A stretch of DNA of 63,829 bases, the filler included. It is 10 parts of 10 records of this genome, joined end to end, with 100 filler letters (N's around TTAATTAATTAA, not from the genome) between each part and the next. Parts side by side here need not be neighbours in the genome. Positions count along the whole stretch, not along the records: positions 47,000 to 52,831 come from SRR31156797_41060; 9 more parts are not named here. The stretch is one strand, 5' to 3'. Both the position numbers and the translations under genes were made by a program. Under the pieces are notes generated by a model. That model was not told where the DNA came from, searched no databases, and saw only the letters and a program-made list of their open reading frames with translations. Below, one piece after another: positions 1-63,829 of the stretch; position 1 is the stretch's first letter; the number at the start of each line of letters is the position of its first letter.

Positions 1-30
1 TGTAGGGGACGGTCGCGACCGTCCCCTACA
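1..30. repeat. GTAG-type REP-like perfect palindrome
   Basis: tgtaggggacggtcg|cgaccgtcccctaca is a perfect 30-bp palindrome with GTAG at its foot, at the contig start. Confidence 0.8.
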
Positions 31-46
31 TTACCATAAAATATGA

Positions 47-634
47 TTATAATTTTACAATCATTTCCGGCTTTTCAGATTTATAATCCAATTTCCAGAT
101 ATATGCAGTCGTTTTTTTATCGATCTTTTCTTTTTTATCGGCGTTATGAGACTTGACCTTCATTTTTTTAGGCAGGGTCACGGTTAGTTTCCCTTCGAGT
201 TTTGTGTTGAACTTTTCAACATCTTCCCTTGCCTCTTCCTCTACCTCAAAACCGCTGATCAGTAGTTGTCCTTCATCATCATTTTCAACAGCAAAGAATT
301 TCAGATCTTTGCTTAGAAAAAAGTAATCGGATCCATCGTCCTTGGTAATATTCACTTTTACTTTGATCTTACCTCTTCCAAGATCTTTGACCTTTTCGAA
401 ACCTTCGGTCTCTTTCAGTTCATCAATGATCTCTTGAAGATCCTCAGCGTCCTTATCACCGAATTCACCCTTGATATCCGCTTCCATAGCCGGCGCATAA
501 TTGAATTCACCCTCGTAGTTGAATGTGAATGTTCCATCCTTCTTCACGTCGATCTTCAGATCGTAATTGTCCGGAAAAAAACAGGATGACAGCAATATAG
601 CTGCCAAAGCAAGAACGAGCATGATCTTTTTCAT
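47..634 (-). CDS. hypothetical lipoprotein
   Basis: Start at MKKIMLV; lipobox LLSSC; acidic/lysine-rich mature region. Confidence 0.7.
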   Translation of the reverse strand: MKKIMLVLALAAILLSSCFFPDNYDLKIDVKKDGTFTFNYEGEFNYAPAMEADIKGEFGDKDAEDLQEIIDELKETEGFEKVKDLGRGKIKVKVNITKDDGSDYFFLSKDLKFFAVENDDEGQLLISGFEVEEEAREDVEKFNTKLEGKLTVTLPKKMKVKSHNADKKEKIDKKTTAYIWKLDYKSEKPEMIVKL

Positions 635-652
635 AAAATCCCCAAACTTAGT

Positions 653-680
653 GTGCGGAACAGACATGTCTGTTCCGTAC
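653..680. repeat. REP-like palindrome
   Basis: gtgcggaacagaca|tgtctgttccgtac, 28 bp with one G-T mismatch, intergenic. Confidence 0.7.
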
Positions 681-682
681 GA

Positions 683-1051
683 TTATTTACGGTTTTCAAA
701 TTTATCCAAAACCATTATATCAAACATAAACCCAAATCCTACACCCAATGCGGACATCATGATATCTAAAGGATCGTAAGTGCTGCCGAATACTTCAACA
801 CCGTAGGATTGCAGGATCTCCACCGCAAATGCGAAGATCAACACACCCAAGGCACCTACAACACGGGTCATGGGCACGCTCCACACCCTTCGCAGAGCCA
901 ACTGAACCAGTAAATATACGTTAAAGGGTAACAATATATTCATCAAATGGTTCCTTGCAAATTCACCGGATTCCGAATCGATGATGAAGTGCAGGGCGGC
1001 GATGAATAATGAGATGATAACGATGATTATGATTGAGATGCGGTTTTTCAT
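683..1051 (-). CDS. DUF2809/VanZ-like small membrane protein
   Basis: Four hydrophobic segments with the VEILQ...GSTYDPLD motif typical of DUF2809-like proteins. Confidence 0.6.
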   Translation of the reverse strand: MKNRISIIIIVIISLFIAALHFIIDSESGEFARNHLMNILLPFNVYLLVQLALRRVWSVPMTRVVGALGVLIFAFAVEILQSYGVEVFGSTYDPLDIMMSALGVGFGFMFDIMVLDKFENRK

Positions 1052-1052
1052 A

Positions 1053-1718
1053 CTATGGATTCCTAACAATAAAATCTGTTACAGCGTTGTACATTAACTC
1101 AACTTGCTCTTTTGTATATTCACTATAATCCCCATGAGCAGCCTTATTACGTAAATCAAGCCATGATGTAACAGCTTTCTGATCTAATTTATTATAAACA
1201 TCAGCTTTAAATAATTCTGAATTTAAAAAATCTGCTTTTAACGCAACTTCTTTAAAATCTTTGGTTCTTGTAACAGGAATTTTATTTTTAATACACAACT
1301 GGCGCAAATGTTCTTCAAGAACACTACCTATCATAACAGCAGCAGGATCTTTATAACCTTCATTTAGTAAATATTCAGCCATTTCAAGAAAATCAGTAAA
1401 TATTTCAGCAGAAATAATATCTCTTAAATTAAATAGCCATCCATTATCAATCTCTTGTTTCATTGCTTTAAGAATACCTTTACCCTGTTTTGTATCATAT
1501 GGATGAGCATCTTTAACATCATTATTAAATTCAATATAATATGGATGATCAACACCATAAATCATTTTAATAAAAGATAATGAACCAGCTTTAAACTCAT
1601 TAAAACTCTCCTCTGAAACATATCTTTGACCATGCGTAGATTGATGTGTAGTTTTAATTACACTATTTGCTAGTTCTATAAGATATTCAATTCTTTCAGT
1701 TATTTTTTTAATTTGCAT
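1053..1718 (-). CDS. HEPN-motif (DUF4145-like) protein
   Basis: C-terminal LRNKAAHG matches the R-x4-H HEPN signature, preceded by GSVLEEHLR; visibly lower GC than its neighbours. Confidence 0.65.
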   Translation of the reverse strand: MQIKKITERIEYLIELANSVIKTTHQSTHGQRYVSEESFNEFKAGSLSFIKMIYGVDHPYYIEFNNDVKDAHPYDTKQGKGILKAMKQEIDNGWLFNLRDIISAEIFTDFLEMAEYLLNEGYKDPAAVMIGSVLEEHLRQLCIKNKIPVTRTKDFKEVALKADFLNSELFKADVYNKLDQKAVTSWLDLRNKAAHGDYSEYTKEQVELMYNAVTDFIVRNP

Positions 1719-1747
1719 TATTTTCCCTTTTTATTCTTTGTTCCTTT

Positions 1748-1836
1748 GTTTGAGACGTGATGAATAAGCGTCTCTACACTTCACATTTCATGTACACTGT
1801 GACATGAATAGATCCTTCACTGCGTTCAGGATGACA
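1748..1836. repeat. cluster of REP-like hairpins
   Basis: gagacg...cgtctctac (GTAG foot on the - strand, 1752-1777) and gatccttcactgcgttcaggatgaca (1811-1836). Confidence 0.6.
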
Positions 1837-1862
1837 TGCAAATACCAGTCACTAGTCACCCG

Positions 1863-2354
1863 TCACTCGTTACTATTCGAGAAATGCATCTGAACTATCT
1901 TCCATTCTCCATCGCGCTTTTCCAGCACACCGGTCCAGCGAGCGTTTTCCCAGTTGACGGGCTGGCCTTTCCAGTTGTTGATATCGTCCAGGCCGCAGTA
2001 CCACCAGGCGACCTTGCCATCTTGGGAGAAATTGATGCGCAAGTCCCAGATATCGAAACGCACCGCCTCAAAATTCTCGCTCATCCAAAAGGCTTCGGCT
2101 TCTTTGAATTGCTCAAAACCTCGCACCACATGGTCATTGGGGTGGATCTCGGTATAATTACTGTCATTGGCAATAACGCTGTATAGCAGGTCAAGATCCT
2201 TGTCCTTCGCCCAGCCGATGCTACTGCGTATGGTCTTTTCAACTGCGATGAGTTCTTTTTCTTTGTCGAACATAGAATAATTCCTTGTTATAAGACTGAT
2301 GCCTCCCACAATGAGCAGGATGAAAGCTAGAAAAAGGAGGGTCGTTTTATTCAT
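1863..2354 (-). CDS. NTF2/SnoaL-like domain protein with N-terminal anchor
   Basis: N-terminal TM segment; C-terminal RWTGVLEKRDGEWKIVQMHFS is typical of the SnoaL-like fold. Confidence 0.75.
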   Translation of the reverse strand: MNKTTLLFLAFILLIVGGISLITRNYSMFDKEKELIAVEKTIRSSIGWAKDKDLDLLYSVIANDSNYTEIHPNDHVVRGFEQFKEAEAFWMSENFEAVRFDIWDLRINFSQDGKVAWWYCGLDDINNWKGQPVNWENARWTGVLEKRDGEWKIVQMHFSNSNE

Positions 2355-2448
2355 GGTTGCCTCCATTGTTTAATACATTTGTAGCTTATTTTAAGGGAAA
2401 ACAGCTTAATTCACAAGTGCTTTTAGGATTCTCGATATGCAATCTGTT

Positions 2449-2682
2449 CAACCCCTCTACAAGTTCGGGGTTGATTATTGTGGATAGCAAAACCCGGGAT
2501 TTCATCCCGGGTCATTACTTAGTTATACCCCTCGATAAACTCGGGGTTATAATGCTGGGTACTAGCACAAGGAAATTATGGGTTAATGCGTAAGAAATGA
2601 ATATTTACCATTAAATGTGAATAATGTTTTTAAGCATGAGAATCGCATTTACGAAAAGGTCCTGAAACAAGTTCAGGATGAC
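2449..2682. repeat. intergenic cluster of short inverted repeats
   Basis: Hairpins at 2449-2473, 2492-2512, 2527-2547 and 2660-2682; gttcaggatgac (2671-2682) is identical to 1824-1835. Confidence 0.6.
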
Positions 2683-2786
2683 TATGGATTGGATGTATTT
2701 AATAACAAATAATTCGTATAACTATTCACAAAAACACCATTTACTTCCACTTACTACTTACTACTTACTATTTACTTCTTTGAAAG

Positions 2787-2826
2787 AAAAATCCCGCGCT
2801 ACCCAGGGGACGGGCGCAACGGGATG
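2787..2826 (-). terminator. probable intrinsic terminator after the Cys/His-rich gene
   Basis: On the - strand, atcccg...cgggat forms an imperfect stem followed by ttttctttc. Confidence 0.45.
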
Positions 2827-2854
2827 TTCTAACAGTTAATGTTATAGAAGAGTC

Positions 2855-3262
2855 TTATTTGTGTTTTTTACCGTGTTCTTTATGTTTTTCTTTGCCTTCG
2901 CACTCGCTTTTGCACTCTTTTTTGTTCTCTTCGTGCTTGCATTCGCCATTACACTTATGTTCACCTTCGGCTTTCATGCCCTTGCATTCATGCTCTTTTT
3001 CAGCGTTTTTACACTCACCTTCGGCTTTTTTACATTCACCTTTGCTTTTGTGTTCGCCCTTGCCTTTTTTGCACTCACCTTCATGTTTGGCTTCGTGCTT
3101 TTCTTCACCGCAGGCTCCACAATTATCATGTTGTAGGCGTTCTTCTTTCTGGCATTTTCCGTCTACACCATCATGATTCAGATCAGGTGATGCGGCAAAG
3201 ACCAACATACTGCCCAAAAGCAATACAAGTAAGATCTTGCTGATATGCTTAAAATTGTTCAT
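2855..3262 (-). CDS. secreted Cys/His/Glu/Lys-rich low-complexity protein, putative metal binder
   Basis: Signal peptide ending VFA-A; 11 Cys and 11 His in the mature part; six ECK motifs; GGAG RBS. Confidence 0.7.
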   Translation of the reverse strand: MNNFKHISKILLVLLLGSMLVFAASPDLNHDGVDGKCQKEERLQHDNCGACGEEKHEAKHEGECKKGKGEHKSKGECKKAEGECKNAEKEHECKGMKAEGEHKCNGECKHEENKKECKSECEGKEKHKEHGKKHK

Positions 3263-3332
3263 CCTGTACTCCGTGTTTTGTTAATAAATATCTGACGCAA
3301 ACTTAAATTATAGAATTCCTGGATGAATTCTC

Positions 3333-3363
3333 TTACAGAATTATAAGATAATGTTATATAATT
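3333..3363 (-). promoter_or_regulatory. putative AraC-type tandem half-sites
   Basis: ttacagaatt (3333-3342) and ttatataatt (3354-3363) are direct repeats 21 bp apart, between the AraC gene and the Cys/His-rich gene. Confidence 0.4.
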
Positions 3364-3384
3364 TTTAGATTTAGGGTGTTTTTT

Positions 3385-3951
3385 TTAAATATCAAGCGCG
3401 CGATGATCCGGGCGATTCAGTTTTCTGAACGCAGTGGGCGTCATACCGGTCTCTTTTTTGAACTGGGCAGATAAGTGCGCTACGGAACTGTAATTCAATT
3501 GATGAGCAATTTCGGATAGGGTTAATTCCTTGTAGAACAGCAATTCCTTAACCCGCTCGATCTTTTGCTTTAAAATATATTTTTCGATCGTTAAACCTTC
3601 AACACTGGAGAATAAATGGGAAATATAACTGTACTCCAAATGGAGTTTTCTGGATAAAAAAGTGGAATACAGTTCATCCATCGGTTCTTTATTAAAATGG
3701 ATCTGCTCAATGATCAGAGTTTTGATCTTAGAGATCAAGACGGATTTTGTAGAACTCAAGAGCTCAAAGCCCATTTCCAACAAATCTTTTTCTAAAGCTT
3801 TATGCTGTTCTTCACTGAGGGCTTTTTCAAGAATGACCTCACCCAATTGCACACTTTGGAAATCTATGGATCTGGATTCCAGGATCAACTTGACCGCCAT
3901 AATGCAACGGGGACAAACCATGTTCTTTATATGTAATGTCGGTTTCTTCAT
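3385..3951 (-). CDS. AraC-family regulator with N-terminal HMA-like CxxC domain
   Basis: IKNMVCPRC at the N-terminus; C-terminal AraC HTH (LSEIAHQLNYSSVAHLSAQFKKETGMTP). Confidence 0.9.
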   Translation of the reverse strand: MKKPTLHIKNMVCPRCIMAVKLILESRSIDFQSVQLGEVILEKALSEEQHKALEKDLLEMGFELLSSTKSVLISKIKTLIIEQIHFNKEPMDELYSTFLSRKLHLEYSYISHLFSSVEGLTIEKYILKQKIERVKELLFYKELTLSEIAHQLNYSSVAHLSAQFKKETGMTPTAFRKLNRPDHRALDI

Positions 3952-4050
3952 TGTGTCATTTATATTTCGTTATCTTACCTGAGTTCCCAATTTACAACGC
4001 CTAATATCGACAAATAATAACAGTTCCTACAAACTACCACCTTCTAACTA

Positions 4051-4671
4051 CTACTTTCTATCTTTAGGCGGCCTAAAATCAATGGCACCCTTATCCCTGC
4101 CCCATTTGACAGTACGGTCTTTCTTTTCGATCTTTTCTTTTTTGGGCTTTTCTTTGGGTGCTTTTTTCTCTTCTTTGATCTTTTCTTCGGCTTCTTTTCT
4201 TATGTCAGGCACAAAGAATTTTTCTTCGGGCTTCTCTTCATTTGGTGTGTAGGGATGGCCTCCGGGTTCAGGAATATCACCGTCAACGGGAACAGGACCG
4301 AATTTATTTTCAGCAGGATCGCCATCTTTGATAAGCAGCATTATCAATATGATCCACCCGACAATAGGAATGAAGACATAGAGCAGTTTTGTCCATTCCT
4401 CACCGACATCATGCAAGCGTCGGACGCCAATTGCAAGTCCCGGAACAAGAAGCAATAAGGAATACATATTATTGAAGGTACCATTGGTCATGCCCCAAAA
4501 ACCGGATTCGTGCGTACCCAGAATATTATCGATCAGAATGCTTGCCCATGCAAAAATGATATTGAATAAAACGAACATCCAGTACGCTTTTTTACTTGTT
4601 CTGCCTTTAAAATCAGCATATCGCTTCAATGCTGAAACATAGTACTGTTGAATTGCTTTTTTTATGTCCAT
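4051..4671 (-). CDS. DUF805 membrane protein
   Basis: YADFKGRT..YWMF, VRRLHD and NKFGP motifs; charged C-terminal tail. Confidence 0.85.
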   Translation of the reverse strand: MDIKKAIQQYYVSALKRYADFKGRTSKKAYWMFVLFNIIFAWASILIDNILGTHESGFWGMTNGTFNNMYSLLLLVPGLAIGVRRLHDVGEEWTKLLYVFIPIVGWIILIMLLIKDGDPAENKFGPVPVDGDIPEPGGHPYTPNEEKPEEKFFVPDIRKEAEEKIKEEKKAPKEKPKKEKIEKKDRTVKWGRDKGAIDFRPPKDRK

Positions 4672-4702
4672 TGTGGTCTCCTCATTAGAAAAATAGATCA
4701 TT

Positions 4703-4731
4703 GTTGGTCGGACACATGGATCCGACCCTAC
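4703..4731. repeat. GTAG-type REP-like hairpin
   Basis: - strand reads gtagggtcggatccatgtgtccgaccaac; degenerate heptamer repeats lie next to it (4731-4760). Confidence 0.65.
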
Positions 4732-4748
4732 TCGTTACTCGTTACCGG

Positions 4749-5555
4749 TCACTGGTTACTGATATGTACGTCCATTTGTGGATAAGGTATATTCAATCCT
4801 TCTTTCTCAAACGCAGTATAGACTTTTTCGTTCATGTCAAAAAATACACCCCAATAATCTTCAGTTTTAACCCAGGCGCGTACCACAAAATTCACTGAAG
4901 AGTCAGCCAGTTCTGCCAAGCCGATAAATACCTCCGGATCTTTCAGGATCCGTTCATCTTCATCACATAGTCTTTTTAGAACTTCACGGGTTTTCTTAAT
5001 ATCATCACCATAGCCCACGCCGAAAGTCCAGTCCACACGACGTTCTTTCTGCTCGGAATAGTTAATAAGAGATCCCGTTGACAAACCACCATTAGGAATC
5101 ACAATGATCTTGTTATCGGGAGTTTTCAAGATCGTATTGAATATCTGTATTTCGGAAACAACCCCTGAATAACCCTGAGCTTCAATAAAATCACCAACTC
5201 GAAAAGGTTTAAAAACCAAGATCATGGCACCGCCTGCAAAATTTTGCAGTGTTCCGGATAAAGCCATACCTATGGCCAAACCGGCAGCACCGATCAAGGC
5301 AGTAAAGGACATCATTTCCACTCCGACCATGGTCAATACGGAAATGATCAGCAATACCCTCAGCAAGATGCTTACAATGCCTTTCAAGAAGGGTTCTAAT
5401 GTGGGATCGACCTTGCTTTTTTCCAATCCCTTGGCAACTGCTTTGTTAATGGCTTTAATGACCCAACCACCAACGATCAGGACTGCAATACCACCTAATA
5501 ATTTTGGACCGTAAAGCGCTACAACTTCAAGTACTTTCTTTAAGATGTCTTGCAT
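4749..5555 (-). CDS. mscS: small-conductance mechanosensitive channel
   Basis: Three TM helices, GLAIGMALSGTLQNFAGG, KPFRVGDFIE and C-terminal IPYPQMDVH. Confidence 0.92.
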   Translation of the reverse strand: MQDILKKVLEVVALYGPKLLGGIAVLIVGGWVIKAINKAVAKGLEKSKVDPTLEPFLKGIVSILLRVLLIISVLTMVGVEMMSFTALIGAAGLAIGMALSGTLQNFAGGAMILVFKPFRVGDFIEAQGYSGVVSEIQIFNTILKTPDNKIIVIPNGGLSTGSLINYSEQKERRVDWTFGVGYGDDIKKTREVLKRLCDEDERILKDPEVFIGLAELADSSVNFVVRAWVKTEDYWGVFFDMNEKVYTAFEKEGLNIPYPQMDVHISNQ

Positions 5556-5621
5556 ATTTTTCCCTTTTCTTTTATTTATTGCTGATTGTTCAATAATAGG
5601 GATTTATGGTGCTATTGTCAA

Positions 5622-5649
5622 GCACTGGGCACTGGGCACTGGGCACTGG
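5622..5649. repeat. heptamer tandem repeat (GCACTGG)x4
   Basis: Four exact copies running into the contig end. Confidence 0.85.
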
Positions 5650-5749
5650 NNNNNNNNNNNNNNNNNNNNNNNNNNNNNNNNNNNNNNNNNNNNTTAATTA
5701 ATTAANNNNNNNNNNNNNNNNNNNNNNNNNNNNNNNNNNNNNNNNNNNN
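5650..5749. other. artificial contig linker
   Basis: 44 N + TTAATTAATTAA + 44 N. Confidence 0.99.
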
Positions 5750-5915
5750 ATATATTGTATTGTTTATAGTGAAAGCCAGGCGGTGGAAGTGTCGGCGCCA
5801 TGGCGCCTTCGGTTCCAGGGGTGTATCCACCACCCGCTGACAGTGCTGTCGATGCCGTAACCAGTGTAAAGATAACCGCAATTATACTTAAAACCGCATT
5901 TTTACACAGACCCAT
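5750..5915 (-). CDS. SphA/MetA-pathway-type outer-membrane protein, N-terminal fragment
   Basis: Signal peptide followed by GYTPGTEG..APTLPPPGFHYKQY, a typical start for this family; truncated by the linker. Confidence 0.6.
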
Positions 5916-5963
5916 TCTTCTTTCTCCTCTCCCTGTTCATTGTTTATCTCCAGTCCCCTAATC

Positions 5964-6053
5964 GATGGACTCGTAAAAAGTCGAAATCGGCTCTATATTG
6001 TCATCCCGCATAGGCGGGAATGACATGAAATAGAACCTTTTTACGAATCCATC
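5964..6053. mobile_element. MITE-like 90-bp element
   Basis: 17-bp terminal inverted repeats gatggactcgtaaaaag / ctttttacgaatccatc (1 mismatch) around an internal tgtcatcccg...cgggaatgaca hairpin. Confidence 0.65.
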
Positions 6054-6108
6054 CTGCTTTGCAAACACCACATTGGCGCCGATGCACTATGAAGAAAAAT
6101 TCCCTCTA

Positions 6109-6588
6109 TTATTTCCGCATCAAATAAATCATTGCGTATTTTAACGTGCTATGAACTTCGGCAATGGCCATCGGAACTTTTTCCAAAAAGAAGGTGGCGC
6201 CGGCTGCATAGGAACGCTCCATGATTTCCTTGTCCGGTTTGACCGTGTATTGAATCACTGGCAAGACGGGAAAAGCCTTGCGAATGCCTTTGAGGGCGTT
6301 CAAGCTGATATCCACGGCGTTTTGGGATCCACCGGTTGCTTTAGCCTGCTCGTGCCAGTACAAGTCCAGAAGCACCATATCCGGCTTTTCATTTTCGATA
6401 AGGGCCTGCCATTGGTCAATTTCACCGCTTTTCAGAACCTCGAAATCCACCCCTGCGAGTTTGGAGCCGGTCAGCTCTTCCTCAATGGAAGCAACCCAGG
6501 TATCGTCAAAGGCCAGTTGCTCACTGTCATGGGTTTTTCTGAACGCATCACTGAAAATGTCGTCAAAAAATAAAACTTTAATTTTCAT
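6109..6588 (-). CDS. single-domain response regulator (receiver)
   Basis: VLFFDD, PDMVLLD, VIQYT and AGATFFLEK receiver motifs, with an insertion after the acidic pair. Confidence 0.8.
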   Translation of the reverse strand: MKIKVLFFDDIFSDAFRKTHDSEQLAFDDTWVASIEEELTGSKLAGVDFEVLKSGEIDQWQALIENEKPDMVLLDLYWHEQAKATGGSQNAVDISLNALKGIRKAFPVLPVIQYTVKPDKEIMERSYAAGATFFLEKVPMAIAEVHSTLKYAMIYLMRK

Positions 6589-8359
6589 TTTGCACCTCCC
6601 GGTCATTGATGATTGTATAGGGAAAGGTCAAACAAACACGGTATGGATCCGTTTCCCTTTCGAAACCACCCCCCAATTCCTTCATGATGGATCTCATCTG
6701 AGGGGTACCGCGGCCACTGATTGTTTTGTAAGGTAGTCCGTTGTCCTGGAATCGGACCGACAAGCCTTCCTCCTTTTTTACTGACAGACACAGGTCAATT
6801 TTACCGATTGCCAAGCGGTCACGGTTCTGTCTTTCTGCTATGGCCCGCATGCTGTTGACCAGTAAGTTCTCAAAAATTGTCTCCAACTGCTCGTAATTGG
6901 TCCGCACATGGGCATTTTGGGGTACATCTTCAGAATTGTTCAGGTTGATTTCGATGCCGGGCCGGTGGGAACGCTTTTGATTCACCCAGGCACTGAGCCA
7001 TTTTTGCAGATGAATGTTGCGTTGCCGGCACTGTAAAATCTTCCCTTTTTCATGCAGTCCGGACAAAAGGTCGTCAAGGCCGCGCAGGGCCGTAGAGATT
7101 TTGGGTTGTCCTAAAAGTTTGGGGTATTCCTGTATCAAAGCGGTTTTCAACCCACCAAGGCAGTAAAAACCGGGGTTATGAATCGTCAGGCTGATCTGCG
7201 ACAACAGATCTGCCACACGTTCATTGAGCAAAAACGATTTGAGAAGTGCGTTGTATAGGGAGAGAAACGGGCTCATGTGCAGAAATTTGCAGAAGTCGTT
7301 GCGTGAAGAAGCCAGGTGAATGACACCCAGATCCTGGTTCAGCATATGTAGCGGATAGACGACATAGGAACGGATCGTGTCGATGACATCGAGCAAAAAA
7401 TGTTGTTCGATTTGTTTAATATCTTTGTTTGCTTGAATGCGGTCCCGAAACCGTTGAAGACGACGGCTTGTGCCCTTGCCTTCAATCGGATAGGAAATAT
7501 GGGAGTCATCGCACAAAACGGAATCGGAAGAGGGTTTGAACTCAGGAAAATAGATCTCCTTGATCTCTTCGCCACGCCATACAACCATGTAGAGGGCATG
7601 GCTTTCATAGCCGGCGCCACGACGGAAAAAGGCGAAACCGAGATCTGCCGCCGAAAGAGTCCGGTAGGCCGTAACCGCGTCCGTGTAATCCACCTTGGCG
7701 TTGGAAGCAATCAAACGAGACAGATTGTTGAGCTTGTAGTAGGCGGTGTTGAGCGCAATTCGGTTTTTTGTGTCCAGCAGGTAATTGACGATCAGGGGGC
7801 CGTATTGGGACGCAAAATGTTCAAGCGGTGCCTGACTGTTCACAGAAAATGGCGCTTTGTGGCGATAGCGGCTTAGCTCGATCATGCAGAAGATTTCATT
7901 TTTCCGTTTTATGGGAAGGATCAGCGTGCTCGCAACCGGTCGTTTGATCTCCTCCACATAGTGACGGTCCATAAAACGGTAGATTTCTAAAAACGGGTTG
8001 GCAATACCTTCTTTGCTCTCTTCCCAGATATCGTCGACGAGAAGTGTTTTTCCTGTTTTGATAACGTGCCCGGTGAAGCCCTTGCTGGGATTGTAGAGGT
8101 GAAGCTCCATATCCTCTCTCAGCCAGGGCTCGCCGTCTTTGACAATACAGACTTTTTCTACCCTTCCGCCCCGGGGCAAAAGACTGATTTGGCCGATATC
8201 CGCCTCCACACTGTCCATTAAAAGGTTCAGTAATTCATAGGCAATGTGATCCACGGACTGTTCATCCCCTGAAATCGCCATGGCAGGCAATTTCTTGAAA
8301 AACCGTTCCGCCGAAATGGCATGATGCACTGGCGAGATGTCTTCTTTGCGATGAACCAT
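6578..8359 (-). CDS. GAF-domain sensor histidine kinase (atypical)
   Basis: N-terminal GAF (KGFTGHVIKTGKTLLVDD, STLILPI); HATPase N box FENLLVNS, G1 QDNG and short G2 SGRG; overlaps the receiver gene. Confidence 0.7.
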   Translation of the reverse strand: MVHRKEDISPVHHAISAERFFKKLPAMAISGDEQSVDHIAYELLNLLMDSVEADIGQISLLPRGGRVEKVCIVKDGEPWLREDMELHLYNPSKGFTGHVIKTGKTLLVDDIWEESKEGIANPFLEIYRFMDRHYVEEIKRPVASTLILPIKRKNEIFCMIELSRYRHKAPFSVNSQAPLEHFASQYGPLIVNYLLDTKNRIALNTAYYKLNNLSRLIASNAKVDYTDAVTAYRTLSAADLGFAFFRRGAGYESHALYMVVWRGEEIKEIYFPEFKPSSDSVLCDDSHISYPIEGKGTSRRLQRFRDRIQANKDIKQIEQHFLLDVIDTIRSYVVYPLHMLNQDLGVIHLASSRNDFCKFLHMSPFLSLYNALLKSFLLNERVADLLSQISLTIHNPGFYCLGGLKTALIQEYPKLLGQPKISTALRGLDDLLSGLHEKGKILQCRQRNIHLQKWLSAWVNQKRSHRPGIEINLNNSEDVPQNAHVRTNYEQLETIFENLLVNSMRAIAERQNRDRLAIGKIDLCLSVKKEEGLSVRFQDNGLPYKTISGRGTPQMRSIMKELGGGFERETDPYRVCLTFPYTIINDREVQNEN

Positions 8360-8418
8360 GGTTATCGTCTTTCTTTTACCCCATCGGATTTCTCTTGAGC
8401 CTGACCTTCACCAAAGTT

Positions 8419-8904
8419 TCATTTTTTCGCTTTGGTGTAGGCTATCAGGCCGCCAGCATCGATAATGCTGCGCAAAAAATCAGGGTAGGCCGCTGCTGAA
8501 AATTCCATCCCTTTGGTAATGTTACGGATCGTACCGGTTGACAGATCAACTTCTACTTCATCGCCCGGATCTGTGTTGTCCACTGCTTCGGCACACTCCA
8601 AAAGGGGGAGGGCGATGTTAATGGCGTTTCTGAAAAAGATACGGGCAAATGTTTTGGCGACGACACACCCCACACCGGCACCCTTGATCGAGATCGGCGC
8701 CACTTCCCTGGAAGAGCCGCAGCCAAAATTGGTCGTCGCCATGACGATATCCCCGGACTGAACCTGCTTAGAAAAGCTCGGGTCCGCCCCTTCAAGGCAA
8801 TGTTGGCCGAGATCTCCGGGATCGGTCAGATTTGCATAACGGGAGGGGATAATGGCATCGGTATCGATATTTGCGCCGAATTTATAGATTTTTCCTTTTA
8901 TCAT
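8419..8904 (-). CDS. leuD: 3-isopropylmalate dehydratase-like small subunit
   Basis: NIDTDAII, NFGCGSSRE and FARIFFRNAIN motifs; probable start MIKGKIY at 8904. Confidence 0.9.
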   Translation of the reverse strand: MIKGKIYKFGANIDTDAIIPSRYANLTDPGDLGQHCLEGADPSFSKQVQSGDIVMATTNFGCGSSREVAPISIKGAGVGCVVAKTFARIFFRNAINIALPLLECAEAVDNTDPGDEVEVDLSTGTIRNITKGMEFSAAAYPDFLRSIIDAGGLIAYTKAKK

Positions 8905-8906
8905 GG

Positions 8907-10160
8907 TTACATCACCTCCTTGGGGTGGGTAATGGTACCTGTCAATGCGCTGGCAGCGGCAACGGCCGGGCCGGATAGATAAATTTCGGATTCCGGGCTT
9001 CCCATGCGGCCCTTGAAGTTTCGGTTGGTGGTGGCGACCACCTTTTCTCCCGGACCCAAGATACCCATGTAACCGCCCACGCAGGGACCACAAGTCGGCG
9101 TGCTTACCGATGCGCCGGCTGCAACAAAAATATCCACCAGACCTTCGTGCATGGCGTCCAGATAGACTTTCTGGGAACCGGGAATAACGATGCAGCGAAC
9201 ATCCGGGTGAACGGTTTTTCCCTTGAGAATTTCAGCTGCGGTGCGCAAGTCTTCAATGCGTCCGTTGGTGCAACTGCCGATGACGGATTGCTCGATTTTG
9301 ACATCTGCAACGGCACTTACCGGCCGTGCGTTTTCCGGGATATGCGGCAACGCCACCTGAGGTTCGAGGTTGCTTACATCGAATTCGATGACCTGGGCGT
9401 AGTTGTCACCGGGTTCGGGCTCGTACACGGTAAAGGAGCGGTCCGACCGTTCCTTGACATACGCCATGGTTTTGTCATCCACCGGGCAGATACCGGCCTT
9501 TCCACCGGCTTCGATGGCCATGTTTGCCATAGCCAAACGGCTGTCTACAGAGAGTTGAGAAATGGCCTCACCGGTGAATTCCATTACCGAATAGAGGGCG
9601 CCGTCCACACCAATTTTTCCAATGGTGAGAAGAATCAAATCTTTGCCTGAAATCCAGGGCGGCAATTCACCGTTGTAGACAAATTTGATGGTGGGTGGCA
9701 CTTTCATCCAGATTTCACCCGTCGCCATGGCCACGGCGATATCCGTGGATCCCATACCCGTTGAGAACGCGCCCAGGGCGCCATAGGTGCAGGTGTGGGA
9801 ATCTGCACCCACAACGATTTCACCGGGCAGCACCAACCCCTTTTCCGGTATGATTACGTGTTCGATGCCGCCGCGTCCTTCGGGAAAGAAGACGATGCCC
9901 TGTTCCCGTGCAAAGGAGCGAAGTCCAATATTCTGGGTAGCGCACATGACATCTTTGTTGGGAACATAATGGTCCATGACCAGTACGATTTTACTGGGAT
10001 CGAAGACCTTATCGAATCCGGTTTTCCGGAATTCCTGGATGGCAATACCTGCGGTAAGATCGTGGGCCATGACAAGATCCACCTTGACATTGACGAATTC
10101 TCCAGTAGTCACTTTTTTCTTGCCCGAATGGGCTGCCAGTATTTGTTCGGCGATCGTCAC
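8907..10160 (-). CDS. leuC: 3-isopropylmalate dehydratase-like large subunit
   Basis: GADSHTCT, IGSCTNGR, PTCGPC and STNRNF-like TTNRNFKGRMG aconitase-family motifs. Confidence 0.92.
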   Translation of the reverse strand: MTIAEQILAAHSGKKKVTTGEFVNVKVDLVMAHDLTAGIAIQEFRKTGFDKVFDPSKIVLVMDHYVPNKDVMCATQNIGLRSFAREQGIVFFPEGRGGIEHVIIPEKGLVLPGEIVVGADSHTCTYGALGAFSTGMGSTDIAVAMATGEIWMKVPPTIKFVYNGELPPWISGKDLILLTIGKIGVDGALYSVMEFTGEAISQLSVDSRLAMANMAIEAGGKAGICPVDDKTMAYVKERSDRSFTVYEPEPGDNYAQVIEFDVSNLEPQVALPHIPENARPVSAVADVKIEQSVIGSCTNGRIEDLRTAAEILKGKTVHPDVRCIVIPGSQKVYLDAMHEGLVDIFVAAGASVSTPTCGPCVGGYMGILGPGEKVVATTNRNFKGRMGSPESEIYLSGPAVAAASALTGTITHPKEVM

Positions 10161-10226
10161 TGGTTTCCTCCCTTTTTGTTTTCAGGGTTTCTCGTTTTTG
10201 GGTGTTTAAATGGGCAAAATGAAACG

Positions 10227-11464
10227 CTATGCATCTGTTCTCAGGTTTTCGTCCACCAGTTCGGCAATATCGAAAACCGTCTGTTTTTCCGTGTACATCT
10301 TCATGCCGTCGGTGAGCATGAGCAGGCAGAAAGGGCAGGATGAGGTCAGTTTCTCGGCACCGCTCTCAAAGGCTTCCTTCGCCCGGGTGTAATTGATACG
10401 CTCGCCCTCCTCCTCGTTCCAATAGTTGCCGCCGCCGGCGCCGCAACAGAAGCTGTTGCCATGGTTGTTGGGCAGCTCCGAAAGCTTGCCGACCGATTGA
10501 ACCACATCCCGGGGTGCGTCGAAGATCTGATTGTGTCTTCCAAGGTAGCACGGGTCATGGTAAGCAATTTTCTGGTTGGTATATTTTGTTTTAAGTTTGC
10601 CGGACCGGATCAGTTCATGGATCATCCGGGCGTGGGGGATCACCTCGTATTCACCGCCAAGGGGCGGGTAGTACTTGGTAAAGCTGTTGTAGCAGTGGGG
10701 GCACATGGTGATGATTTTTTGCACCCCGTGGCTGCCGAACAATTGCATGTTGGCATCGGCCAGCATGGAAAACAGGTAGTCATCTCCCATCTGTTTGGCC
10801 GGGTCGCCCGTGCAGCGAGCCTCTTCAATAATGCCGTAGGAGACGCCGGCAGCATTCAGGATATTGACAACGGCCCTGCCAATCTTTTGTGCACGATCCT
10901 CGTAAGTGACGGCGCAGCCGATCCAGAGCAGATATTCGGTCTCACCCGGTTTGAAGAAGGGCACCTCCAACCCCTCACGCCAATCCGAAGGGGATGCGGA
11001 TGAAGAAAATGGATGCATCAAAGCTTCCATGTTGCGGTATGCCTGAAGCATATTTACCGGCATCTCACCACGCTCCATCATCAGGTTCTGACGCATGTTC
11101 CAAATGGCCTTGAGCGGATTGGTCATGGCCGGGCAGACCTCTGCGCAGGCACCGCATGTGCGGCATTCAAAGACGGTTTCCATGCCCACGGTATCGATCA
11201 AGCCCGTGTCACCCATCTTGCCCGCATCGAGCATCTCCGCCAGTGTGACCATCACCCCTTTGGGGGTGAGGCTCTTTTCCGTTCGGGTGGCCGGACACAC
11301 TTCCTGGCAGCGACCGCACCACAAGCAGGTGGTGAAGTCAAAGAGCTGCTTGGGCTGATAATCGCCCAGGGTAGGGGTCCCCAGGGCGGGGAGTCCTTCC
11401 GGATCACCCTCCGCGGAAACGGTATCGTCTTCCAGACCACCCAAATCCAGCGCTTTTTCGCTCG
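10227..11464 (-). CDS. HdrD/GlpC-like Fe-S oxidoreductase (CCG domains), 5'-truncated
   Basis: Two CxxCxxCxxxCP motifs plus YHDPCYLGR, CCGAGGG and CPFC. Confidence 0.88.
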
Positions 11465-11564
11465 NNNNNNNNNNNNNNNNNNNNNNNNNNNNNNNNNNNN
11501 NNNNNNNNTTAATTAATTAANNNNNNNNNNNNNNNNNNNNNNNNNNNNNNNNNNNNNNNNNNNN
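11465..11564. other. artificial contig linker
   Basis: 44 N + TTAATTAATTAA + 44 N. Confidence 0.99.
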
Positions 11565-11565
11565 C

Positions 11566-11667
11566 AATATCCTTGTGCTTTCCGAATCAAAATTAACTGC
11601 AAAATTAACCCGGGCTGAGGCTTCAGAAGAAGTGATAATGAAAGCAGCCCTTCAGGAAAAAGAATAA
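11566..11667 (+). CDS. rbsA: sugar ABC ATP-binding protein, C-terminal fragment
   Basis: Reads NILVLSESKLTAKLTRAEASEEVIMKAALQEKE*, a typical RbsA C-terminus, directly upstream of the permease. Confidence 0.7.
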   Translation, partial: NILVLSESKLTAKLTRAEASEEVIMKAALQEKE

Positions 11668-11677
11668 GACATTTACT

Positions 11678-12652
11678 ATGAATACAACAAGTTTAAAACA
11701 TAACTTAATAAAATTTCAATCCATCATTGCTTTGGTGGTAATGTGTGTGGCATTAAGTCTTTTGTCCGACCGCTTTTTAACCACCGAAAACACATGGAAT
11801 GTAATGCGCCAGATTTCGGTTAACATGGTTATTTCGGTGGGTATGACCCTGGTAATTCTTACCGGAGGAATTGATCTGTCGGTGGGATCGATACTGGCAT
11901 TGTCGGGAGCAGTAACTGCAGGAATGTTAAAATTCGGAGCCGAGATTGATAATGTTAACCTGTTTATTGGTTTTACCTTGTTAGGTGCTCTGGTTGGCGG
12001 AACACTTGTGGGAACTTTTCTGGGATGGTTTAACGGATTTACCATAACGAAATTTAAAGTGCCACCCTTTGTTGCAACCCTGGCAATGCTCACCATTGCC
12101 CGCGGTTTAACCATGCTTTGGACAGGTGGTTTCCCCATTACCGGTTTAGGCGATAACATGGCTTTTATTGGTACCGGATGGTTCCTGGGAATTCCGATGC
12201 CGGTATGGATTTCTGCAATCATTGTTCTGGCTGCAGTGGTGCTAACCAAACGCACCACTTTGGGGCGGCATATTTATGCCATTGGTGGCAACGAAACAGC
12301 GGCAAAACTTTCGGGTTTAAAAATAAACCGGATTAAAATCATCGTTTACTCAATTGCAGGGGCACTTGCGGGAGTGGGTGGTATTCTGGTTACATCCCGA
12401 CTCGACTCGGCCCAACCTAATGCTGGTTTTGGTTTCGAACTGGATTCAATAGCAGCTGTTGTAATTGGAGGTACTTCACTTTCAGGAGGAAAAGGAACTA
12501 TTATGGGGACGGTGCAGGGAGCATTGATAATTGGTGTGCTGAACAATGGATTGGTGCTTTTAAACGTTTCTCCTTTCTGGCAGCAGGTAATTAAAGGTTT
12601 TGTAATTTTACTTGCAGTTGTTATCGAAAAAGTAAATTCAAAAGAAGAATAA
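11678..12652 (+). CDS. rbsC: ribose-type ABC transporter permease
   Basis: GMTLVILTGGIDLSVGS, GRHIYAIGGNE and ELDSIAAVVIGGTSLSGG motifs. Confidence 0.9.
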   Translation: MNTTSLKHNLIKFQSIIALVVMCVALSLLSDRFLTTENTWNVMRQISVNMVISVGMTLVILTGGIDLSVGSILALSGAVTAGMLKFGAEIDNVNLFIGFTLLGALVGGTLVGTFLGWFNGFTITKFKVPPFVATLAMLTIARGLTMLWTGGFPITGLGDNMAFIGTGWFLGIPMPVWISAIIVLAAVVLTKRTTLGRHIYAIGGNETAAKLSGLKINRIKIIVYSIAGALAGVGGILVTSRLDSAQPNAGFGFELDSIAAVVIGGTSLSGGKGTIMGTVQGALIIGVLNNGLVLLNVSPFWQQVIKGFVILLAVVIEKVNSKEE

Positions 12653-12686
12653 AATTGCTTGGGTCTCATAGATAAAACTAATTATT

Positions 12687-13514
12687 ATGGAAGGATTAAA
12701 TAGTTGTACCGTTTTGAATAACGGAATAAAAATGCCCTGGTTAGGACTTGGTGTATTTCAAATGGCTGATGGCAACGAAGTTGCCGGTGCGGTAAAAAAT
12801 GCACTGGATTTAGGATACAGAAGCATTGATACTGCAGCTGTTTATAACAATGAAGAGGGAGTTGGAAAGGCAATTCGGGAAAGCACCGTATCACGCGATT
12901 CGATTTTTGTAACAACAAAGGTTTGGAATTCAGAGCAAAGAAGAAAAAGAACAATTGATGCGTTTAACGAAAGCCTTGAAAGGCTGCAATTAGATTACGT
13001 GGATTTGTATTTAGTACATTGGCCGGTTGACGGATATTACCTTGACACCTGGAAGGCGATGGAAGAAATATATAAAAGTGGACGGGCTAAAGCAATTGGT
13101 GTAAGTAATTTTATGATTCATCATCTTGAAAAGCTGTTGGCAGATTGCGAGATCGTACCGGCTGTAAATCAAATTGAATTTCATCCCTACCTGGTTCAAC
13201 CTGAATTGCTTCGGTTTTGTGCCGATAAAAATATACGGATTGAAGCCTGGAGCCCACTGATGCAAGGCAATATAATTAATGTTAGCGAAATAAAACAAAT
13301 GGCTGACAGGTATAAAAAAACACCTGCCCAAATTGTGTTAAGATGGAACATTCAGAAAGATGTTGTCACCATCCCTAAATCAGTTAATCCAAAACGAATT
13401 GCAGAAAATGCGCAACTTTTTGACTTTGAATTATCAAAGGATGATATGGATTTACTGGATGCATTAGACCGTGGGAAAAGATTTGGCCCGGATCCTAGCG
13501 ATTTCAATTTTTAA
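12687..13514 (+). CDS. aldo/keto reductase
   Basis: GYRSIDTAAVY, FVTTKVWN, DLYLVHWP and IPKS motifs. Confidence 0.93.
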   Translation: MEGLNSCTVLNNGIKMPWLGLGVFQMADGNEVAGAVKNALDLGYRSIDTAAVYNNEEGVGKAIRESTVSRDSIFVTTKVWNSEQRRKRTIDAFNESLERLQLDYVDLYLVHWPVDGYYLDTWKAMEEIYKSGRAKAIGVSNFMIHHLEKLLADCEIVPAVNQIEFHPYLVQPELLRFCADKNIRIEAWSPLMQGNIINVSEIKQMADRYKKTPAQIVLRWNIQKDVVTIPKSVNPKRIAENAQLFDFELSKDDMDLLDALDRGKRFGPDPSDFNF

Positions 13515-13557
13515 ATATTACTATTTTTGAGTTTAAAAATATTCTAATAACAATTGT

Positions 13558-14922
13558 ATGAGAACAAAACTTGTCCATAATTTTTTACTCTCCATTCTGT
13601 TAATTGCTTTACTCCCCTTAACTTCTTGCCAGCAGGAAGATCAAAGGATATCATACAAACCACGCGTAATAAATACCACCGACCTTGGGGCCGATCCTGA
13701 TGATGAACAGTCGATGGTGCGCCAGTTGGTAAGTGCAAACGAGTTTGATATTGAAGGTTTAATTGTGGCAACCGGATGCTGGAAAAAGAACCAAAGCAAC
13801 ACTAATATGTTGGATAAGCTTATTGATGCATATACTGAAGCTTATCCTAATCTGGCAGTTCATGCCGATGGTTTTCCTACACCTGAATATTTAAAATCCA
13901 TTTCAGTAATGGGACAAACCGGTTATGGTATGAGTGATGTTGGTGAAGGCAAAGACAGTCCAGGTTCAGAACTAATAATTGCCGCGGTTGATAAAGACGA
14001 CCCACGCCCGGTGTGGGTAATGGGCTGGGGTGGAATGAATAATATTGCACAAGCCATTTGGAAAGTTCGTGAAACACGTTCTCCCGAAGAGTTAGAAAAA
14101 TTCTTAAGCAAACTAAGGCTATTCGATATTTTAGGACAAGATGATGCCGGTGCATGGATTGCTAAAAATTTCCCTGATGTTTTTTACATCCGTGCAACAA
14201 AAGTATATAACTGGCAACCTCCGAAAAACGGCGTTTACCAAAAAGAAGATATACAAAGTCATGGTCCCTTAGGAGCAGTTTATCCTGATACGAAATGGGC
14301 CACTGAAGGAGATACTCCTGCATTTATGCATGTTTATCCTAACGGGCTTAACGATCCCGATCAGATTGATCAGGGTAGTTGGGGCGGCCGCTTTAGTTTC
14401 GTAAAACAAGAAGGAATAAGAAGTATGTCGGAGGTGCACAAAATCGATTCAATGGGAGAGATTAAATTTGATCCCTATTTTATGTATGGAAATACACCCG
14501 ATGGTGGCACTTCAATAAAAATGTGGGAGAAGGGTTATAACAACGATTTTGCAGCGCGTATGGATTGGAGTATAACTCCGAACTACAAAGATGCCAACCA
14601 TCATCCGATAGCAGTGTTGAATGGAGACAAATCGAGAAAAATTATGGAAATTGAAGCCTCAACAGGTGAAACTGTAGAGTTGAGTGCGGAAGGATCAAAC
14701 GATCCGGATGGTGATACGCTAAATTATTCGTGGATATATTATAAAGAGCCGGGAACTTATGGTGGGGCAATTTCAATTCAAAACAACACATCTGTACAAG
14801 TTGGTTTGGTAATACCGGAAGATGCAGCCGGAAAAACAATTCATATTATTTTAGAAATTCACGATGATGGAATACCAAATTTGTATGCTTATCGTCGTTT
14901 AATTGTAAACGTAAACAAGTAA
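13558..14922 (+). CDS. DUF1593 nucleoside-hydrolase-like lipoprotein
   Basis: Lipobox LTSC; TTDLGADPDDEQS, WGG, EGDTP and WGGR motifs; C-terminal PKD-like domain. Confidence 0.85.
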   Translation: MRTKLVHNFLLSILLIALLPLTSCQQEDQRISYKPRVINTTDLGADPDDEQSMVRQLVSANEFDIEGLIVATGCWKKNQSNTNMLDKLIDAYTEAYPNLAVHADGFPTPEYLKSISVMGQTGYGMSDVGEGKDSPGSELIIAAVDKDDPRPVWVMGWGGMNNIAQAIWKVRETRSPEELEKFLSKLRLFDILGQDDAGAWIAKNFPDVFYIRATKVYNWQPPKNGVYQKEDIQSHGPLGAVYPDTKWATEGDTPAFMHVYPNGLNDPDQIDQGSWGGRFSFVKQEGIRSMSEVHKIDSMGEIKFDPYFMYGNTPDGGTSIKMWEKGYNNDFAARMDWSITPNYKDANHHPIAVLNGDKSRKIMEIEASTGETVELSAEGSNDPDGDTLNYSWIYYKEPGTYGGAISIQNNTSVQVGLVIPEDAAGKTIHIILEIHDDGIPNLYAYRRLIVNVNK

Positions 14923-14985
14923 AGCGTTCGCGGAAGTCATTTTCGCTGGAATCGTAAAAGAATATTTAATTAACAGCACAATACA

Positions 14986-15663
14986 ATGAAAATTCTTTTA
15001 ATTGAAGACGAATCTGAAATAAAGGAATTAATTAAAAAATTTCTTGAAAGCGAAGGTTATATTGTTGAGGTGGCGGATAGTTATGTAACAGGACTCGACA
15101 AAATAATATCGTTTAATTACGATTGTATATTGCTGGATATAATGCTCCCCGATGGAAACGGATTAATGCTATTACGAGATCTAAAAAAACTGGATAAAAC
15201 AGATGGTGTTATCATTATCTCAGCAAAAGATTCTATTGAGGATAAAGTGAAAGGGCTGGAGCTTGGAGCTGATGATTACCTTACAAAACCATTTCATATG
15301 GCGGAACTAAATGCCCGCATAAAATCTGTACTGCGTCGGAAAAACTCGGAAAACAGCAATTTGGTCGAAGTTGAAAATGTTGAAATCCATTTTGATGAAA
15401 GGATAGCAAGAGTTGATGGCAGTATTGTTGACTTGAACCGAAAGGAGTTTGATATTCTTGTTTTTCTGCTGATGAACAAAAACCGGATCGTGAGTAAATC
15501 TGCTATCGCCGAAAATATTTGGGGCGATTATATCGATCAGTCAAACGATTTTGATTTTATCTATTCACAGGTTAAAAATCTAAGAAAAAAGTTACGTAGT
15601 CGTGAGGCTAAAATAGAAATTACAACCGTTTACGGCATTGGTTACAAACTGATTGCGAAATGA
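14986..15663 (+). CDS. OmpR-family response regulator
   Basis: Receiver (LLIEDE, LLDIMLP, GADDYLTKPF) plus winged helix (TVYGIGY). Confidence 0.93.
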   Translation: MKILLIEDESEIKELIKKFLESEGYIVEVADSYVTGLDKIISFNYDCILLDIMLPDGNGLMLLRDLKKLDKTDGVIIISAKDSIEDKVKGLELGADDYLTKPFHMAELNARIKSVLRRKNSENSNLVEVENVEIHFDERIARVDGSIVDLNRKEFDILVFLLMNKNRIVSKSAIAENIWGDYIDQSNDFDFIYSQVKNLRKKLRSREAKIEITTVYGIGYKLIAK

Positions 15664-15755
15664 GTTGAATCATTCGAAGATCTTTGTAAATACCGCCAAG
15701 ACTATGATCTGTAAAAATTTAAGAACCGATTAACAAGTAAAAGTATTTAATACAA

Positions 15756-17033
15756 ATGAAACTGATTAATTATACATTATTGTTCTTAACTGTAATTCTG
15801 TTTCTTACGATTGGCTTGTGGGCAATTCTGTTTTATTCCCAGTTTCTGAAGCAGGTAAAGAGTTCAATTGATGAGGGACTCTCTGATTATAAAATTGTAA
15901 TCATCGATAATCTGAAAAACGAGGAGGTCATTAAAGAAAACATAAACTTCGGTGAAAATAAATATTTGATAAAAAATATTAAGGAAGAGAATGCGCTGAA
16001 AATAAGAGATTCGTACAGGGATACCCTAATCTATTCGCCGCTCAAAGATTTGGAGTTTGAAGCGCGCTTGTTAACCACAGCCTTTGTGGCGGATAATGGA
16101 AAATACTACAAATTAGAAGTGATTTCGCAGGAACTGAACCGGGGAAAATTGATTCGAAAGTTTTTGTTATCTCTTTTCTGGATGTTTTTGTTTCTATTAC
16201 TGAGTACCGTATTGTTAAATAATTTTGTCTTAAAAAAGACCTGGAAGCCTTTTCATCAGATTCTTAATCACTTAAATGATTTTCGCTTAGACAAAAAAAT
16301 TCCGAGAGGGAAATTAGTTGATACGAAGATTCGTGAGTTTGCGCTGCTCAACGACTCTGTAAAGAACCTTACCGGAACCAACATTGAGATTTTTAATAGT
16401 CAGAAGCATTTTATGGAAAATGTTTCTCACGAAATGCAAACGCCATTGGCAATAGGTATTCATAAGCTGGAACTTTTGGTAGAGGGTGGAGATTTAACCG
16501 AAGAACAACTTTTTAAGGTTGGAGATATAATAGAAACATTAAAACGACTTTCAGGATTAAATAAATCTTTATTACTACTATCGAAAATAAAAAACAAACA
16601 ATTTATTTCAGAAGAAGAAATTGATTTTGATGGTATTGTTATAGAGACAATAAATGATCTGTCGGAATTTATTGACTTTTGGGATATCCAGCTGAAATAT
16701 CAAAAGGTTGATAATTGGGTGCATATTATGAATAGAGATTTAGCGCAGATACTTGTTCTGAATCTTCTTAAAAATGCAATAACCCATAATAAGAAAGGTG
16801 GAGAACTTTTTATTCGAATGACATCGTCTTCATTTTCCATCGAAAATTCAGGTTCGATGTCGTCAATTCCCGAAGATCAATTATTTAAACGTTTTAAAAA
16901 AGATTCAAAAAATAAAAATTCTACCGGTTTAGGTTTGTCCATTGTAAAGGCTATTGTCGATAACTCAGGATTGAGTATCAATTATTCTTTTGGCAACAAA
17001 CATGTTTTTACAATTAAAAAACAGCATAATTAA
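15756..17033 (+). CDS. sensor histidine kinase
   Basis: Two TM segments; H box SHEMQTPL; NLLKNA; STGLGLSIV. Confidence 0.92.
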   Translation: MKLINYTLLFLTVILFLTIGLWAILFYSQFLKQVKSSIDEGLSDYKIVIIDNLKNEEVIKENINFGENKYLIKNIKEENALKIRDSYRDTLIYSPLKDLEFEARLLTTAFVADNGKYYKLEVISQELNRGKLIRKFLLSLFWMFLFLLLSTVLLNNFVLKKTWKPFHQILNHLNDFRLDKKIPRGKLVDTKIREFALLNDSVKNLTGTNIEIFNSQKHFMENVSHEMQTPLAIGIHKLELLVEGGDLTEEQLFKVGDIIETLKRLSGLNKSLLLLSKIKNKQFISEEEIDFDGIVIETINDLSEFIDFWDIQLKYQKVDNWVHIMNRDLAQILVLNLLKNAITHNKKGGELFIRMTSSSFSIENSGSMSSIPEDQLFKRFKKDSKNKNSTGLGLSIVKAIVDNSGLSINYSFGNKHVFTIKKQHN

Positions 17034-17072
17034 ATGTTGCAATTGAAGAAATTTCCGGGGTATTATCCGTAA

Positions 17073-17110
17073 TTCCAGATTCTTTCCAGAATGTTTCCCA
17101 TTTGTTTCCA
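17073..17110 (+). promoter_or_regulatory. putative OmpR/PhoB-type tandem binding boxes
   Basis: TTCC at 17073, 17084, 17095 and 17106 (exact 11-bp period; the first two are TTCCAGA), upstream of the PepSY-like gene. Confidence 0.55.
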
Positions 17111-17151
17111 AATTTAATGTCTTTTTTTGTTACAACAATTCTTACAAGCTT

Positions 17152-17967
17152 ATGAAAAAAAGTATCGGTTTGGTGTTATTCGTGTTCCTGTTTTTGGGCA
17201 GTTACGCGCAACAAATTAATCAGAGTAAGGTCCCGGCGATTGTATTAAATGCTTTTCAGCTAAGATTTCCAAATGCTTCCGATCCCTCCTGGAAAATTAA
17301 AAATGGTGACTATCATGTGAAGTTTGAGGTAAATAATAAGGAAAATCATTTAACGCTTGATAAACGAGGTAAAACTATTCAACATAGTCAGGATTTGTAT
17401 TTAAGCGAAATCCCTCTTTCTGTTTTACTCTCATTAAAAGAAAAAGCACCCTATTACGATATTCATGATGCCGATAAAATAGATGAAGGAGGTAGAATAA
17501 CCTATGAACTCTTTTTTAAGGATGAAGGCAAGAAAAATGTATTCTGGTTTAATGAAAAGGGTAAATTAATTAAATATAGAAAAGAACTAAGAGATGAACA
17601 GATTCCTGATCCGATTATCGAAACAATTAAATCCAGGTATAGTTCATTTGAATTAGAACGCGCAAAATACATAGAAGAGGATGATGACAGGTTTTACATG
17701 GTTAGAGGTGAGATAAATAATTACGATTGTCTTTGGTATATTAACGAAAATACAAGTGTTGTTAGATATGAGCAGGATGTTGGTAATTCAAAACTTCCGG
17801 TTCCGGTTATCAGCTCAATTCATAAATCATATGGCGATTGCGAAATTCGTGATGCAGATCGTATTGAAGAGAATGGGGAGGTAAGTTATAAAGTACGCTT
17901 AAGAAAATCGCGCGAAACTTTTTATGTAAATTTTGATTCTTCAGGAAAAGTAATAAACGAAAAATAG
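17152..17967 (+). CDS. PepSY-like (DUF2874/BLIP-like) repeat periplasmic protein
   Basis: Signal peptide; four repeats beginning [VIL]P..[VI] (VPAIV, IPLSV, IPDPI, LPVPV). Confidence 0.8.
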   Translation: MKKSIGLVLFVFLFLGSYAQQINQSKVPAIVLNAFQLRFPNASDPSWKIKNGDYHVKFEVNNKENHLTLDKRGKTIQHSQDLYLSEIPLSVLLSLKEKAPYYDIHDADKIDEGGRITYELFFKDEGKKNVFWFNEKGKLIKYRKELRDEQIPDPIIETIKSRYSSFELERAKYIEEDDDRFYMVRGEINNYDCLWYINENTSVVRYEQDVGNSKLPVPVISSIHKSYGDCEIRDADRIEENGEVSYKVRLRKSRETFYVNFDSSGKVINEK

Positions 17968-17974
17968 CAGCGAT

Positions 17975-18072
17975 ATGGTTTTTTTAAAAAGAATTGTAAT
18001 CTTGTTCAGTCTGTTATTCGCTGTAGTTCTTGTTTCATGTAATGTGAAACAAAAAGATAAGGCAGTAGACGA
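17975..18072 (+). CDS. lipoprotein, N-terminal fragment
   Basis: MVFLKRIVILFSLLFAVVLVSC lipobox; truncated by the linker. Confidence 0.55.
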
Positions 18073-18172
18073 NNNNNNNNNNNNNNNNNNNNNNNNNNNN
18101 NNNNNNNNNNNNNNNNTTAATTAATTAANNNNNNNNNNNNNNNNNNNNNNNNNNNNNNNNNNNNNNNNNNNN
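18073..18172. other. artificial contig linker
   Basis: 44 N + TTAATTAATTAA + 44 N. Confidence 0.99.
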
Positions 18173-18875
18173 GGCCGCCGGCATTGCCCATGAAATCAAC
18201 AACCCCGTGGCAATCATGGTGGAAGAGGCGGGCTGGATCGAGGATCTTCTGGCGGAAGAGGAGTTCAAGGAGGGAGAAAACCTGGGGGAATTCAAACGGG
18301 CGCTACTGCAGATTCGGACCCAGGGACGTCGGTGCAAGGAGATCACCCATAAATTGCTCAGCTTTGCCCGGAAAACCGACTCCCGCCTCCAGGAACTTCA
18401 ACTAAATGAAATGATAGGGGAAATGGTCATTCTCTCAGAGCAGAGGGCCAAATACAGCAACGTAATGGTTGAAACCCATCTTCAGGAAGATCTGCCCACC
18501 ATACGGGTTTCCCAGACTGAGCTTCAGCAGGTTTTGCTTAATTTGATCAACAATTCCCTTGACGCCATGGAAAAGACCGGGGGTACATTGAATATATCCA
18601 GCCGTAGGGAACAAAACGGCATCATCGTGGGGGACCACATCATCATCGAAATTTCTGATAACGGCCCCGGCATCCCGGCGGCCAATCTGACTCGCATTTT
18701 TGATCCGTTTTTTACAACCAAACCGGTGGGAAAAGGTACGGGCTTGGGCCTGTCCATATGTTACGGCATCATCAAGAAAATGGGCGGGAACATTGAAGTG
18801 AGAAGCGTCATCGATGAGGGAACAACCTTTAAGGTGAAAATTCCCATATGGAAAAAAGAGGGGAATAATACATAA
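18173..18875 (+). CDS. NtrB-type sensor histidine kinase, 5'-truncated
   Basis: Frame opens with AAGIAHEINNP; NLINNS, DNGPGI and FDPFFTTKPVGKGTGLGL motifs. Confidence 0.92.
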
Positions 18876-18956
18876 TTTTTTTTGCTTTTGGATTGGAATA
18901 CCGGCGCTTAAAATGATAAATTATTCCATAAATAGGACAAATGAGGAGAAACGGTT

Positions 18957-19388
18957 ATGGCAATAGCAAATGTGCTTTTGGTTGACGATGAAGTTCCTTT
19001 CGTGGAGGCGATGACCCGGCGTTTAAACAAAAGAGATGTTAATATCGCCACCGCATTCAGCGGTTACGAGGCTCTTGATGTACTTTCAGAGGACAGCAGC
19101 ATTGAGGTGGTTATCCTGGACGTGAAAATGCCCGGAATGGATGGGATTGAAACCCTTGCGGAGATCCGGAAAAAATTTCCCCTCCAGGAAGTGATCATGC
19201 TGACCGGCCATGCCACCGTGGAAACGGGTATAGAAGGCATGAAACTGGGCGCTTTCGATTATTTGATGAAGCCCTGTGATATGGACTTACTGTTGGAAAA
19301 AGTAAAAGAGGCCTCCGCGAAAAAAAGGAAACATGAGGAGAAGATCATTGAAGCAAGGATGAAGGAAATTACTTCTCGGCGGGCGTGA
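18957..19388 (+). CDS. single-domain response regulator
   Basis: LLVDDE, ILDVKMPG, LTGHA and GAFDYLMKP motifs. Confidence 0.92.
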   Translation: MAIANVLLVDDEVPFVEAMTRRLNKRDVNIATAFSGYEALDVLSEDSSIEVVILDVKMPGMDGIETLAEIRKKFPLQEVIMLTGHATVETGIEGMKLGAFDYLMKPCDMDLLLEKVKEASAKKRKHEEKIIEARMKEITSRRA

Positions 19389-19527
19389 AAAGCCCATCTC
19401 AAAGGAAGGATTTTTGCGGTTCAATCGAATATCTTCTTTTTGGAAGATGATGTTTTACGGTTATCAGTTGCCGGTTGGGAAAACCGTGAGCTGTAAACCG
19501 ATAACCGGAAAACATCTTTTCGCTAAA

Positions 19528-20334
19528 ATGCAAAGAGTCAAAACAAAATTGCCTTTTTTGCTGTTCCTGGGTATATGCCTTTTCTTTTGCCTTCATGAAA
19601 AGACCGCTTGGGGAAAACCGGGCAAAAGGACGGACAGCACCGAAGCTGAAATCCGGCGGCATTGGAAAGCTTTTTCCGACAAAAAAAAATCCGCCCGGGT
19701 TAACGGTAATTATCCCTACATGGGCTGCTTTGCGGATGCGGCCAGAAAGTACAACCTGCCGGTTCCCCTGCTGGTGGCCATGGCGCGCGGTGAGTCCGGT
19801 TTTGATCCTGACGCCCGCAGCCACAAGGGATGCCTCGGCCTCATGCAGATCAAATGGCCCGGCACGGCCAATGACCTGGGCATCATGCACCGGGAGGATC
19901 TCTTCAACCCTGCCGTCAGCATTGACGCCGGCGCCCGATACATGTCATGGCTTCTGGATGAATTTGACGGGGACCTGTTTCTGGCTGTTGCGGCTTATAA
20001 TTACGGCCCCAATGCCATCAGCCCAAAGAGGCGGGTCCCTTCGGGTGCCAAGTGGTATGCTGCCTATATCTTCCGGCATTTAAAGGTGGTGCTTTCCAAA
20101 CCGTACGTCAAAGCCCACAGGGAACTCATCATGCGGTTTGAATCCTTTGACGAAGCGGCGGGATTTGCATCGTACCTTGAAAGGGCGGTTGAAGCGCTTC
20201 CCCTTGAAATCCAGGCCAGCAAACATCAAACTTATGATGTTTACTTTACCTACAAAACAACCGACCAACGGGATAATTATCTAAAAGATCTAAAAGAAAA
20301 AACAGGGATCAAGCCATCACGAAAGGGGATCTGA
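19528..20334 (+). CDS. SLT lytic transglycosylase with possible SPOR-like C-terminus
   Basis: ARGESGF (catalytic E), GLMQI and AAYNYG motifs; N-terminal hydrophobic segment; start codon uncertain. Confidence 0.85.
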   Translation: MQRVKTKLPFLLFLGICLFFCLHEKTAWGKPGKRTDSTEAEIRRHWKAFSDKKKSARVNGNYPYMGCFADAARKYNLPVPLLVAMARGESGFDPDARSHKGCLGLMQIKWPGTANDLGIMHREDLFNPAVSIDAGARYMSWLLDEFDGDLFLAVAAYNYGPNAISPKRRVPSGAKWYAAYIFRHLKVVLSKPYVKAHRELIMRFESFDEAAGFASYLERAVEALPLEIQASKHQTYDVYFTYKTTDQRDNYLKDLKEKTGIKPSRKGI

Positions 20335-20359
20335 CCCGGAGCGGGGAAATGCCGGAAAA

Positions 20360-21316
20360 TTACTGCAACTCCGAAATAATGAGCCACAGATCTTTCCCAT
20401 AAAACACCATCCAGCCCACCAGAATAAAAAGACTCAACCGGAACATTCTGAACAAAGACGCAACAGCCGCCAAACCGGCGCCCAAGAGAATCATGGCATA
20501 GGGACGGTCTTTGGCAACACCGGGCGTGCCTTTCTGTTTGAACGTTTCGACCACGCCCTTTCCTTCCTTCTTGCGCTTTTGGGGTTCACCTTCAGCACCA
20601 ACGCCCGGGCCGTAACCGCGTCCGGCAACACCGACAGGATATTGATACCCATACTGCTGCTGGGCGGGGCCATAGCCCACACCGGCTGCACCGGTACCCG
20701 GGGACACCTCTCCATACATATAAATCCGCTGTACGGGCTCCGGCGCGTCTCTGGGGGCGTACGGATACATAAAACGGGCCGCATCCGCCTCCAGCTGCAG
20801 GGCGTATTCAAGCTCGAATGTATCAAGCAAACCGGTGGGATGCACATGGACGGGTGCCATCAGCTCTTCGGGATAACGGTATCGTTCACCTTCTTCCGGC
20901 GGAATGGCCGGCGGTGGTTTTGGTTCCGGCGGCGGTCCCTTGTAATCAAAGGGCCTTTCCCGAAACAGGGGCATTTTCCGGGGCACCTGGTGGCGGGGAA
21001 TATTCCATCGATGCAGATAATCACCATAGGCAAACAGGAAGGCGTTAACGGGAATTTTCGCGCGTCCCTCTTCGGATTGCAGCACTAAATCCACCGCACT
21101 TTTTCCTGTCTCACCCATCTCCCCAAACAACAGATCCATGGCCAAGACTTCGTCGTCCACATCATCCAGCCGACCTGAAAATGGTGATCCGGCCGTACCA
21201 TCCCGGTATTGGAATTCCGGCCATATTCTGGGATGATCGCCAATGGGGCCGGCATGGCCCTGAAATGACCACAAAAAAGCCATCATGAAAAAAATCGCTG
21301 TAAACCGTTTTCTCAT
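20360..21316 (-). CDS. secreted Pro/Gly-rich protein with PEP-CTERM-like C-terminal TM segment
   Basis: Signal peptide (GHA-G); C-terminus RPYAMILLGAGLAAVASLFRMFR followed by a second hydrophobic helix; last gene of the exosortase run. Confidence 0.6.
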   Translation of the reverse strand: MRKRFTAIFFMMAFLWSFQGHAGPIGDHPRIWPEFQYRDGTAGSPFSGRLDDVDDEVLAMDLLFGEMGETGKSAVDLVLQSEEGRAKIPVNAFLFAYGDYLHRWNIPRHQVPRKMPLFRERPFDYKGPPPEPKPPPAIPPEEGERYRYPEELMAPVHVHPTGLLDTFELEYALQLEADAARFMYPYAPRDAPEPVQRIYMYGEVSPGTGAAGVGYGPAQQQYGYQYPVGVAGRGYGPGVGAEGEPQKRKKEGKGVVETFKQKGTPGVAKDRPYAMILLGAGLAAVASLFRMFRLSLFILVGWMVFYGKDLWLIISELQ

Positions 21317-21363
21317 GGTTGCTCCGGCTGAGATATTGTCCGAACGCCAAGCAGCACCCTTTT

Positions 21364-24135
21364 TTACTCCATTTGGGCTTCGGCTTTTTTGATCAGATTT
21401 TCAGCGATTGTCGCTTCTTCCGGCTTTAATCCCAGCTTCAGTGCTTTTTCAAACACCCCCCTGGCTTGCGCGAAATCCTGTTCCTCGTATAGTAGAAGCC
21501 CCATGTGAAAGCGAAAAAAGGGGTTTTTCGGCATGCCCTCTATGGCCTCCAGGAATTTGTTCTTTGCCAGCAGGAAAGATCCTTTTTTCAAATAGATGGT
21601 TCCCATTTTATCCGCAATCTCAGGACTGTCGGGCATCAGCTCCTGTGCCTTTTTTGCCAGTGACAACGCCTGATCCAGATTCTGGGCCTGAAGCGCACGG
21701 TCCAGTTCGTTGAGGATGTCCACATAACGATGGGCCGGGTCCTTCATGGCCTGCAGCAATTTCCTGGCCTTTTCCAAGTCATTCTTACCTAGCCCCAGCT
21801 TTATGGCCTCTTTAAGCTCACCGGCCGCTTCTTTGACATGGTTCTGCTCATAAAGCACCAACCCCAGATGAAAATGAAACAAAGGCTGCCCCGGTCTTTG
21901 TGAAATGGCATGCCGGAGATGACGGTTTGCCATAAGAAGTGATCCCCTTTTGAGGTACACCCATCCCAAGGTGTCTTCAACGTCCGGATTATCCGGAAGG
22001 AGCTGCTGCGCCTTTTTGGCAAGGGTCAGGGCCTTATCCAGATTCCGACCCCGGTCCGCGTACAGATACGCCAGGTCATTGGCAGCCGGCGCATAATTCT
22101 CATCGATCTTCATTACCGCTTCATAGGATAGAACCGCATTGTCCATGTCTCCCAGCTTCTTGTAGAGATAGGCCATCCGCATGCGGGCCGGAATGTTTTT
22201 GGGATCCATGCTGATAATCCGTTGAAACACCTTCAAAGCAGCACCATAGTCCTGGCGGGCATCCTGGCGATTCATATGGAGGTTTGCCAACAGATTCAAT
22301 GGCTCAATGGATTTCGGGTGTTTCTCGATGAGTTCATCCAGCGTCTTTTGGGCTAAAGAATATTTCTTCTGTGCCAGCAGAACAGCGACTTTCAGCAGGC
22401 CGATTTGCAGGTTTTTCGGTTGCCTATTCATTTCCCCATTAAGCAGCGAAACGGCCTTACCAAATTCTTTCCGACTCACATAAATACCGATAATGCCCTT
22501 GAGGGATGCAAACGTAGTATCATCATTCTTTAACAACCCTTTGAAGTCCTCAAGCGCCTGGTCCAGCCGTCCCTGTGCACGGTAGACCTGTGCCAGCCTG
22601 AGCTGAAAAACCTTGGCATCAGGGTTTTTATCAATGAGATATTGATAATCGGTTTCGGCTTTTTCATATTCCCTGGAGGCCGCATAAACCCTGGCCCGCA
22701 GTATGCGGGCGCGAAGGTTGTCTGGTTGAACACCCAAAATCTGGTTCAGCTCCCTCAATGCCAAAGAGAGTTTTTCAGTCCTGAAATAAATATAAGCGAG
22801 CGCCAGACGGATCTTGGGGGAGCCCGGATCCTTTTCAAGGGCTTTGAGGATTTCAGACAGACTCATCCTGTAATCCCGGTTGTTGAGAAAGGTCAGCCCG
22901 TAAAAATAGTCGCCCTCACCGGATGACGGATCCAGATCGCGTGCTTTTAAAAACTCATCCCTTGCCTTGTTGGACTCCCCTTTTTTGAGCCATAAGAGGC
23001 CCCGCAGGACATACCCCCTGGCATAATCCGGGTCTTCCGCCAGTATTTTTTGAACCTGCTCCAGGGCCTGGTCATAATCGCGTTCCGCGATGAACAGTTC
23101 CGCAATTTTGGACTTTACAGGCATCAGCTGCGGCCATTTTTCTGCAACTTCTTCATAGGTTGCCTTGGCCTTCGGATAATCCTTTAAAAAGATATAGTAG
23201 TCAGCCAGCAGGATAAGGCTTTTTTGATCATCGGAAGACGCCGAGACAGCTGCTTTAAAACTCTTGAGCGCGGCCTGGTATTCTTTTTTCTTATGTTGAA
23301 TGAGCCCCAGGGCATGATAGAGATTTTTGTCCTTGAGTCCCGCACCAATGGCTTCCTGCAGGGCTTTTTCAGAATCACTCAAACGGTTTCTTCGAAGATA
23401 AAATCGCGCCAGAGCAAGGTAAGCGACCGGATTCTCGGGAAAAGCCTTCTTTATTGCCAGAAGCTTGTCCCGCGCCGCATCATAATATCCGGTATTCTCA
23501 TAGAACCGCGCCAACAGAACCTGAACGGAAATATCTTTTGGCTTCAAAGAGGCGGCTTTCTCCATCATTTTCCGGGCCTCTTCCTTCTGGTCCACCAGTA
23601 AAAGGGCCCGGGCCAGGCTTATCTTTACCTCCACATTGTCGTGATGTGACTTTTCCGCCTTTTCCAAAACAGCCTCGGCCTCTGCGCCTTTGCCCGTGTT
23701 CACCAACGCGTTTCCCAGCATGAGAACCGTTTCAAGATCCGGTTTTTCTTTTTCCACCAGTTCTTTCAACAAGGGAATCGCCCTGTCGTAGGCTCCATAC
23801 CGGAAATAAAGTTTTGCCAGCAATTGTTTGGCCTTCGTCATTTCGGTGTCCTGACTTATGGCGAGATTCAACTCCATGGCCGCCAGTTGCGGTTTATCGG
23901 CTTTAAAATAGATTTCTCCCAGAGCATAATGGGCAACCGGATGAAGCGGATCCTTTTGAAGGGCGTTCTTATATTGAATAATCGCTTCATCCGTTTTATT
24001 CTCCTTTTGGGCCTCCATACCCAGCTGAACGAACCGATCCGCCTTTTCCTTATCGCTTTCAAACAAAGAACATCCGCACAAAAACAGGAAGAACGATATT
24101 AATACCATTGCTGCAAAGGCTCTTTTTGCTTTCAT
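21364..24135 (-). CDS. long TPR lipoprotein (PrsT-like)
   Basis: Lipobox LCGC; many TPR repeats, including AANDLAYLY and DTLGWVYLKRG; downstream of epsI. Confidence 0.85.
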   Translation of the reverse strand: MKAKRAFAAMVLISFFLFLCGCSLFESDKEKADRFVQLGMEAQKENKTDEAIIQYKNALQKDPLHPVAHYALGEIYFKADKPQLAAMELNLAISQDTEMTKAKQLLAKLYFRYGAYDRAIPLLKELVEKEKPDLETVLMLGNALVNTGKGAEAEAVLEKAEKSHHDNVEVKISLARALLLVDQKEEARKMMEKAASLKPKDISVQVLLARFYENTGYYDAARDKLLAIKKAFPENPVAYLALARFYLRRNRLSDSEKALQEAIGAGLKDKNLYHALGLIQHKKKEYQAALKSFKAAVSASSDDQKSLILLADYYIFLKDYPKAKATYEEVAEKWPQLMPVKSKIAELFIAERDYDQALEQVQKILAEDPDYARGYVLRGLLWLKKGESNKARDEFLKARDLDPSSGEGDYFYGLTFLNNRDYRMSLSEILKALEKDPGSPKIRLALAYIYFRTEKLSLALRELNQILGVQPDNLRARILRARVYAASREYEKAETDYQYLIDKNPDAKVFQLRLAQVYRAQGRLDQALEDFKGLLKNDDTTFASLKGIIGIYVSRKEFGKAVSLLNGEMNRQPKNLQIGLLKVAVLLAQKKYSLAQKTLDELIEKHPKSIEPLNLLANLHMNRQDARQDYGAALKVFQRIISMDPKNIPARMRMAYLYKKLGDMDNAVLSYEAVMKIDENYAPAANDLAYLYADRGRNLDKALTLAKKAQQLLPDNPDVEDTLGWVYLKRGSLLMANRHLRHAISQRPGQPLFHFHLGLVLYEQNHVKEAAGELKEAIKLGLGKNDLEKARKLLQAMKDPAHRYVDILNELDRALQAQNLDQALSLAKKAQELMPDSPEIADKMGTIYLKKGSFLLAKNKFLEAIEGMPKNPFFRFHMGLLLYEEQDFAQARGVFEKALKLGLKPEEATIAENLIKKAEAQME

Positions 24136-24318
24136 TTTTTTCTCCTTGGATAAGGATAACAAAGGTTTCCAGTTGTTGGGTACCAATCAAAGACACAACT
24201 GCTTGACTATCACAAAACCAGACAAGTGGTAAGTAAAGTTTATTCTATCAAATATGGCGTTTCAAAATCACAATCTACATCAAGACATGTCAGAATGCGA
24301 CCATTTTCGGATCATCCT

Positions 24319-24963
24319 TTACCGACTGATGGGATTCTTCGACAAATATTCAAGTAAAACAGGGACGAAATCCTTTTCAAGATATTCCCGGTTCAAACCT
24401 GCATCGTCTTGAATCGTGGACACGGTGACCAGACCGCCGTCGGTTCTGCCATTGACCAGGGCCCCATAGAGCGTCAGCAATTTATTCATATATTGGTTGG
24501 AAGCCGTTTTTCCGCCGGCATAATACCAATAGTACAGGAGACGCCTGGTCAAACCCTTTCTAAGGGTCAATTTTCTGATCTCAAAACCATTGTCATCAAT
24601 ATCCGGCCCGTGGAGACGAACCGTCTCTTTCCCCACAATCTCCCAACCGCTTCCAGGATAACAGTTGAGAGGGGAGTGCATGGTGCGATCAGCCCCTTGA
24701 GACCCGTAAAAAACGCCGTACAAATCAACTGACCTACCGGAAGGGTTCCGATAACGTTTGAACACGATCTGGTCCGGATTGAGCATCTCAACCACGTCGG
24801 CGTCCAGCTTTAAGTCTGTTCCTTTACAGTCCCCCGGGTTGTGCTCAAAAGGGATTAATTCCATTTTGGGTGTTGAATTCTGCCGGCTTTCTATCCATTG
24901 CCTCGCGAACAGTGTCAAGCCTAAAAGAATTATGATAATAACAAAGGGTAATGCTTTTTTCAT
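24319..24963 (-). CDS. epsI: exosortase-associated EpsI-family protein
   Basis: MHSPLNCYPGSGW, YYWY and RTDGGLV motifs. Confidence 0.88.
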   Translation of the reverse strand: MKKALPFVIIIILLGLTLFARQWIESRQNSTPKMELIPFEHNPGDCKGTDLKLDADVVEMLNPDQIVFKRYRNPSGRSVDLYGVFYGSQGADRTMHSPLNCYPGSGWEIVGKETVRLHGPDIDDNGFEIRKLTLRKGLTRRLLYYWYYAGGKTASNQYMNKLLTLYGALVNGRTDGGLVTVSTIQDDAGLNREYLEKDFVPVLLEYLSKNPISR

Positions 24964-25054
24964 ACGGATCCGTGATCAAGCCAAAATGTTTAAAAAAGAA
25001 TATCGAACAAGGGATGTCCAAGTAAACCTCATAATCCACCAAATCAAACAGGCG

Positions 25055-25936
25055 CTAAGCATTTTTTCGCTTTCCGGCGGAAGCCAGGGATTCAATCATC
25101 CGTTTCAAAAGCAACAGCAACACCAGGGACAAAACAAAAATCACCCAACCACTGAAACCGTGATAAAACCCCAAAGCCGTTTTTGGATCCCAATGGGTTG
25201 CCAGCATACCCGTTGCGGTAATCCTCAGCGCATTGGTAAAAATGGCCAGGGGGATGGTCAAAACCAGCAGAAGTCCCTTTTGAATATAACCACCCATATC
25301 AGAGCAAAAAAGCAGCGCCAGAACAAACAGGGAAAAGACCGAACGGATACCGCTGCAGGCGTTCACCACTTCAAGCGTCATCCGGGATGTCTGTAGAATA
25401 TTCCCCTCCTGAAGAATCGAAACTCCCATTACGCGCAGCATTTCTGAAGCCAATGAACTGACCAGGGCCTTAAGAGGCAATGTTAGGCTGTTCACCACAA
25501 TGGCCGGCAGGGGTATCGCCAGCAGGAGGAGAAAAAGGGGGAAAAGAAAAATTTTCAGCGCATTTTTACCGGTCAGAAAACCGATGACACCCGCCAGCAG
25601 AAAGATTAAAGAAGCCCGCATCACAAAATATTCAACAACCACCTGCCCCATCAGCAGGGATACCATGGCCCCCACCATAATCAATAAACCGGGCAGCCAT
25701 GTCTCGGGTTTGATCCGGTTGATCCTCTTTCTGCGATGAAACAACAGATAACCTGATACGAGAACGAGAAGCAGCCCATGTGCTTGATCACTGTCCGTGA
25801 TCCAGATATGCACCAGACGTCCAACCACATCGTGGTAAAGAAAACCGATCAGGATGATTATGGGCGCAAACATGAACACAAAATGTGCTGAAAATATTCC
25901 CGGCGCCCCCTGCTGTTCTGAGTTCCCCTTAGACAT
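25055..25936 (-). CDS. exosortase (EpsH family)
   Basis: Multi-TM protein with the Cys-Arg-His triad: VVNACSGIRS, NALRI, FYHGFSG. Confidence 0.92.
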   Translation of the reverse strand: MSKGNSEQQGAPGIFSAHFVFMFAPIIILIGFLYHDVVGRLVHIWITDSDQAHGLLLVLVSGYLLFHRRKRINRIKPETWLPGLLIMVGAMVSLLMGQVVVEYFVMRASLIFLLAGVIGFLTGKNALKIFLFPLFLLLLAIPLPAIVVNSLTLPLKALVSSLASEMLRVMGVSILQEGNILQTSRMTLEVVNACSGIRSVFSLFVLALLFCSDMGGYIQKGLLLVLTIPLAIFTNALRITATGMLATHWDPKTALGFYHGFSGWVIFVLSLVLLLLLKRMIESLASAGKRKNA

Positions 25937-26448
25937 TGGACATTCCTTGTTCGATGTTCATTTTTACTCAATCAATATACCTTATCAAACCGCAAAACCC
26001 TATTTTAAGTAATATCATGCTTTTAAAGAAAAATGCAAGATCCGGAGCCAAGCCAAACAGCCGTTAATTTTTTTTACGGGGGGAGTTTTCCATTGCCCGA
26101 ATCCAAAAATATGCCTTCATGCTTATTTTTTGAAAATATCCCATATAAAGATATTTTTTCCTTCAATAAAACACCCCCTGAATACAATAACCCACCTATA
26201 TGATTTGAGTTATATGTTGAAACGGATGTAGTGTCAAATTTCCATCATACAAATTAGTCTGTTATTTCCCCATAGATCAGGATAATTTAGCTTGACCCAT
26301 ATTTCATTTTATGTTAATCAAGGATAGAAAATGGGTGGAAAGTGTATTTTGTTAATTTTATGCAGGAGGTTTTACCCCCAAATGCCGTTCAGTCGTGTTT
26401 TCGTAGTAATAATTGCCAAAAACGATTCAGCTCCAGCGGAGGTTACAG

Positions 26449-26557
26449 ATGACTGACATCATTACCGTCGGAAACCAGAAAGGGGGCGTCGGTAAAACCA
26501 CCACAACCCTCAATCTAGCGGATGCGCTGGGCAGAAAAGGCCTTAAAGTTCTGGTCA
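26449..26557 (+). CDS. ParA/Soj-family ATPase, N-terminal fragment
   Basis: NQKGGVGKTTT deviant Walker A; GGAGG RBS; truncated by the linker. Confidence 0.85.
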
Positions 26558-26657
26558 NNNNNNNNNNNNNNNNNNNNNNNNNNNNNNNNNNNNNNNNNNN
26601 NTTAATTAATTAANNNNNNNNNNNNNNNNNNNNNNNNNNNNNNNNNNNNNNNNNNNN
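26558..26657. other. artificial contig linker
   Basis: 44 N + TTAATTAATTAA + 44 N. Confidence 0.99.
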
Positions 26658-28067
26658 GAAATGCGCCTGTTGACAAAACAAATTGCCGACGAAGAAGCCA
26701 TTAAAGTCTTTGCCGACAATCTTCGGGAACTTTTACTGGCGGCGCCATTAGGCCGGAAATGCGTCTTGGCTATTGACCCCGGTTTTCGAACAGGCTGTAA
26801 ACTGGTCTGTCTCGACGCCCAGGGCAAACTGCTGGAATACGACACCATATATCCCTTCAGTTCCGCAGGGGCCAAGGCAGCCGCCTTTAAGAAAATTACG
26901 GACCTGACTGAAAAATATACTGTTGAAGCCATAGCCGTGGGCAACGGCACCGCCGGCAGGGAAACCGAAGCTTTCCTGAGGGAAAACGAATTCGGGCACA
27001 AGGAACACTTGGTCATGGTCAACGAAAGCGGCGCCTCGGTTTATTCGGCGTCGGAAACGGCCAGGACGGAATTTCCCGACCTGGATCTGACATTTCGAGG
27101 CGCTGTTTCCATTGGACGCAGACTCATGGACCCGCTGGCGGAATTGGTCAAGATAGACGCCAAATCCATAGGCGTCGGTCAGTACCAGCATGACGTCAAT
27201 CAACCGGACCTGAGGCGAAGCCTGGACGACACGGTTATCAGTTGTGTGAATGCGGTCGGCGTGGAAGTCAACACGGCTAGCGAACAATTATTAACCTATG
27301 TATCCGGCCTCGGACCACAGTTGGCCAGGAATATAATTGCTTTTAGAAACGAAAACGGACCTTTTACCACCAGAAAACAATTCATGAAGGTTCCGCGCCT
27401 GGGACCCAAGGCTTTTGAGCAGGCGGCGGGATTTCTTCGGATCAGAGACGGGGAAAATCCACTTGACGCCAGCGCCGTTCACCCTGAATCCTATGCTATT
27501 GTTGAACAAATGGCCGCGGATTTGGCTTCGCGCATAGAAGACCTGATACAAAATGATTCCCTGAGAAAAAAAATAGAGCCCGCCAGATATGTAACGGATA
27601 AAATCGGTCTGCCGACCCTGGATGACATTATGTCGGAACTGGCCAAGCCCGGCCGGGATCCGAGAGAACAGTTCCAGGCTTTCAGCTTCACCGAAGGCGT
27701 GGAAAAGATAGAAGACCTGGAACCTGGAATGAAACTGCCGGGAATTGTCACTAATGTCACCGCTTTCGGCGCTTTTGTGGATGTGGGGGTTCACCAGGAC
27801 GGCCTGGTGCACATCAGTCAATTGGCGGACCATTTTGTCAAGGATCCGAACCAGGAAGTAAAAGTTCATCAACAGGTCATGGTGACTGTTTTGGACGTGG
27901 ACCTGCCCAGAAAACGGATCGGTCTTTCAATGAGAGAAAACCCGGAACCGGGAGAGAATAAAGCTTCCTCGCCGGGCAAGGGCGGCAAAAAGAAAAATGA
28001 ACAGCGAGGCAAGAAAAAAGAGCCCGCGCCTTTTAACAACCCGTTCGCCGGGCTTTTAAAAAAATAG
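26658..28067 (+). CDS. tex: Tex transcription accessory protein, 5'-truncated
   Basis: IDPGFRTGCK, VNESGASVYSAS, IGVGQYQHDV and a C-terminal S1 domain. Confidence 0.95.
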   Translation, partial: EMRLLTKQIADEEAIKVFADNLRELLLAAPLGRKCVLAIDPGFRTGCKLVCLDAQGKLLEYDTIYPFSSAGAKAAAFKKITDLTEKYTVEAIAVGNGTAGRETEAFLRENEFGHKEHLVMVNESGASVYSASETARTEFPDLDLTFRGAVSIGRRLMDPLAELVKIDAKSIGVGQYQHDVNQPDLRRSLDDTVISCVNAVGVEVNTASEQLLTYVSGLGPQLARNIIAFRNENGPFTTRKQFMKVPRLGPKAFEQAAGFLRIRDGENPLDASAVHPESYAIVEQMAADLASRIEDLIQNDSLRKKIEPARYVTDKIGLPTLDDIMSELAKPGRDPREQFQAFSFTEGVEKIEDLEPGMKLPGIVTNVTAFGAFVDVGVHQDGLVHISQLADHFVKDPNQEVKVHQQVMVTVLDVDLPRKRIGLSMRENPEPGENKASSPGKGGKKKNEQRGKKKEPAPFNNPFAGLLKK

Positions 28068-28139
28068 TATCTTGCCCGCGCCCGCCGGCCGTTATTTCAA
28101 AAGGCCGGCGGACGATATATTCACTAACTACAACGAGGA

Positions 28140-29195
28140 GTGAATATGGACTTATATAACCTGGGAAGCGCGTCATGGCAGGAATCTCAATTAATCTACC
28201 ATTCATTGGCCAAACTCGGCCGTGAAGGACTGTGCCTTGTATCACCGGCGACTCCGTACGTGTGCATCGGCTGGCATCAGGACGCCCGCCAGGAAGTGGA
28301 CATAGAATTCTGCAGGAAAAACGACATCCCTGTTTTTCGGCGCGAGGTCGGGGGAGGAGCCGTGTACCTGGATGGGCGGCAGCTTTTTTATCAACTCATT
28401 CTGCGCCGGGACAACCCTGCTATTCCATTGAACCGGGAAACCTTTTACCGGAAATTTATTGAGCCCGTGGCAGAAGTTTACCGGCGAATCGGAGTGCCGG
28501 CTCAGTACAAGCCCATTAACGACATAGTGGCGGGCGGCCGAAAAGTATCCGGCACCGGCGTCGGAGAAATAGGCGATTGTATTGTTTTTGTCGGTAACCT
28601 GATAGTTGACTTCAATTATGAAATGATGTCCCGAGTGCTCAAAGTGCCCGATGAAAAATTCCGGGACAAGGTTCGAAAAACCATTGAGGAAAACCTGGGA
28701 ACCATTAAGCAGGAACTGGGAGAAGACGGTGCGGCCCGCTGGAGCGACGACGCTCTGAACAATTTATTGGTTGAAGAATTTGGAAAAATATTCGGCGCAT
28801 TCACTGAAACCGGGCTGGATAATGAAATCAAAACCAAAGCAGACGAATTGACCGCCCTCATGATAAACGACGAATGGCTTTTCCGCAAAGGACGCCGGGT
28901 CGAGGGACGGGAAATAAAAATTCGCGCCGATGTGAATATGGTCCACCGGATGCATAAAGCCGAAGGAGGGTTGATAAGGGCTGATTTTGAATTACGCAAC
29001 GGTCTTTATGAAAACCTGACCCTTTCCGGCGATTGGTTCTGCTACCCTGAGAATGCGGTTGAAAAACTTGAGACGCTGCTGACGGGCAATGGGCCTGATG
29101 AAGCTGAAGCGATTATAGCTGAATACTATGAGACCGGCGGCGTTGAAACGCCGGGGGTAACCGTGGAGGACTGGCTGGCAGCTCTAAAAGGGTAA
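28140..29195 (+). CDS. lipoate-protein ligase A family
   Basis: RREVGGGAVYLD, INDI and RKVSGTG motifs; C-terminal accessory domain (KAEGGLIR). Confidence 0.88.
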   Translation: MNMDLYNLGSASWQESQLIYHSLAKLGREGLCLVSPATPYVCIGWHQDARQEVDIEFCRKNDIPVFRREVGGGAVYLDGRQLFYQLILRRDNPAIPLNRETFYRKFIEPVAEVYRRIGVPAQYKPINDIVAGGRKVSGTGVGEIGDCIVFVGNLIVDFNYEMMSRVLKVPDEKFRDKVRKTIEENLGTIKQELGEDGAARWSDDALNNLLVEEFGKIFGAFTETGLDNEIKTKADELTALMINDEWLFRKGRRVEGREIKIRADVNMVHRMHKAEGGLIRADFELRNGLYENLTLSGDWFCYPENAVEKLETLLTGNGPDEAEAIIAEYYETGGVETPGVTVEDWLAALKG

Positions 29196-29221
29196 TGTTT
29201 TTCCCGAATAATTCAGCCTGA

Positions 29222-29248
29222 TACGGGCAGTTCGCGAACCGCCCCTAC
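29222..29248. repeat. GTAG-type REP-like hairpin
   Basis: - strand reads gtaggggcggttcgcgaactgcccgta. Confidence 0.7.
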
Positions 29249-29376
29249 ACCACGGCTGCAATCATTTGGCATTTGACGAAATTGCCGGGAGTATTCATCT
29301 AGCGGTTCGCTTGCTACGAATCCAACTGATTTATTCATATTAAAAGCGCCCGGATTATTCGCGGGCGCCTGTTTGA

Positions 29377-29847
29377 TTATTCCGTGCCGTAATCTTTTAG
29401 CCTAAGCTTCACGTCATCGTCTACCACCACCTTGATGACGCCGACAACCGGGATATCGGGCGAGACGTACTGCGACACTTTCCGCCCTACTGAAATGCTT
29501 ACCACCATGCATTTTAATTCCTTGCCCTTGACCATGGCCTTGCCATCAGTGATTACAGGCTTGGGAGCATCGGGCGATCCGGTTAATGGATTAATATTCT
29601 TTGGAAAAACCTTTTCCTTCTCCTGGTTTGGCTTGCCGGGCGTAATGAGTTCCATTTTTATGGTTGTTCCCTTGTCATCCACCTTAACAACAGTCATTTT
29701 CTGACTGGAGCCGTCGGGCATTTCATACAAAACCCATTCGCCTATTCTGGCGTCATCCAGAGGGTTGAATATTTCCTGGCCCATGGCTAAAGGGTTAACG
29801 GCCATTACAAAAACAAAAGACAGCACTACAGAGCGCAACAATTTCAT
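29377..29847 (-). CDS. hypothetical secreted protein
   Basis: GGAGG RBS, signal peptide (PLAMG), beta-rich mature domain. Confidence 0.65.
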   Translation of the reverse strand: MKLLRSVVLSFVFVMAVNPLAMGQEIFNPLDDARIGEWVLYEMPDGSSQKMTVVKVDDKGTTIKMELITPGKPNQEKEKVFPKNINPLTGSPDAPKPVITDGKAMVKGKELKCMVVSISVGRKVSQYVSPDIPVVGVIKVVVDDDVKLRLKDYGTE

Positions 29848-29924
29848 CGCTATCCTCCCGTCTATTTCAATACATGGATTATTCATGAACGTTTAGTGTT
29901 ACAGCTTCAAGTCGACCTTTCATA

Positions 29925-30770
29925 TTATAGATCCGGGGAAGCGCTTTGCGGCCATGAATTGGTCAACTTTACAAATTCATCAATGCTTAAAGTTTCCGCC
30001 CTTCGGGTCGGTTCAATTCCGGCCCGCTCGAGCGCGGTTTCCACTTCGTCGAGGCTAAAGGCCGATTTTAAAGAATTGCGTAGAGTTTTACGCCTCTTGG
30101 CGAACCCGGCGGCAACGACGCGGGAAAAAAAAGCTTCATTTTCAGCCCTAAGCCCCGGTTTTTCTCTGAACACAAATCCTAAAACGGTTGATCCGACCTT
30201 GGGACGCGGATAAAAGACTTCCGCCCCGACATCGATATAACGGACAATGTCGGCGTGATACCCCAGGTTCACGCTCAGGCGTCCGTAGTCCTTTTTGCCC
30301 GGCCCAGCAGTTAGCCGGTCGGCCAGTTCCTTCTGGAACATGAGCACGGCCTTTTCAATTAACGGGCGAACGGCCAACAGTTTAAACAATACGGGCGTTG
30401 AAATCAAATAAGGAAGATTGCCTACAACTTTTATTTTCTCTTCCGCGCCTATAAGTTGCTCGAGGTCTACGTTCAGAATATCATCCCTGACGACCTTCAG
30501 GCGTTCGGGGAATTGCGGCGCGAGTTCATCTTCCAGCCAATCGGCCAGTCCATGGTCGAGTTCCACGGCGGTCACGCGGGCGCCTTTTTCCAAAAGATGA
30601 ATGGTCAGGGCGCCCAATCCAGGCCCTATTTCAAGGATCCGGTCTCCTTCTTCCGGTTCGGCCCGGGCGACAATAGCCCTGGCCATATTGGGATCGGCCA
30701 GAAAATTCTGTCCGCGGCTTTTAGCGGCCGTCAGTCCTCTTTCTTCGAGTATTCGGCGGGGAGATGTCAA
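29925..30770 (-). CDS. rsmA: 16S rRNA A1518/A1519 dimethyltransferase
   Basis: GQNFL, LEIGPGLG, GNLPY and RRAETL motifs. Confidence 0.95.
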   Translation of the reverse strand: MTSPRRILEERGLTAAKSRGQNFLADPNMARAIVARAEPEEGDRILEIGPGLGALTIHLLEKGARVTAVELDHGLADWLEDELAPQFPERLKVVRDDILNVDLEQLIGAEEKIKVVGNLPYLISTPVLFKLLAVRPLIEKAVLMFQKELADRLTAGPGKKDYGRLSVNLGYHADIVRYIDVGAEVFYPRPKVGSTVLGFVFREKPGLRAENEAFFSRVVAAGFAKRRKTLRNSLKSAFSLDEVETALERAGIEPTRRAETLSIDEFVKLTNSWPQSASPDL

Positions 30771-31263
30771 ATTTTTCCCTCAGTTTTTTTCTTTCCCAGG
30801 CTTGAAGCCGCCCGATGTTTTTAAAGATAAAAATATAAGTTAGTGGAGCGGCGACGATTCCCATGACCAGCCCCCCGATCATGGCTGTCAGAAAAGCCTG
30901 GCCGCCGACGGCCAGCAGTTCCTGAATTCCCCAATCTGGGGGCAGTTGGGCGTGGGCCATGAAAGGGCTGAGAAACTTGCCCAGGTAATAGAATGCGGCG
31001 TACAACGGCGGAATAGTCAGGGGGTTTGATATCCAGACTCCTATTGCCGCCGCAACCTTGCTTCCGCCCAACAGCCAGGCCAGGAAAACCGCTATGGCCA
31101 TTTGGACGGCCACTGTAGGCGTCAGCCCGACAAAGATGCCGAGGGCGGCGCCCAGGGCGACATTGTGGGGCGTATCCGGCAGAAGAATAAGACGTAAATA
31201 AAAGTATCTTACGCGTCGAGAAATACGGACGACAAAACTGCGGTTCAGTTTTCGGCGCGCCAT
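30721..31263 (-). CDS. DUF2062 membrane protein
   Basis: TPHNVALGAALGIFVGLTP and WISNPLTIPP motifs. Confidence 0.88.
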   Translation of the reverse strand: MARRKLNRSFVVRISRRVRYFYLRLILLPDTPHNVALGAALGIFVGLTPTVAVQMAIAVFLAWLLGGSKVAAAIGVWISNPLTIPPLYAAFYYLGKFLSPFMAHAQLPPDWGIQELLAVGGQAFLTAMIGGLVMGIVAAPLTYIFIFKNIGRLQAWERKKLREKFDISPPNTRRKRTDGR

Positions 31264-32255
31264 CTTGAAAAAGCATCCGCCGTCAAGTCGAGAAAGCGGC
31301 CTTCCTTGTAATAGTGATAGCCTATAGCGGCTATCATGGCCGCGTTATCCGTGCATAGGGCCGGAGGAGGCAATATGAGCGGGCAGCGGGCCTTTTCGGC
31401 GACCCGGGCCGCTTCCTTGCGCAAGCCCCTGTTGGCGGCCACTCCGCCGGCCAGGATCAGGCCGTGAACGTCGACTTTATCCAGAAGGACGGCCATTTTG
31501 TGAGTCAGGACGTCGACCACCGCGGCCTGAAAAGATGCGGCCAGATCCGCCAGATCATCATCTTTAATTTCTTTTCCGCGGTATTCCTTGTTAACCAGGT
31601 TGACCACGGCTGTTTTAAGGCCGGAAAAAGAGAAATCAAGACCCTGGTTGTGGAGCGGCCGGGGTAAGTCGAAGCGCTTGGGATTTCCTTGCGCGGCCAA
31701 ATCGTCAATAACCTTGCCCCCCGGATAACCCAGCCCGAGGAGTTTGGCCACTTTGTCAAAAGCTTCGCCGGCAGCGTCATCCCTGGTCCCGCCCATTAAT
31801 TCGAAATCAAGCGGGCCTTTCACCAGGTAAAGGTTTGTATGCCCGCCCGAAACCACAACCGCGGCCAGGGGGAAATTAATATCCTGCCCGGTCAGAAAAC
31901 CGGCGGCGGCGTGGCCGTACAAGTGGTTGACCCCGACAAGGGGCGCGCCCGTGACCAGGGATATCCCCTTGGCGAAATTAAGGCCGACCAATAGGGCGCC
32001 GACCAATCCCGGTCCCCGGGTAACCGCCAGGGCGTCTATGTCGTCCATGGTGACATCCGCTTCAAACAAAGCGCTTTCCACGGCCGGCAAGACGGCTTCG
32101 ACATGACGCCTGGAAGCCAGTTCCGGAACTACGCCGCCATAGGGGCCATGCAATTCAAACTGGGTTCGTATGACATTCGACAGGACGACCCGGCCGTCTT
32201 CAACAACCGCGGCCGCGGTTTCATCACACGATGTTTCTATGCCTAAAATTTTCAT
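31245..32255 (-). CDS. tsaD: tRNA N6-threonylcarbamoyltransferase
   Basis: ILGIETSCDET, GGVVPELASRRH, VSGGHT, DDAAGEAFDK and CTDNAAMIA motifs. Confidence 0.96.
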   Translation of the reverse strand: MKILGIETSCDETAAAVVEDGRVVLSNVIRTQFELHGPYGGVVPELASRRHVEAVLPAVESALFEADVTMDDIDALAVTRGPGLVGALLVGLNFAKGISLVTGAPLVGVNHLYGHAAAGFLTGQDINFPLAAVVVSGGHTNLYLVKGPLDFELMGGTRDDAAGEAFDKVAKLLGLGYPGGKVIDDLAAQGNPKRFDLPRPLHNQGLDFSFSGLKTAVVNLVNKEYRGKEIKDDDLADLAASFQAAVVDVLTHKMAVLLDKVDVHGLILAGGVAANRGLRKEAARVAEKARCPLILPPPALCTDNAAMIAAIGYHYYKEGRFLDLTADAFSRWRAEN

Positions 32256-32447
32256 TCCAAAGCCGATAAAATCCACAAATTTCTATAATTATAATAACTT
32301 CACAACTATCTTTGATAGCGTATTGCATAAAATACTGTATTAATAAACTATTTTTTTTGAGGCGGACAGAAAAAAAAGCATTTGGAAAGGAGAAACCCGG
32401 GGCAATTAGTTTCTGCTCCGGGTTAGTCATTAGTAAAGAATATGATG

Positions 32448-33461
32448 TTATCGCTTCCCTTGGGCGAATTCCTCGAATGTTTCTACGTCATCCTTACTGC
32501 CGATAATCAGCGGTACTCTCTGGTGGAGCTCGTCGGGAACTATTTCCAGGACTCTTTCATCGCCGGTGCTGGAAGCTCCGCCGGCCTGTTCAACAATGAA
32601 GCTCATGGGATTGGCTTCACATCCCAGGCGAAGCTTGCCCTTGGGCTTTCTCGGGTCCTTGCTGTCGGCCGGGTACAGAAATATTCCTCCATAGAGCAGG
32701 TTCCGATGAAAGTCGGCCACAAGGGAACCAATATACCTTGAAGTATATGATTTGTGGTGGTCCGCCTTGGGATCTTTAAGGTAGTCAATATACTTGCGCA
32801 CGCCCTCGGACCAGTAGCTGTAGTTACCTTCGTTCACGGAAAATATCTTTCCTCTTTCCGGAATTCGGATATCTTCGTGGGAAAGGAGAAACTCGCCCAC
32901 GGAAGGATCCAGGGTGAAGCCGTGCACGCCGTTGCCGGCTGAATAAACCATCACGGTTGAAGAACCGTAAATGACGTATCCCGCGGCAACCTGCTTGGTT
33001 CCCGGCTGCAGCACATCTTCCAGCGTACCTTCGCCCTGCCCCTGGGTAACCCGGCGATATACGGAAAAAATGGTTCCGATACTGACATTGGCATCGATAT
33101 TGGAACTGCCGTCGAGGGGATCAAAAACGACCACATAATTACCCTTGCGACATCTCCTTGGGATATCAATAAGATCAGCATCCTCTTCCGAAGCAAGCGC
33201 ACACACTTCACCGGTTGAAGTCAGCCTGTTGATCATGGTTTGATTGGCAAAATCGTCCAATTTACGGACCTGTTCTCCCTGGACGTTCTGATATCCGGCA
33301 AAGCCAAGAATATCAACCAAACCCGCCTTATTTACTTCTCTTTGTATAACTTTCGCCGCCACAATTATGCCATTGATCAGGCGTGTAAAGGATCCGGTAG
33401 CCATGGGCGTCTGCTGCTGACTAGCCAACAAGTGTTCAATAACAGTCATCCCTAAACTCAT
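32448..33461 (-). CDS. fbp: class 1 fructose-1,6-bisphosphatase
   Basis: ASEE, FDPLDGSSNID, RYIGSLVAD and GKLRL motifs. Confidence 0.96.
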   Translation of the reverse strand: MSLGMTVIEHLLASQQQTPMATGSFTRLINGIIVAAKVIQREVNKAGLVDILGFAGYQNVQGEQVRKLDDFANQTMINRLTSTGEVCALASEEDADLIDIPRRCRKGNYVVVFDPLDGSSNIDANVSIGTIFSVYRRVTQGQGEGTLEDVLQPGTKQVAAGYVIYGSSTVMVYSAGNGVHGFTLDPSVGEFLLSHEDIRIPERGKIFSVNEGNYSYWSEGVRKYIDYLKDPKADHHKSYTSRYIGSLVADFHRNLLYGGIFLYPADSKDPRKPKGKLRLGCEANPMSFIVEQAGGASSTGDERVLEIVPDELHQRVPLIIGSKDDVETFEEFAQGKR

Positions 33462-33602
33462 AAAACCCCCCCTAAAATAAGGTTGTATTACGATCCATTA
33501 TAATAGCATGGTTGGGGCTGGACTGCAATTTTTCTAATCTGCCCAGGGCGACCTCATTTAAGCTCTTTAGAGCAAAAAATGCGGCAGGGCCGCAAATTCG
33601 GT

Positions 33603-33687
33603 GCGTTTCCAGGCAGAGCCTTGGAGTGAGGTTTGTCGTTGATTTTATAGATAAAAATCTCGTTACGAGGCTCTGCCTCGTAACGCC
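33603..33687. repeat. paired REP-like hairpins (AGGCAGAGCCT family)
   Basis: ccaggcagagccttgg near 33609 and the perfect hairpin cgttacgagg-ctctg-cctcgtaacg at 33661-33685, in inverted orientation. Confidence 0.6.
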
Positions 33688-33787
33688 NNNNNNNNNNNNN
33701 NNNNNNNNNNNNNNNNNNNNNNNNNNNNNNNTTAATTAATTAANNNNNNNNNNNNNNNNNNNNNNNNNNNNNNNNNNNNNNNNNNNN
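33688..33787. other. artificial contig linker
   Basis: 44 N + TTAATTAATTAA + 44 N. Confidence 0.99.
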
Positions 33788-34679
33788 CATCTCCTTCGGC
33801 ACCTGGATGCTCATGGCCCTGCCCCTGACCGTTCTCATGATCGCCATCATCTGGTTCCTGCTGACCCAGGTGTTTTACCGGACCCCGGCCCATGTAAAGG
33901 TGGACCCCACCGTGGTGGAAAAGGAGTACAGGGATCTTGGCCCCATCTCCGCCGAGGAGAAAAAGGTGCTCCTGGTGTTTGCCCTGACCGCCGTTTTATG
34001 GATCTTCAGGAAAAACCTGAACCTGGGATTCGCCGTTGTGCCGGGCTGGGCATCCATGCTGCCGTTTCCCTCCCTGGTGGATGACGGCACCGTGGCCATT
34101 GCCATGTCCATGATCCTGTTTTTCCTGCCCGTGACCCGGAAGGAAAGCGACTCCGCCACCATCCTGGACAGCAAAGTGTTCAGCAAACTGCCCTGGGGCA
34201 TTATCCTGCTGTTCGGCGGCGGGTTTGCCCTGGCCAAGGGATTTCAGCTCTCCGGGCTGTCGGCGTTCATCGGCAACAAACTGCAGATCCTGGAAGGCAC
34301 AAGCCCGGTGGTGATGATCTCGAGCATCTGCACCACCCTCACCTTCCTGACGGAGCTGACCTCCAACACCGCCACCACCCAGATGATTCTGCCCATTCTC
34401 TCATCCATTGCCGTGGCCATGAAGATCAATCCGTTGATGCTGCTGATTCCGGCGACCCTGTCCGCCTCCTGCGCATTCATGATGCCCATTGCCACACCGC
34501 CCAATGCCATTGTTTTCAGCAGCGGCCGGATCCGGATGTTCGACATGGTCAAGGCGGGGGTCTTGATCAATTTCATCGGTATCGCGGTCATCACGGGAAT
34601 CTTCTTTGCCCTTGGAACCATGGTTTTCGCCATTGATCCCGGCATGATTCCCCAGTGGGCCCTGGTAGCCAACAACTAA
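33788..34679 (+). CDS. DASS/SLC13 sodium-coupled anion symporter, 5'-truncated
   Basis: PWGIILLFGGGFALA, TELTSNTAT and AFMMPIATPPNAI motifs. Confidence 0.93.
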
Positions 34680-34731
34680 TAAAAGAAACCTGCCGGGAGC
34701 CCCCCGTCCCTGGGACGACTCTCCCGGCCAT

Positions 34732-36156
34732 TCAAAAATAATCCATGAGCCCCGGCCTGAACGTCTCATAGGCCGCGGCCTCCGCCATGGGACCCGGGTC
34801 GGAAACTTGCCCCGGGTTCCCGGGTTTTCCCGGGTCACGGACAAACCGGTCGAAAAACGCCCGGACCCTCTCCGGCGGCACTGGAAGCGCCCGCTTTTCG
34901 GCCCGCCGTTCGATCACCACCTTTTTTTCGGAATTGAGTTCAACCTCCTTGAACGGATAGTGATAGGTAAGGCTCGGCCGCAGGGCCGTGTTGAAATAGC
35001 TCAAAGAGAGTGCCGTGCCGTCAAAATCCATGTAATCCCACAGACGACTGTTAAAGAGCAGGCGATCCCCTTTTCCCGCCACCTGCCACAGGCCGGGATC
35101 GCAACCGGCTGAAACCAGCCGGTGGTCCATGCGCCCAATCGTTTCGGGTGTGCCCTCCAGAGCCATGGACCGGATATACCCTGTTTCCGTGACATCTTCA
35201 TACCCCTTCTTCACCATCCGGGCGTTCCTTTTACGCGCCCCCGCCCCCTGGAACTGGTGCCGGTAGATGAACGAACAATAATTGACCGGCAGGGGAATCC
35301 CCTGGTCAAGGGTATACTTCATCACCTCCAGGGCGGCCAGCTCGGTCTCGAGCACCGTGACCCCGGGTCCGTGAAGAAAGGTGTAGTTCCGGCGGATGAA
35401 CTTCTCCCTGTTGTAGGGGGTGCACCGGAGCTGGTGAAGGTTCAGGAAATTCGCCCCCATGTCGGCAAGCTCGTAAACCACCTGCTTCAGCCGCCCAAAA
35501 TCCTCCGGTATGGCCGGTATCTCCACCGTGACCCTGGGGATGATCCCCACCGCCATCCGGACCCGGTCCAGGTTGTACCGGTCCGCCCCAATATCAAAAC
35601 GGATCTCATCAAGCCCCCCATCCGCCAGCACCTTGAGCATCTCCCGGGTGATCCGGATGCCGTTTGTGTACATCCAGATATAGAAAGGCCGGGCCTGGCG
35701 CTGCCTCAGGATTCGTAAGAACCCCTTCACCCGGTCAAAGGTCAGGGTGGGCTCACCGCCACTGAAGCTGACCCCACGGATGCCAAAGGCATTGAGATAA
35801 TCCACGTAATCATGGGGATCGGCAAACTCGAGGCTGCCGGTGCCGGGAACGGATTTATCCTTCTGGGACGAAGGGCAGTAGAAACAGCTGGCATTGCACA
35901 GGTTGTTGACAAACAGGCAGGACCAGAGGCCCTGGCCGCACAGCCGGCAGCCGGGAGAAAGATCCCCGGTATACGGTTTCGTGTTGGCGAATCCCCATTC
36001 ACCCCTGCCGTCGCCGGAAAAAATAGCGTCCAGAAGCCGGTCCCGCCGGCGGACGGCATCCACCGCTGCCTGGCCGGTGAGCCAGGCCATGTCGTCATAG
36101 GCGTCCCCATATTCCCGGCGATTCTTCTCTTCAAAAACCAGAGGATCAAACTTCAT
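34732..36156 (-). CDS. uncharacterised radical SAM protein
   Basis: CNASCFYC (CxxxCxxC), SGGEP and YTNG motifs, plus an upstream SPGCRLC. Confidence 0.88.
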   Translation of the reverse strand: MKFDPLVFEEKNRREYGDAYDDMAWLTGQAAVDAVRRRDRLLDAIFSGDGRGEWGFANTKPYTGDLSPGCRLCGQGLWSCLFVNNLCNASCFYCPSSQKDKSVPGTGSLEFADPHDYVDYLNAFGIRGVSFSGGEPTLTFDRVKGFLRILRQRQARPFYIWMYTNGIRITREMLKVLADGGLDEIRFDIGADRYNLDRVRMAVGIIPRVTVEIPAIPEDFGRLKQVVYELADMGANFLNLHQLRCTPYNREKFIRRNYTFLHGPGVTVLETELAALEVMKYTLDQGIPLPVNYCSFIYRHQFQGAGARKRNARMVKKGYEDVTETGYIRSMALEGTPETIGRMDHRLVSAGCDPGLWQVAGKGDRLLFNSRLWDYMDFDGTALSLSYFNTALRPSLTYHYPFKEVELNSEKKVVIERRAEKRALPVPPERVRAFFDRFVRDPGKPGNPGQVSDPGPMAEAAAYETFRPGLMDYF

Positions 36157-36505
36157 ACACCCTCCATCCATGAAAGGTTAAGCCAAATCAAAAGTTTCTC
36201 AAATCAGGTGAACTGCAGACCGCGGTCGTGGGCATCCGCTTTTCTCAGCTACCAATTCCAGCGGTAAAACGCAAGCCCAATCCATCGCAACAGGCGCTCC
36301 CGGGACACCCTGCCAGGGAAACCATGTAAATTTTGAGCGCTCCCGGCCTTGTTTTCACCCAGGACATATGCTAACTGTAAACAGACTTCGCGCATAAAAA
36401 ACGTCACCCCAGAGTTCCACACATAAAAAGGCTGTCAAAACGCTCAAAAGATAAAAATGATAAAGCGTCGCGCTTTTTCACAGGAATTGCGCGAAAGGAG
36501 ACCCC

Positions 36506-38884
36506 ATGAAGCATATCGGGACGAAATTATTATTCTTTATCAGCGGCACCTTTCTCCTCTTCTCTTCGTTTCTCCTCTACCGGACCTATCAGGTTTCAAA
36601 GAATTACGTTGATGCCATTGTGAAGCAGCAGGCAGAACTGGCGCTGGAGTTCAATATTACGATCCGGCAGTACGTGAAGGATGAAATCCGGCCTGTCATG
36701 TACGACCTGCTTGGCGAAGATAAATTTATCCCGGAAACCATGTCCACCTCTTTTATTGCCCGTTCCATTTTCAAGGATGTTCAAAAGAAATTTCCCGATA
36801 CGATTTTAAAATACGCATCTGACAATCCACGCAACCCTTCCAATCAAGCAGGGCCGGAAGAACTGGAAATCATTCGTTATTTCAACGACAACCCCGACCA
36901 GCAGACCTGGTACGGCCAAATAACCATTGATGAAGCGCACTATTTTGCAAAATTCAATGCTCGCCGCATGAAGGCGACCTGCCTGCGATGCCATGGAGAC
37001 CCAACGGATGCCCCGGCATCCATGATAGAACGGTATGGGGCAACGGCCGGATTTTTCCGGCCCCTGGGAGAAGTGGTGGCCCTTGACACGGTTGCCATTC
37101 CGGTCAGCAACATACAGGCCCAATTATCAAATGAGATCAGAAGCAATTTCACCATAACGGGCATCGCCCTGTTTCTACTTTTATTGTCGCTTTTTATTCT
37201 TGTTCAAAAACTTGTCAGCAATCGTCTGAACGCCATCACAAACCATTTTTCAGCTGCGGCATCTTCAGGAGACTATTCACGATTAAGCCGCTTAAACGTG
37301 CAGGGAACCGATGAAATCAGTGTGCTGGCCCAAAGCTATAATACGTTGGCGGAGCAATTACAGAACTATCATCATTGCCTGGATTCAGAAAAAGAACGGC
37401 TGAATGTGACCTTACGTTCCATTGGCGATGGCGTCATTACCACAGACCTTGACGGAAAGATCGTTTTGATCAATAAAATCACCGAAAAGCTCACCGGTTG
37501 GCGCCAGCAGGAAGCCATTGGCCGGCCCGTACAGGAGGTGTTCAATATCATCAATGAACAAACCGGCATCCCCTGTGAGAACCCCGTGGACCTGGTTCTG
37601 GCCTCGGGAAAGATTGTCGACCTGGCGAATCACACGGCCCTGATCGCCAGGGACGGCACCCGGTATCTGATCGAAGACAGCGGGGCGCCCATCTTTGACA
37701 ACCGGGGCCAAATGATCGGCACCGTCCTGGTCTTCCGGGATGTGACCATGGCCAGAAAAACGGCGGAAAAATTGCTCAAGGCGAAGAAGCTCGATTCGGT
37801 GGGGGTCCTGGCCGGTGGTATTGCCCATGATTTTAACAATCTTCTCACCGCGATCCTCGGCAATATCGAACTTGCGGAATTGTCCATGACTCCCACCGAC
37901 GAGGCATATCCGCTTCTACAGGAGGCAAAGAAAGCTTCCATACGGGCACAAAATTTAACCCAGCAATTACTCACCTTTTCAAAGGGCGGCGCACCTGTCA
38001 GAAAAACAACGGCCATCGGCAAAGTGATCATGGAATCCGCCAATTTTGTCTTACACGGCAGTTCCGTGTCCTGCCGGTTCAACATCCCCAAAGATTTATG
38101 GCTGGTGGATATCGATTCCGGCCAGATAAGCCAGGTGATTCAAAACCTGGTCATCAACGCCAAACAGGCCATGCCGGACGGTGGACAAATTAAAATCAAC
38201 TGCGCCAATATAACGGATATCAAGTCCGAACAGCCCCTTGACCGATCCCATAGCCCCTGCATCAAAATCACCGTTCAGGACCACGGTTGCGGTGTGGCGG
38301 AAAAAGATATGGATAAGATATTCGACCCCTATTTCACCACCAAGCAAGAGGGGAGCGGGCTGGGGCTGGCCATTTCCCGTTCGATCATCACCAAGCATGA
38401 CGGCCATATCGAGGTCTTCTCCGCAATGGGCGCGGGCACCACATTTACCATTTATCTCCCGGCTTCAGGCCGGCCGACCCCCCAGTGTCCCCACAAAGCC
38501 AAAATCGCCAAAACCCGAATCCTTGTCATGGATGATGAAGAACTTGTCCGGGATATTGCCAGCCAGATGCTGACCCGCCTCGGACATGAGGTGTTACTGG
38601 CCGGGGAAGGCAAAGAGGCGGTCACGGTATTCGCCGAGCATTACAATAACGACAGCCCTGTTGATGTGGTCATAATGGATCTGACAATCCCCGATGGTAT
38701 GGGCGGTAAGGACGCGGTACGGGAAATACTGAAAATTGATCCAAAGGCGAACGTGATTGTGGCAAGCGGGTATTTCAATGATCCGGTCATGTCAAATTAT
38801 CAGCAATATGGGTTCAAGGCGTCAATTGCCAAACCCTTCATGCTGAAAGAATTGAATGAAACCCTGACAGATATTCTATCGTAA
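36506..38884 (+). CDS. hybrid sensor kinase with periplasmic heme-c (DUF3365-like), HAMP, PAS, HisKA, HATPase and REC domains
   Basis: NPRNPSN and CLRCHG heme motif; SIGDGVITTD PAS; GGIAHDFNN; ILVMDDE receiver. Confidence 0.9.
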   Translation: MKHIGTKLLFFISGTFLLFSSFLLYRTYQVSKNYVDAIVKQQAELALEFNITIRQYVKDEIRPVMYDLLGEDKFIPETMSTSFIARSIFKDVQKKFPDTILKYASDNPRNPSNQAGPEELEIIRYFNDNPDQQTWYGQITIDEAHYFAKFNARRMKATCLRCHGDPTDAPASMIERYGATAGFFRPLGEVVALDTVAIPVSNIQAQLSNEIRSNFTITGIALFLLLLSLFILVQKLVSNRLNAITNHFSAAASSGDYSRLSRLNVQGTDEISVLAQSYNTLAEQLQNYHHCLDSEKERLNVTLRSIGDGVITTDLDGKIVLINKITEKLTGWRQQEAIGRPVQEVFNIINEQTGIPCENPVDLVLASGKIVDLANHTALIARDGTRYLIEDSGAPIFDNRGQMIGTVLVFRDVTMARKTAEKLLKAKKLDSVGVLAGGIAHDFNNLLTAILGNIELAELSMTPTDEAYPLLQEAKKASIRAQNLTQQLLTFSKGGAPVRKTTAIGKVIMESANFVLHGSSVSCRFNIPKDLWLVDIDSGQISQVIQNLVINAKQAMPDGGQIKINCANITDIKSEQPLDRSHSPCIKITVQDHGCGVAEKDMDKIFDPYFTTKQEGSGLGLAISRSIITKHDGHIEVFSAMGAGTTFTIYLPASGRPTPQCPHKAKIAKTRILVMDDEELVRDIASQMLTRLGHEVLLAGEGKEAVTVFAEHYNNDSPVDVVIMDLTIPDGMGGKDAVREILKIDPKANVIVASGYFNDPVMSNYQQYGFKASIAKPFMLKELNETLTDILS

Positions 38885-39050
38885 TCCCCCAGGCAAAGGA
38901 AACATACAGGGGGCAAGCTGCCTGACACCCCCCAGTATCATATCAGGCACCCGGGAAAGAACAGGTTTGCCTTTGCAAATCCAATCGAGTAATATCGTTG
39001 CCGGAAAAGACAGGTACCATCAAATCAACCGATAAATCCGGAAAGCAACC

Positions 39051-40382
39051 ATGACAACCCAAGACACAATAAAGCGAACAGGCAATTTTATTCGAAACTC
39101 CGCAACCCTGAAGATTTTATCCATCGGCCTGCTGGTGCTGGTGCTTCTCATTCCCACCTCAATGGTCTCTTCACTGATGCGGGAACGGGAGTCCAGAAGG
39201 GACGAAGTGGTTCGGGAAATCAACCGAAAATGGGGAAACAGTCAAACCATTACCGGCCCTTTCCTGACCGTTCCGTTTAAATCTTATTACAAAGACGAAA
39301 AAGACAAGGTTAAATTCAATATTCGATATTTTCATGTCTTGCCCAAGGAGATCAACATTGCCGGACAGCTGGACCCGACAATCCGATATCGAAGCCTTTA
39401 TGAAGCGGTCCTGTACAACACCCGCATCAAAATGGATGGCAGCTTTACACTGCCCCTGCTCAACCAGTACAACATTGATCCGGAGAATGTACTGTGGGAA
39501 AAGGCTGTTTTCTCCATGGGGGTCACGGACATGAGAGGCATCCGGGACAATATATCCGTCCAATTCAACGGAAACGGATATAAAGCAGGCCCGGGCCTGA
39601 AAACAACGGACATTGCGTCATCCGGTGTACAATGCAACATTCCCCTCTCCCCCACCCTCAACGACGGTCGTTTCTCCCTGGAACTGAACCTCAACGGCAG
39701 TGACCAGATCCGGTTCATCCCGGTGGGTGAAACCACCCGTGTCACCCTTGAATCGCCCTGGCCCTCCCCAAGCTTCAACGGCGCCTTCCTCCCGGTGACA
39801 AGACAGGTGAGTAAAAATGGGTTCTCTGCGGCCTGGAACGTTCTGCACCTCAACCGGAATTTTCCTCAATTCTGGGTGGGGAATCAATATATGGTGGGGG
39901 AGGCATCCTTTGGCCTGAGACTGCTGATCACGGCGGACATATATCAAAAATCCATCCGGATATCAAAATATGCCCTGATGTTCATTGTTTTCACATTTTC
40001 CGCATTTTTCTTTTCCGAAGTGATCAACCGAAAAAGGGTGCATCCGATTCAGTACATTTTGATCGGGCTCGCCATTATTCTATTTTACGTTTTACTCCTC
40101 GCCCTTTCCGAGCATCTGAATTTCGATCTGGCCTATATCCTGTCGGCGGCGGCCATCACCACCATCATCTCCGGCTATGCCAAAGGCATTTTAAAGAACA
40201 CCGTTTTTGCGTTGACCGTCTGCGGCATCCTGATGGTCCTGTACACCTATTTATACATTGTCCTTCAACTTGAGGATTATGCCCTGCTCATGGGAAGTGT
40301 CGGTTTGTTCATCGTATTGACAACGGTGATGTATATCACCCGAAAGATAGACTGGTACGCCCTGGACAAGGATCAGCCCTGA
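39051..40382 (+). CDS. creD: inner membrane protein CreD
   Basis: WPSPSFNG, KYALMFI, HPIQYILIG and LEDYALLMGS motifs. Confidence 0.92.
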   Translation: MTTQDTIKRTGNFIRNSATLKILSIGLLVLVLLIPTSMVSSLMRERESRRDEVVREINRKWGNSQTITGPFLTVPFKSYYKDEKDKVKFNIRYFHVLPKEINIAGQLDPTIRYRSLYEAVLYNTRIKMDGSFTLPLLNQYNIDPENVLWEKAVFSMGVTDMRGIRDNISVQFNGNGYKAGPGLKTTDIASSGVQCNIPLSPTLNDGRFSLELNLNGSDQIRFIPVGETTRVTLESPWPSPSFNGAFLPVTRQVSKNGFSAAWNVLHLNRNFPQFWVGNQYMVGEASFGLRLLITADIYQKSIRISKYALMFIVFTFSAFFFSEVINRKRVHPIQYILIGLAIILFYVLLLALSEHLNFDLAYILSAAAITTIISGYAKGILKNTVFALTVCGILMVLYTYLYIVLQLEDYALLMGSVGLFIVLTTVMYITRKIDWYALDKDQP

Positions 40383-40428
40383 GACTCATCCCGGGAAGGG
40401 TGTCCATTAAAAAAAGAGGGGAGGTTGA

Positions 40429-40560
40429 ATGAAAAGAACCGATCAGACCCTGATGGAGCAATTAAGAATTACCAACAGGGAAATCCAGCGGCGGACAAGG
40501 CCATGTATGAAGCCAAAAAAAACCGGTTTCAGCATCAAAATCGCCGGCCGGGGGAGGGCC
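40429..40560 (+). pseudogene. remnant of a globin-coupled diguanylate cyclase with an internal deletion
   Basis: GGAGG RBS then MKRTDQTLMEQLRITNREIQRR, abutting ADKAMYEAKK (GGDEF C-terminal helix) in a different frame. Confidence 0.55.
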
Positions 40561-40582
40561 CCCGGCCCCTTGTTCAAAGCCA

Positions 40583-40682
40583 NNNNNNNNNNNNNNNNNN
40601 NNNNNNNNNNNNNNNNNNNNNNNNNNTTAATTAATTAANNNNNNNNNNNNNNNNNNNNNNNNNNNNNNNNNNNNNNNNNNNN
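40583..40682. other. artificial contig linker
   Basis: 44 N + TTAATTAATTAA + 44 N. Confidence 0.99.
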
Positions 40683-40776
40683 CGCCTTTACGGAAATCAA
40701 TAATTCTGGAAGGACAGACAGCCGCGCATATGCCGTCTTTGGTGCAGGTGTGTGGATCAACTTCAAATAAACTCAT
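40683..40776 (-). CDS. ferredoxin-nitroreductase fusion, N-terminal fragment
   Basis: Reads MSLFEVDPHTCTKDGICAAVCPSRII (CxxDxxCxxxCP); not in the ORF track. Confidence 0.65.
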
Positions 40777-40844
40777 TTCCAGCGTCTCTCATAAAATTAT
40801 CGTTTGCTCATATAGTCAAAAACAAACACCCTATCACACACCTG

Positions 40845-41336
40845 CTATTTTATGAACCTGATCCGGCATTTTTTATCTCCATTTGCGATGGTACCGTTGA
40901 GTTCCAATGTCCCGCCAAAGCTTTCGGCAATCCCCCGATCCCCTTCCATCGCGATATCGCAAAGCCGGCTTATCTCTTCATCCGTACACCCCAGCTTCTG
41001 CCAGGCAGCCACAAGGGGACAATAACCAAAATCGATGGACAGTTTATTGTCGGTGGATTCCAGGATTTTCATATCAAAAACCAGTTGCGCGGGTATGGTA
41101 AACAGCTTCTTTTTCAACCCTTTCAAGCTGGTTGTACCACTCAAATCGATCAGTTCTTTTCCATGTATATTTCCACAGGCTTTGATGGCGGGATACCCGA
41201 TCTCCTCCCACTCGACCCCCTTCTTTTCCGCTTCTTTCAGCAACAGATAAAGCCATGTGGCCCTGTGTTCCAATGTTCCCCTGACTGCCCGGAGAACAAA
41301 GTTATTTCGCTTCGGCACATTCGTGATTTTTGTCAT
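40845..41336 (-). CDS. L-2-amino-thiazoline-4-carboxylate hydrolase family protein
   Basis: EHRATW, YCPLVAAW, LCDIAMEGD and TIANGDKKC motifs. Confidence 0.75.
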   Translation of the reverse strand: MTKITNVPKRNNFVLRAVRGTLEHRATWLYLLLKEAEKKGVEWEEIGYPAIKACGNIHGKELIDLSGTTSLKGLKKKLFTIPAQLVFDMKILESTDNKLSIDFGYCPLVAAWQKLGCTDEEISRLCDIAMEGDRGIAESFGGTLELNGTIANGDKKCRIRFIK

Positions 41337-41373
41337 CTGTTTCTCCCCATTTTTAAGGTAAACCTGCTCCCAT

Positions 41374-42012
41374 TCAGCATGCGTAATCGAAAGGATGAAC
41401 AGGCGGCTCCGCATGGTGAATCCATGCCGGTCTTTTCTGATGCCATTTCCAGGCGGCCAGGGCAGCTGCACATGCCGCGACATAATGGTCGCTGGGATTT
41501 TCAACATCAGGCACATTTCTCAAGCCCTGCCGCGAAAGCCATTCCAGTAAACGCCAACGGGATTCTTCATTATTCTTAAATTCGATCACATCATTCACAG
41601 GCGCGCCCCCAAGGGCCATGGCTGCCCCCGGATGGACCTCGACGATTCCGGGTTCCTCACATGCCGCCAGGAGCAATCGCGCGATTGAAATGCCGCGAAG
41701 GGTCAAATAGGCCATCCGGGTCATGGTCGGGGCCATTACAGAGCCCGGCTTCAGGCCAACAGCAATAATTTTCCTTCGAAGCTCGGCGTCCCCCGGGCGA
41801 TCGCCTCCGCCGACATTGTAGGACAGGGGCGCGTCCAGCCCCACAACCATAGGCCCCTTCAATTGCCTTGTAAAATATAGGATTTCATTGTCGTCGGCAC
41901 CGGTCACTGAATCCTGCAAAATCAAATCGCCGCTTTCAGACGATTTAAAACCCACCAGCACGGTATCTTTACTATTACTCGGACCGGAAAGGTCCATACC
42001 TATTACAAACAT
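41374..42012 (-). CDS. DUF429 predicted RNase H-fold nuclease
   Basis: IGMDLSG, GLDAPLS and VEVHP motifs. Confidence 0.8.
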   Translation of the reverse strand: MFVIGMDLSGPSNSKDTVLVGFKSSESGDLILQDSVTGADDNEILYFTRQLKGPMVVGLDAPLSYNVGGGDRPGDAELRRKIIAVGLKPGSVMAPTMTRMAYLTLRGISIARLLLAACEEPGIVEVHPGAAMALGGAPVNDVIEFKNNEESRWRLLEWLSRQGLRNVPDVENPSDHYVAACAAALAAWKWHQKRPAWIHHAEPPVHPFDYAC

Positions 42013-42369
42013 CCATCACCCCGACATGCATTTTTAGAATAGACCATTGAAACAGGAAAGATCCCCGGGCATTTCCACCCCTGCGATATCGCCATACACT
42101 GGGCAGTAACACAGGATGCCTGAATTTGCAAATTCCAATATCCCATGGGAATAAGAGGGAACGATTCACCAGGTTGAATCCGGCCGGGTTTCACCATGAA
42201 GAGGGGAATGCCGATCAGCCGGTATTCATCGTAACTCAAAACACCTTTATGATGTGAGGGATACGTTAGGCGTTGCGTTTTGATCGTATTGGCCATACAA
42301 GAAAAGCATGAAGCATGTCCACAGGTGGTATCCGCCATGCTTCGTAACCTGGAGACCGGGAGTATTATA

Positions 42370-43470
42370 ATGAAAGGAAACAATACCGTGAAATGGAACG
42401 ACGGGATACGGGCTGAAATCCGGGCCGCGCTTTTGAAATGGTACGATCAGCACCACCGCAGGCTTCCCTGGCGGGAAACCGCTGATGCATACGGCATCTG
42501 GGTGTCGGAGGTGATGCTCCAGCAGACCCAGGTTGCCACCGTGATTCCCTATTACGACAGGTTCATGCATGCCTTTCCCACGGTGGCGGCCCTGGCGGCC
42601 GCCCGCCAGGAGGCGGTACTGAAATTGTGGGAAGGCCTGGGCTATTATGCCAGGGCCCGGAATCTCCACAAGGCGGCCCGGCAGGTGATGGACCGGTTTG
42701 ACGGCGTCATCCCCGGTGACAAAAAGGCGTTCAAGTCCCTGCCCGGGGTGGGCGACTATATTGCGGCGGCGGTGCTGAGCATCGCCTTTGGGCTTCCCCT
42801 GGCCGTAGTGGACGGCAATGTCAAGCGGGTGCTGGCCCGCCTGTGCACCCTGGACGCCCCGGTGAACCACTCGCCTTCCCATAGAAAATTCCAGGCGGTG
42901 GCGGACAGTTTGCTTGATTGTTCCGCCCCGGCCTTGTTCAACCAGGCCATGATGGAGCTGGGGGCTTTGGTGTGCACCCCGGCCAATCCCGGCTGTGACA
43001 CCTGCCCCCTGCGAAAACAATGCCGGGCGGTTCAAACCGGCGCCGTATCCGCCTATCCCCGGCGCAACCGGACAAAACCCGTCCCCACCCATCACATTGC
43101 CGTGGGCGTGGTAAAAAGAGGAGACAAGCTGCTGATCACCCGGAGAAAACCGGAGGGGCTGCTGGGGGGCTTGTGGGAATTTCCCGGGGGGAAAGTGGAG
43201 AAGCAGGAAGACGCGCCATCGGCCTGTGTCCGGGAGATCGCCGAAGAAACGGGCCTTGAAGTGAAGGTCCTGTCCCATCTCACCCGGGTGAAGCATGCCT
43301 ACACCCACTTTAAAATTGAGATGGACGTTTATTTATGCCGGTATGTTTCAGGTACAGTGCGGCTCAAGGGGCCGGTGGACCATCGCTGGATCCGGCCGTC
43401 CGAAATCCGGGACCACGCCTTTCCCAAGGCCAACCTGAAATTCATCCCCCTCCTGACAGCGCAGGTGTAA
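42370..43470 (+). CDS. mutY: A/G-specific adenine glycosylase with Nudix C-terminal domain
   Basis: SEVMLQQTQV, WEGLGYY, LPGVG HhH, VDGNV and C-x6-C-x2-C-x5-C Fe-S motifs; start uncertain (42370 or 42388). Confidence 0.95.
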   Translation: MKGNNTVKWNDGIRAEIRAALLKWYDQHHRRLPWRETADAYGIWVSEVMLQQTQVATVIPYYDRFMHAFPTVAALAAARQEAVLKLWEGLGYYARARNLHKAARQVMDRFDGVIPGDKKAFKSLPGVGDYIAAAVLSIAFGLPLAVVDGNVKRVLARLCTLDAPVNHSPSHRKFQAVADSLLDCSAPALFNQAMMELGALVCTPANPGCDTCPLRKQCRAVQTGAVSAYPRRNRTKPVPTHHIAVGVVKRGDKLLITRRKPEGLLGGLWEFPGGKVEKQEDAPSACVREIAEETGLEVKVLSHLTRVKHAYTHFKIEMDVYLCRYVSGTVRLKGPVDHRWIRPSEIRDHAFPKANLKFIPLLTAQV

Positions 43471-43729
43471 AAACGGCTGCATCGGATACTTCCAATGCAG
43501 CCCCAATGACCGGATTTAATGCCCGTTTTTCCTGCGGCCCTTGTCAAATTGATCCGCACATTTTCACGCTATTGCCAATGGGAGATCACCCGTCCATGCG
43601 TTTTTCGCATGGATGGGATGACAATGATTCAGGCGCGTTTTACGCGATCCTGTGCTACGATTTAATCAAAACAACGACAGCCAGGGGAACAATAATTTAT
43701 TAGCGTTTTTGGATAATGGGGGGGAAGAT

Positions 43730-44419
43730 ATGATAGCCGACCGAACAGGGATTCAGCGTGATACAATATTAGAACTTGGAATAAAGGGTATTGACTCTGC
43801 TCTTGATATCGGTTGTGGAAATGGCGAAAAAACGTTTTTCATTTCACAACATGTTAAACGCGCTGTAGGAATTGATCCCGATAAAAAGGTGATCGCAGCC
43901 GCACAAACTGAATATGACCGGGAAAACCTTGTTTTTCAAGTCGGTGAAGCGGAGTCATTGAATTTCCCATCGTCTTCATTTAACGCCGTTCTGTTTACGG
44001 AGTCTTTTCATCACATTCCTGTTGCGAAACAGGCAGAGACCCTTAAAGAATCATACCGGGTATTGGCACCCAATGGAAAACTGCTCATCACTGAACCGGT
44101 TAATGACAGTGGCTCCTTCGAAGAAATTTTGAAGTTTTACGATGAAGAGCGGGAACTCAGGCGGTGTGCCTTAAAGACAATAGAAGCCTGTGCGAACAAG
44201 GGGTTCAGGATAGACATTCAAAAAGAAATTCATGTTGAATACGCATTTTCAGGTTTTGAGGATCTATATCAAAACAATATCAGGACCAAGCCCCATGCCA
44301 CTTGGAAAGAAAGTGATAAACCGCATATCATTGATATACTGAACCGATGTCCTGAGACCATCGAAGGGGATTCGATCATTGATTACCTGGCCACGGTTTG
44401 GGTATTGGTAAAACAATAA
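43730..44419 (+). CDS. class I SAM-dependent methyltransferase
   Basis: LDIGCGNG, GIDP and RVLAPNG motifs. Confidence 0.88.
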   Translation: MIADRTGIQRDTILELGIKGIDSALDIGCGNGEKTFFISQHVKRAVGIDPDKKVIAAAQTEYDRENLVFQVGEAESLNFPSSSFNAVLFTESFHHIPVAKQAETLKESYRVLAPNGKLLITEPVNDSGSFEEILKFYDEERELRRCALKTIEACANKGFRIDIQKEIHVEYAFSGFEDLYQNNIRTKPHATWKESDKPHIIDILNRCPETIEGDSIIDYLATVWVLVKQ

Positions 44420-44452
44420 TCCAAAAGCATGGAGCAACCCTCAACCCATGGA

Positions 44453-44776
44453 TCAGTCATCCCGGGGAACGCCGTCCCACAGGTAGACGGACAGATCAAC
44501 GGTATCATCCCCGGTGAATCCGATGCCTTCCGATTCCAGCAGGGCCCTTTGGAGTTCGTACCCATGGGACGGTTTCAAGGATATTTTTCCCCTGGCATTG
44601 ATCACCCGGTGCCAGGGGAGATCGTACTTTTCCGACATGGAATGCAACAGCCGGGATACCTGACGGGCCCCGCCGGGATTTCCGGCAAGTGCGGCCACCC
44701 CGCCATAGGTTAAGACGTTTCCCTCGGGAATGCCTTTGATCACCTGCAACGCCCTTTTTGTAAACGAAGTCAACAT
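44453..44776 (-). CDS. alkyltransferase-like (ATL/YbaZ-type) protein
   Basis: IPEG..TYG and PWHRV (Trp in place of the catalytic Cys of PCHRV). Confidence 0.88.
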   Translation of the reverse strand: MLTSFTKRALQVIKGIPEGNVLTYGGVAALAGNPGGARQVSRLLHSMSEKYDLPWHRVINARGKISLKPSHGYELQRALLESEGIGFTGDDTVDLSVYLWDGVPRDD

Positions 44777-45104
44777 GGAACCGCCTCCCGTATTCGTCCT
44801 TCAGTATCTGCCATGACTCAAGTTACCCCCTGCTTTTTTTTACGGCAAAGCGCCTGGCATGGGCCCGTTGCCGGCCTGCCGCCCATCAGTTTAAAATGGA
44901 CCGCACTATAAAAAACAACGGTCATAATATCAAGGGCTTAAACCGTCTTATAGATCGAACACAAAAGACCCCAAAAAAACACAAAAACATTTTTTAGGTT
45001 GACATGGGGTGTTTTTAGGGGCATTACTCAAGGCCTGAAATGTAAAATTTGATTAAATGACCGGATGGTTTTTAGGCCGGTTTGAGGAGGATGCAAAGGG
45101 TTTG

Positions 45105-46277
45105 ATGATATTAATCTGTAACGGGAATGTATTTGGGCCAAAGGCCCTGGGGAAATGTGATCTCCTTATCGGGGGCAATGAGATCCTGGCCATTGAAGAA
45201 ACCATTGATCCCGGGATGCTGCCCGGGGATGTCAAGGTGATCGATGCCACGGGCAAATCCGTGGTTCCCGGCTTTATCGACGGGCATCAGCATTTTACCG
45301 GGGGCGGGGGCGAAGGCGGATTCCAGTCCAAAACGCCCGAGATGCAGCTCTCCATGAACATCGCCAACGGCGTGACCACGGCGGTGGGGCTCCTGGGGAC
45401 GGATTCATTGACCCGGTCCGTGGAAAATCTCTATGCCAAGACCCAGGCCTTCAATGCCGAGGGCATGACGGCGTACATGCTCACCGGGTCCTACTGGCTG
45501 CCCTCCCCCACCATCTGCGGATCCGTGGGCAGGGACATGGTGTATATCGATCCTGTCATCGGGGTCAAGCTTGCCATGGCCGACCAGCGGGGGCCCACGT
45601 TTGACGCAAAGGACCTGGCCGCCCTGGCCTCGGATGTGCGGGTGGCCGCCCTGGTGGCGGATAAACCCGGCGTCATTACGGTCCATACCGGCATCAATCC
45701 CGACGCCCTGGACCTGGCGTTTGAGGCGGTTGACAAATATGCCATTCGCCCGGACATCTTCATCCCCACCCATATCAACCGGAAAGAATCCAAACTCCGG
45801 GACCAGGCCCTTGCCCTTGCGGAAAAAGGGGCGGTCATCGACGCCACCTGCGTGACCAGTCTGCCCAAAGAGACGGATAAGAACGTATCTGCCGCCGAGT
45901 TTGCCTGCCTGGCCAATGACAACGGGTTACTGGACCAAATCAGCTTTAGCTCCGATGCCGGCGGCTCCCTGCCCAAATGGAACGAAGACAAAAGCCGGAT
46001 CCTGGGCATGGGCGTGGGAACCCCCGAATCCCTGCTCTTTGAGCTGAAGCAGCTTGTAATGGCACACGGAATGGACCTTGCCACCGCCCTGAAGCCCCTG
46101 ACCACGACCCCGGCAAGAAGCTACGGCCTGACGGGCAAAAAAGGGGCAATAGCAATTGGCGCCCATGCCGACATCCTGGTGCTGGATGAAGACACCCTGG
46201 AGATCAGGGATGTCATGGCAAAGGGGCAGATCATGATGGAAAACAAAATTATTAAGAAAAAAGGGTATTTTGAATAA
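45105..46277 (+). CDS. iadA: isoaspartyl (beta-aspartyl) dipeptidase
   Basis: DGHQHFTGGGGEGG, GLLGTD, IGVK, PTH and SSDAGGSLP motifs. Confidence 0.92.
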   Translation: MILICNGNVFGPKALGKCDLLIGGNEILAIEETIDPGMLPGDVKVIDATGKSVVPGFIDGHQHFTGGGGEGGFQSKTPEMQLSMNIANGVTTAVGLLGTDSLTRSVENLYAKTQAFNAEGMTAYMLTGSYWLPSPTICGSVGRDMVYIDPVIGVKLAMADQRGPTFDAKDLAALASDVRVAALVADKPGVITVHTGINPDALDLAFEAVDKYAIRPDIFIPTHINRKESKLRDQALALAEKGAVIDATCVTSLPKETDKNVSAAEFACLANDNGLLDQISFSSDAGGSLPKWNEDKSRILGMGVGTPESLLFELKQLVMAHGMDLATALKPLTTTPARSYGLTGKKGAIAIGAHADILVLDEDTLEIRDVMAKGQIMMENKIIKKKGYFE

Positions 46278-46899
46278 TTCTACCATGCCACTGGATTGCA
46301 AACAGTCAGATCACACCGGGCCGATGCTGGCGGACGACGAGATCCTGTCCATTGATAAGCTGAATTTAAGTTTTCCAACCTATGACGGATATAAAAAGGT
46401 GCTCCATGATGTCTCCTTTTCCGTGAAAAAGGGGGAGACCCTGGCCATTGTTGGGGAATCCGGGTCCGGAAAGACCGTGACCATGCGACGGGTCATGCAT
46501 CTGCTCTCCAGGGTCAGGACCGATTCCGGCAACATTCTGTTACGGAAAAGGGACGGCAATGTCCGGGACATCACGAGCCTGACCACGGCCCAGGCCCGAC
46601 AGATCAGGGGCTTTGACATGTCCATGATCTTCCAGGAGCCCATGACCTCCCTGAACCCCCTGTTCACCATCGGCAACCAGCTCACCGAGGCCCTGTTGAC
46701 CCACCAGGACATTCCCAACGGCCAGGTGGAGCAAAAGGCCATCGATCTTCTGGAGCTGGTGCGGATACCGGACGCCAAAAGACGGTTCAAGGAATATCCC
46801 CACCAGATGTCCGGGGGCATGCGCCAGCGGGTGATGACAGCCATGGCCCTGGCCTGTAATCCCCAGCTGCTCATTGCGGACGAGCCCACCACGGCCCTG
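46270..46899 (+). CDS. dipeptide/oligopeptide ABC ATP-binding protein, 3'-truncated
   Basis: GESGSGKT, FQEPMTSLNP, YPHQMSGGMRQR and ADEPTTAL motifs. Confidence 0.93.
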
Positions 46900-46999
46900 N
46901 NNNNNNNNNNNNNNNNNNNNNNNNNNNNNNNNNNNNNNNNNNNTTAATTAATTAANNNNNNNNNNNNNNNNNNNNNNNNNNNNNNNNNNNNNNNNNNNN
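46900..46999. other. artificial contig linker
   Basis: 44 N + TTAATTAATTAA + 44 N. Confidence 0.99.
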
Positions 47000-47001
47000 T
47001 T

Positions 47002-47029
47002 TGGTGGAGGCGGCGGGAGTCGAACCCGC
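47002..47029 (-). ncRNA. ssrA: tmRNA (ssrA) 3'-end fragment, putative att core
   Basis: GCGGG-TTCGACT-CCCGC T-arm followed by CGCCTCC-A-CCA; the upstream body of the RNA is absent; lies beside the integrase 3' end. Confidence 0.75.
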
Positions 47030-47070
47030 TGACATTCAGCAATGGCGGGCCTTCCGGGGTGGGGTGTAAC

Positions 47071-48306
47071 TCAAGTGTAACTCTCATCGTTCCCCGCCTT
47101 TTGTTTTAGTTCGACAATTTCACCCTTACCCGAGGCCAGCTCCGCGACCTTGATTTGCTTTTTGGCATCCGGGAAAAAGTACCGATCAAAAGCCTTGTTT
47201 GTCTCGTGTTGGCTCCCGAACGCCTTGATCTCATCAGGTGTCATGTAGTTCTGAAGGTCGGTCACTGAGGTGTGACGCGTGCCTCCGTAAAGGTCCACGC
47301 CCGGCAGTCCGACCTTATCCCGGCCAGCAACCCACGTCTTATAAAACATCTTCGGGCCGAACGGCATCCCCGGTTTAATCCTCGATTGTATCGCCTTGTC
47401 ATGCCGGAAAAGCGGCATGTTAGGCATGCCACGGGGCAGGGACCGCAAAAGTTCGAGGTCGTCGGCCAACAGATAAAAGCCCTTGGTCTTGTCCGGCTTC
47501 ATGGCTTTAGTCGGTTTGCGGACGATTACAAGGCCGGTCTCGTAGTTGACATCACCCTCCGTGATCCGGTTCAGGTCGCCAGGGCGAAGCAGGGTATACC
47601 TCAAAAGCCACTGAACCCCGATCCATCGGCGCGGCTGGTCAGCGAATAGCTCTTTACACTTTTCCAGGACGGCAAGCTGAGACTTTTTATTTGTGATGTT
47701 TCGGCGCCCGAGCGTGTAATTTATCGTCGGGAACTTAGGCAGCCTTTTAATGGGTGGGTGATGTTCGTCGTAGTCCTCAAGCAGCCAGACCCAAAATTTA
47801 TGAAGCCCCATACAGTAGTTATGTCGGGTCTTGCCGGCAATGCCGTCAAGAGAGTGGAGGAATGTCTTTATATCTCGCCCCGTGATGTTCTTTACGTTCG
47901 CGTGCTTAAAGAACTTTTTCGCCTTAACCATGTAGTTTTTATAGCTATCCTTTGTCGATTTGCTCAGTTCGTCTGTAGCGACTGCCCGCTCAAGCTCTCC
48001 TGTCCATTCGTCGGCCAGGACCGAAAAAGACAACGGGCGGTCCTTGACTTTATAGTCCCTCGGATCAAAAGTCCCGTGACTGTCTGGGTCGCCTATTTTT
48101 GCCCGGATTCCACCAAGCCAGGCATGAGAGCGTTTATACATGTAGGCGCCGGAAAACCGCTTCATCGTCTTGCCGACTTTGGCGATCAGGCGTGTGGCTT
48201 TCTGGTCGGGATGGTTCGGACAGCAGACTTCAAGGCGTTCGCCCAAGTCCTGAAAGACGGTATTACATTTCGGACAACGTTGGTCGGAGTAAACGCCGCC
48301 TAACAT
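47071..48306 (-). CDS. int: tyrosine integrase
   Basis: LRPGDL (R), YGGTRH (R), SQH and FDRY (Y) catalytic residues; N-terminal CPKC...CPNH; ATG at 48306 with AGGCGG RBS (alternative TTG at 48342). Confidence 0.9.
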   Translation of the reverse strand: MLGGVYSDQRCPKCNTVFQDLGERLEVCCPNHPDQKATRLIAKVGKTMKRFSGAYMYKRSHAWLGGIRAKIGDPDSHGTFDPRDYKVKDRPLSFSVLADEWTGELERAVATDELSKSTKDSYKNYMVKAKKFFKHANVKNITGRDIKTFLHSLDGIAGKTRHNYCMGLHKFWVWLLEDYDEHHPPIKRLPKFPTINYTLGRRNITNKKSQLAVLEKCKELFADQPRRWIGVQWLLRYTLLRPGDLNRITEGDVNYETGLVIVRKPTKAMKPDKTKGFYLLADDLELLRSLPRGMPNMPLFRHDKAIQSRIKPGMPFGPKMFYKTWVAGRDKVGLPGVDLYGGTRHTSVTDLQNYMTPDEIKAFGSQHETNKAFDRYFFPDAKKQIKVAELASGKGEIVELKQKAGNDESYT

Positions 48307-48326
48307 ACAAACACCGCCTGTGTTGG

Positions 48327-48387
48327 AAAAAGAAAGCGCCAACCAAGAACCCTCAAGTTCTCGGTAAAGCGCTTGGAAAAGTGGTGA
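48327..48387 (-). ncRNA. candidate small antisense RNA / attenuator in the int leader
   Basis: Downstream of a TTGACA-17-TATCTT promoter; stem aagcgc/accgagaac-loop-gttcttggt/gcgctt followed by a U-tract; the first 28 nt are complementary to 49943-49970. Confidence 0.6.
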
Positions 48388-48392
48388 ACTAA

Positions 48393-48421
48393 AAGATATG
48401 ACAATTTTAGCATTTTGTCAA
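48393..48421 (-). promoter_or_regulatory. sigma70-type promoter upstream of int
   Basis: -35 TTGACA (48416-48421), 17-bp spacer, -10 TATCTT (48393-48398). Confidence 0.7.
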
Positions 48422-48464
48422 CCTCGTTGTTTTAACGCCTTCTATGGGCCGCTCTAAAGCGTTG

Positions 48465-48857
48465 TTATTCTTTTCTTTTGATCCACCGACGAAAAGAATC
48501 GCCGAAGTGTATTTCAAACTCGACTTGAAACCATCCGCTCATTTGTTCAGAAGAATTGATATAATCCATATATGAGCGGAAGAAACGCCAAAACTCTCTC
48601 GGCTCCAAGTCAACCAGATCATCAAAATCAGTGTCGATAATTATGAATTTGACCGAAGGGATTTCGTCCGGTGCTGTTTCGTGTAGAAGTTTCCATGTTT
48701 GCTCGTCTATCTCTTTTATTTCATGGGCCATATTGGAGATTGTACCCGCCTTAATCCCTGCTGCCCTTTCCAGGTCTATCCATCCATCATAGCCGCCGTG
48801 CTTATAATAATATTCATTCAGTTCGCTAATCAGGTGTTCGGAATCCAGCATTTTCAT
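48465..48857 (-). CDS. HTH protein paralogous to the cI N-terminal domain
   Basis: Aligns without gaps to the cI HTH region (10/43 identities by eye); AAGGAG RBS; no S24 domain. Confidence 0.6.
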   Translation of the reverse strand: MKMLDSEHLISELNEYYYKHGGYDGWIDLERAAGIKAGTISNMAHEIKEIDEQTWKLLHETAPDEIPSVKFIIIDTDFDDLVDLEPREFWRFFRSYMDYINSSEQMSGWFQVEFEIHFGDSFRRWIKRKE

Positions 48858-48932
48858 GTTTGTATCTCCTTATTTCAATACTGCCGGAGCCAGACTGCGC
48901 ACCCTCCCCCTCGCGCACCGGGTGTTGACAGG

Positions 48933-49583
48933 TTACTCTGATCTGTAATAGCCTTCTACCCTGTATATCCTCACCCCTTCACCATTTTCAGAGGTGAGGA
49001 TTATTGTTTTATGTTTAGTGTTGTCTGACATTAAGTATATTGTTCCCTCCTGTTCTTGATACCGTTTTACGATACGCTCTCCATCTTCGCCGGGGAACGA
49101 GGCGAAGCATAGTTTTCCGTTCTGAAGCGGTTTTGATGGAACTACAAGTGCCAGGTCCCCCTCTGACAGTGCTGGTTCCATAGAATCTCCATGTATTCTA
49201 ACATAAAACGAGTTTGCGTCTACGGCTTCGGTTATGGCCGGGAAATAAGAACTCGCATTTCCCACTGGATACCCTCCGTCGCTCCACGCACCCGGTTGTC
49301 CGGCTCCGGCATCGAATACTGGTAACAAAACAGATTTCAAGTTGCCCTCGTCCAGTTCTTCGTCATCCGAGAGCCACGGAGGGGCTGGGATATCGTTTGG
49401 ATAGGCGTCGTTCAGCTTTTCCCATGAATCGGTCTTAGGTCTCGAAATCTCTTTGGCTATCTTCATAACAGCGGGTCGACTCAAACCCGATTTTTTGCCA
49501 ATCTCTGTCCACGCCCCTCTACCCATTCTGTCGGCGAGGCGGTTAAGGGCAATTATCAAGGGGGTGTATTGGATTTTTTTCAT
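48933..49583 (-). CDS. cI-like repressor (HTH + S24 autopeptidase)
   Basis: Ala-Gly site (DAGAG), GDSMEP (Ser) and IVKR (Lys); divergent from cro. Confidence 0.9.
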   Translation of the reverse strand: MKKIQYTPLIIALNRLADRMGRGAWTEIGKKSGLSRPAVMKIAKEISRPKTDSWEKLNDAYPNDIPAPPWLSDDEELDEGNLKSVLLPVFDAGAGQPGAWSDGGYPVGNASSYFPAITEAVDANSFYVRIHGDSMEPALSEGDLALVVPSKPLQNGKLCFASFPGEDGERIVKRYQEQEGTIYLMSDNTKHKTIILTSENGEGVRIYRVEGYYRSE

Positions 49584-49632
49584 AACGACCTTCCTTTAAA
49601 AAAAACCAGAGGTTGCAACAAAATTATTGCAT

Positions 49633-49702
49633 ATCGTAATTACGATTTCAAGAAAAAGAAGTAAATTATTTGTTGACAAGAAACGTAACTACGATTACGT
49701 TT
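49633..49702 (+). promoter_or_regulatory. immunity-region operators and rightward promoter
   Basis: Palindrome atcgtaattacgat (49633-49646); TTGACA (49673-49678), 17 bp, TACGTT, overlapped by aaacgtaa-N6-ttacgttt (49681-49702). Confidence 0.7.
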
Positions 49703-49720
49703 AGTCTCAGAGGGTGAGAT

Positions 49721-49927
49721 ATGAGAGTTTATGACAGGAAAGCAATTCAAAAACTAAGAGAGGGATTAGGGCTGAATCGTGCAGAATTTGGGCGTCGCCT
49801 AAACATGACGAGGCAACAGGTCACCCTCCTTGAAGAGGGGATGAGTAAGCCAAACGTCAAAACCTTGGAGCGGCTCATGGCTGCATTTGGAGTGGATGAA
49901 ACTCATTTTTTTTATTCTGAAACGTAA
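49721..49927 (+). CDS. Cro-like XRE HTH protein
   Basis: 68 aa; LREGLGLNRAEFGRRL...EEGMSKP; divergent from cI. Confidence 0.88.
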   Translation: MRVYDRKAIQKLREGLGLNRAEFGRRLNMTRQQVTLLEEGMSKPNVKTLERLMAAFGVDETHFFYSET

Positions 49928-50003
49928 GTGTAATTACGAAAACTCGGTAAGGCGCTTGGAAAAGTGGTGATTTCGGGGTGCCTAAACTAACAAAGGAGCA
50001 TTT

Positions 50004-50489
50004 ATGGACTTGATTCCGTTTGAGTTTGAGTCTCGACAAGTTCGGGCGTTAACAGGCGGCGATGGAGAATCCTGGTTTATGGCAACCGATGTGTGCAAAG
50101 CCCTGAGCATAAAAAACATAGCCCAAGAAATGGCCGAATTGGAGGAAGATGAACTCTCTACGCTTGACATGTTTGGTCGGGGTAAAGTCGATATTGTAAA
50201 TGAACTCGGCCTTTATTCCCTAATCCTAAGTTCCTGTGAACCAAAAGCAAAAAAGTTCATTCATTGGATCGTCCACGAAGTGGTTCCGTCTGTGTGTAAG
50301 ACCGGCGGATACGGGATCCTCGCGGCGGACATGTCCGAAACCCACCGGCGCGATATCGCGCAAACTCTCCGGGCCATGACAAGAGCTAAAGACCCGCTTC
50401 ACATTGCACAGTTGGCTGAGGCTCTTTACTGGCTGACAGGGCGGCGGTTTACCCATCTTCTCCCAGGCAAGATCAAGGAGCAATCATGA
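50004..50489 (+). CDS. BRO-N domain antirepressor-like protein
   Basis: WFMATDVCKAL, VNELGLYSLI and AKKFIHWIVHEVVPS motifs. Confidence 0.85.
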   Translation: MDLIPFEFESRQVRALTGGDGESWFMATDVCKALSIKNIAQEMAELEEDELSTLDMFGRGKVDIVNELGLYSLILSSCEPKAKKFIHWIVHEVVPSVCKTGGYGILAADMSETHRRDIAQTLRAMTRAKDPLHIAQLAEALYWLTGRRFTHLLPGKIKEQS

Positions 50490-50605
50490 TCACAGCAAAA
50501 TACGAACATGGCAAGTGGCATGTCCGGGCACCCGGTTTGTTGGTCGTAAGTTCGCACCTGGGCAGGGCGCTCCGGTATGCGTTTGAGAAGGTGCTGGAAT
50601 GGTGA
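50486..50605 (+). CDS. small phage protein (39 aa)
   Basis: AAGGAG RBS; ATGA overlap with the BRO stop; MITAKYEHGKWHVRAPG...; below the ORF-track cutoff. Confidence 0.55.
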   Translation: MITAKYEHGKWHVRAPGLLVVSSHLGRALRYAFEKVLEW

Positions 50606-50865
50606 CGGAAAAAGATATCGACCAGGTCGAGGCCTGGCTGAGGCTGAGCCATAAGGAAAAGGATAACCAGTGCCCGTTTTACTGCGCCCAGGCCTGCCGC
50701 AACGATGGTGAGCGCTCTCCGGCCTGTGAGGCGATATTTCCGAACCTTCCTTTATGGGATGACGGATCGCCGTTCGAATGTCCGTGCGCTAAATGGGGCG
50801 TCGACGCGGTCGTGTTTACGGCATCCATATTCCTACAGAAACGGGAATCCTCGAATGACAAGTGA
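50599..50865 (+). CDS. Cys-rich hypothetical phage protein
   Basis: Six Cys (CPFYCAQAC...C...CPC); overlaps both neighbours. Confidence 0.6.
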   Translation: MVTEKDIDQVEAWLRLSHKEKDNQCPFYCAQACRNDGERSPACEAIFPNLPLWDDGSPFECPCAKWGVDAVVFTASIFLQKRESSNDK

Positions 50866-51130
50866 AAGCTACATGCGGATCGCCCGACTTCTTCGGCATA
50901 TGGAGCGCATTTATGCGGTTCCAGAATCAGAGGTTCGGGATTGTCCGAAGTGCGAACATCTTCAGACGTGTTGGAAGCGCGTATGTCTGCTGGACCCCGA
51001 GATTCCAAATTCAATGATGCCGGAGTTTCGCTATCCCGGTTACGAAGAAGAGCCCAAAGAAGCCGAGGACGAACGGCGGGCGCTTAGCTGGCTTTTCAGG
51101 GACGTCTGTCCGTTCGTGGAAAGAAGTTGA
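50855..51130 (+). CDS. hypothetical phage protein with a CxxCxxxxxC motif
   Basis: Probable start MTSESY overlapping the previous gene; CPKCEHLQTC. Confidence 0.55.
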   Translation: MTSESYMRIARLLRHMERIYAVPESEVRDCPKCEHLQTCWKRVCLLDPEIPNSMMPEFRYPGYEEEPKEAEDERRALSWLFRDVCPFVERS

Positions 51131-51139
51131 GGAGGGGAG

Positions 51140-51355
51140 ATGACCTACGTTTCGATGAAACAAATCTCCGATTTTACAGGAGCTAAAAGCCTACAGGTTA
51201 AACCTTTCGCCTGGGCGCTTCGGGCCTTGGGCGATGAGGTCGGCCCCAAGACCCTGGCGAAAGGCTTGCGATCAATGGCCACGGTCTTGGAACAGAAGGA
51301 GGCGCATAAAACATGCTTACCGAACAACAATATCAAGAACGGCAATCGGGTATAG
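51140..51355 (+). CDS. hypothetical phage protein
   Basis: GAGGAGG RBS; same strand and operon. Confidence 0.55.
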   Translation: MTYVSMKQISDFTGAKSLQVKPFAWALRALGDEVGPKTLAKGLRSMATVLEQKEAHKTCLPNNNIKNGNRV

Positions 51356-52197
51356 GCGGCAGTGACGCGGCGGTCGTCTGCGGTTTAAGCCCGTGGAAAA
51401 CGCCCTTGGAATTATATCTTGAGAAACGTGGCGAAATCCCGAGAAACGACCGCGAGACAGAGGCCATGAAATGGGGAACCATTTTAGAGAGCGTGGTCGC
51501 CAAGGAGTTTTCCGAGAGGCACGGCCTTAAAGTCAGGCAGACACGGACCCGCTGGTCAAAGGTCCATCCATTCATGTGTGTGAACATGGATAGGGCCATT
51601 GATAAAACAGATGAGCATGGAACGGGCTACCTCGAATGCAAAACAAGCAACGCTTTTAAGGCCTCCGATTGGGGCAAAGATCCATCCGGGCCCGTACCTG
51701 ATTATTACTACATCCAGTTGCAGCATGGTCTTGCTGTAACTGGTTATTCCTGGGGCGCCCTCGCGGTCCTGATCGGGGGCAATACCTACCGCGACTATTT
51801 TTTCGAACGCGACAACATATTGATATCCAACCTGATCCAGATCGAGCGCAATTTTTGGGTTAACCACGTTGACGCCGGCATCCCGCCCGAGCCGGATTTC
51901 GATCACAAAACAACCTCAGCTTTACTTGATGTTCTATACCCTTCACCCGATGGGATTATCGATCTTCCGCCTGGAGTCGCCCAGTGGGCGGCAGTGGAAC
52001 AGTCCGCGGCGGAACAAATCAAGATGTATGCGGCAGTCCGAGAAGGGGCGCAAAACCACATTAAAGACATTATGGGCGACGCCGGAGTCGGTAGGCTTCC
52101 GGGCGGCGGCGGCTACGTGCGCAAAAAAGTCAAACGGAAAGGTTACGTCGTAGAGAACACAGAGTATCTCGACTTTAGATTCAAGAAAAAACTTTAA
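51313..52197 (+). CDS. YqaJ-like viral exonuclease
   Basis: GIGGSD, SPWKTPLELY, NMDR, LECKT and YYIQLQH motifs. Confidence 0.92.
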   Translation: MLTEQQYQERQSGIGGSDAAVVCGLSPWKTPLELYLEKRGEIPRNDRETEAMKWGTILESVVAKEFSERHGLKVRQTRTRWSKVHPFMCVNMDRAIDKTDEHGTGYLECKTSNAFKASDWGKDPSGPVPDYYYIQLQHGLAVTGYSWGALAVLIGGNTYRDYFFERDNILISNLIQIERNFWVNHVDAGIPPEPDFDHKTTSALLDVLYPSPDGIIDLPPGVAQWAAVEQSAAEQIKMYAAVREGAQNHIKDIMGDAGVGRLPGGGGYVRKKVKRKGYVVENTEYLDFRFKKKL

Positions 52198-52208
52198 AGG
52201 GGGAATAA

Positions 52209-52831
52209 ATGACTGACGAATTGGAATTGAGACGCAAAGAAAACGTTACCACGATCCGGGATTATCTCCGGCGTAGCGAGAGGGAGATCGCCTCCGCCCT
52301 GCCGAAACATGTCACGGCTGACCGTATGATGCGTGTGGCCATGACCGCCATCCAGAGAAACCCGAATTTACAGGAATGCAATGCAACAAGTCTGATCGCC
52401 GCTATTATCGAAGCCTCACAACTCGGGCTTGTTCCCGACGGCGTCCTGGGCCATGCCTATCTTGTTCCTTTCAATACCAAGAAATATGGCAAGGTCGCAC
52501 AGCTAATACCTGGATACAGGGGGCTTATCGATCTGGCCCGGCGGTCGGGCGAACTGCAGTCTATATCCGCCCACGTGGTCTATACGGCAGACGAGTTCGA
52601 GTTCGAGTTCGGCCTCGAAGAAAAGCTTCGCCATCGCCCGTTTATGGGCGTGGGTGAGCGCGGCCCTGCATTATGCGCCTATGCCGTCGCCCATCTCCGG
52701 GACGGCGGCAACGCTTTTGATGTAATGGGCGTCGGCGAAATAGAGGCTGTGCGCCAGACCTCAAGGGCGGCGAACGATGGTCCATGGGTTGACCATTGGG
52801 GCGAGATGGCCCGTAAAACTCTTGTTAAACG
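52209..52831 (+). CDS. recT: RecT single-strand annealing protein, 3'-truncated
   Basis: LGLVPD..GHAYLVPF, GYRGLIDLARRSG and GPW....EMARKT motifs. Confidence 0.93.
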
Positions 52832-52931
52832 NNNNNNNNNNNNNNNNNNNNNNNNNNNNNNNNNNNNNNNNNNNNTTAATTAATTAANNNNNNNNNNNNN
52901 NNNNNNNNNNNNNNNNNNNNNNNNNNNNNNN
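52832..52931. other. artificial contig linker
   Basis: 44 N + TTAATTAATTAA + 44 N. Confidence 0.99.
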
Positions 52932-53083
52932 GTTTTTCCCAGAGGTTGTAAGGTTATGTTGACATTGTTTTTTGTGGTCATTTTAATATTCGTGTTGAAC
53001 CATTACGGCAACCAAAGTAATTAATTCAACCCAGTTGTGTAGTTTTTCGCCGTAAATTTTGAGTTTGGTTGTTTTTTTAGATC

Positions 53084-54346
53084 TCAAATGTCAAGATGGA
53101 ACCAGTTGTTGTTACCTTTTAAATAGGTAAAGTGAATACTGGCTTTTAACCAGGGAATCATTGGTATCCAAAATTTAAGTTCGGTCCCAAACGAAATTCT
53201 GGGTTTCCGTTGGTATAGTTTAAAATATTTATCATGGGCCATTCCCATGTGCGAATAAACAGAATGTTCGAATGCAAACCAATTAAAATAGAGATAAGTG
53301 AAACTGGCATTGATTTTTGCGTTGTAGTTGGCTTGTCCAGATTCCTGTCCATTAACGATACCTTTAACATCTCCGGAATTCATATAATGTTTAAGAGAAG
53401 GAAGTGTTGACGTTGTATAACCAGTTGCGAAAGATCCCGAAAGTTCAACTGTTTTATTAAAGGTTTTATAGTATGAAGTACCCAAACCTAAAGTTTGATA
53501 GATTGTACTGTTTTTATCAAGTCCGATTCCGATTCCATATCTTCCCCAAATGGAGTATCCATCTCTTTGGTGCCTGATCCGGTTGATTAGTCCAAACGAT
53601 TCACTAATGGAAAGCAATAAATAATTTACCTTATAATCTTTTACAAACGGAACGTTCGTGTCAACTAAGGTAGTATCAGTTTTATGTTGAAATAAATCCC
53701 AACTCAAATTTGGTGAGAAGGTATATTCATAATCGGTATGCCAGGGATTTCCTAAGCTTCCGGAGAATTGTTTTCTACGATAAGCAACTATTGCCACTTT
53801 CTCATTGTTCTCGTATTTGAAACTATTGCCCGAACCACTTGATAAACCAAAAGAAATATACATGTTTTTGTACAAGAGCTGTCGAGGGATGCCAAAGGCA
53901 ATTTTGTATGTATTGTTGTAGGTACCGATTGTCCCGTTAAGGCTCAAATCGATGTTTCGCCCCAAAAAATTATCATCGGAGAAACCCATAGAAAGGCTTT
54001 TATCATCTTTATTGCCGCTTATTGTAACATATGGAACCAGGTTAAAAGCATCCTTTGCATTTAAGTTCATTACATATCCATCAGGAGAGACAGAATCTAG
54101 CGAGTAGCTTACATGGGCAAAATTTCCGATATTCCACAACTGGTTAATCGATTTATTCAAAGTCTCACTGTTAACCTGATCGCCTGGTTTAAAATTTAAT
54201 TCGGCTAAAATTATTTTATCTTTTGTGCGCCAGTTTTTATGAATGATGATTGAATCAATTTTCCATTCGTCAACAGCGTTTTGAGTCTGCGATTTTGCTG
54301 ATAATACAGAAATAACCAGTATAATAATCGTAATAATTGTTTTCAT
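53084..54346 (-). CDS. POTRA-domain outer-membrane beta-barrel (Omp85-like) protein
   Basis: Signal peptide; RTKDKIILAEL...LWNIGNF POTRA-like segment; DDNFLGRN barrel start. Confidence 0.65.
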   Translation of the reverse strand: MKTIITIIILVISVLSAKSQTQNAVDEWKIDSIIIHKNWRTKDKIILAELNFKPGDQVNSETLNKSINQLWNIGNFAHVSYSLDSVSPDGYVMNLNAKDAFNLVPYVTISGNKDDKSLSMGFSDDNFLGRNIDLSLNGTIGTYNNTYKIAFGIPRQLLYKNMYISFGLSSGSGNSFKYENNEKVAIVAYRRKQFSGSLGNPWHTDYEYTFSPNLSWDLFQHKTDTTLVDTNVPFVKDYKVNYLLLSISESFGLINRIRHQRDGYSIWGRYGIGIGLDKNSTIYQTLGLGTSYYKTFNKTVELSGSFATGYTTSTLPSLKHYMNSGDVKGIVNGQESGQANYNAKINASFTYLYFNWFAFEHSVYSHMGMAHDKYFKLYQRKPRISFGTELKFWIPMIPWLKASIHFTYLKGNNNWFHLDI

Positions 54347-54569
54347 CTGAACCAAAAATAGACTTCAAAACTTCGATTGAAGCATGTAATTTGGAGATTG
54401 GGTTTAATTGGCTTTATTCGTGCTTAATGTGAGATGCCAGGGATAAAATAACTATAGTTGGGATAAAATAATTCATTTTTCCAACCGAACTTTCGTTTTG
54501 TTGCAAAAATAGTTTATCCTGCAAGCAACTGTTTATGTTTTTTTTACGTCTGAATAAAAAAAAGAAGCC

Positions 54570-54947
54570 ATGCGTAAATACTTTCTTTACATTTCTATAG
54601 TGGTGGTTCTCCTGTTGGTCTTTTCATGCCGCGATGAGGAGGAAAAGGTGTGGGGGACAGTTGTTTTTGGAGCTAATTACCATGTAATTGATTGTATTAC
54701 CTATGTAGATATTTATGTTGAAGGGAAGCATAGGGGGCAATTGGAAACCTGGAGCGACTCTGTTCCCAATTGTAATATAAACAATGGACTGAAGCTTGAA
54801 CTGGAAGTGGGGAAGCATGAATACAAGGCGGAAATAAGACCGGATTCAGGTACTGGTTGTATTGCCGATATTTCCGGTGAATTGAATATTACGAAAGATG
54901 GTTGTGAAACCGTTTTTATTGATTATTATCAGGTGGAATGGAATTAA
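54570..54947 (+). CDS. hypothetical lipoprotein
   Basis: Lipobox VFSC followed by an acidic stretch; four further Cys. Confidence 0.7.
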   Translation: MRKYFLYISIVVVLLLVFSCRDEEEKVWGTVVFGANYHVIDCITYVDIYVEGKHRGQLETWSDSVPNCNINNGLKLELEVGKHEYKAEIRPDSGTGCIADISGELNITKDGCETVFIDYYQVEWN

Positions 54948-55366
54948 CCAGAAATAAAATATTAGTCTTTATACTAATTCTAATCGTATTTTGTGCTTGC
55001 CAAAACGATGAATGCTGTTGTCCGGGAGGTTTGACCGGAAAATGGGAAGCAGTACAATTTGTATCGGTTGAAGATGCTGATTATCCCAAACTGAATGATT
55101 ATAATCCTACAATTACCTTTAAAACAGATGGAAGCCTTGAAATTCAGCTGGATGTAAATGCCTGTTTTGGTACTTATCAGACCGGTTCTGAAAATATTAT
55201 TCAGGTTTCTGAAGTTGGGTGTACAGAAGCATGCTGCGATAGCAATTTTTCTCAAAAGTTTACAGAGATGCTTCCATTAGTGGGTTCTTATGGAATTGAA
55301 GGAAATGTGTTAAAACTTTATGTTTCAGCCTGGGGGTGGATCGAATTGCATTATTTGTCAGAGTAA
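54938..55366 (+). CDS. META-domain lipoprotein
   Basis: Lipobox; LTGKW, VNACFGTY, CTEACC and SYGIEGNVLKL motifs. Confidence 0.75.
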   Translation: MELTRNKILVFILILIVFCACQNDECCCPGGLTGKWEAVQFVSVEDADYPKLNDYNPTITFKTDGSLEIQLDVNACFGTYQTGSENIIQVSEVGCTEACCDSNFSQKFTEMLPLVGSYGIEGNVLKLYVSAWGWIELHYLSE

Positions 55367-56194
55367 TTCGGATAATGTGAACTTTGCATTTAAAGCATAT
55401 CCCTTTTCTGTTGCTTCCACGGTGGCGCACTCGGTATAATAATCATGCTCAAAAAACAACACATAATTTTTGTCCGTCACTTCTTTCAAAAATTTGCTTT
55501 TTTCGTCCATAGCTTTTACCGGATCGAGGTCGTATGCAGGTATCCAAAGTACAGGTACATTTGCCGAAGTGCAGAAAAGATCGGAGGTATATACAAACGT
55601 TTTTTTATCGGTATGAATTAATGGGATCATTTGTCCGGGTGTATGCCCGTCAAACATTCGAACTTCGAAATTGGGGAATAATTCACACTCTTTTTCTACC
55701 AGCTTTAGTTGGCCGGTATCATGCATAAAATCCAAAACATCACGATGGAATGCCGCTCTTTCTCGTGGATTCGATATTTTAGCATGTTCCCACTGACGTT
55801 TACTACTCCATAAGTTTGCGTTTGGAAAAACCAATTCCAGTTTACCACCTGCACTTTTTACCGCACCCGTGCAATGATCCCAATGCAGGTGAGTAAAAAA
55901 CACATCGGTTATATCGTTGGTTGAGTAACCTTGTTCCTTAAGCGATTGTTCCAATTCGACCACTGAACTTACACCATTGTTTTGTAAATATTTTTCAGGA
56001 TAATGGTTGCCAATCCCGGTTTCAATCAGGATCTTCTGATCACCGTTGTCAACCAACAAACAACGCAGGGTAAGTTGAGTAAAATTTTGCTCATTACAAG
56101 GGTAAACCTTATTCCATAAAACTTTAGGAATGACACCAAATAGAGCACCTCCATCACAATGAAAGTGACCTGCTGAAACCGGAACCAACTTCAT
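55358..56194 (-). CDS. MBL-fold metallo-hydrolase
   Basis: DGGALFG, THLHWDH, GHTPG and FEHD motifs. Confidence 0.9.
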   Translation of the reverse strand: MKLVPVSAGHFHCDGGALFGVIPKVLWNKVYPCNEQNFTQLTLRCLLVDNGDQKILIETGIGNHYPEKYLQNNGVSSVVELEQSLKEQGYSTNDITDVFFTHLHWDHCTGAVKSAGGKLELVFPNANLWSSKRQWEHAKISNPRERAAFHRDVLDFMHDTGQLKLVEKECELFPNFEVRMFDGHTPGQMIPLIHTDKKTFVYTSDLFCTSANVPVLWIPAYDLDPVKAMDEKSKFLKEVTDKNYVLFFEHDYYTECATVEATEKGYALNAKFTLSELL

Positions 56195-56227
56195 ACTAAA
56201 AATTATTTTGGGCGAAAATAAAGGTTT

Positions 56228-57304
56228 TTAATCGAGTACAAGATGATAACGTTGCTGAAAAGCCGAATCTAACGAAAAGTTCATAACATGTTCAACTACC
56301 CCTGTGTAATCCTTTATTCCAGCTTTAATGTTATTGGTTTTCAGGTAAGCATCGTTAACCTTCGAAGCAGTTTTGTCAAATGTTTCGTTTCTGAGTTTTT
56401 TCCAGTGTTGTCTGACGTTCTCAAAATCGTTCTTAACCTCTGGTGAAATCCTTTCAATCAACAACTTGTATTCCTTGAGCCGATACGCCTGTTTAAGAAA
56501 ATGAAAAAGAATAAACAATTTTCCTGAATATTGAATTTGAGGAGAGTCGCTCTGGGAACAAATCAGCCAGGCATAAAAATTCGCTTCGGCTTCACTTGTT
56601 ATTCCCATTTGGTGGGCTTTTTCATGTGCCAAAACAAAAGGGTATTCTATTGGCAGTACCTTTTTATTGACATGGACTTCGTTAAAAAAAGGGCCAAAAT
56701 AACCGGTAATACCTGTTTTAGCATAAAAACTGCTAAAAGTAATTTTCTTGTCAGGGCGTTTACCCATTGGATAGTTGATTTTTAAAAGAGGTGCCAGCTT
56801 TTTATATGTATTTTCAATTTCGTGTTCGGTTTTCTTTTTGTCAATAGAATCAAACGAGCATTGCTTTGTATTTACCTCATCGATATAATTTTGTAGGAAA
56901 GCTATAAATTCTGTTTGATCAGGCGATCTGTCAATAACATTTAAACGTTGGGTAAGTGGTTGGCGAAAATAATTAATGCCCCATAGTAAATAGAAAAGAA
57001 GGTATACTGCCGAAAAAGTATTGAGAAGAATTTTTCCGGCACGCTTAATTTTTATCTTTTTAAAGAGAAGAAGAATGATAATGATAAGCGGAAAAAAAAT
57101 CAGTAGAAGGTAACAAATATCATCAATAGAAAATGGTGCCAGGGAGCTAAGCCATGAAAGTGTTGAGGCGATTGACGGATAAATACCTTGAGAATAATAT
57201 GTTTCAACCCAGTCGGGTTTGTCTCTTAAAATCCGGGTAAAAAAGAAACATCCAATAGCAAGTATCGGAAATGTTAACCATTTGTATTTTCTCATTTTAT
57301 TCAA
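56228..57304 (-). CDS. DUF3810 putative zincin membrane protein
   Basis: VETYYSQG, WGINYFR and AHEKAHQMG...EAEANF motifs. Confidence 0.85.
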   Translation of the reverse strand: MNKMRKYKWLTFPILAIGCFFFTRILRDKPDWVETYYSQGIYPSIASTLSWLSSLAPFSIDDICYLLLIFFPLIIIILLLFKKIKIKRAGKILLNTFSAVYLLFYLLWGINYFRQPLTQRLNVIDRSPDQTEFIAFLQNYIDEVNTKQCSFDSIDKKKTEHEIENTYKKLAPLLKINYPMGKRPDKKITFSSFYAKTGITGYFGPFFNEVHVNKKVLPIEYPFVLAHEKAHQMGITSEAEANFYAWLICSQSDSPQIQYSGKLFILFHFLKQAYRLKEYKLLIERISPEVKNDFENVRQHWKKLRNETFDKTASKVNDAYLKTNNIKAGIKDYTGVVEHVMNFSLDSAFQQRYHLVLD

Positions 57305-57565
57305 TACCTAATTTTCCACAAATATACCCACCGATTATGAAACGAGCATAACAAAGTTTATTGCACCTAAAAGAATATTAAATTTTAAGAATTGCTTGTT
57401 TACTCATTGACAGGCATCTTCTATCCTGAAGAACAAATAATTTCAAAAAATGAAAAGTCGTAAGTTTATTTAATGTAATCAAATTCATTCTTTTTGTTCT
57501 AAATTGAATTAGCATAAAAAACATTTGTTAATATTGTTGGGCATTTTAAATCAAAATAATTAAAA

Positions 57566-58404
57566 ATGAGAAATATATTTTCTTTTTTGTTAATAGTTGG
57601 GGGGCTGTTAACAGTTAATTGTGTTATGGGAAAGGGTAAAGATGATAAAGTTAAAGCGGTTCATAAACGTGCAATAACCGTAGATACGCATTGTGATACA
57701 CCAATGGCCTTACTGGAAGGTAAGCTCGACATTGGAAAAAGAAATAAAGCACCGCAAAGCCGGGTTGATTTTCCAAGAATGGAAGAAGGTGGTTTGGATG
57801 CGATATTTTTTGCTGCATTTACAAGTCAGCGCGAACGTACAAAAGAAAATACTGAAAAAGCCTACCAGCTGGCGAACCAGATGATTGATTCAACTTATTC
57901 GGTATGCGAAAAATATGCTGAAATGGCAGAGGTGGCAACTAAACCAGAAGATGTAACTCGCCTGGAAAAACAAGGGAAGCGTGCCATCTATATCGGAATG
58001 GAAAACGGCTTCCCGATTGGAACGGATTTAAATAGGGTGGAGGAGTTCTATAAACGAGGTGTACGCTATATTACACTTTGCCATTCTTCAAATAATGATA
58101 TTTGCGATTCATCAACTGATAAAAAAGGTCAGGAACATAATGGATTAAGTGATTTTGGGAATAAAGTTGTTAAAGAAATGAACCGTTTGGGGATGTTGAT
58201 TGACGTATCACATATTTCTGACAAATCGTTTTTTGATGTAATTGAGTTAAGTGAAACTCCGGTGTTTGCATCACATTCAAGTGTTAGGTCAATTGCTCAT
58301 CATAATAGGAACATGAGCGACGAGATGATAAAAGCCCTGGCTAAAAACGGTGGAGTTATTCAGATTTGTTTACTCGACGATTATATAAAAGATCCGGATA
58401 CAAC
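57566..58404 (+). CDS. membrane dipeptidase (peptidase M19), 3'-truncated
   Basis: DTHCD, GMENG, ITLCH, IDVSH and ASHSS motifs. Confidence 0.92.
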
Positions 58405-58504
58405 NNNNNNNNNNNNNNNNNNNNNNNNNNNNNNNNNNNNNNNNNNNNTTAATTAATTAANNNNNNNNNNNNNNNNNNNNNNNNNNNNNNNNNNNNNNNN
58501 NNNN
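58405..58504. other. artificial contig linker
   Basis: 44 N + TTAATTAATTAA + 44 N. Confidence 0.99.
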
Positions 58505-58579
58505 AAGTACCTGAATACTATCCGCTGAATAGTTTCCATTACTTTCGTTTTGGATTTCATTTTGTTCAATTTCGCTCAT
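58505..58579 (-). CDS. gyrB: DNA gyrase subunit B, N-terminal fragment
   Basis: Reads MSEIEQNEIQNESNGNYSADSIQVL; YSADSIQVL is the conserved GyrB start; not in the ORF track. Confidence 0.8.
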
Positions 58580-58710
58580 CTCTGTCTCTTAAAATTAATT
58601 CCTTTAAAATAAAATAGTTTCCCCCGTAAAAAAGCTGTAAAAACTTCTCGAAGAAAACTAGTTGATTTTCAAGTTCTTATGTTGCTTTAAAAATGATCTG
58701 ATAATCACTT

Positions 58711-58720
58711 TGCAAATATA
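58711..58720 (-). promoter_or_regulatory. Bacteroidota -7 promoter element upstream of gyrB
   Basis: TATATTTGCA matches the TAnnTTTG consensus. Confidence 0.5.
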
Positions 58721-58914
58721 GTAAAAATAGGCAGAATACAGTGGATTTGGAATTGTTAAAAGACCTTATTTTTCAACAAGATATTAACCTCATAATGAGT
58801 GAAAAGAAGAGTGATTTTTTTATTCATAAATTCCTGAAAATACACCCATTTTTTTTGGTGTTGAAAAGTAAAGAAGACCTGATTGAAGTTCTGTGTAATT
58901 TGTGTGTTTTTTTT

Positions 58915-58946
58915 GAAAGAAAAGGAAGGTGAAGGCCTTCCTTTTC
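58915..58946 (-). terminator. intrinsic terminator
   Basis: 11-bp stem gaaaaggaagg/ccttccttttc just downstream of the OMP gene stop. Confidence 0.65.
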
Positions 58947-58972
58947 CCGAATTGATTGATTATGACCAACGA

Positions 58973-60742
58973 CTAAAATGAGTATGAAATACCTGCGAGC
59001 ATATTAAAGTTTTGCACCGGGTACCCAAACCATTGTTGGTATTTTTGAAATCCAAAATTATTAAGCTGGGCAAATACCGAAAATTTATCGGTAAGCTGGT
59101 AGTTGCCTTTTACGTTGAGGTCGAAAGCTGTTTCAAGGTTATTGCTTTTGTAGGTTCCTGGTGTTGAGCCTGACAGCAGACCGGCCTCTTCGATGATTAA
59201 AGCTTTTCTTTTGCCAATTAGAAAAATATCGGCTGATAGGCTAAGTTGTTCGGTTGCTTTATAGCCTAGCGAAAAATTGGCATCCCAGGCTGGCATATTC
59301 CAAGCTTCCTGCTGTTCATCAAGACTGTAACTGTAGTAATTAACAGATGCAGTTAAGTCAATTTTGTCAGATGTAGCGTGAAAGACCTCAGCATTTAATT
59401 TCAGCCGATTCATGTTATCGTATAAAACATCAAACGTATTATCGACAATTAAAGGTGCCGGATTATAATCCGAATCATAGTAATACGTTTCATTTAAATA
59501 GTAAAAAGGCTGATTGTCGATAATCGCGTATTCGGCCGATATTTTAAAGTTGGTCTTTTTTGAGAGTTTCCCATCAAAACCTCCGTAAAAACGAAACTTT
59601 TGGAATGAATTCAAAACATCGTGTTGGGGATCGACAAACGGATTTTCGTAAGCGATTTTTGAATAGTGGTTACTGATGTAATCTCCGTCAATACCAGCGT
59701 AGAGGCTAATCAGTTCCGTAACTGGTGTCCAGTTTGCACGAATATTTGGCGATATTTTTGCTTCGGTATCTTCGTTAGAAATCATGGCAAACCAGGTGTT
59801 CACTCCAAGTTTGATGTTCGCCTTCTCGTCGCCAATATACCAGGCTGGTTTTGCAAAGATGACCACTTGTGAGCGATTTCCTAAGGCCGAATCTGCCTGC
59901 AAATATATGTCGCTGGCATGGGTGTAAACAATCCCTCCTTCGAGTAACCCAACACCCGAAGTTAATGGATGTTGCAAGTTGAGCGTAAAATTGGCATAAT
60001 GTTCTCGTTGGTTGGTTTTTGCGCCAAAAAAATGATAGGTGAAATCAAAACCATAAGTGGCGTCATCTATTTCAGCTGTTGGGTTCTTTAGTCCAATATT
60101 AAACCTTCCTTTACTAAAGGCTTGTTTGGTATTGAAATAGTTAATGTCCTGGTTGTCTTCTAGGAGCAGTTCCGGAACCGCAGTAAGTGGGTAACCATAA
60201 TAGTTAAAGCCGTCATGCTTAAAGTCCAGGTTGACGGACAATACGTTGTCCTGGAACATATGCTTTACGAATAACTCAATTTCGTTTTTCATAAATGGGG
60301 CGTCTACTTTGTCTCCTCCTTCAAGTTTTATATTATCGAATGAAGAAAGGTGCATGGCATGAATGCCAAATATCGATCTTTTTGAATTTACGTTGTTAAA
60401 AAACACCTCACCGTACGGACGGAAAGTTGATCCGAGCCCGACACGTACCAATCCATAGCCATTGTCAATGGTTTGTGGAGTTTCAATAATTGCTGCTTTA
60501 AGCGGATTAACCGAAAAGGTACTAAAAACAGGTTGGCTGTTTATGCTGTAATTAAAGGTTGGCTTTTGGTGTTCGGTTTCTTCGATGGTAGGCATACTGT
60601 TTAGCTTATTGGCATCCGATATTGTGGGAGTATAAGCTTTGGTTACTTCAACTTCCTGGGTGAGAGAATCTCGTTTGGTCTGAGCCACAACCACAGTGCT
60701 TAAAAATAACAGGAGGAAAATATATTGGATTGATTTTAACAT
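58973..60742 (-). CDS. TonB-dependent-receptor-like outer-membrane protein
   Basis: Signal peptide; VEVTKAYTPTISDANK; C-terminal GISYSF; follows the TPR gene. Confidence 0.75.
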   Translation of the reverse strand: MLKSIQYIFLLLFLSTVVVAQTKRDSLTQEVEVTKAYTPTISDANKLNSMPTIEETEHQKPTFNYSINSQPVFSTFSVNPLKAAIIETPQTIDNGYGLVRVGLGSTFRPYGEVFFNNVNSKRSIFGIHAMHLSSFDNIKLEGGDKVDAPFMKNEIELFVKHMFQDNVLSVNLDFKHDGFNYYGYPLTAVPELLLEDNQDINYFNTKQAFSKGRFNIGLKNPTAEIDDATYGFDFTYHFFGAKTNQREHYANFTLNLQHPLTSGVGLLEGGIVYTHASDIYLQADSALGNRSQVVIFAKPAWYIGDEKANIKLGVNTWFAMISNEDTEAKISPNIRANWTPVTELISLYAGIDGDYISNHYSKIAYENPFVDPQHDVLNSFQKFRFYGGFDGKLSKKTNFKISAEYAIIDNQPFYYLNETYYYDSDYNPAPLIVDNTFDVLYDNMNRLKLNAEVFHATSDKIDLTASVNYYSYSLDEQQEAWNMPAWDANFSLGYKATEQLSLSADIFLIGKRKALIIEEAGLLSGSTPGTYKSNNLETAFDLNVKGNYQLTDKFSVFAQLNNFGFQKYQQWFGYPVQNFNMLAGISYSF

Positions 60743-60753
60743 GATCTGCTTTT

Positions 60754-63700
60754 TTAGTTTTGTTTAATTTCCATTTGAAACGAACTGTCGACCGCGTTTT
60801 GTTGTTCTTGCACTTCATTTGCCAGTATGGCATTAAGTCGGCGTTGTGCTTCTGCTTTTACTCCATCGTTGTCGTCGTTGTAATTTTCAGCTAAACTTTT
60901 TAAAGTATGCTTTGCCTGAAACTGGTCGCCGTTATCTTCGTAAATACTTGCCAACAGCAAAAACGCTTTGCCCAGCCAATAGGTATAAGGTGTTCCTTTA
61001 TCGATAAAATCAATGATTTCTTCTTCTGCCTTAACCTTGTTGTTTTCGCGGTAATAAATCTCAGAAAGCAGGTATTTGGCTTCAGCACCTTGTTCCAGCT
61101 TGGTGTCTTTGGCTACATCGCGTAACGGGCTAATGGCTGAACTTAAATTACCCAACTCGAAGTTTGATTTTCCAATGGCATAATCAGTTTCTTTTTTTAG
61201 CGCTTTGTTGGCAACATCCGAATCAGCCACTTTTTCAGCTGCTGTAATTACCTGGTGGTAGTCTTTATTAATCAGGAGACAACGCATTTGCCCGGTATTA
61301 GCACGAAGGAGGTTCCATTTACCGCTTGCTTTTTCTTCCAGTCGGTTAAACATCAACAATGCCTGGGAATAATCTCCCGCGTTGAACGTCATTTCCGATG
61401 CACGCGACAGGGCCTGTTCTGTAAATAGATTGTCGGGCTGATTGGCTACATTGGTATATTGTTGATTGGCTTGCTCGTATTGTTCTTCTTTATACAGCAT
61501 TTCAGCCAAGTAGAATCTGGCATTTACTTCGTAAGTTCCGCTTGGGAACTGGCTCAGATAGTTCTGCATCTGCTCTTTGGCATTCTCGTTGCCGGCCATG
61601 TACATTCGTTCTGCGGCTGTATATGTTAACTGATCCTGTTCTGAAGCACTAACACTTACATCGCCACCAATCCTTTTTGCATAGGCGAAATAAGCATCTA
61701 CATTGTTGAGTTCTACGTAGCAATTTTTAATACCTAATAATGCCGACCGGGCCTCAGGGCTTCCTTTAAAGTTCTCAGCAACCTCTTTATACTGACGAAG
61801 TGCTTTCCTGAAATCGCCATTGTTATAGTTTACCAGTCCTAACTGAAGCAAGGCTTTCCGGTAATAGTTACTGTGCTGGTGGTTGACAACAATTTGCTGG
61901 TATTGCTGAACTGCCTCGTAATTGTTCCCGATTCGTTCGTTTGCACGTCCCAGTTCGTAAAGGGCATCGGCTTTATAATCCGACTCCGGAAATTCGTTTA
62001 GGAGATTGTTTAGGTTTTGTATTTTATCTTGTTGTTTGCGCTGAAGTCCCTGGCAGAAGGCAATCTGCAATAAGGCGTAATCGGCTTCAAGCATTTTCAT
62101 GCCATAAGCTTTCTCGTAATTATTAATAGCCTGGCTGTAGTTGGTGTGTAGAAAATAGTAATCGCCAATTCGGTTGTAAGCATCGGCAAGTTTTGGTGTA
62201 CGTTTTCCTTGCATATTTTCCACATAGTTTACAAATTGTCGGTATGCTGCTTCCTGGTTGTTTTTCTTTAAATAGGCATATCCAAGGTTATAGGCAGCGT
62301 TTATACTCTCGGCAGAGCTGTTAGAGGTTGTTCCTGAAAACTGATTGTAAGAAGCAATAGAATTATCGTAGTCGCCCAATCGGTACAGAGCTTCAGATTT
62401 CCAATATAAAGCTTTGGATTTTATTTCCTGATTGTAACTTCCGTTTTCAATAGAAAGGTTGAAATATTCGATGGCTTCGTTATAAGACAAGTTATTAAAG
62501 AGCTCTAATCCGCGATAAAATGTAACCCGCTGATAGGCTTTCAGAATATTGGGTGTTTTGTTTTGAATTTTTTCAATCGACTCAATGGCATCATTGTAAT
62601 TTCTGGTTACCATATAAACTTCAACCAGAATTTTGTAAGCTTCTGCATTTTTTGGAGAATTTGGATATTCGGCAATGTAGCGGTCAAAAGCTTTTATCGT
62701 TTCATTAAAAGGCGAGTACGAAAGTTCGTATGTAAGTTTAGCATAGCTAAACAAGGCATCTTCCTTAATGTCAGGATTAAAATCAAATTCTGAGGCGGCG
62801 TTGTAAGCTGTTTTTGCTTTTTCTTTTTCACCCAGTTTTATAAAACAATCGGCCAGGTGATAATAAGCATTTTGGGTCATTTCATCTTCGCCAATGGATG
62901 CCTTTTTTAACAGTAGAGAAGCTTCTTCGTATTTTGCGTAGTGGTAATAACAAAATCCAAGTATATAGTTTTCTTCCCTGGTTTTTGGCCCCGATGCTTT
63001 AAAATATTCCTCAAGGTAGGGAATAGCTTCCTTGTATTGTTGCAAGTGAAAATAGGAGTCTCCAACTATTTTTGAAAGTTCAGTTTTGTGTTCTTCCTTA
63101 ACATCGTTGATAACCGACGTGGTATAACTAACTACTTCACTGTATTTTTTCTGCTTGTAATAAATATGGCTAACATATAAAGGAATAACCTGCGAGTAAG
63201 AAGGATCGTTATTTAAGGCCGTAAATCCTTGCAGGGCAGCATCGTAATCTTCATTTAAATATAAAATATGTGCACAGTAGTACGTTGCAGGCTTGCTGTA
63301 TAAGTTATTTGCGTTTCTTATGGCATTAAACTCATTATAAGCAATTTCAGTATTACCTTGTTCCATGTTGGCAAAACCATTCTGGTATTGAAGCTCAATC
63401 AAATCTTTCTGAGAAAGATCGTTTCTGTTTACCTTGTTGAAAGTTCGGATAGCAGAAGAATATTGTTTTTTTTCAAATTGATTCTTACCCAGATTAAACT
63501 GGGCCATATTGATATACGGACTTTCAGGGTAGGTTTCCACAAAAGAACGAATCAGTTTATACCCCGAACTGTAACCGGCGTGAAGTGCCGAAACTGATTT
63601 GAAATATTCAGCCTCAGAGTACAACTCAGATTTTGGATCAACTTCTTTCTGAATTTTTTCAAATTGGCGGAACGTGGAAATGTATTTTCCTTTGTTGAAT

Positions 63701-63822
63701 AGTTCTTTTGCGATATCAATGTCTTTTTTTACAGCGTCGAAGTAAGCCGTTTGCTGGGCCCAGGAATGCTGAAAAAATAGAACAATGAAGAAAAGGGATA
63801 TTAAAAGTTTAATTGTTTTCAT
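60754..63822 (-). CDS. large periplasmic TPR protein
   Basis: Signal peptide and many TPR repeats (1022 aa). Confidence 0.88.
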   Translation of the reverse strand: MKTIKLLISLFFIVLFFQHSWAQQTAYFDAVKKDIDIAKELFNKGKYISTFRQFEKIQKEVDPKSELYSEAEYFKSVSALHAGYSSGYKLIRSFVETYPESPYINMAQFNLGKNQFEKKQYSSAIRTFNKVNRNDLSQKDLIELQYQNGFANMEQGNTEIAYNEFNAIRNANNLYSKPATYYCAHILYLNEDYDAALQGFTALNNDPSYSQVIPLYVSHIYYKQKKYSEVVSYTTSVINDVKEEHKTELSKIVGDSYFHLQQYKEAIPYLEEYFKASGPKTREENYILGFCYYHYAKYEEASLLLKKASIGEDEMTQNAYYHLADCFIKLGEKEKAKTAYNAASEFDFNPDIKEDALFSYAKLTYELSYSPFNETIKAFDRYIAEYPNSPKNAEAYKILVEVYMVTRNYNDAIESIEKIQNKTPNILKAYQRVTFYRGLELFNNLSYNEAIEYFNLSIENGSYNQEIKSKALYWKSEALYRLGDYDNSIASYNQFSGTTSNSSAESINAAYNLGYAYLKKNNQEAAYRQFVNYVENMQGKRTPKLADAYNRIGDYYFLHTNYSQAINNYEKAYGMKMLEADYALLQIAFCQGLQRKQQDKIQNLNNLLNEFPESDYKADALYELGRANERIGNNYEAVQQYQQIVVNHQHSNYYRKALLQLGLVNYNNGDFRKALRQYKEVAENFKGSPEARSALLGIKNCYVELNNVDAYFAYAKRIGGDVSVSASEQDQLTYTAAERMYMAGNENAKEQMQNYLSQFPSGTYEVNARFYLAEMLYKEEQYEQANQQYTNVANQPDNLFTEQALSRASEMTFNAGDYSQALLMFNRLEEKASGKWNLLRANTGQMRCLLINKDYHQVITAAEKVADSDVANKALKKETDYAIGKSNFELGNLSSAISPLRDVAKDTKLEQGAEAKYLLSEIYYRENNKVKAEEEIIDFIDKGTPYTYWLGKAFLLLASIYEDNGDQFQAKHTLKSLAENYNDDNDGVKAEAQRRLNAILANEVQEQQNAVDSSFQMEIKQN

Positions 63823-63829
63823 GTGGTTA

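Follow-up and report, generated by a model that had tools for sequence, protein, structure and literature searches.

A 28-nt direct repeat in a prophage control region that may pair the integrase leader with an early message

An uncultured prophage carries two copies of a 28-mer in its control region, one in the leader of the integrase gene (int) and the other between a cro-like gene and an Ant-like gene. We tentatively favor the idea that the two copies encode the halves of a trans-acting RNA-RNA pair in a lysis-lysogeny switch; we would give this proposal somewhat less than an even chance of being right. Pairing of the int-leader RNA with the early lytic message is plausible on paper. When the two predicted transcripts are cofolded, they form 28 contiguous base pairs (one of them G.U), and the dimer is favored over the two monomers by 18.8 kcal/mol (ddG of -18.8).

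A repeated 28-mer in divergent units of a prophage

The best reading of this part of the genome is that it is the control region of a prophage that has integrated at a tmRNA gene. The contig starts with a 3' fragment of the tmRNA gene (47002..47094, minus strand), which would be the attachment-site end of the prophage. The Rfam match (E = 2.4e-7, 25 bits) is under the gathering score because only a fragment is present, and ARAGORN found no whole tmRNA gene. (In an assembly of the source run, several short contigs branch at 47000-47029.) Next comes int (47071..48306, minus strand), which encodes a tyrosine integrase of 411 amino acids if it starts at the ATG at 48306 (PHROG 1, E = 3.9e-12; Pfam's Phage_int_SAM domains match weakly). 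Int has 420 homologs at E ≤ 1e-20, and the best of these is 62% identical. The lysogeny operon continues with orf130 (48465..48857, minus strand), which lies between cI and int, and with a cI-like repressor gene (48933..49583, minus strand; Peptidase_S24, PF00717, E = 1.9e-19; PHROG 4, transcriptional repressor). Orf130 matched no family in Pfam or PHROG. (A protein atlas gave HTH proteins with scores of 0.91-0.93, which we treat as leads only.)

Between cI and cro is a divergent promoter and operator region (49623..49699). Its minus-strand promoter, a P_RM-like TTGAAA-17-AATAAT at 49651..49623, came from a promoter scan, and the rest was read from the sequence: a palindrome (ATCGTAATTACGAT) at 49633-49646, a plus-strand TTGACA at 49673-49678, and an operator-like CGTAA-N6-TTACG at 49684-49699. 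On the plus strand, these are followed by a cro-like HTH gene of 68 amino acids (49721..49927; Pfam HTH_3, E = 1.9e-11) and a Bro-N gene of 161 amino acids (50004..50489; Pfam Bro-N, E = 3.6e-15; PHROG 130, E = 1.1e-29). The Bro-N gene is annotated as Ant-like from the name of the PHROG 130 family (anti-repressor Ant). A third operator-like site (49919..49938, with CGTAA-N6-TTACG at 49923-49938) is 80% identical over 20 nt to 49680-49699.

The 28-mer, CTCGGTAARGCGCTTGGAAAAGTGGTGA, was originally predicted to occur twice on the same strand with 27 of 28 bases identical. Pattern search agrees. In the window (the whole 63.8-kb stretch of DNA that was analyzed), it has two plus-strand sites, at 48360-48387 (copy 1) and 49943-49970 (copy 2). 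The copies are in direct orientation and are 96% identical (27/28), and they differ only by A in copy 1 versus G in copy 2. With up to three mismatches allowed, there were no matches to the 28-mer in 100 shuffles of the window. The two sites were also predicted to belong to oppositely transcribed units, and the orientations of the neighboring genes bear this out: copy 1 is flanked by orf130 and int, both on the minus strand, and copy 2 is flanked by plus-strand genes. There is no third copy in the contig. The best other match (50570-50597) has 18 of 28 bases in common, and by our estimate the chance of such a match is about 1 in 10.

We considered several uninteresting origins for the repeat. 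An assembly artefact is unlikely because the longest exact run shared by the copies is just 19 nt and because an independent assembly of the source run contains the entire stretch, with no differences, in one contig of 39,505 nt. The repeat is not a transposon's target duplication, as the 1.55 kb between the copies contains orf130, cI, and cro, with no transposase. We rejected arm-type sites for the integrase because copy 1 is about 1.3 kb away from the tmRNA core. Nor is the repeat a duplicated promoter: reading the sequence in either orientation, we found no pair of hexamers that is common to both copies.

A first rival to RNA pairing is that the 28 bp were recently duplicated from one intergenic region to another, with no function, by template switching or illegitimate recombination during the shuffling of modules. 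The complementarity of the transcripts would then be a by-product that has yet to decay, and the terminator described below would just end the cI-orf130 operon. We consider this quite possible, though we would bet against it. A match of 27/28 implies a recent copy, so function is not required to explain it; with one difference in 28 bases, no time under selection need be assumed. Similarity stops at the edges of the 28 bases, and the flanks of the copies are unrelated. Also, repeats that score at least 20 are found in 35 of 125 loci around phage S24 repressor genes. Because such repeats are common near phage repressor genes, the repeat by itself is weak evidence of function. On the other hand, we know of no simple mechanism that would move just 28 bp across 1.6 kb in direct orientation, and a duplication also has to account for where its boundaries fall.

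The two leaders and their predicted pairing

Those boundaries are best seen in the int leader. As had been predicted, there is a sigma-70-like promoter on the minus strand, TTGACA-17-TATCTT (48421..48393; 10/12 in the promoter scan), whose predicted start is at the edge of the 28-mer (around 48386, or 7 nt past the -10 hexamer). Only two sites in the contig score 10/12, versus 0.61 expected per shuffle: this candidate, P_int, and one located where the promoter of cI is expected. If the 89-nt intergenic stretch is shuffled, a site of this quality appears in 0.9% of 5,000 shuffles (P = 0.009). The predicted promoters are near the E. coli consensus.

The leader RNA folds into AAGCGCU..ACCGAGAACU[UGAG]GGUUCUUGGU.GGCGCUU, followed by UCUUUUU. 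This feature (48327..48374, minus strand) has the form of an intrinsic terminator, with a G+C-rich hairpin (48334-48374) directly followed by a U tract (48327-48333), and it ends 20 nt ahead of the int ATG. The 41-nt hairpin alone folds at -23.3 kcal/mol and the whole leader at -27.7 kcal/mol (z = -2.9). A simple terminator scan did not list it, presumably because of its bulge. Among the leaders of the int family, 9 of 78 have a hairpin of -10 kcal/mol or better with a T-rich tail, but none is as strong as this one. The folds support the original prediction of a terminator about 20 nt before int with the repeat in its 5' arm. In any case, the terminator has an ordinary role as the end of the cI-orf130 operon.

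In the minus-strand RNA, copy 1 corresponds to 13 unpaired nucleotides at the 5' end and 15 of the 18 nucleotides of the terminator's 5' arm. It runs from the predicted start site to 3 nt short of the terminator loop, so it covers a toehold and the 5' arm. Before the 3' arm is synthesized, the nascent leader would be nearly unstructured (-4.6 kcal/mol). Small RNAs that act by base pairing are usually built from a 5' seed, a terminator hairpin, and a U tail. The int leader has this layout, as predicted from sequence: its own promoter, an unpaired seed, and a terminator with a U tail.

Copy 2 was said to lie between cro and the Bro-N gene. It falls wholly inside the untranslated 76-nt gap between the cro stop codon (at 49927) and the Bro-N ATG (at 50004). 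The 3' part of copy 2 is in a predicted hairpin (49951-49982) with an 8-nt loop, AGUGGUGA. In cofolding, the sites that would meet first are open: the unpaired probability is 0.5-1.0 across the 13 nt at the start of the leader site, and it is 0.94-1.0 across the final 8 nt of the copy 2 site. In silico, then, the second transcript offers an accessible complementary target. Its complementarity is also of the kind used by small transcription-activating RNAs (STARs), which cover the 5' half of a terminator and the linear region upstream of it (here, 15/18 nt and 13 nt). The A/G difference between the copies gives a U.G pair in the duplex, as the original prediction stated. (We estimate that about one-third of random substitutions would keep the pairing.)

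Opening the 28-mer might also affect translation of the Ant-like gene. When the 28-mer was constrained to be open, the Bro-N Shine-Dalgarno sequence became less accessible: its mean unpaired probability fell from about 0.53 to 0.11-0.15 in two of three window sizes; in the third it fell from 0.56 to 0.42, so this effect varies with the window that is folded.

Overall, the anatomy that an RNA switch needs is present, and is somewhat better than was originally stated. The promoter, the unstructured leader, the accessible sites, and the dimer energy all stood up. The suggested Rfam scan for C4, IsrK, and similar RNAs was negative: in 46990-52880 at E ≤ 1, we found neither of these nor any other known regulatory RNA family. 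Apart from fragments of a tmRNA and a permuted tmRNA, the scan returned just one match, to Chlorobi-RRM over the int leader, and this was below threshold (26 bits versus a gathering score of 45).

This anatomy is what a functionless duplication does not readily explain. One boundary of the repeat is the predicted start of a promoter that is improbable by chance; the copied segment spans the 5' arm and the unpaired toehold and excludes the loop and the 3' arm; and the other copy is in an untranslated gap, with its matching end in a hairpin loop. A duplication would require all of these coincidences, though each of them was noticed after the fact.

A second rival is that both copies are a DNA site for a protein, such as orf130, Cro, cI with a second specificity, an excisionase-like protein, or Int. 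The protein would block the int promoter from +1 to +28, and would block or modulate early transcription into the Ant-like gene. We consider this to be improbable. The position of copy 1, at +1 to +28 of P_int, is classic for a repressor, and copy 2 adjoins an operator-like site (the third one, which ends 4 nt ahead of copy 2). The 28-mer contains GGTAAAG and GGAAAAG, 12 bp apart, which are possible direct half-sites, and orf130 might be an HTH protein, although this is a lead only. But the contig has another 8 occurrences of the GGWAARG word, counting both strands, which makes it weak evidence. The 28-mer has no dyad symmetry, and reading its sequence, we did not find the operator motif CGTAA-N6-TTACG within it. 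There is no third copy (the 18/28 match is the closest). Also, protein sites usually keep less than what is seen here, a sharply bounded block of 28 bases that is 96% identical; the prophage's own operators are 80% identical, so the repeat fits base pairing better than it fits a protein site.

A third rival is a same-sense RNA element, similar to nut or put, that modifies RNA polymerase at both copies or binds one RNA-binding protein. For both copies to be read in one direction, there would have to be, for instance, an establishment-type promoter that lies to the right of copy 2 and transcribes leftward. Lambda's nutR is located just after cro, and copy 2 is placed directly past cro as well. 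There is also a weak leftward promoter-like site at 50514..50486 (9/12), but such sites are at chance level (7 found versus 5.4 expected). Divergent units would need inverted copies of the DNA element, and the 28-mers are direct. No N-like or Q-like gene was found among the ORFs that were scanned with Pfam and PHROG. Finally, copy 1 is itself part of a terminator, and an antitermination signal would have the opposite effect. We consider this element to be very improbable.

Returning to the RNA pair, we propose the following mechanism. Leftward RNA could come from P_int (48421..48393), which would give a transcript of about 60 nt, or it could be the message of cI and orf130; either would stop at the terminator before int. 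Both RNAs would carry an unpaired UCACCACUUUUCC and then the 5' arm of the terminator. The exact complement would be on the rightward early transcript, in the untranslated stretch that separates cro from Bro-N, with the partner of the seed exposed in the hairpin loop. In a lysogen, the leftward RNA (the short P_int transcript, or else the cI message at its 3' end) would pair with leaky early transcripts of cro and the Ant-like gene. Pairing would silence the Ant-like gene and the genes downstream, via a 28-bp duplex that is open to RNase III, and perhaps also by freeing an anti-Shine-Dalgarno stretch. A bolder step is that, upon infection or induction, the abundant early transcript would pair with the int leader while the latter is still being synthesized and lacks its 3' arm. 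The terminator could not then form, and int would be transcribed. This would make a natural counterpart of STARs and a reciprocal, two-way switch in which the lytic mRNA turns int on and the lysogenic RNA silences the Ant-like gene. We doubt this reciprocal version and think it is probably wrong. (The window for antitermination in trans is only about 30 nt, between the synthesis of the two arms of the terminator.) The sequences, folds, and energies given above are computed directly; that the RNAs are made, that they meet, and that pairing has these two outcomes is what we infer.

The search for relatives

No relative with the same immunity region or the 28-mer turned up in any of the collections that we searched. 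That no relative shows the pair conserved is a point in favor of a functionless duplication. The support for pairing comes from a single sequence. At the nucleotide level, blastn found no match to the whole contig among 50,697 phage records and no match to 48300-50010 among plasmids. The 71-nt leader had only two 24-nt matches in Bacillus phages (E = 0.2), which we took as chance. The exact 24-mer pattern occurred 0 times in viral contigs. A search of sequencing runs found this DNA in only one run, which is likely the source sample, and listed no RNA run with it.

Searches with the proteins gave similar results. Among genome contigs, the best match to the cI protein (in L001, a 4.8-kb contig) was 55% identical over the C-terminal 130 residues, and that contig lacks int, synteny, and the 28-mer. 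In viral contigs, cI matched 46 loci; these matches cover parts of the C-terminal domain and are at most 41% identical. The Int, orf130, and Bro-N proteins had no matches there. Int had no match in metagenome contigs. Its closest homolog (P0001, 62% identical, encoded on a 16.9-kb contig from Logan assemblies) had no match in viral contigs. Among 401 genomes sampled from one phylum, there were 7 matches to Int at E ≤ 1e-60, all of them 41% identical or less. The closest integrase locus that could be read (L214, 48% identical) has a repressor, an ORF, and int, without the leader, the terminator, or such a repeat. The ORF before int in that locus is not similar to orf130 (E = 39).

We also examined repeats near other integrases of this family. 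Among the 49 loci with at least 1.5 kb of upstream sequence, just one (L166) has a direct repeat scoring at least 20 with one copy in the int leader and the other in the DNA upstream. The L166 repeat precedes two genes on the same strand, so the RNAs would be alike, not complementary. Long repeats near int are inverted in three other loci (L150, L163, and L191). The repeats in these four loci look like DNA sites or duplicated promoters, which is a point in favor of a protein-bound site.

Comparison with known systems

Antisense control of antirepressors is known in phages. To our knowledge, activation of transcription in trans by pairing with the arm of a terminator is known only from engineered RNAs. 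In the literature that our search covered, as far as the available text of each source goes, we found no case in nature of a small RNA pairing with an intrinsic terminator so as to block it. The available parts of a 2019 review and a 2022 screen describe effects of small RNAs on Rho-dependent termination, and one indirect effect on an intrinsic terminator. If the full proposal is true, then the prophage would hold int off in the lysogen, and turn it on each time the lytic promoter is active, with no protein factor involved. Designers of RNA circuits would also gain a small natural part (about 60 nt plus 28 nt). If the repeat is only a recent duplication, then the immunity region is ordinary, and so is the terminator of its operon.

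The closest precedents for silencing are from temperate phages. The C4 antisense RNA of P1 and P7 controls an antirepressor operon (immI), and the sar RNA of P22 acts on ant. As in our proposal, the lysogen makes a small phage RNA that silences an antirepressor message by pairing with its leader. But C4 is processed from its target's own transcript and has two short pairing segments, while here the units are separate and there is one 28-nt block. Sar is a true overlapping antisense RNA, while here the partners do not overlap and are divergently oriented. Unlike C4 or sar, the putative RNA here would at once be the leader of int and terminate the cI operon.

Divergent, non-overlapping partners are found in the type I toxin-antitoxin pairs IstR-1/tisB, OhsC/shoB, and OrzO/zorO. 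In these systems as well, a short direct repeat makes a small RNA complementary to an mRNA's 5' leader, and in pairs of this type the pairing is well upstream of the ribosome site. The target here would be an Ant-like regulator in an early operon, not a small membrane toxin, and we saw no toxin ORF at the locus. In phage P4, the CI RNA with seqA and seqC has repeated complementary segments in an immunity region, and RNA acts on RNA to control termination. In P4, the leftward transcript pairs with itself and so terminates prematurely, whereas here pairing would prevent termination, and it would be between opposite transcripts.

In other prophages, a promoter with an immediate terminator yields a short trans-acting RNA, and readthrough yields an mRNA, much as proposed here. 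In the parts of these papers that are available, Gifsy-1 IsrK acts on its own readthrough isoform and activates translation (PMC4825925), Shiga-phage StxS is transcribed from the late promoter (PMC7547250), and neither RNA concerns int or an Ant-like gene. In the integrated element ICEKp1, terminator-like stem-loops in the 5' UTR of int attenuate the integrase transcripts (PMC13023037). ICEKp1 uses control in cis, with a switch of promoters between the integrated and excised states, and the available text describes no RNA partner in trans.

The bolder half of our proposal is most like the STARs. According to the available text of 10.1101/022772 (2015), an RNA can act in trans as an activator of transcription by being complementary to a terminator's 5' stem, and until then no small RNA that activates transcription, natural or synthetic, was known. 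The anatomy is the same, with a trans-acting RNA directed against the 5' side of a terminator that precedes a gene, so that readthrough is allowed. STARs, as that text describes them, are engineered, whereas here the putative activator is a stretch of an mRNA.

Layout of the prophage contig

The window consists of ten contigs of 5.3-8.4 kb each, linked by N44-TTAATTAATTAA-N44, and their G+C ranges from 0.36 to 0.53. Since more than one organism is probably represented in the bin, the neighbouring segments tell us little about the host of the prophage. The contig that carries the candidate switch (47000-52831; 5832 bp; G+C 0.51) represents the left end of a temperate phage with ssrA as its integration site. 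Its start has an Rfam fragment match to the 3' end of the tmRNA gene. (ARAGORN found no complete tmRNA gene there.) On the minus strand lie a tyrosine integrase gene (int, 47071-48306), orf130 with no assigned function (48465-48857), and a gene for a cI-like repressor that has an S24 peptidase domain (48933-49583). The plus strand carries a cro-like HTH_3 gene (68 amino acids; 49721-49927) and the BRO gene (50004-50489), which encodes a Bro-N domain and belongs to PHROG families annotated as antirepressor Ant. Small ORFs, and then YqaJ and RecT-like recombination genes, follow downstream on the plus strand.

The product of orf130, which is located between cI and int, matches no family in Pfam or PHROG. 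Its neighbours in the protein atlas (0.91-0.93) include HTH_3 and HTH_31 clusters. From this atlas lead, the lysogeny operon may encode a second DNA-binding protein, orf130.

In an independent assembly of the source run, the 47000-52831 stretch takes up bases 1-5832, with 0 differences, in a contig of 39,505 nt that has the identical start base. That contig begins with 30 nt derived from tmRNA, where several short contigs branch, and its length is compatible with a complete phage genome, att to att. A search of sequencing runs found the phage DNA in the source sample only, and listed no RNA run.

The repeat and its predicted RNAs

The original prediction was that an RNA from the int leader and the leader between cro and the BRO gene are complementary through a shared 28-mer. 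The window contains exactly two copies (family D2; 48360-48387 and 49943-49970), on the same strand and 27/28 identical. Similarity ends sharply at both flanks, and 100 shuffles gave 0 chance matches with up to 3 mismatches. (There is also a weak third match, 18/28, at 50570-50597, where a small ORF downstream of the BRO gene ends; we estimate that chance would give such a match about 1 time in 10.)

The proposed promoter, TTGACA-17-TATCTT, is present on the minus strand at 48421..48393. Only two sites in the contig score 10/12 (0.61 expected per shuffle), and the other is at the expected location of the cI promoter. When the 89-nt gap was shuffled 5000 times, an equally good promoter appeared in 0.9% of the shuffles. 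The predicted start, around 48386 and 7 nt beyond the -10 hexamer, is the first base of the repeat's complement. Folding also recovers the claimed terminator: the int-leader RNA has UCACCACUUUUCC, then a 41-nt hairpin (48334-48374; -23.3 kcal/mol), then UCUUUUU, and the int ATG is 20 nt downstream of the end of the U-tract. The repeat contributes 13 unpaired nucleotides and 15 of the 18 nt of the terminator's 5' arm. The second copy does lie inside the untranslated stretch of 76 nt that separates cro from the BRO gene. In the folded plus-strand RNA, its 3' part is within a hairpin (49951-49982) with the 8-nt loop AGUGGUGA.

When the two transcripts are cofolded, they form 28 contiguous intermolecular pairs, and the lone difference between the copies becomes a U.G pair, as predicted. 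With these, all five of the original observations hold. The dimer is at -71.1 kcal/mol, and the monomers are at -27.7 and -24.6; without its 3' arm, the nascent leader reaches only -4.6 kcal/mol. The first 13 nt of the leader and the last 8 nt of the target are mostly unpaired in the model, so a first contact between loop and single strand is available. If the 28-mer is held unpaired, the freed GGGGUGCC shows a model-dependent tendency to base-pair with the BRO Shine-Dalgarno sequence, whose mean unpaired probability drops from about 0.53 to 0.11-0.15 in two of three window sizes; the third gives a drop from 0.56 to 0.42. These models hint that the freed stretch might mask the BRO Shine-Dalgarno.

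We tentatively read the 28-mers as an RNA pair, with less than even confidence. This reading is favored because the promoter is improbable by chance in its gap, the repeat's edge coincides with the start site, the repeat spans both the toehold and the 5' arm, the partner loop is exposed, copy 2 is in an untranslated gap, and the substitution keeps the pairing. It is weakened because all of these features were read post hoc from one sequence, because 27/28 identity requires no selection, and because the terminator would ordinarily serve as the end of the cI-orf130 operon. A recent duplication of the 28-mer without any function is a possible, if somewhat doubtful, explanation.

Another reading is that the 28-mer is a DNA site bound by a protein. 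It contains GGTAAAG and GGAAAAG at a distance of 12 bp, and there is a lead, no more, that orf130 is an HTH protein. The phage's own operators can be compared: a third operator-like site, CGTAA-N6-TTACG (family D5; 49919-49938, at the very end of cro and 4 nt before copy 2), matches the rightward-promoter site at 80% identity over 20 nt. The 28-mers have 96% contiguous identity, which favors the RNA-level reading, and we consider a protein site quite improbable. The third operator-like site itself may be a distal looping operator or a roadblock before the BRO gene. A same-sense nut- or put-like element is very improbable, given that the copies are direct in orientation. Overall, the RNA-switch interpretation is plausible and internally consistent, as judged from the in-silico anatomy of a single uncultured phage.

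Relatives and base rates

Our searches for a relative of the same immunity type found none: blastn against phage records and plasmids and an exact pattern scan of viral contigs gave no useful match, and scans seeded with the cI, int, orf130, and BRO proteins, or with the int homologue closest to this one, gave no useful relative. The best cI relative (L001; 55% over 130 residues) is not syntenic. At E<=1e-20 there are 420 homologues of the integrase, and the best is 62% identical. The locus of the next one (L214; 48%) is arranged repressor-orf158-int, with no gap, no terminator, and no comparable repeat.

For base rates, we used 80 metagenome loci (<=41% identity) obtained from A1, an alignment of 41 integrases. 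After excluding 31 loci with <1.5 kb upstream of int, we compared the 200-nt int leader to the upstream 6 kb in the remaining 49. Four of the 49 have a repeat with a score of 20 or more. The one direct repeat (L166; 47 nt, 4 differences) is at 2167-2213, in the int leader, and at about 5773-5819, 3.6 kb upstream; each copy precedes a same-strand gene in this high-G+C element, and the repeat resembles a promoter or leader that was duplicated. The others (L150, L163, and L191) are inverted. In L163, 27-nt copies (6478-6504 and 6849-6875) just upstream of int flank a 66-amino-acid ORF just before int, whose product resembles small DNA-binding or excisionase-type proteins. In L150, 30-nt copies (5454-5483 and about 6878-6907) also lie just upstream of int, with about 1.4 kb between them. 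The L163 and L150 repeats may be arm-type or regulator sites. None of these loci has complementary RNAs from divergent units.

Of 78 int leaders, 9 contain a terminator-like hairpin, defined as -10 kcal/mol or better and followed by a T-rich tail; 4 of these 9 are identical in sequence, and none is as strong as the prophage terminator. Around S24 repressors (L002-L126), 35 of 125 loci have at least one repeat with a score of 20 or more within 6.6 kb, so repeats of this size are not rare in repressor regions. Many of these are duplicated promoters, whole terminators, or paralogous genes. The unusual features of the 28-mer pair are its orientation and the way it fits exactly half a terminator.

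We also noticed that N-terminal C11, C14, C29, and H32 are invariant in the 41 aligned integrases, which suggests from sequence a zinc-binding N-terminal domain. The catalytic domain is absent from the precomputed Pfam listings of many family members. In the distant relatives L159 and L163, the last 30 nt before int contain predicted hairpins, such as CUUCCCCUUCAUUCCAAGGGGAGG, that include part of the int ribosome site; this hints that int translation in this family might be controlled by sequestering the Shine-Dalgarno.

Comparison with known systems

C4 and IsrK had been named as RNAs to look for, and an Rfam scan (E<=1) matched neither of them nor any other curated family. A sub-threshold match to Chlorobi-RRM (48325-48407, minus strand; 26.2 bits, where the gathering score is 45; E 0.031) extends across the promoter-proximal leader and the terminator, covers the model from end to end, and is probably driven by the hairpin.

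Trans antisense control in phage immunity regions is already known, and the prophage pair would be a variant of it. The proposed silencing arm would be functionally like P1 C4 and P22 sar, and the gene layout would resemble that of divergent type I antitoxin RNAs.

IsrK (PMC4825925) and StxS (PMC7547250) share with the prophage leader a design of short RNA plus readthrough, and ICEKp1 (PMC13023037) likewise has a terminator in the leader before int, with control in cis. Word searches of the main texts of open-access literature found no natural RNA that pairs in trans to block an intrinsic terminator, which does not prove absence. A 2019 review describes small RNAs acting on Rho-dependent termination, and the sole small RNA to lower intrinsic termination in a 2022 screen did so indirectly. 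The authors of the synthetic small transcription activating RNAs (STARs) state that previously no transcription-activating small RNA was known, natural or synthetic (10.1101/022772). The anatomy of STARs matches that of the proposed activating arm. We consider a natural STAR-like reciprocal switch unlikely; if true, it would be the natural counterpart of the engineered STARs.
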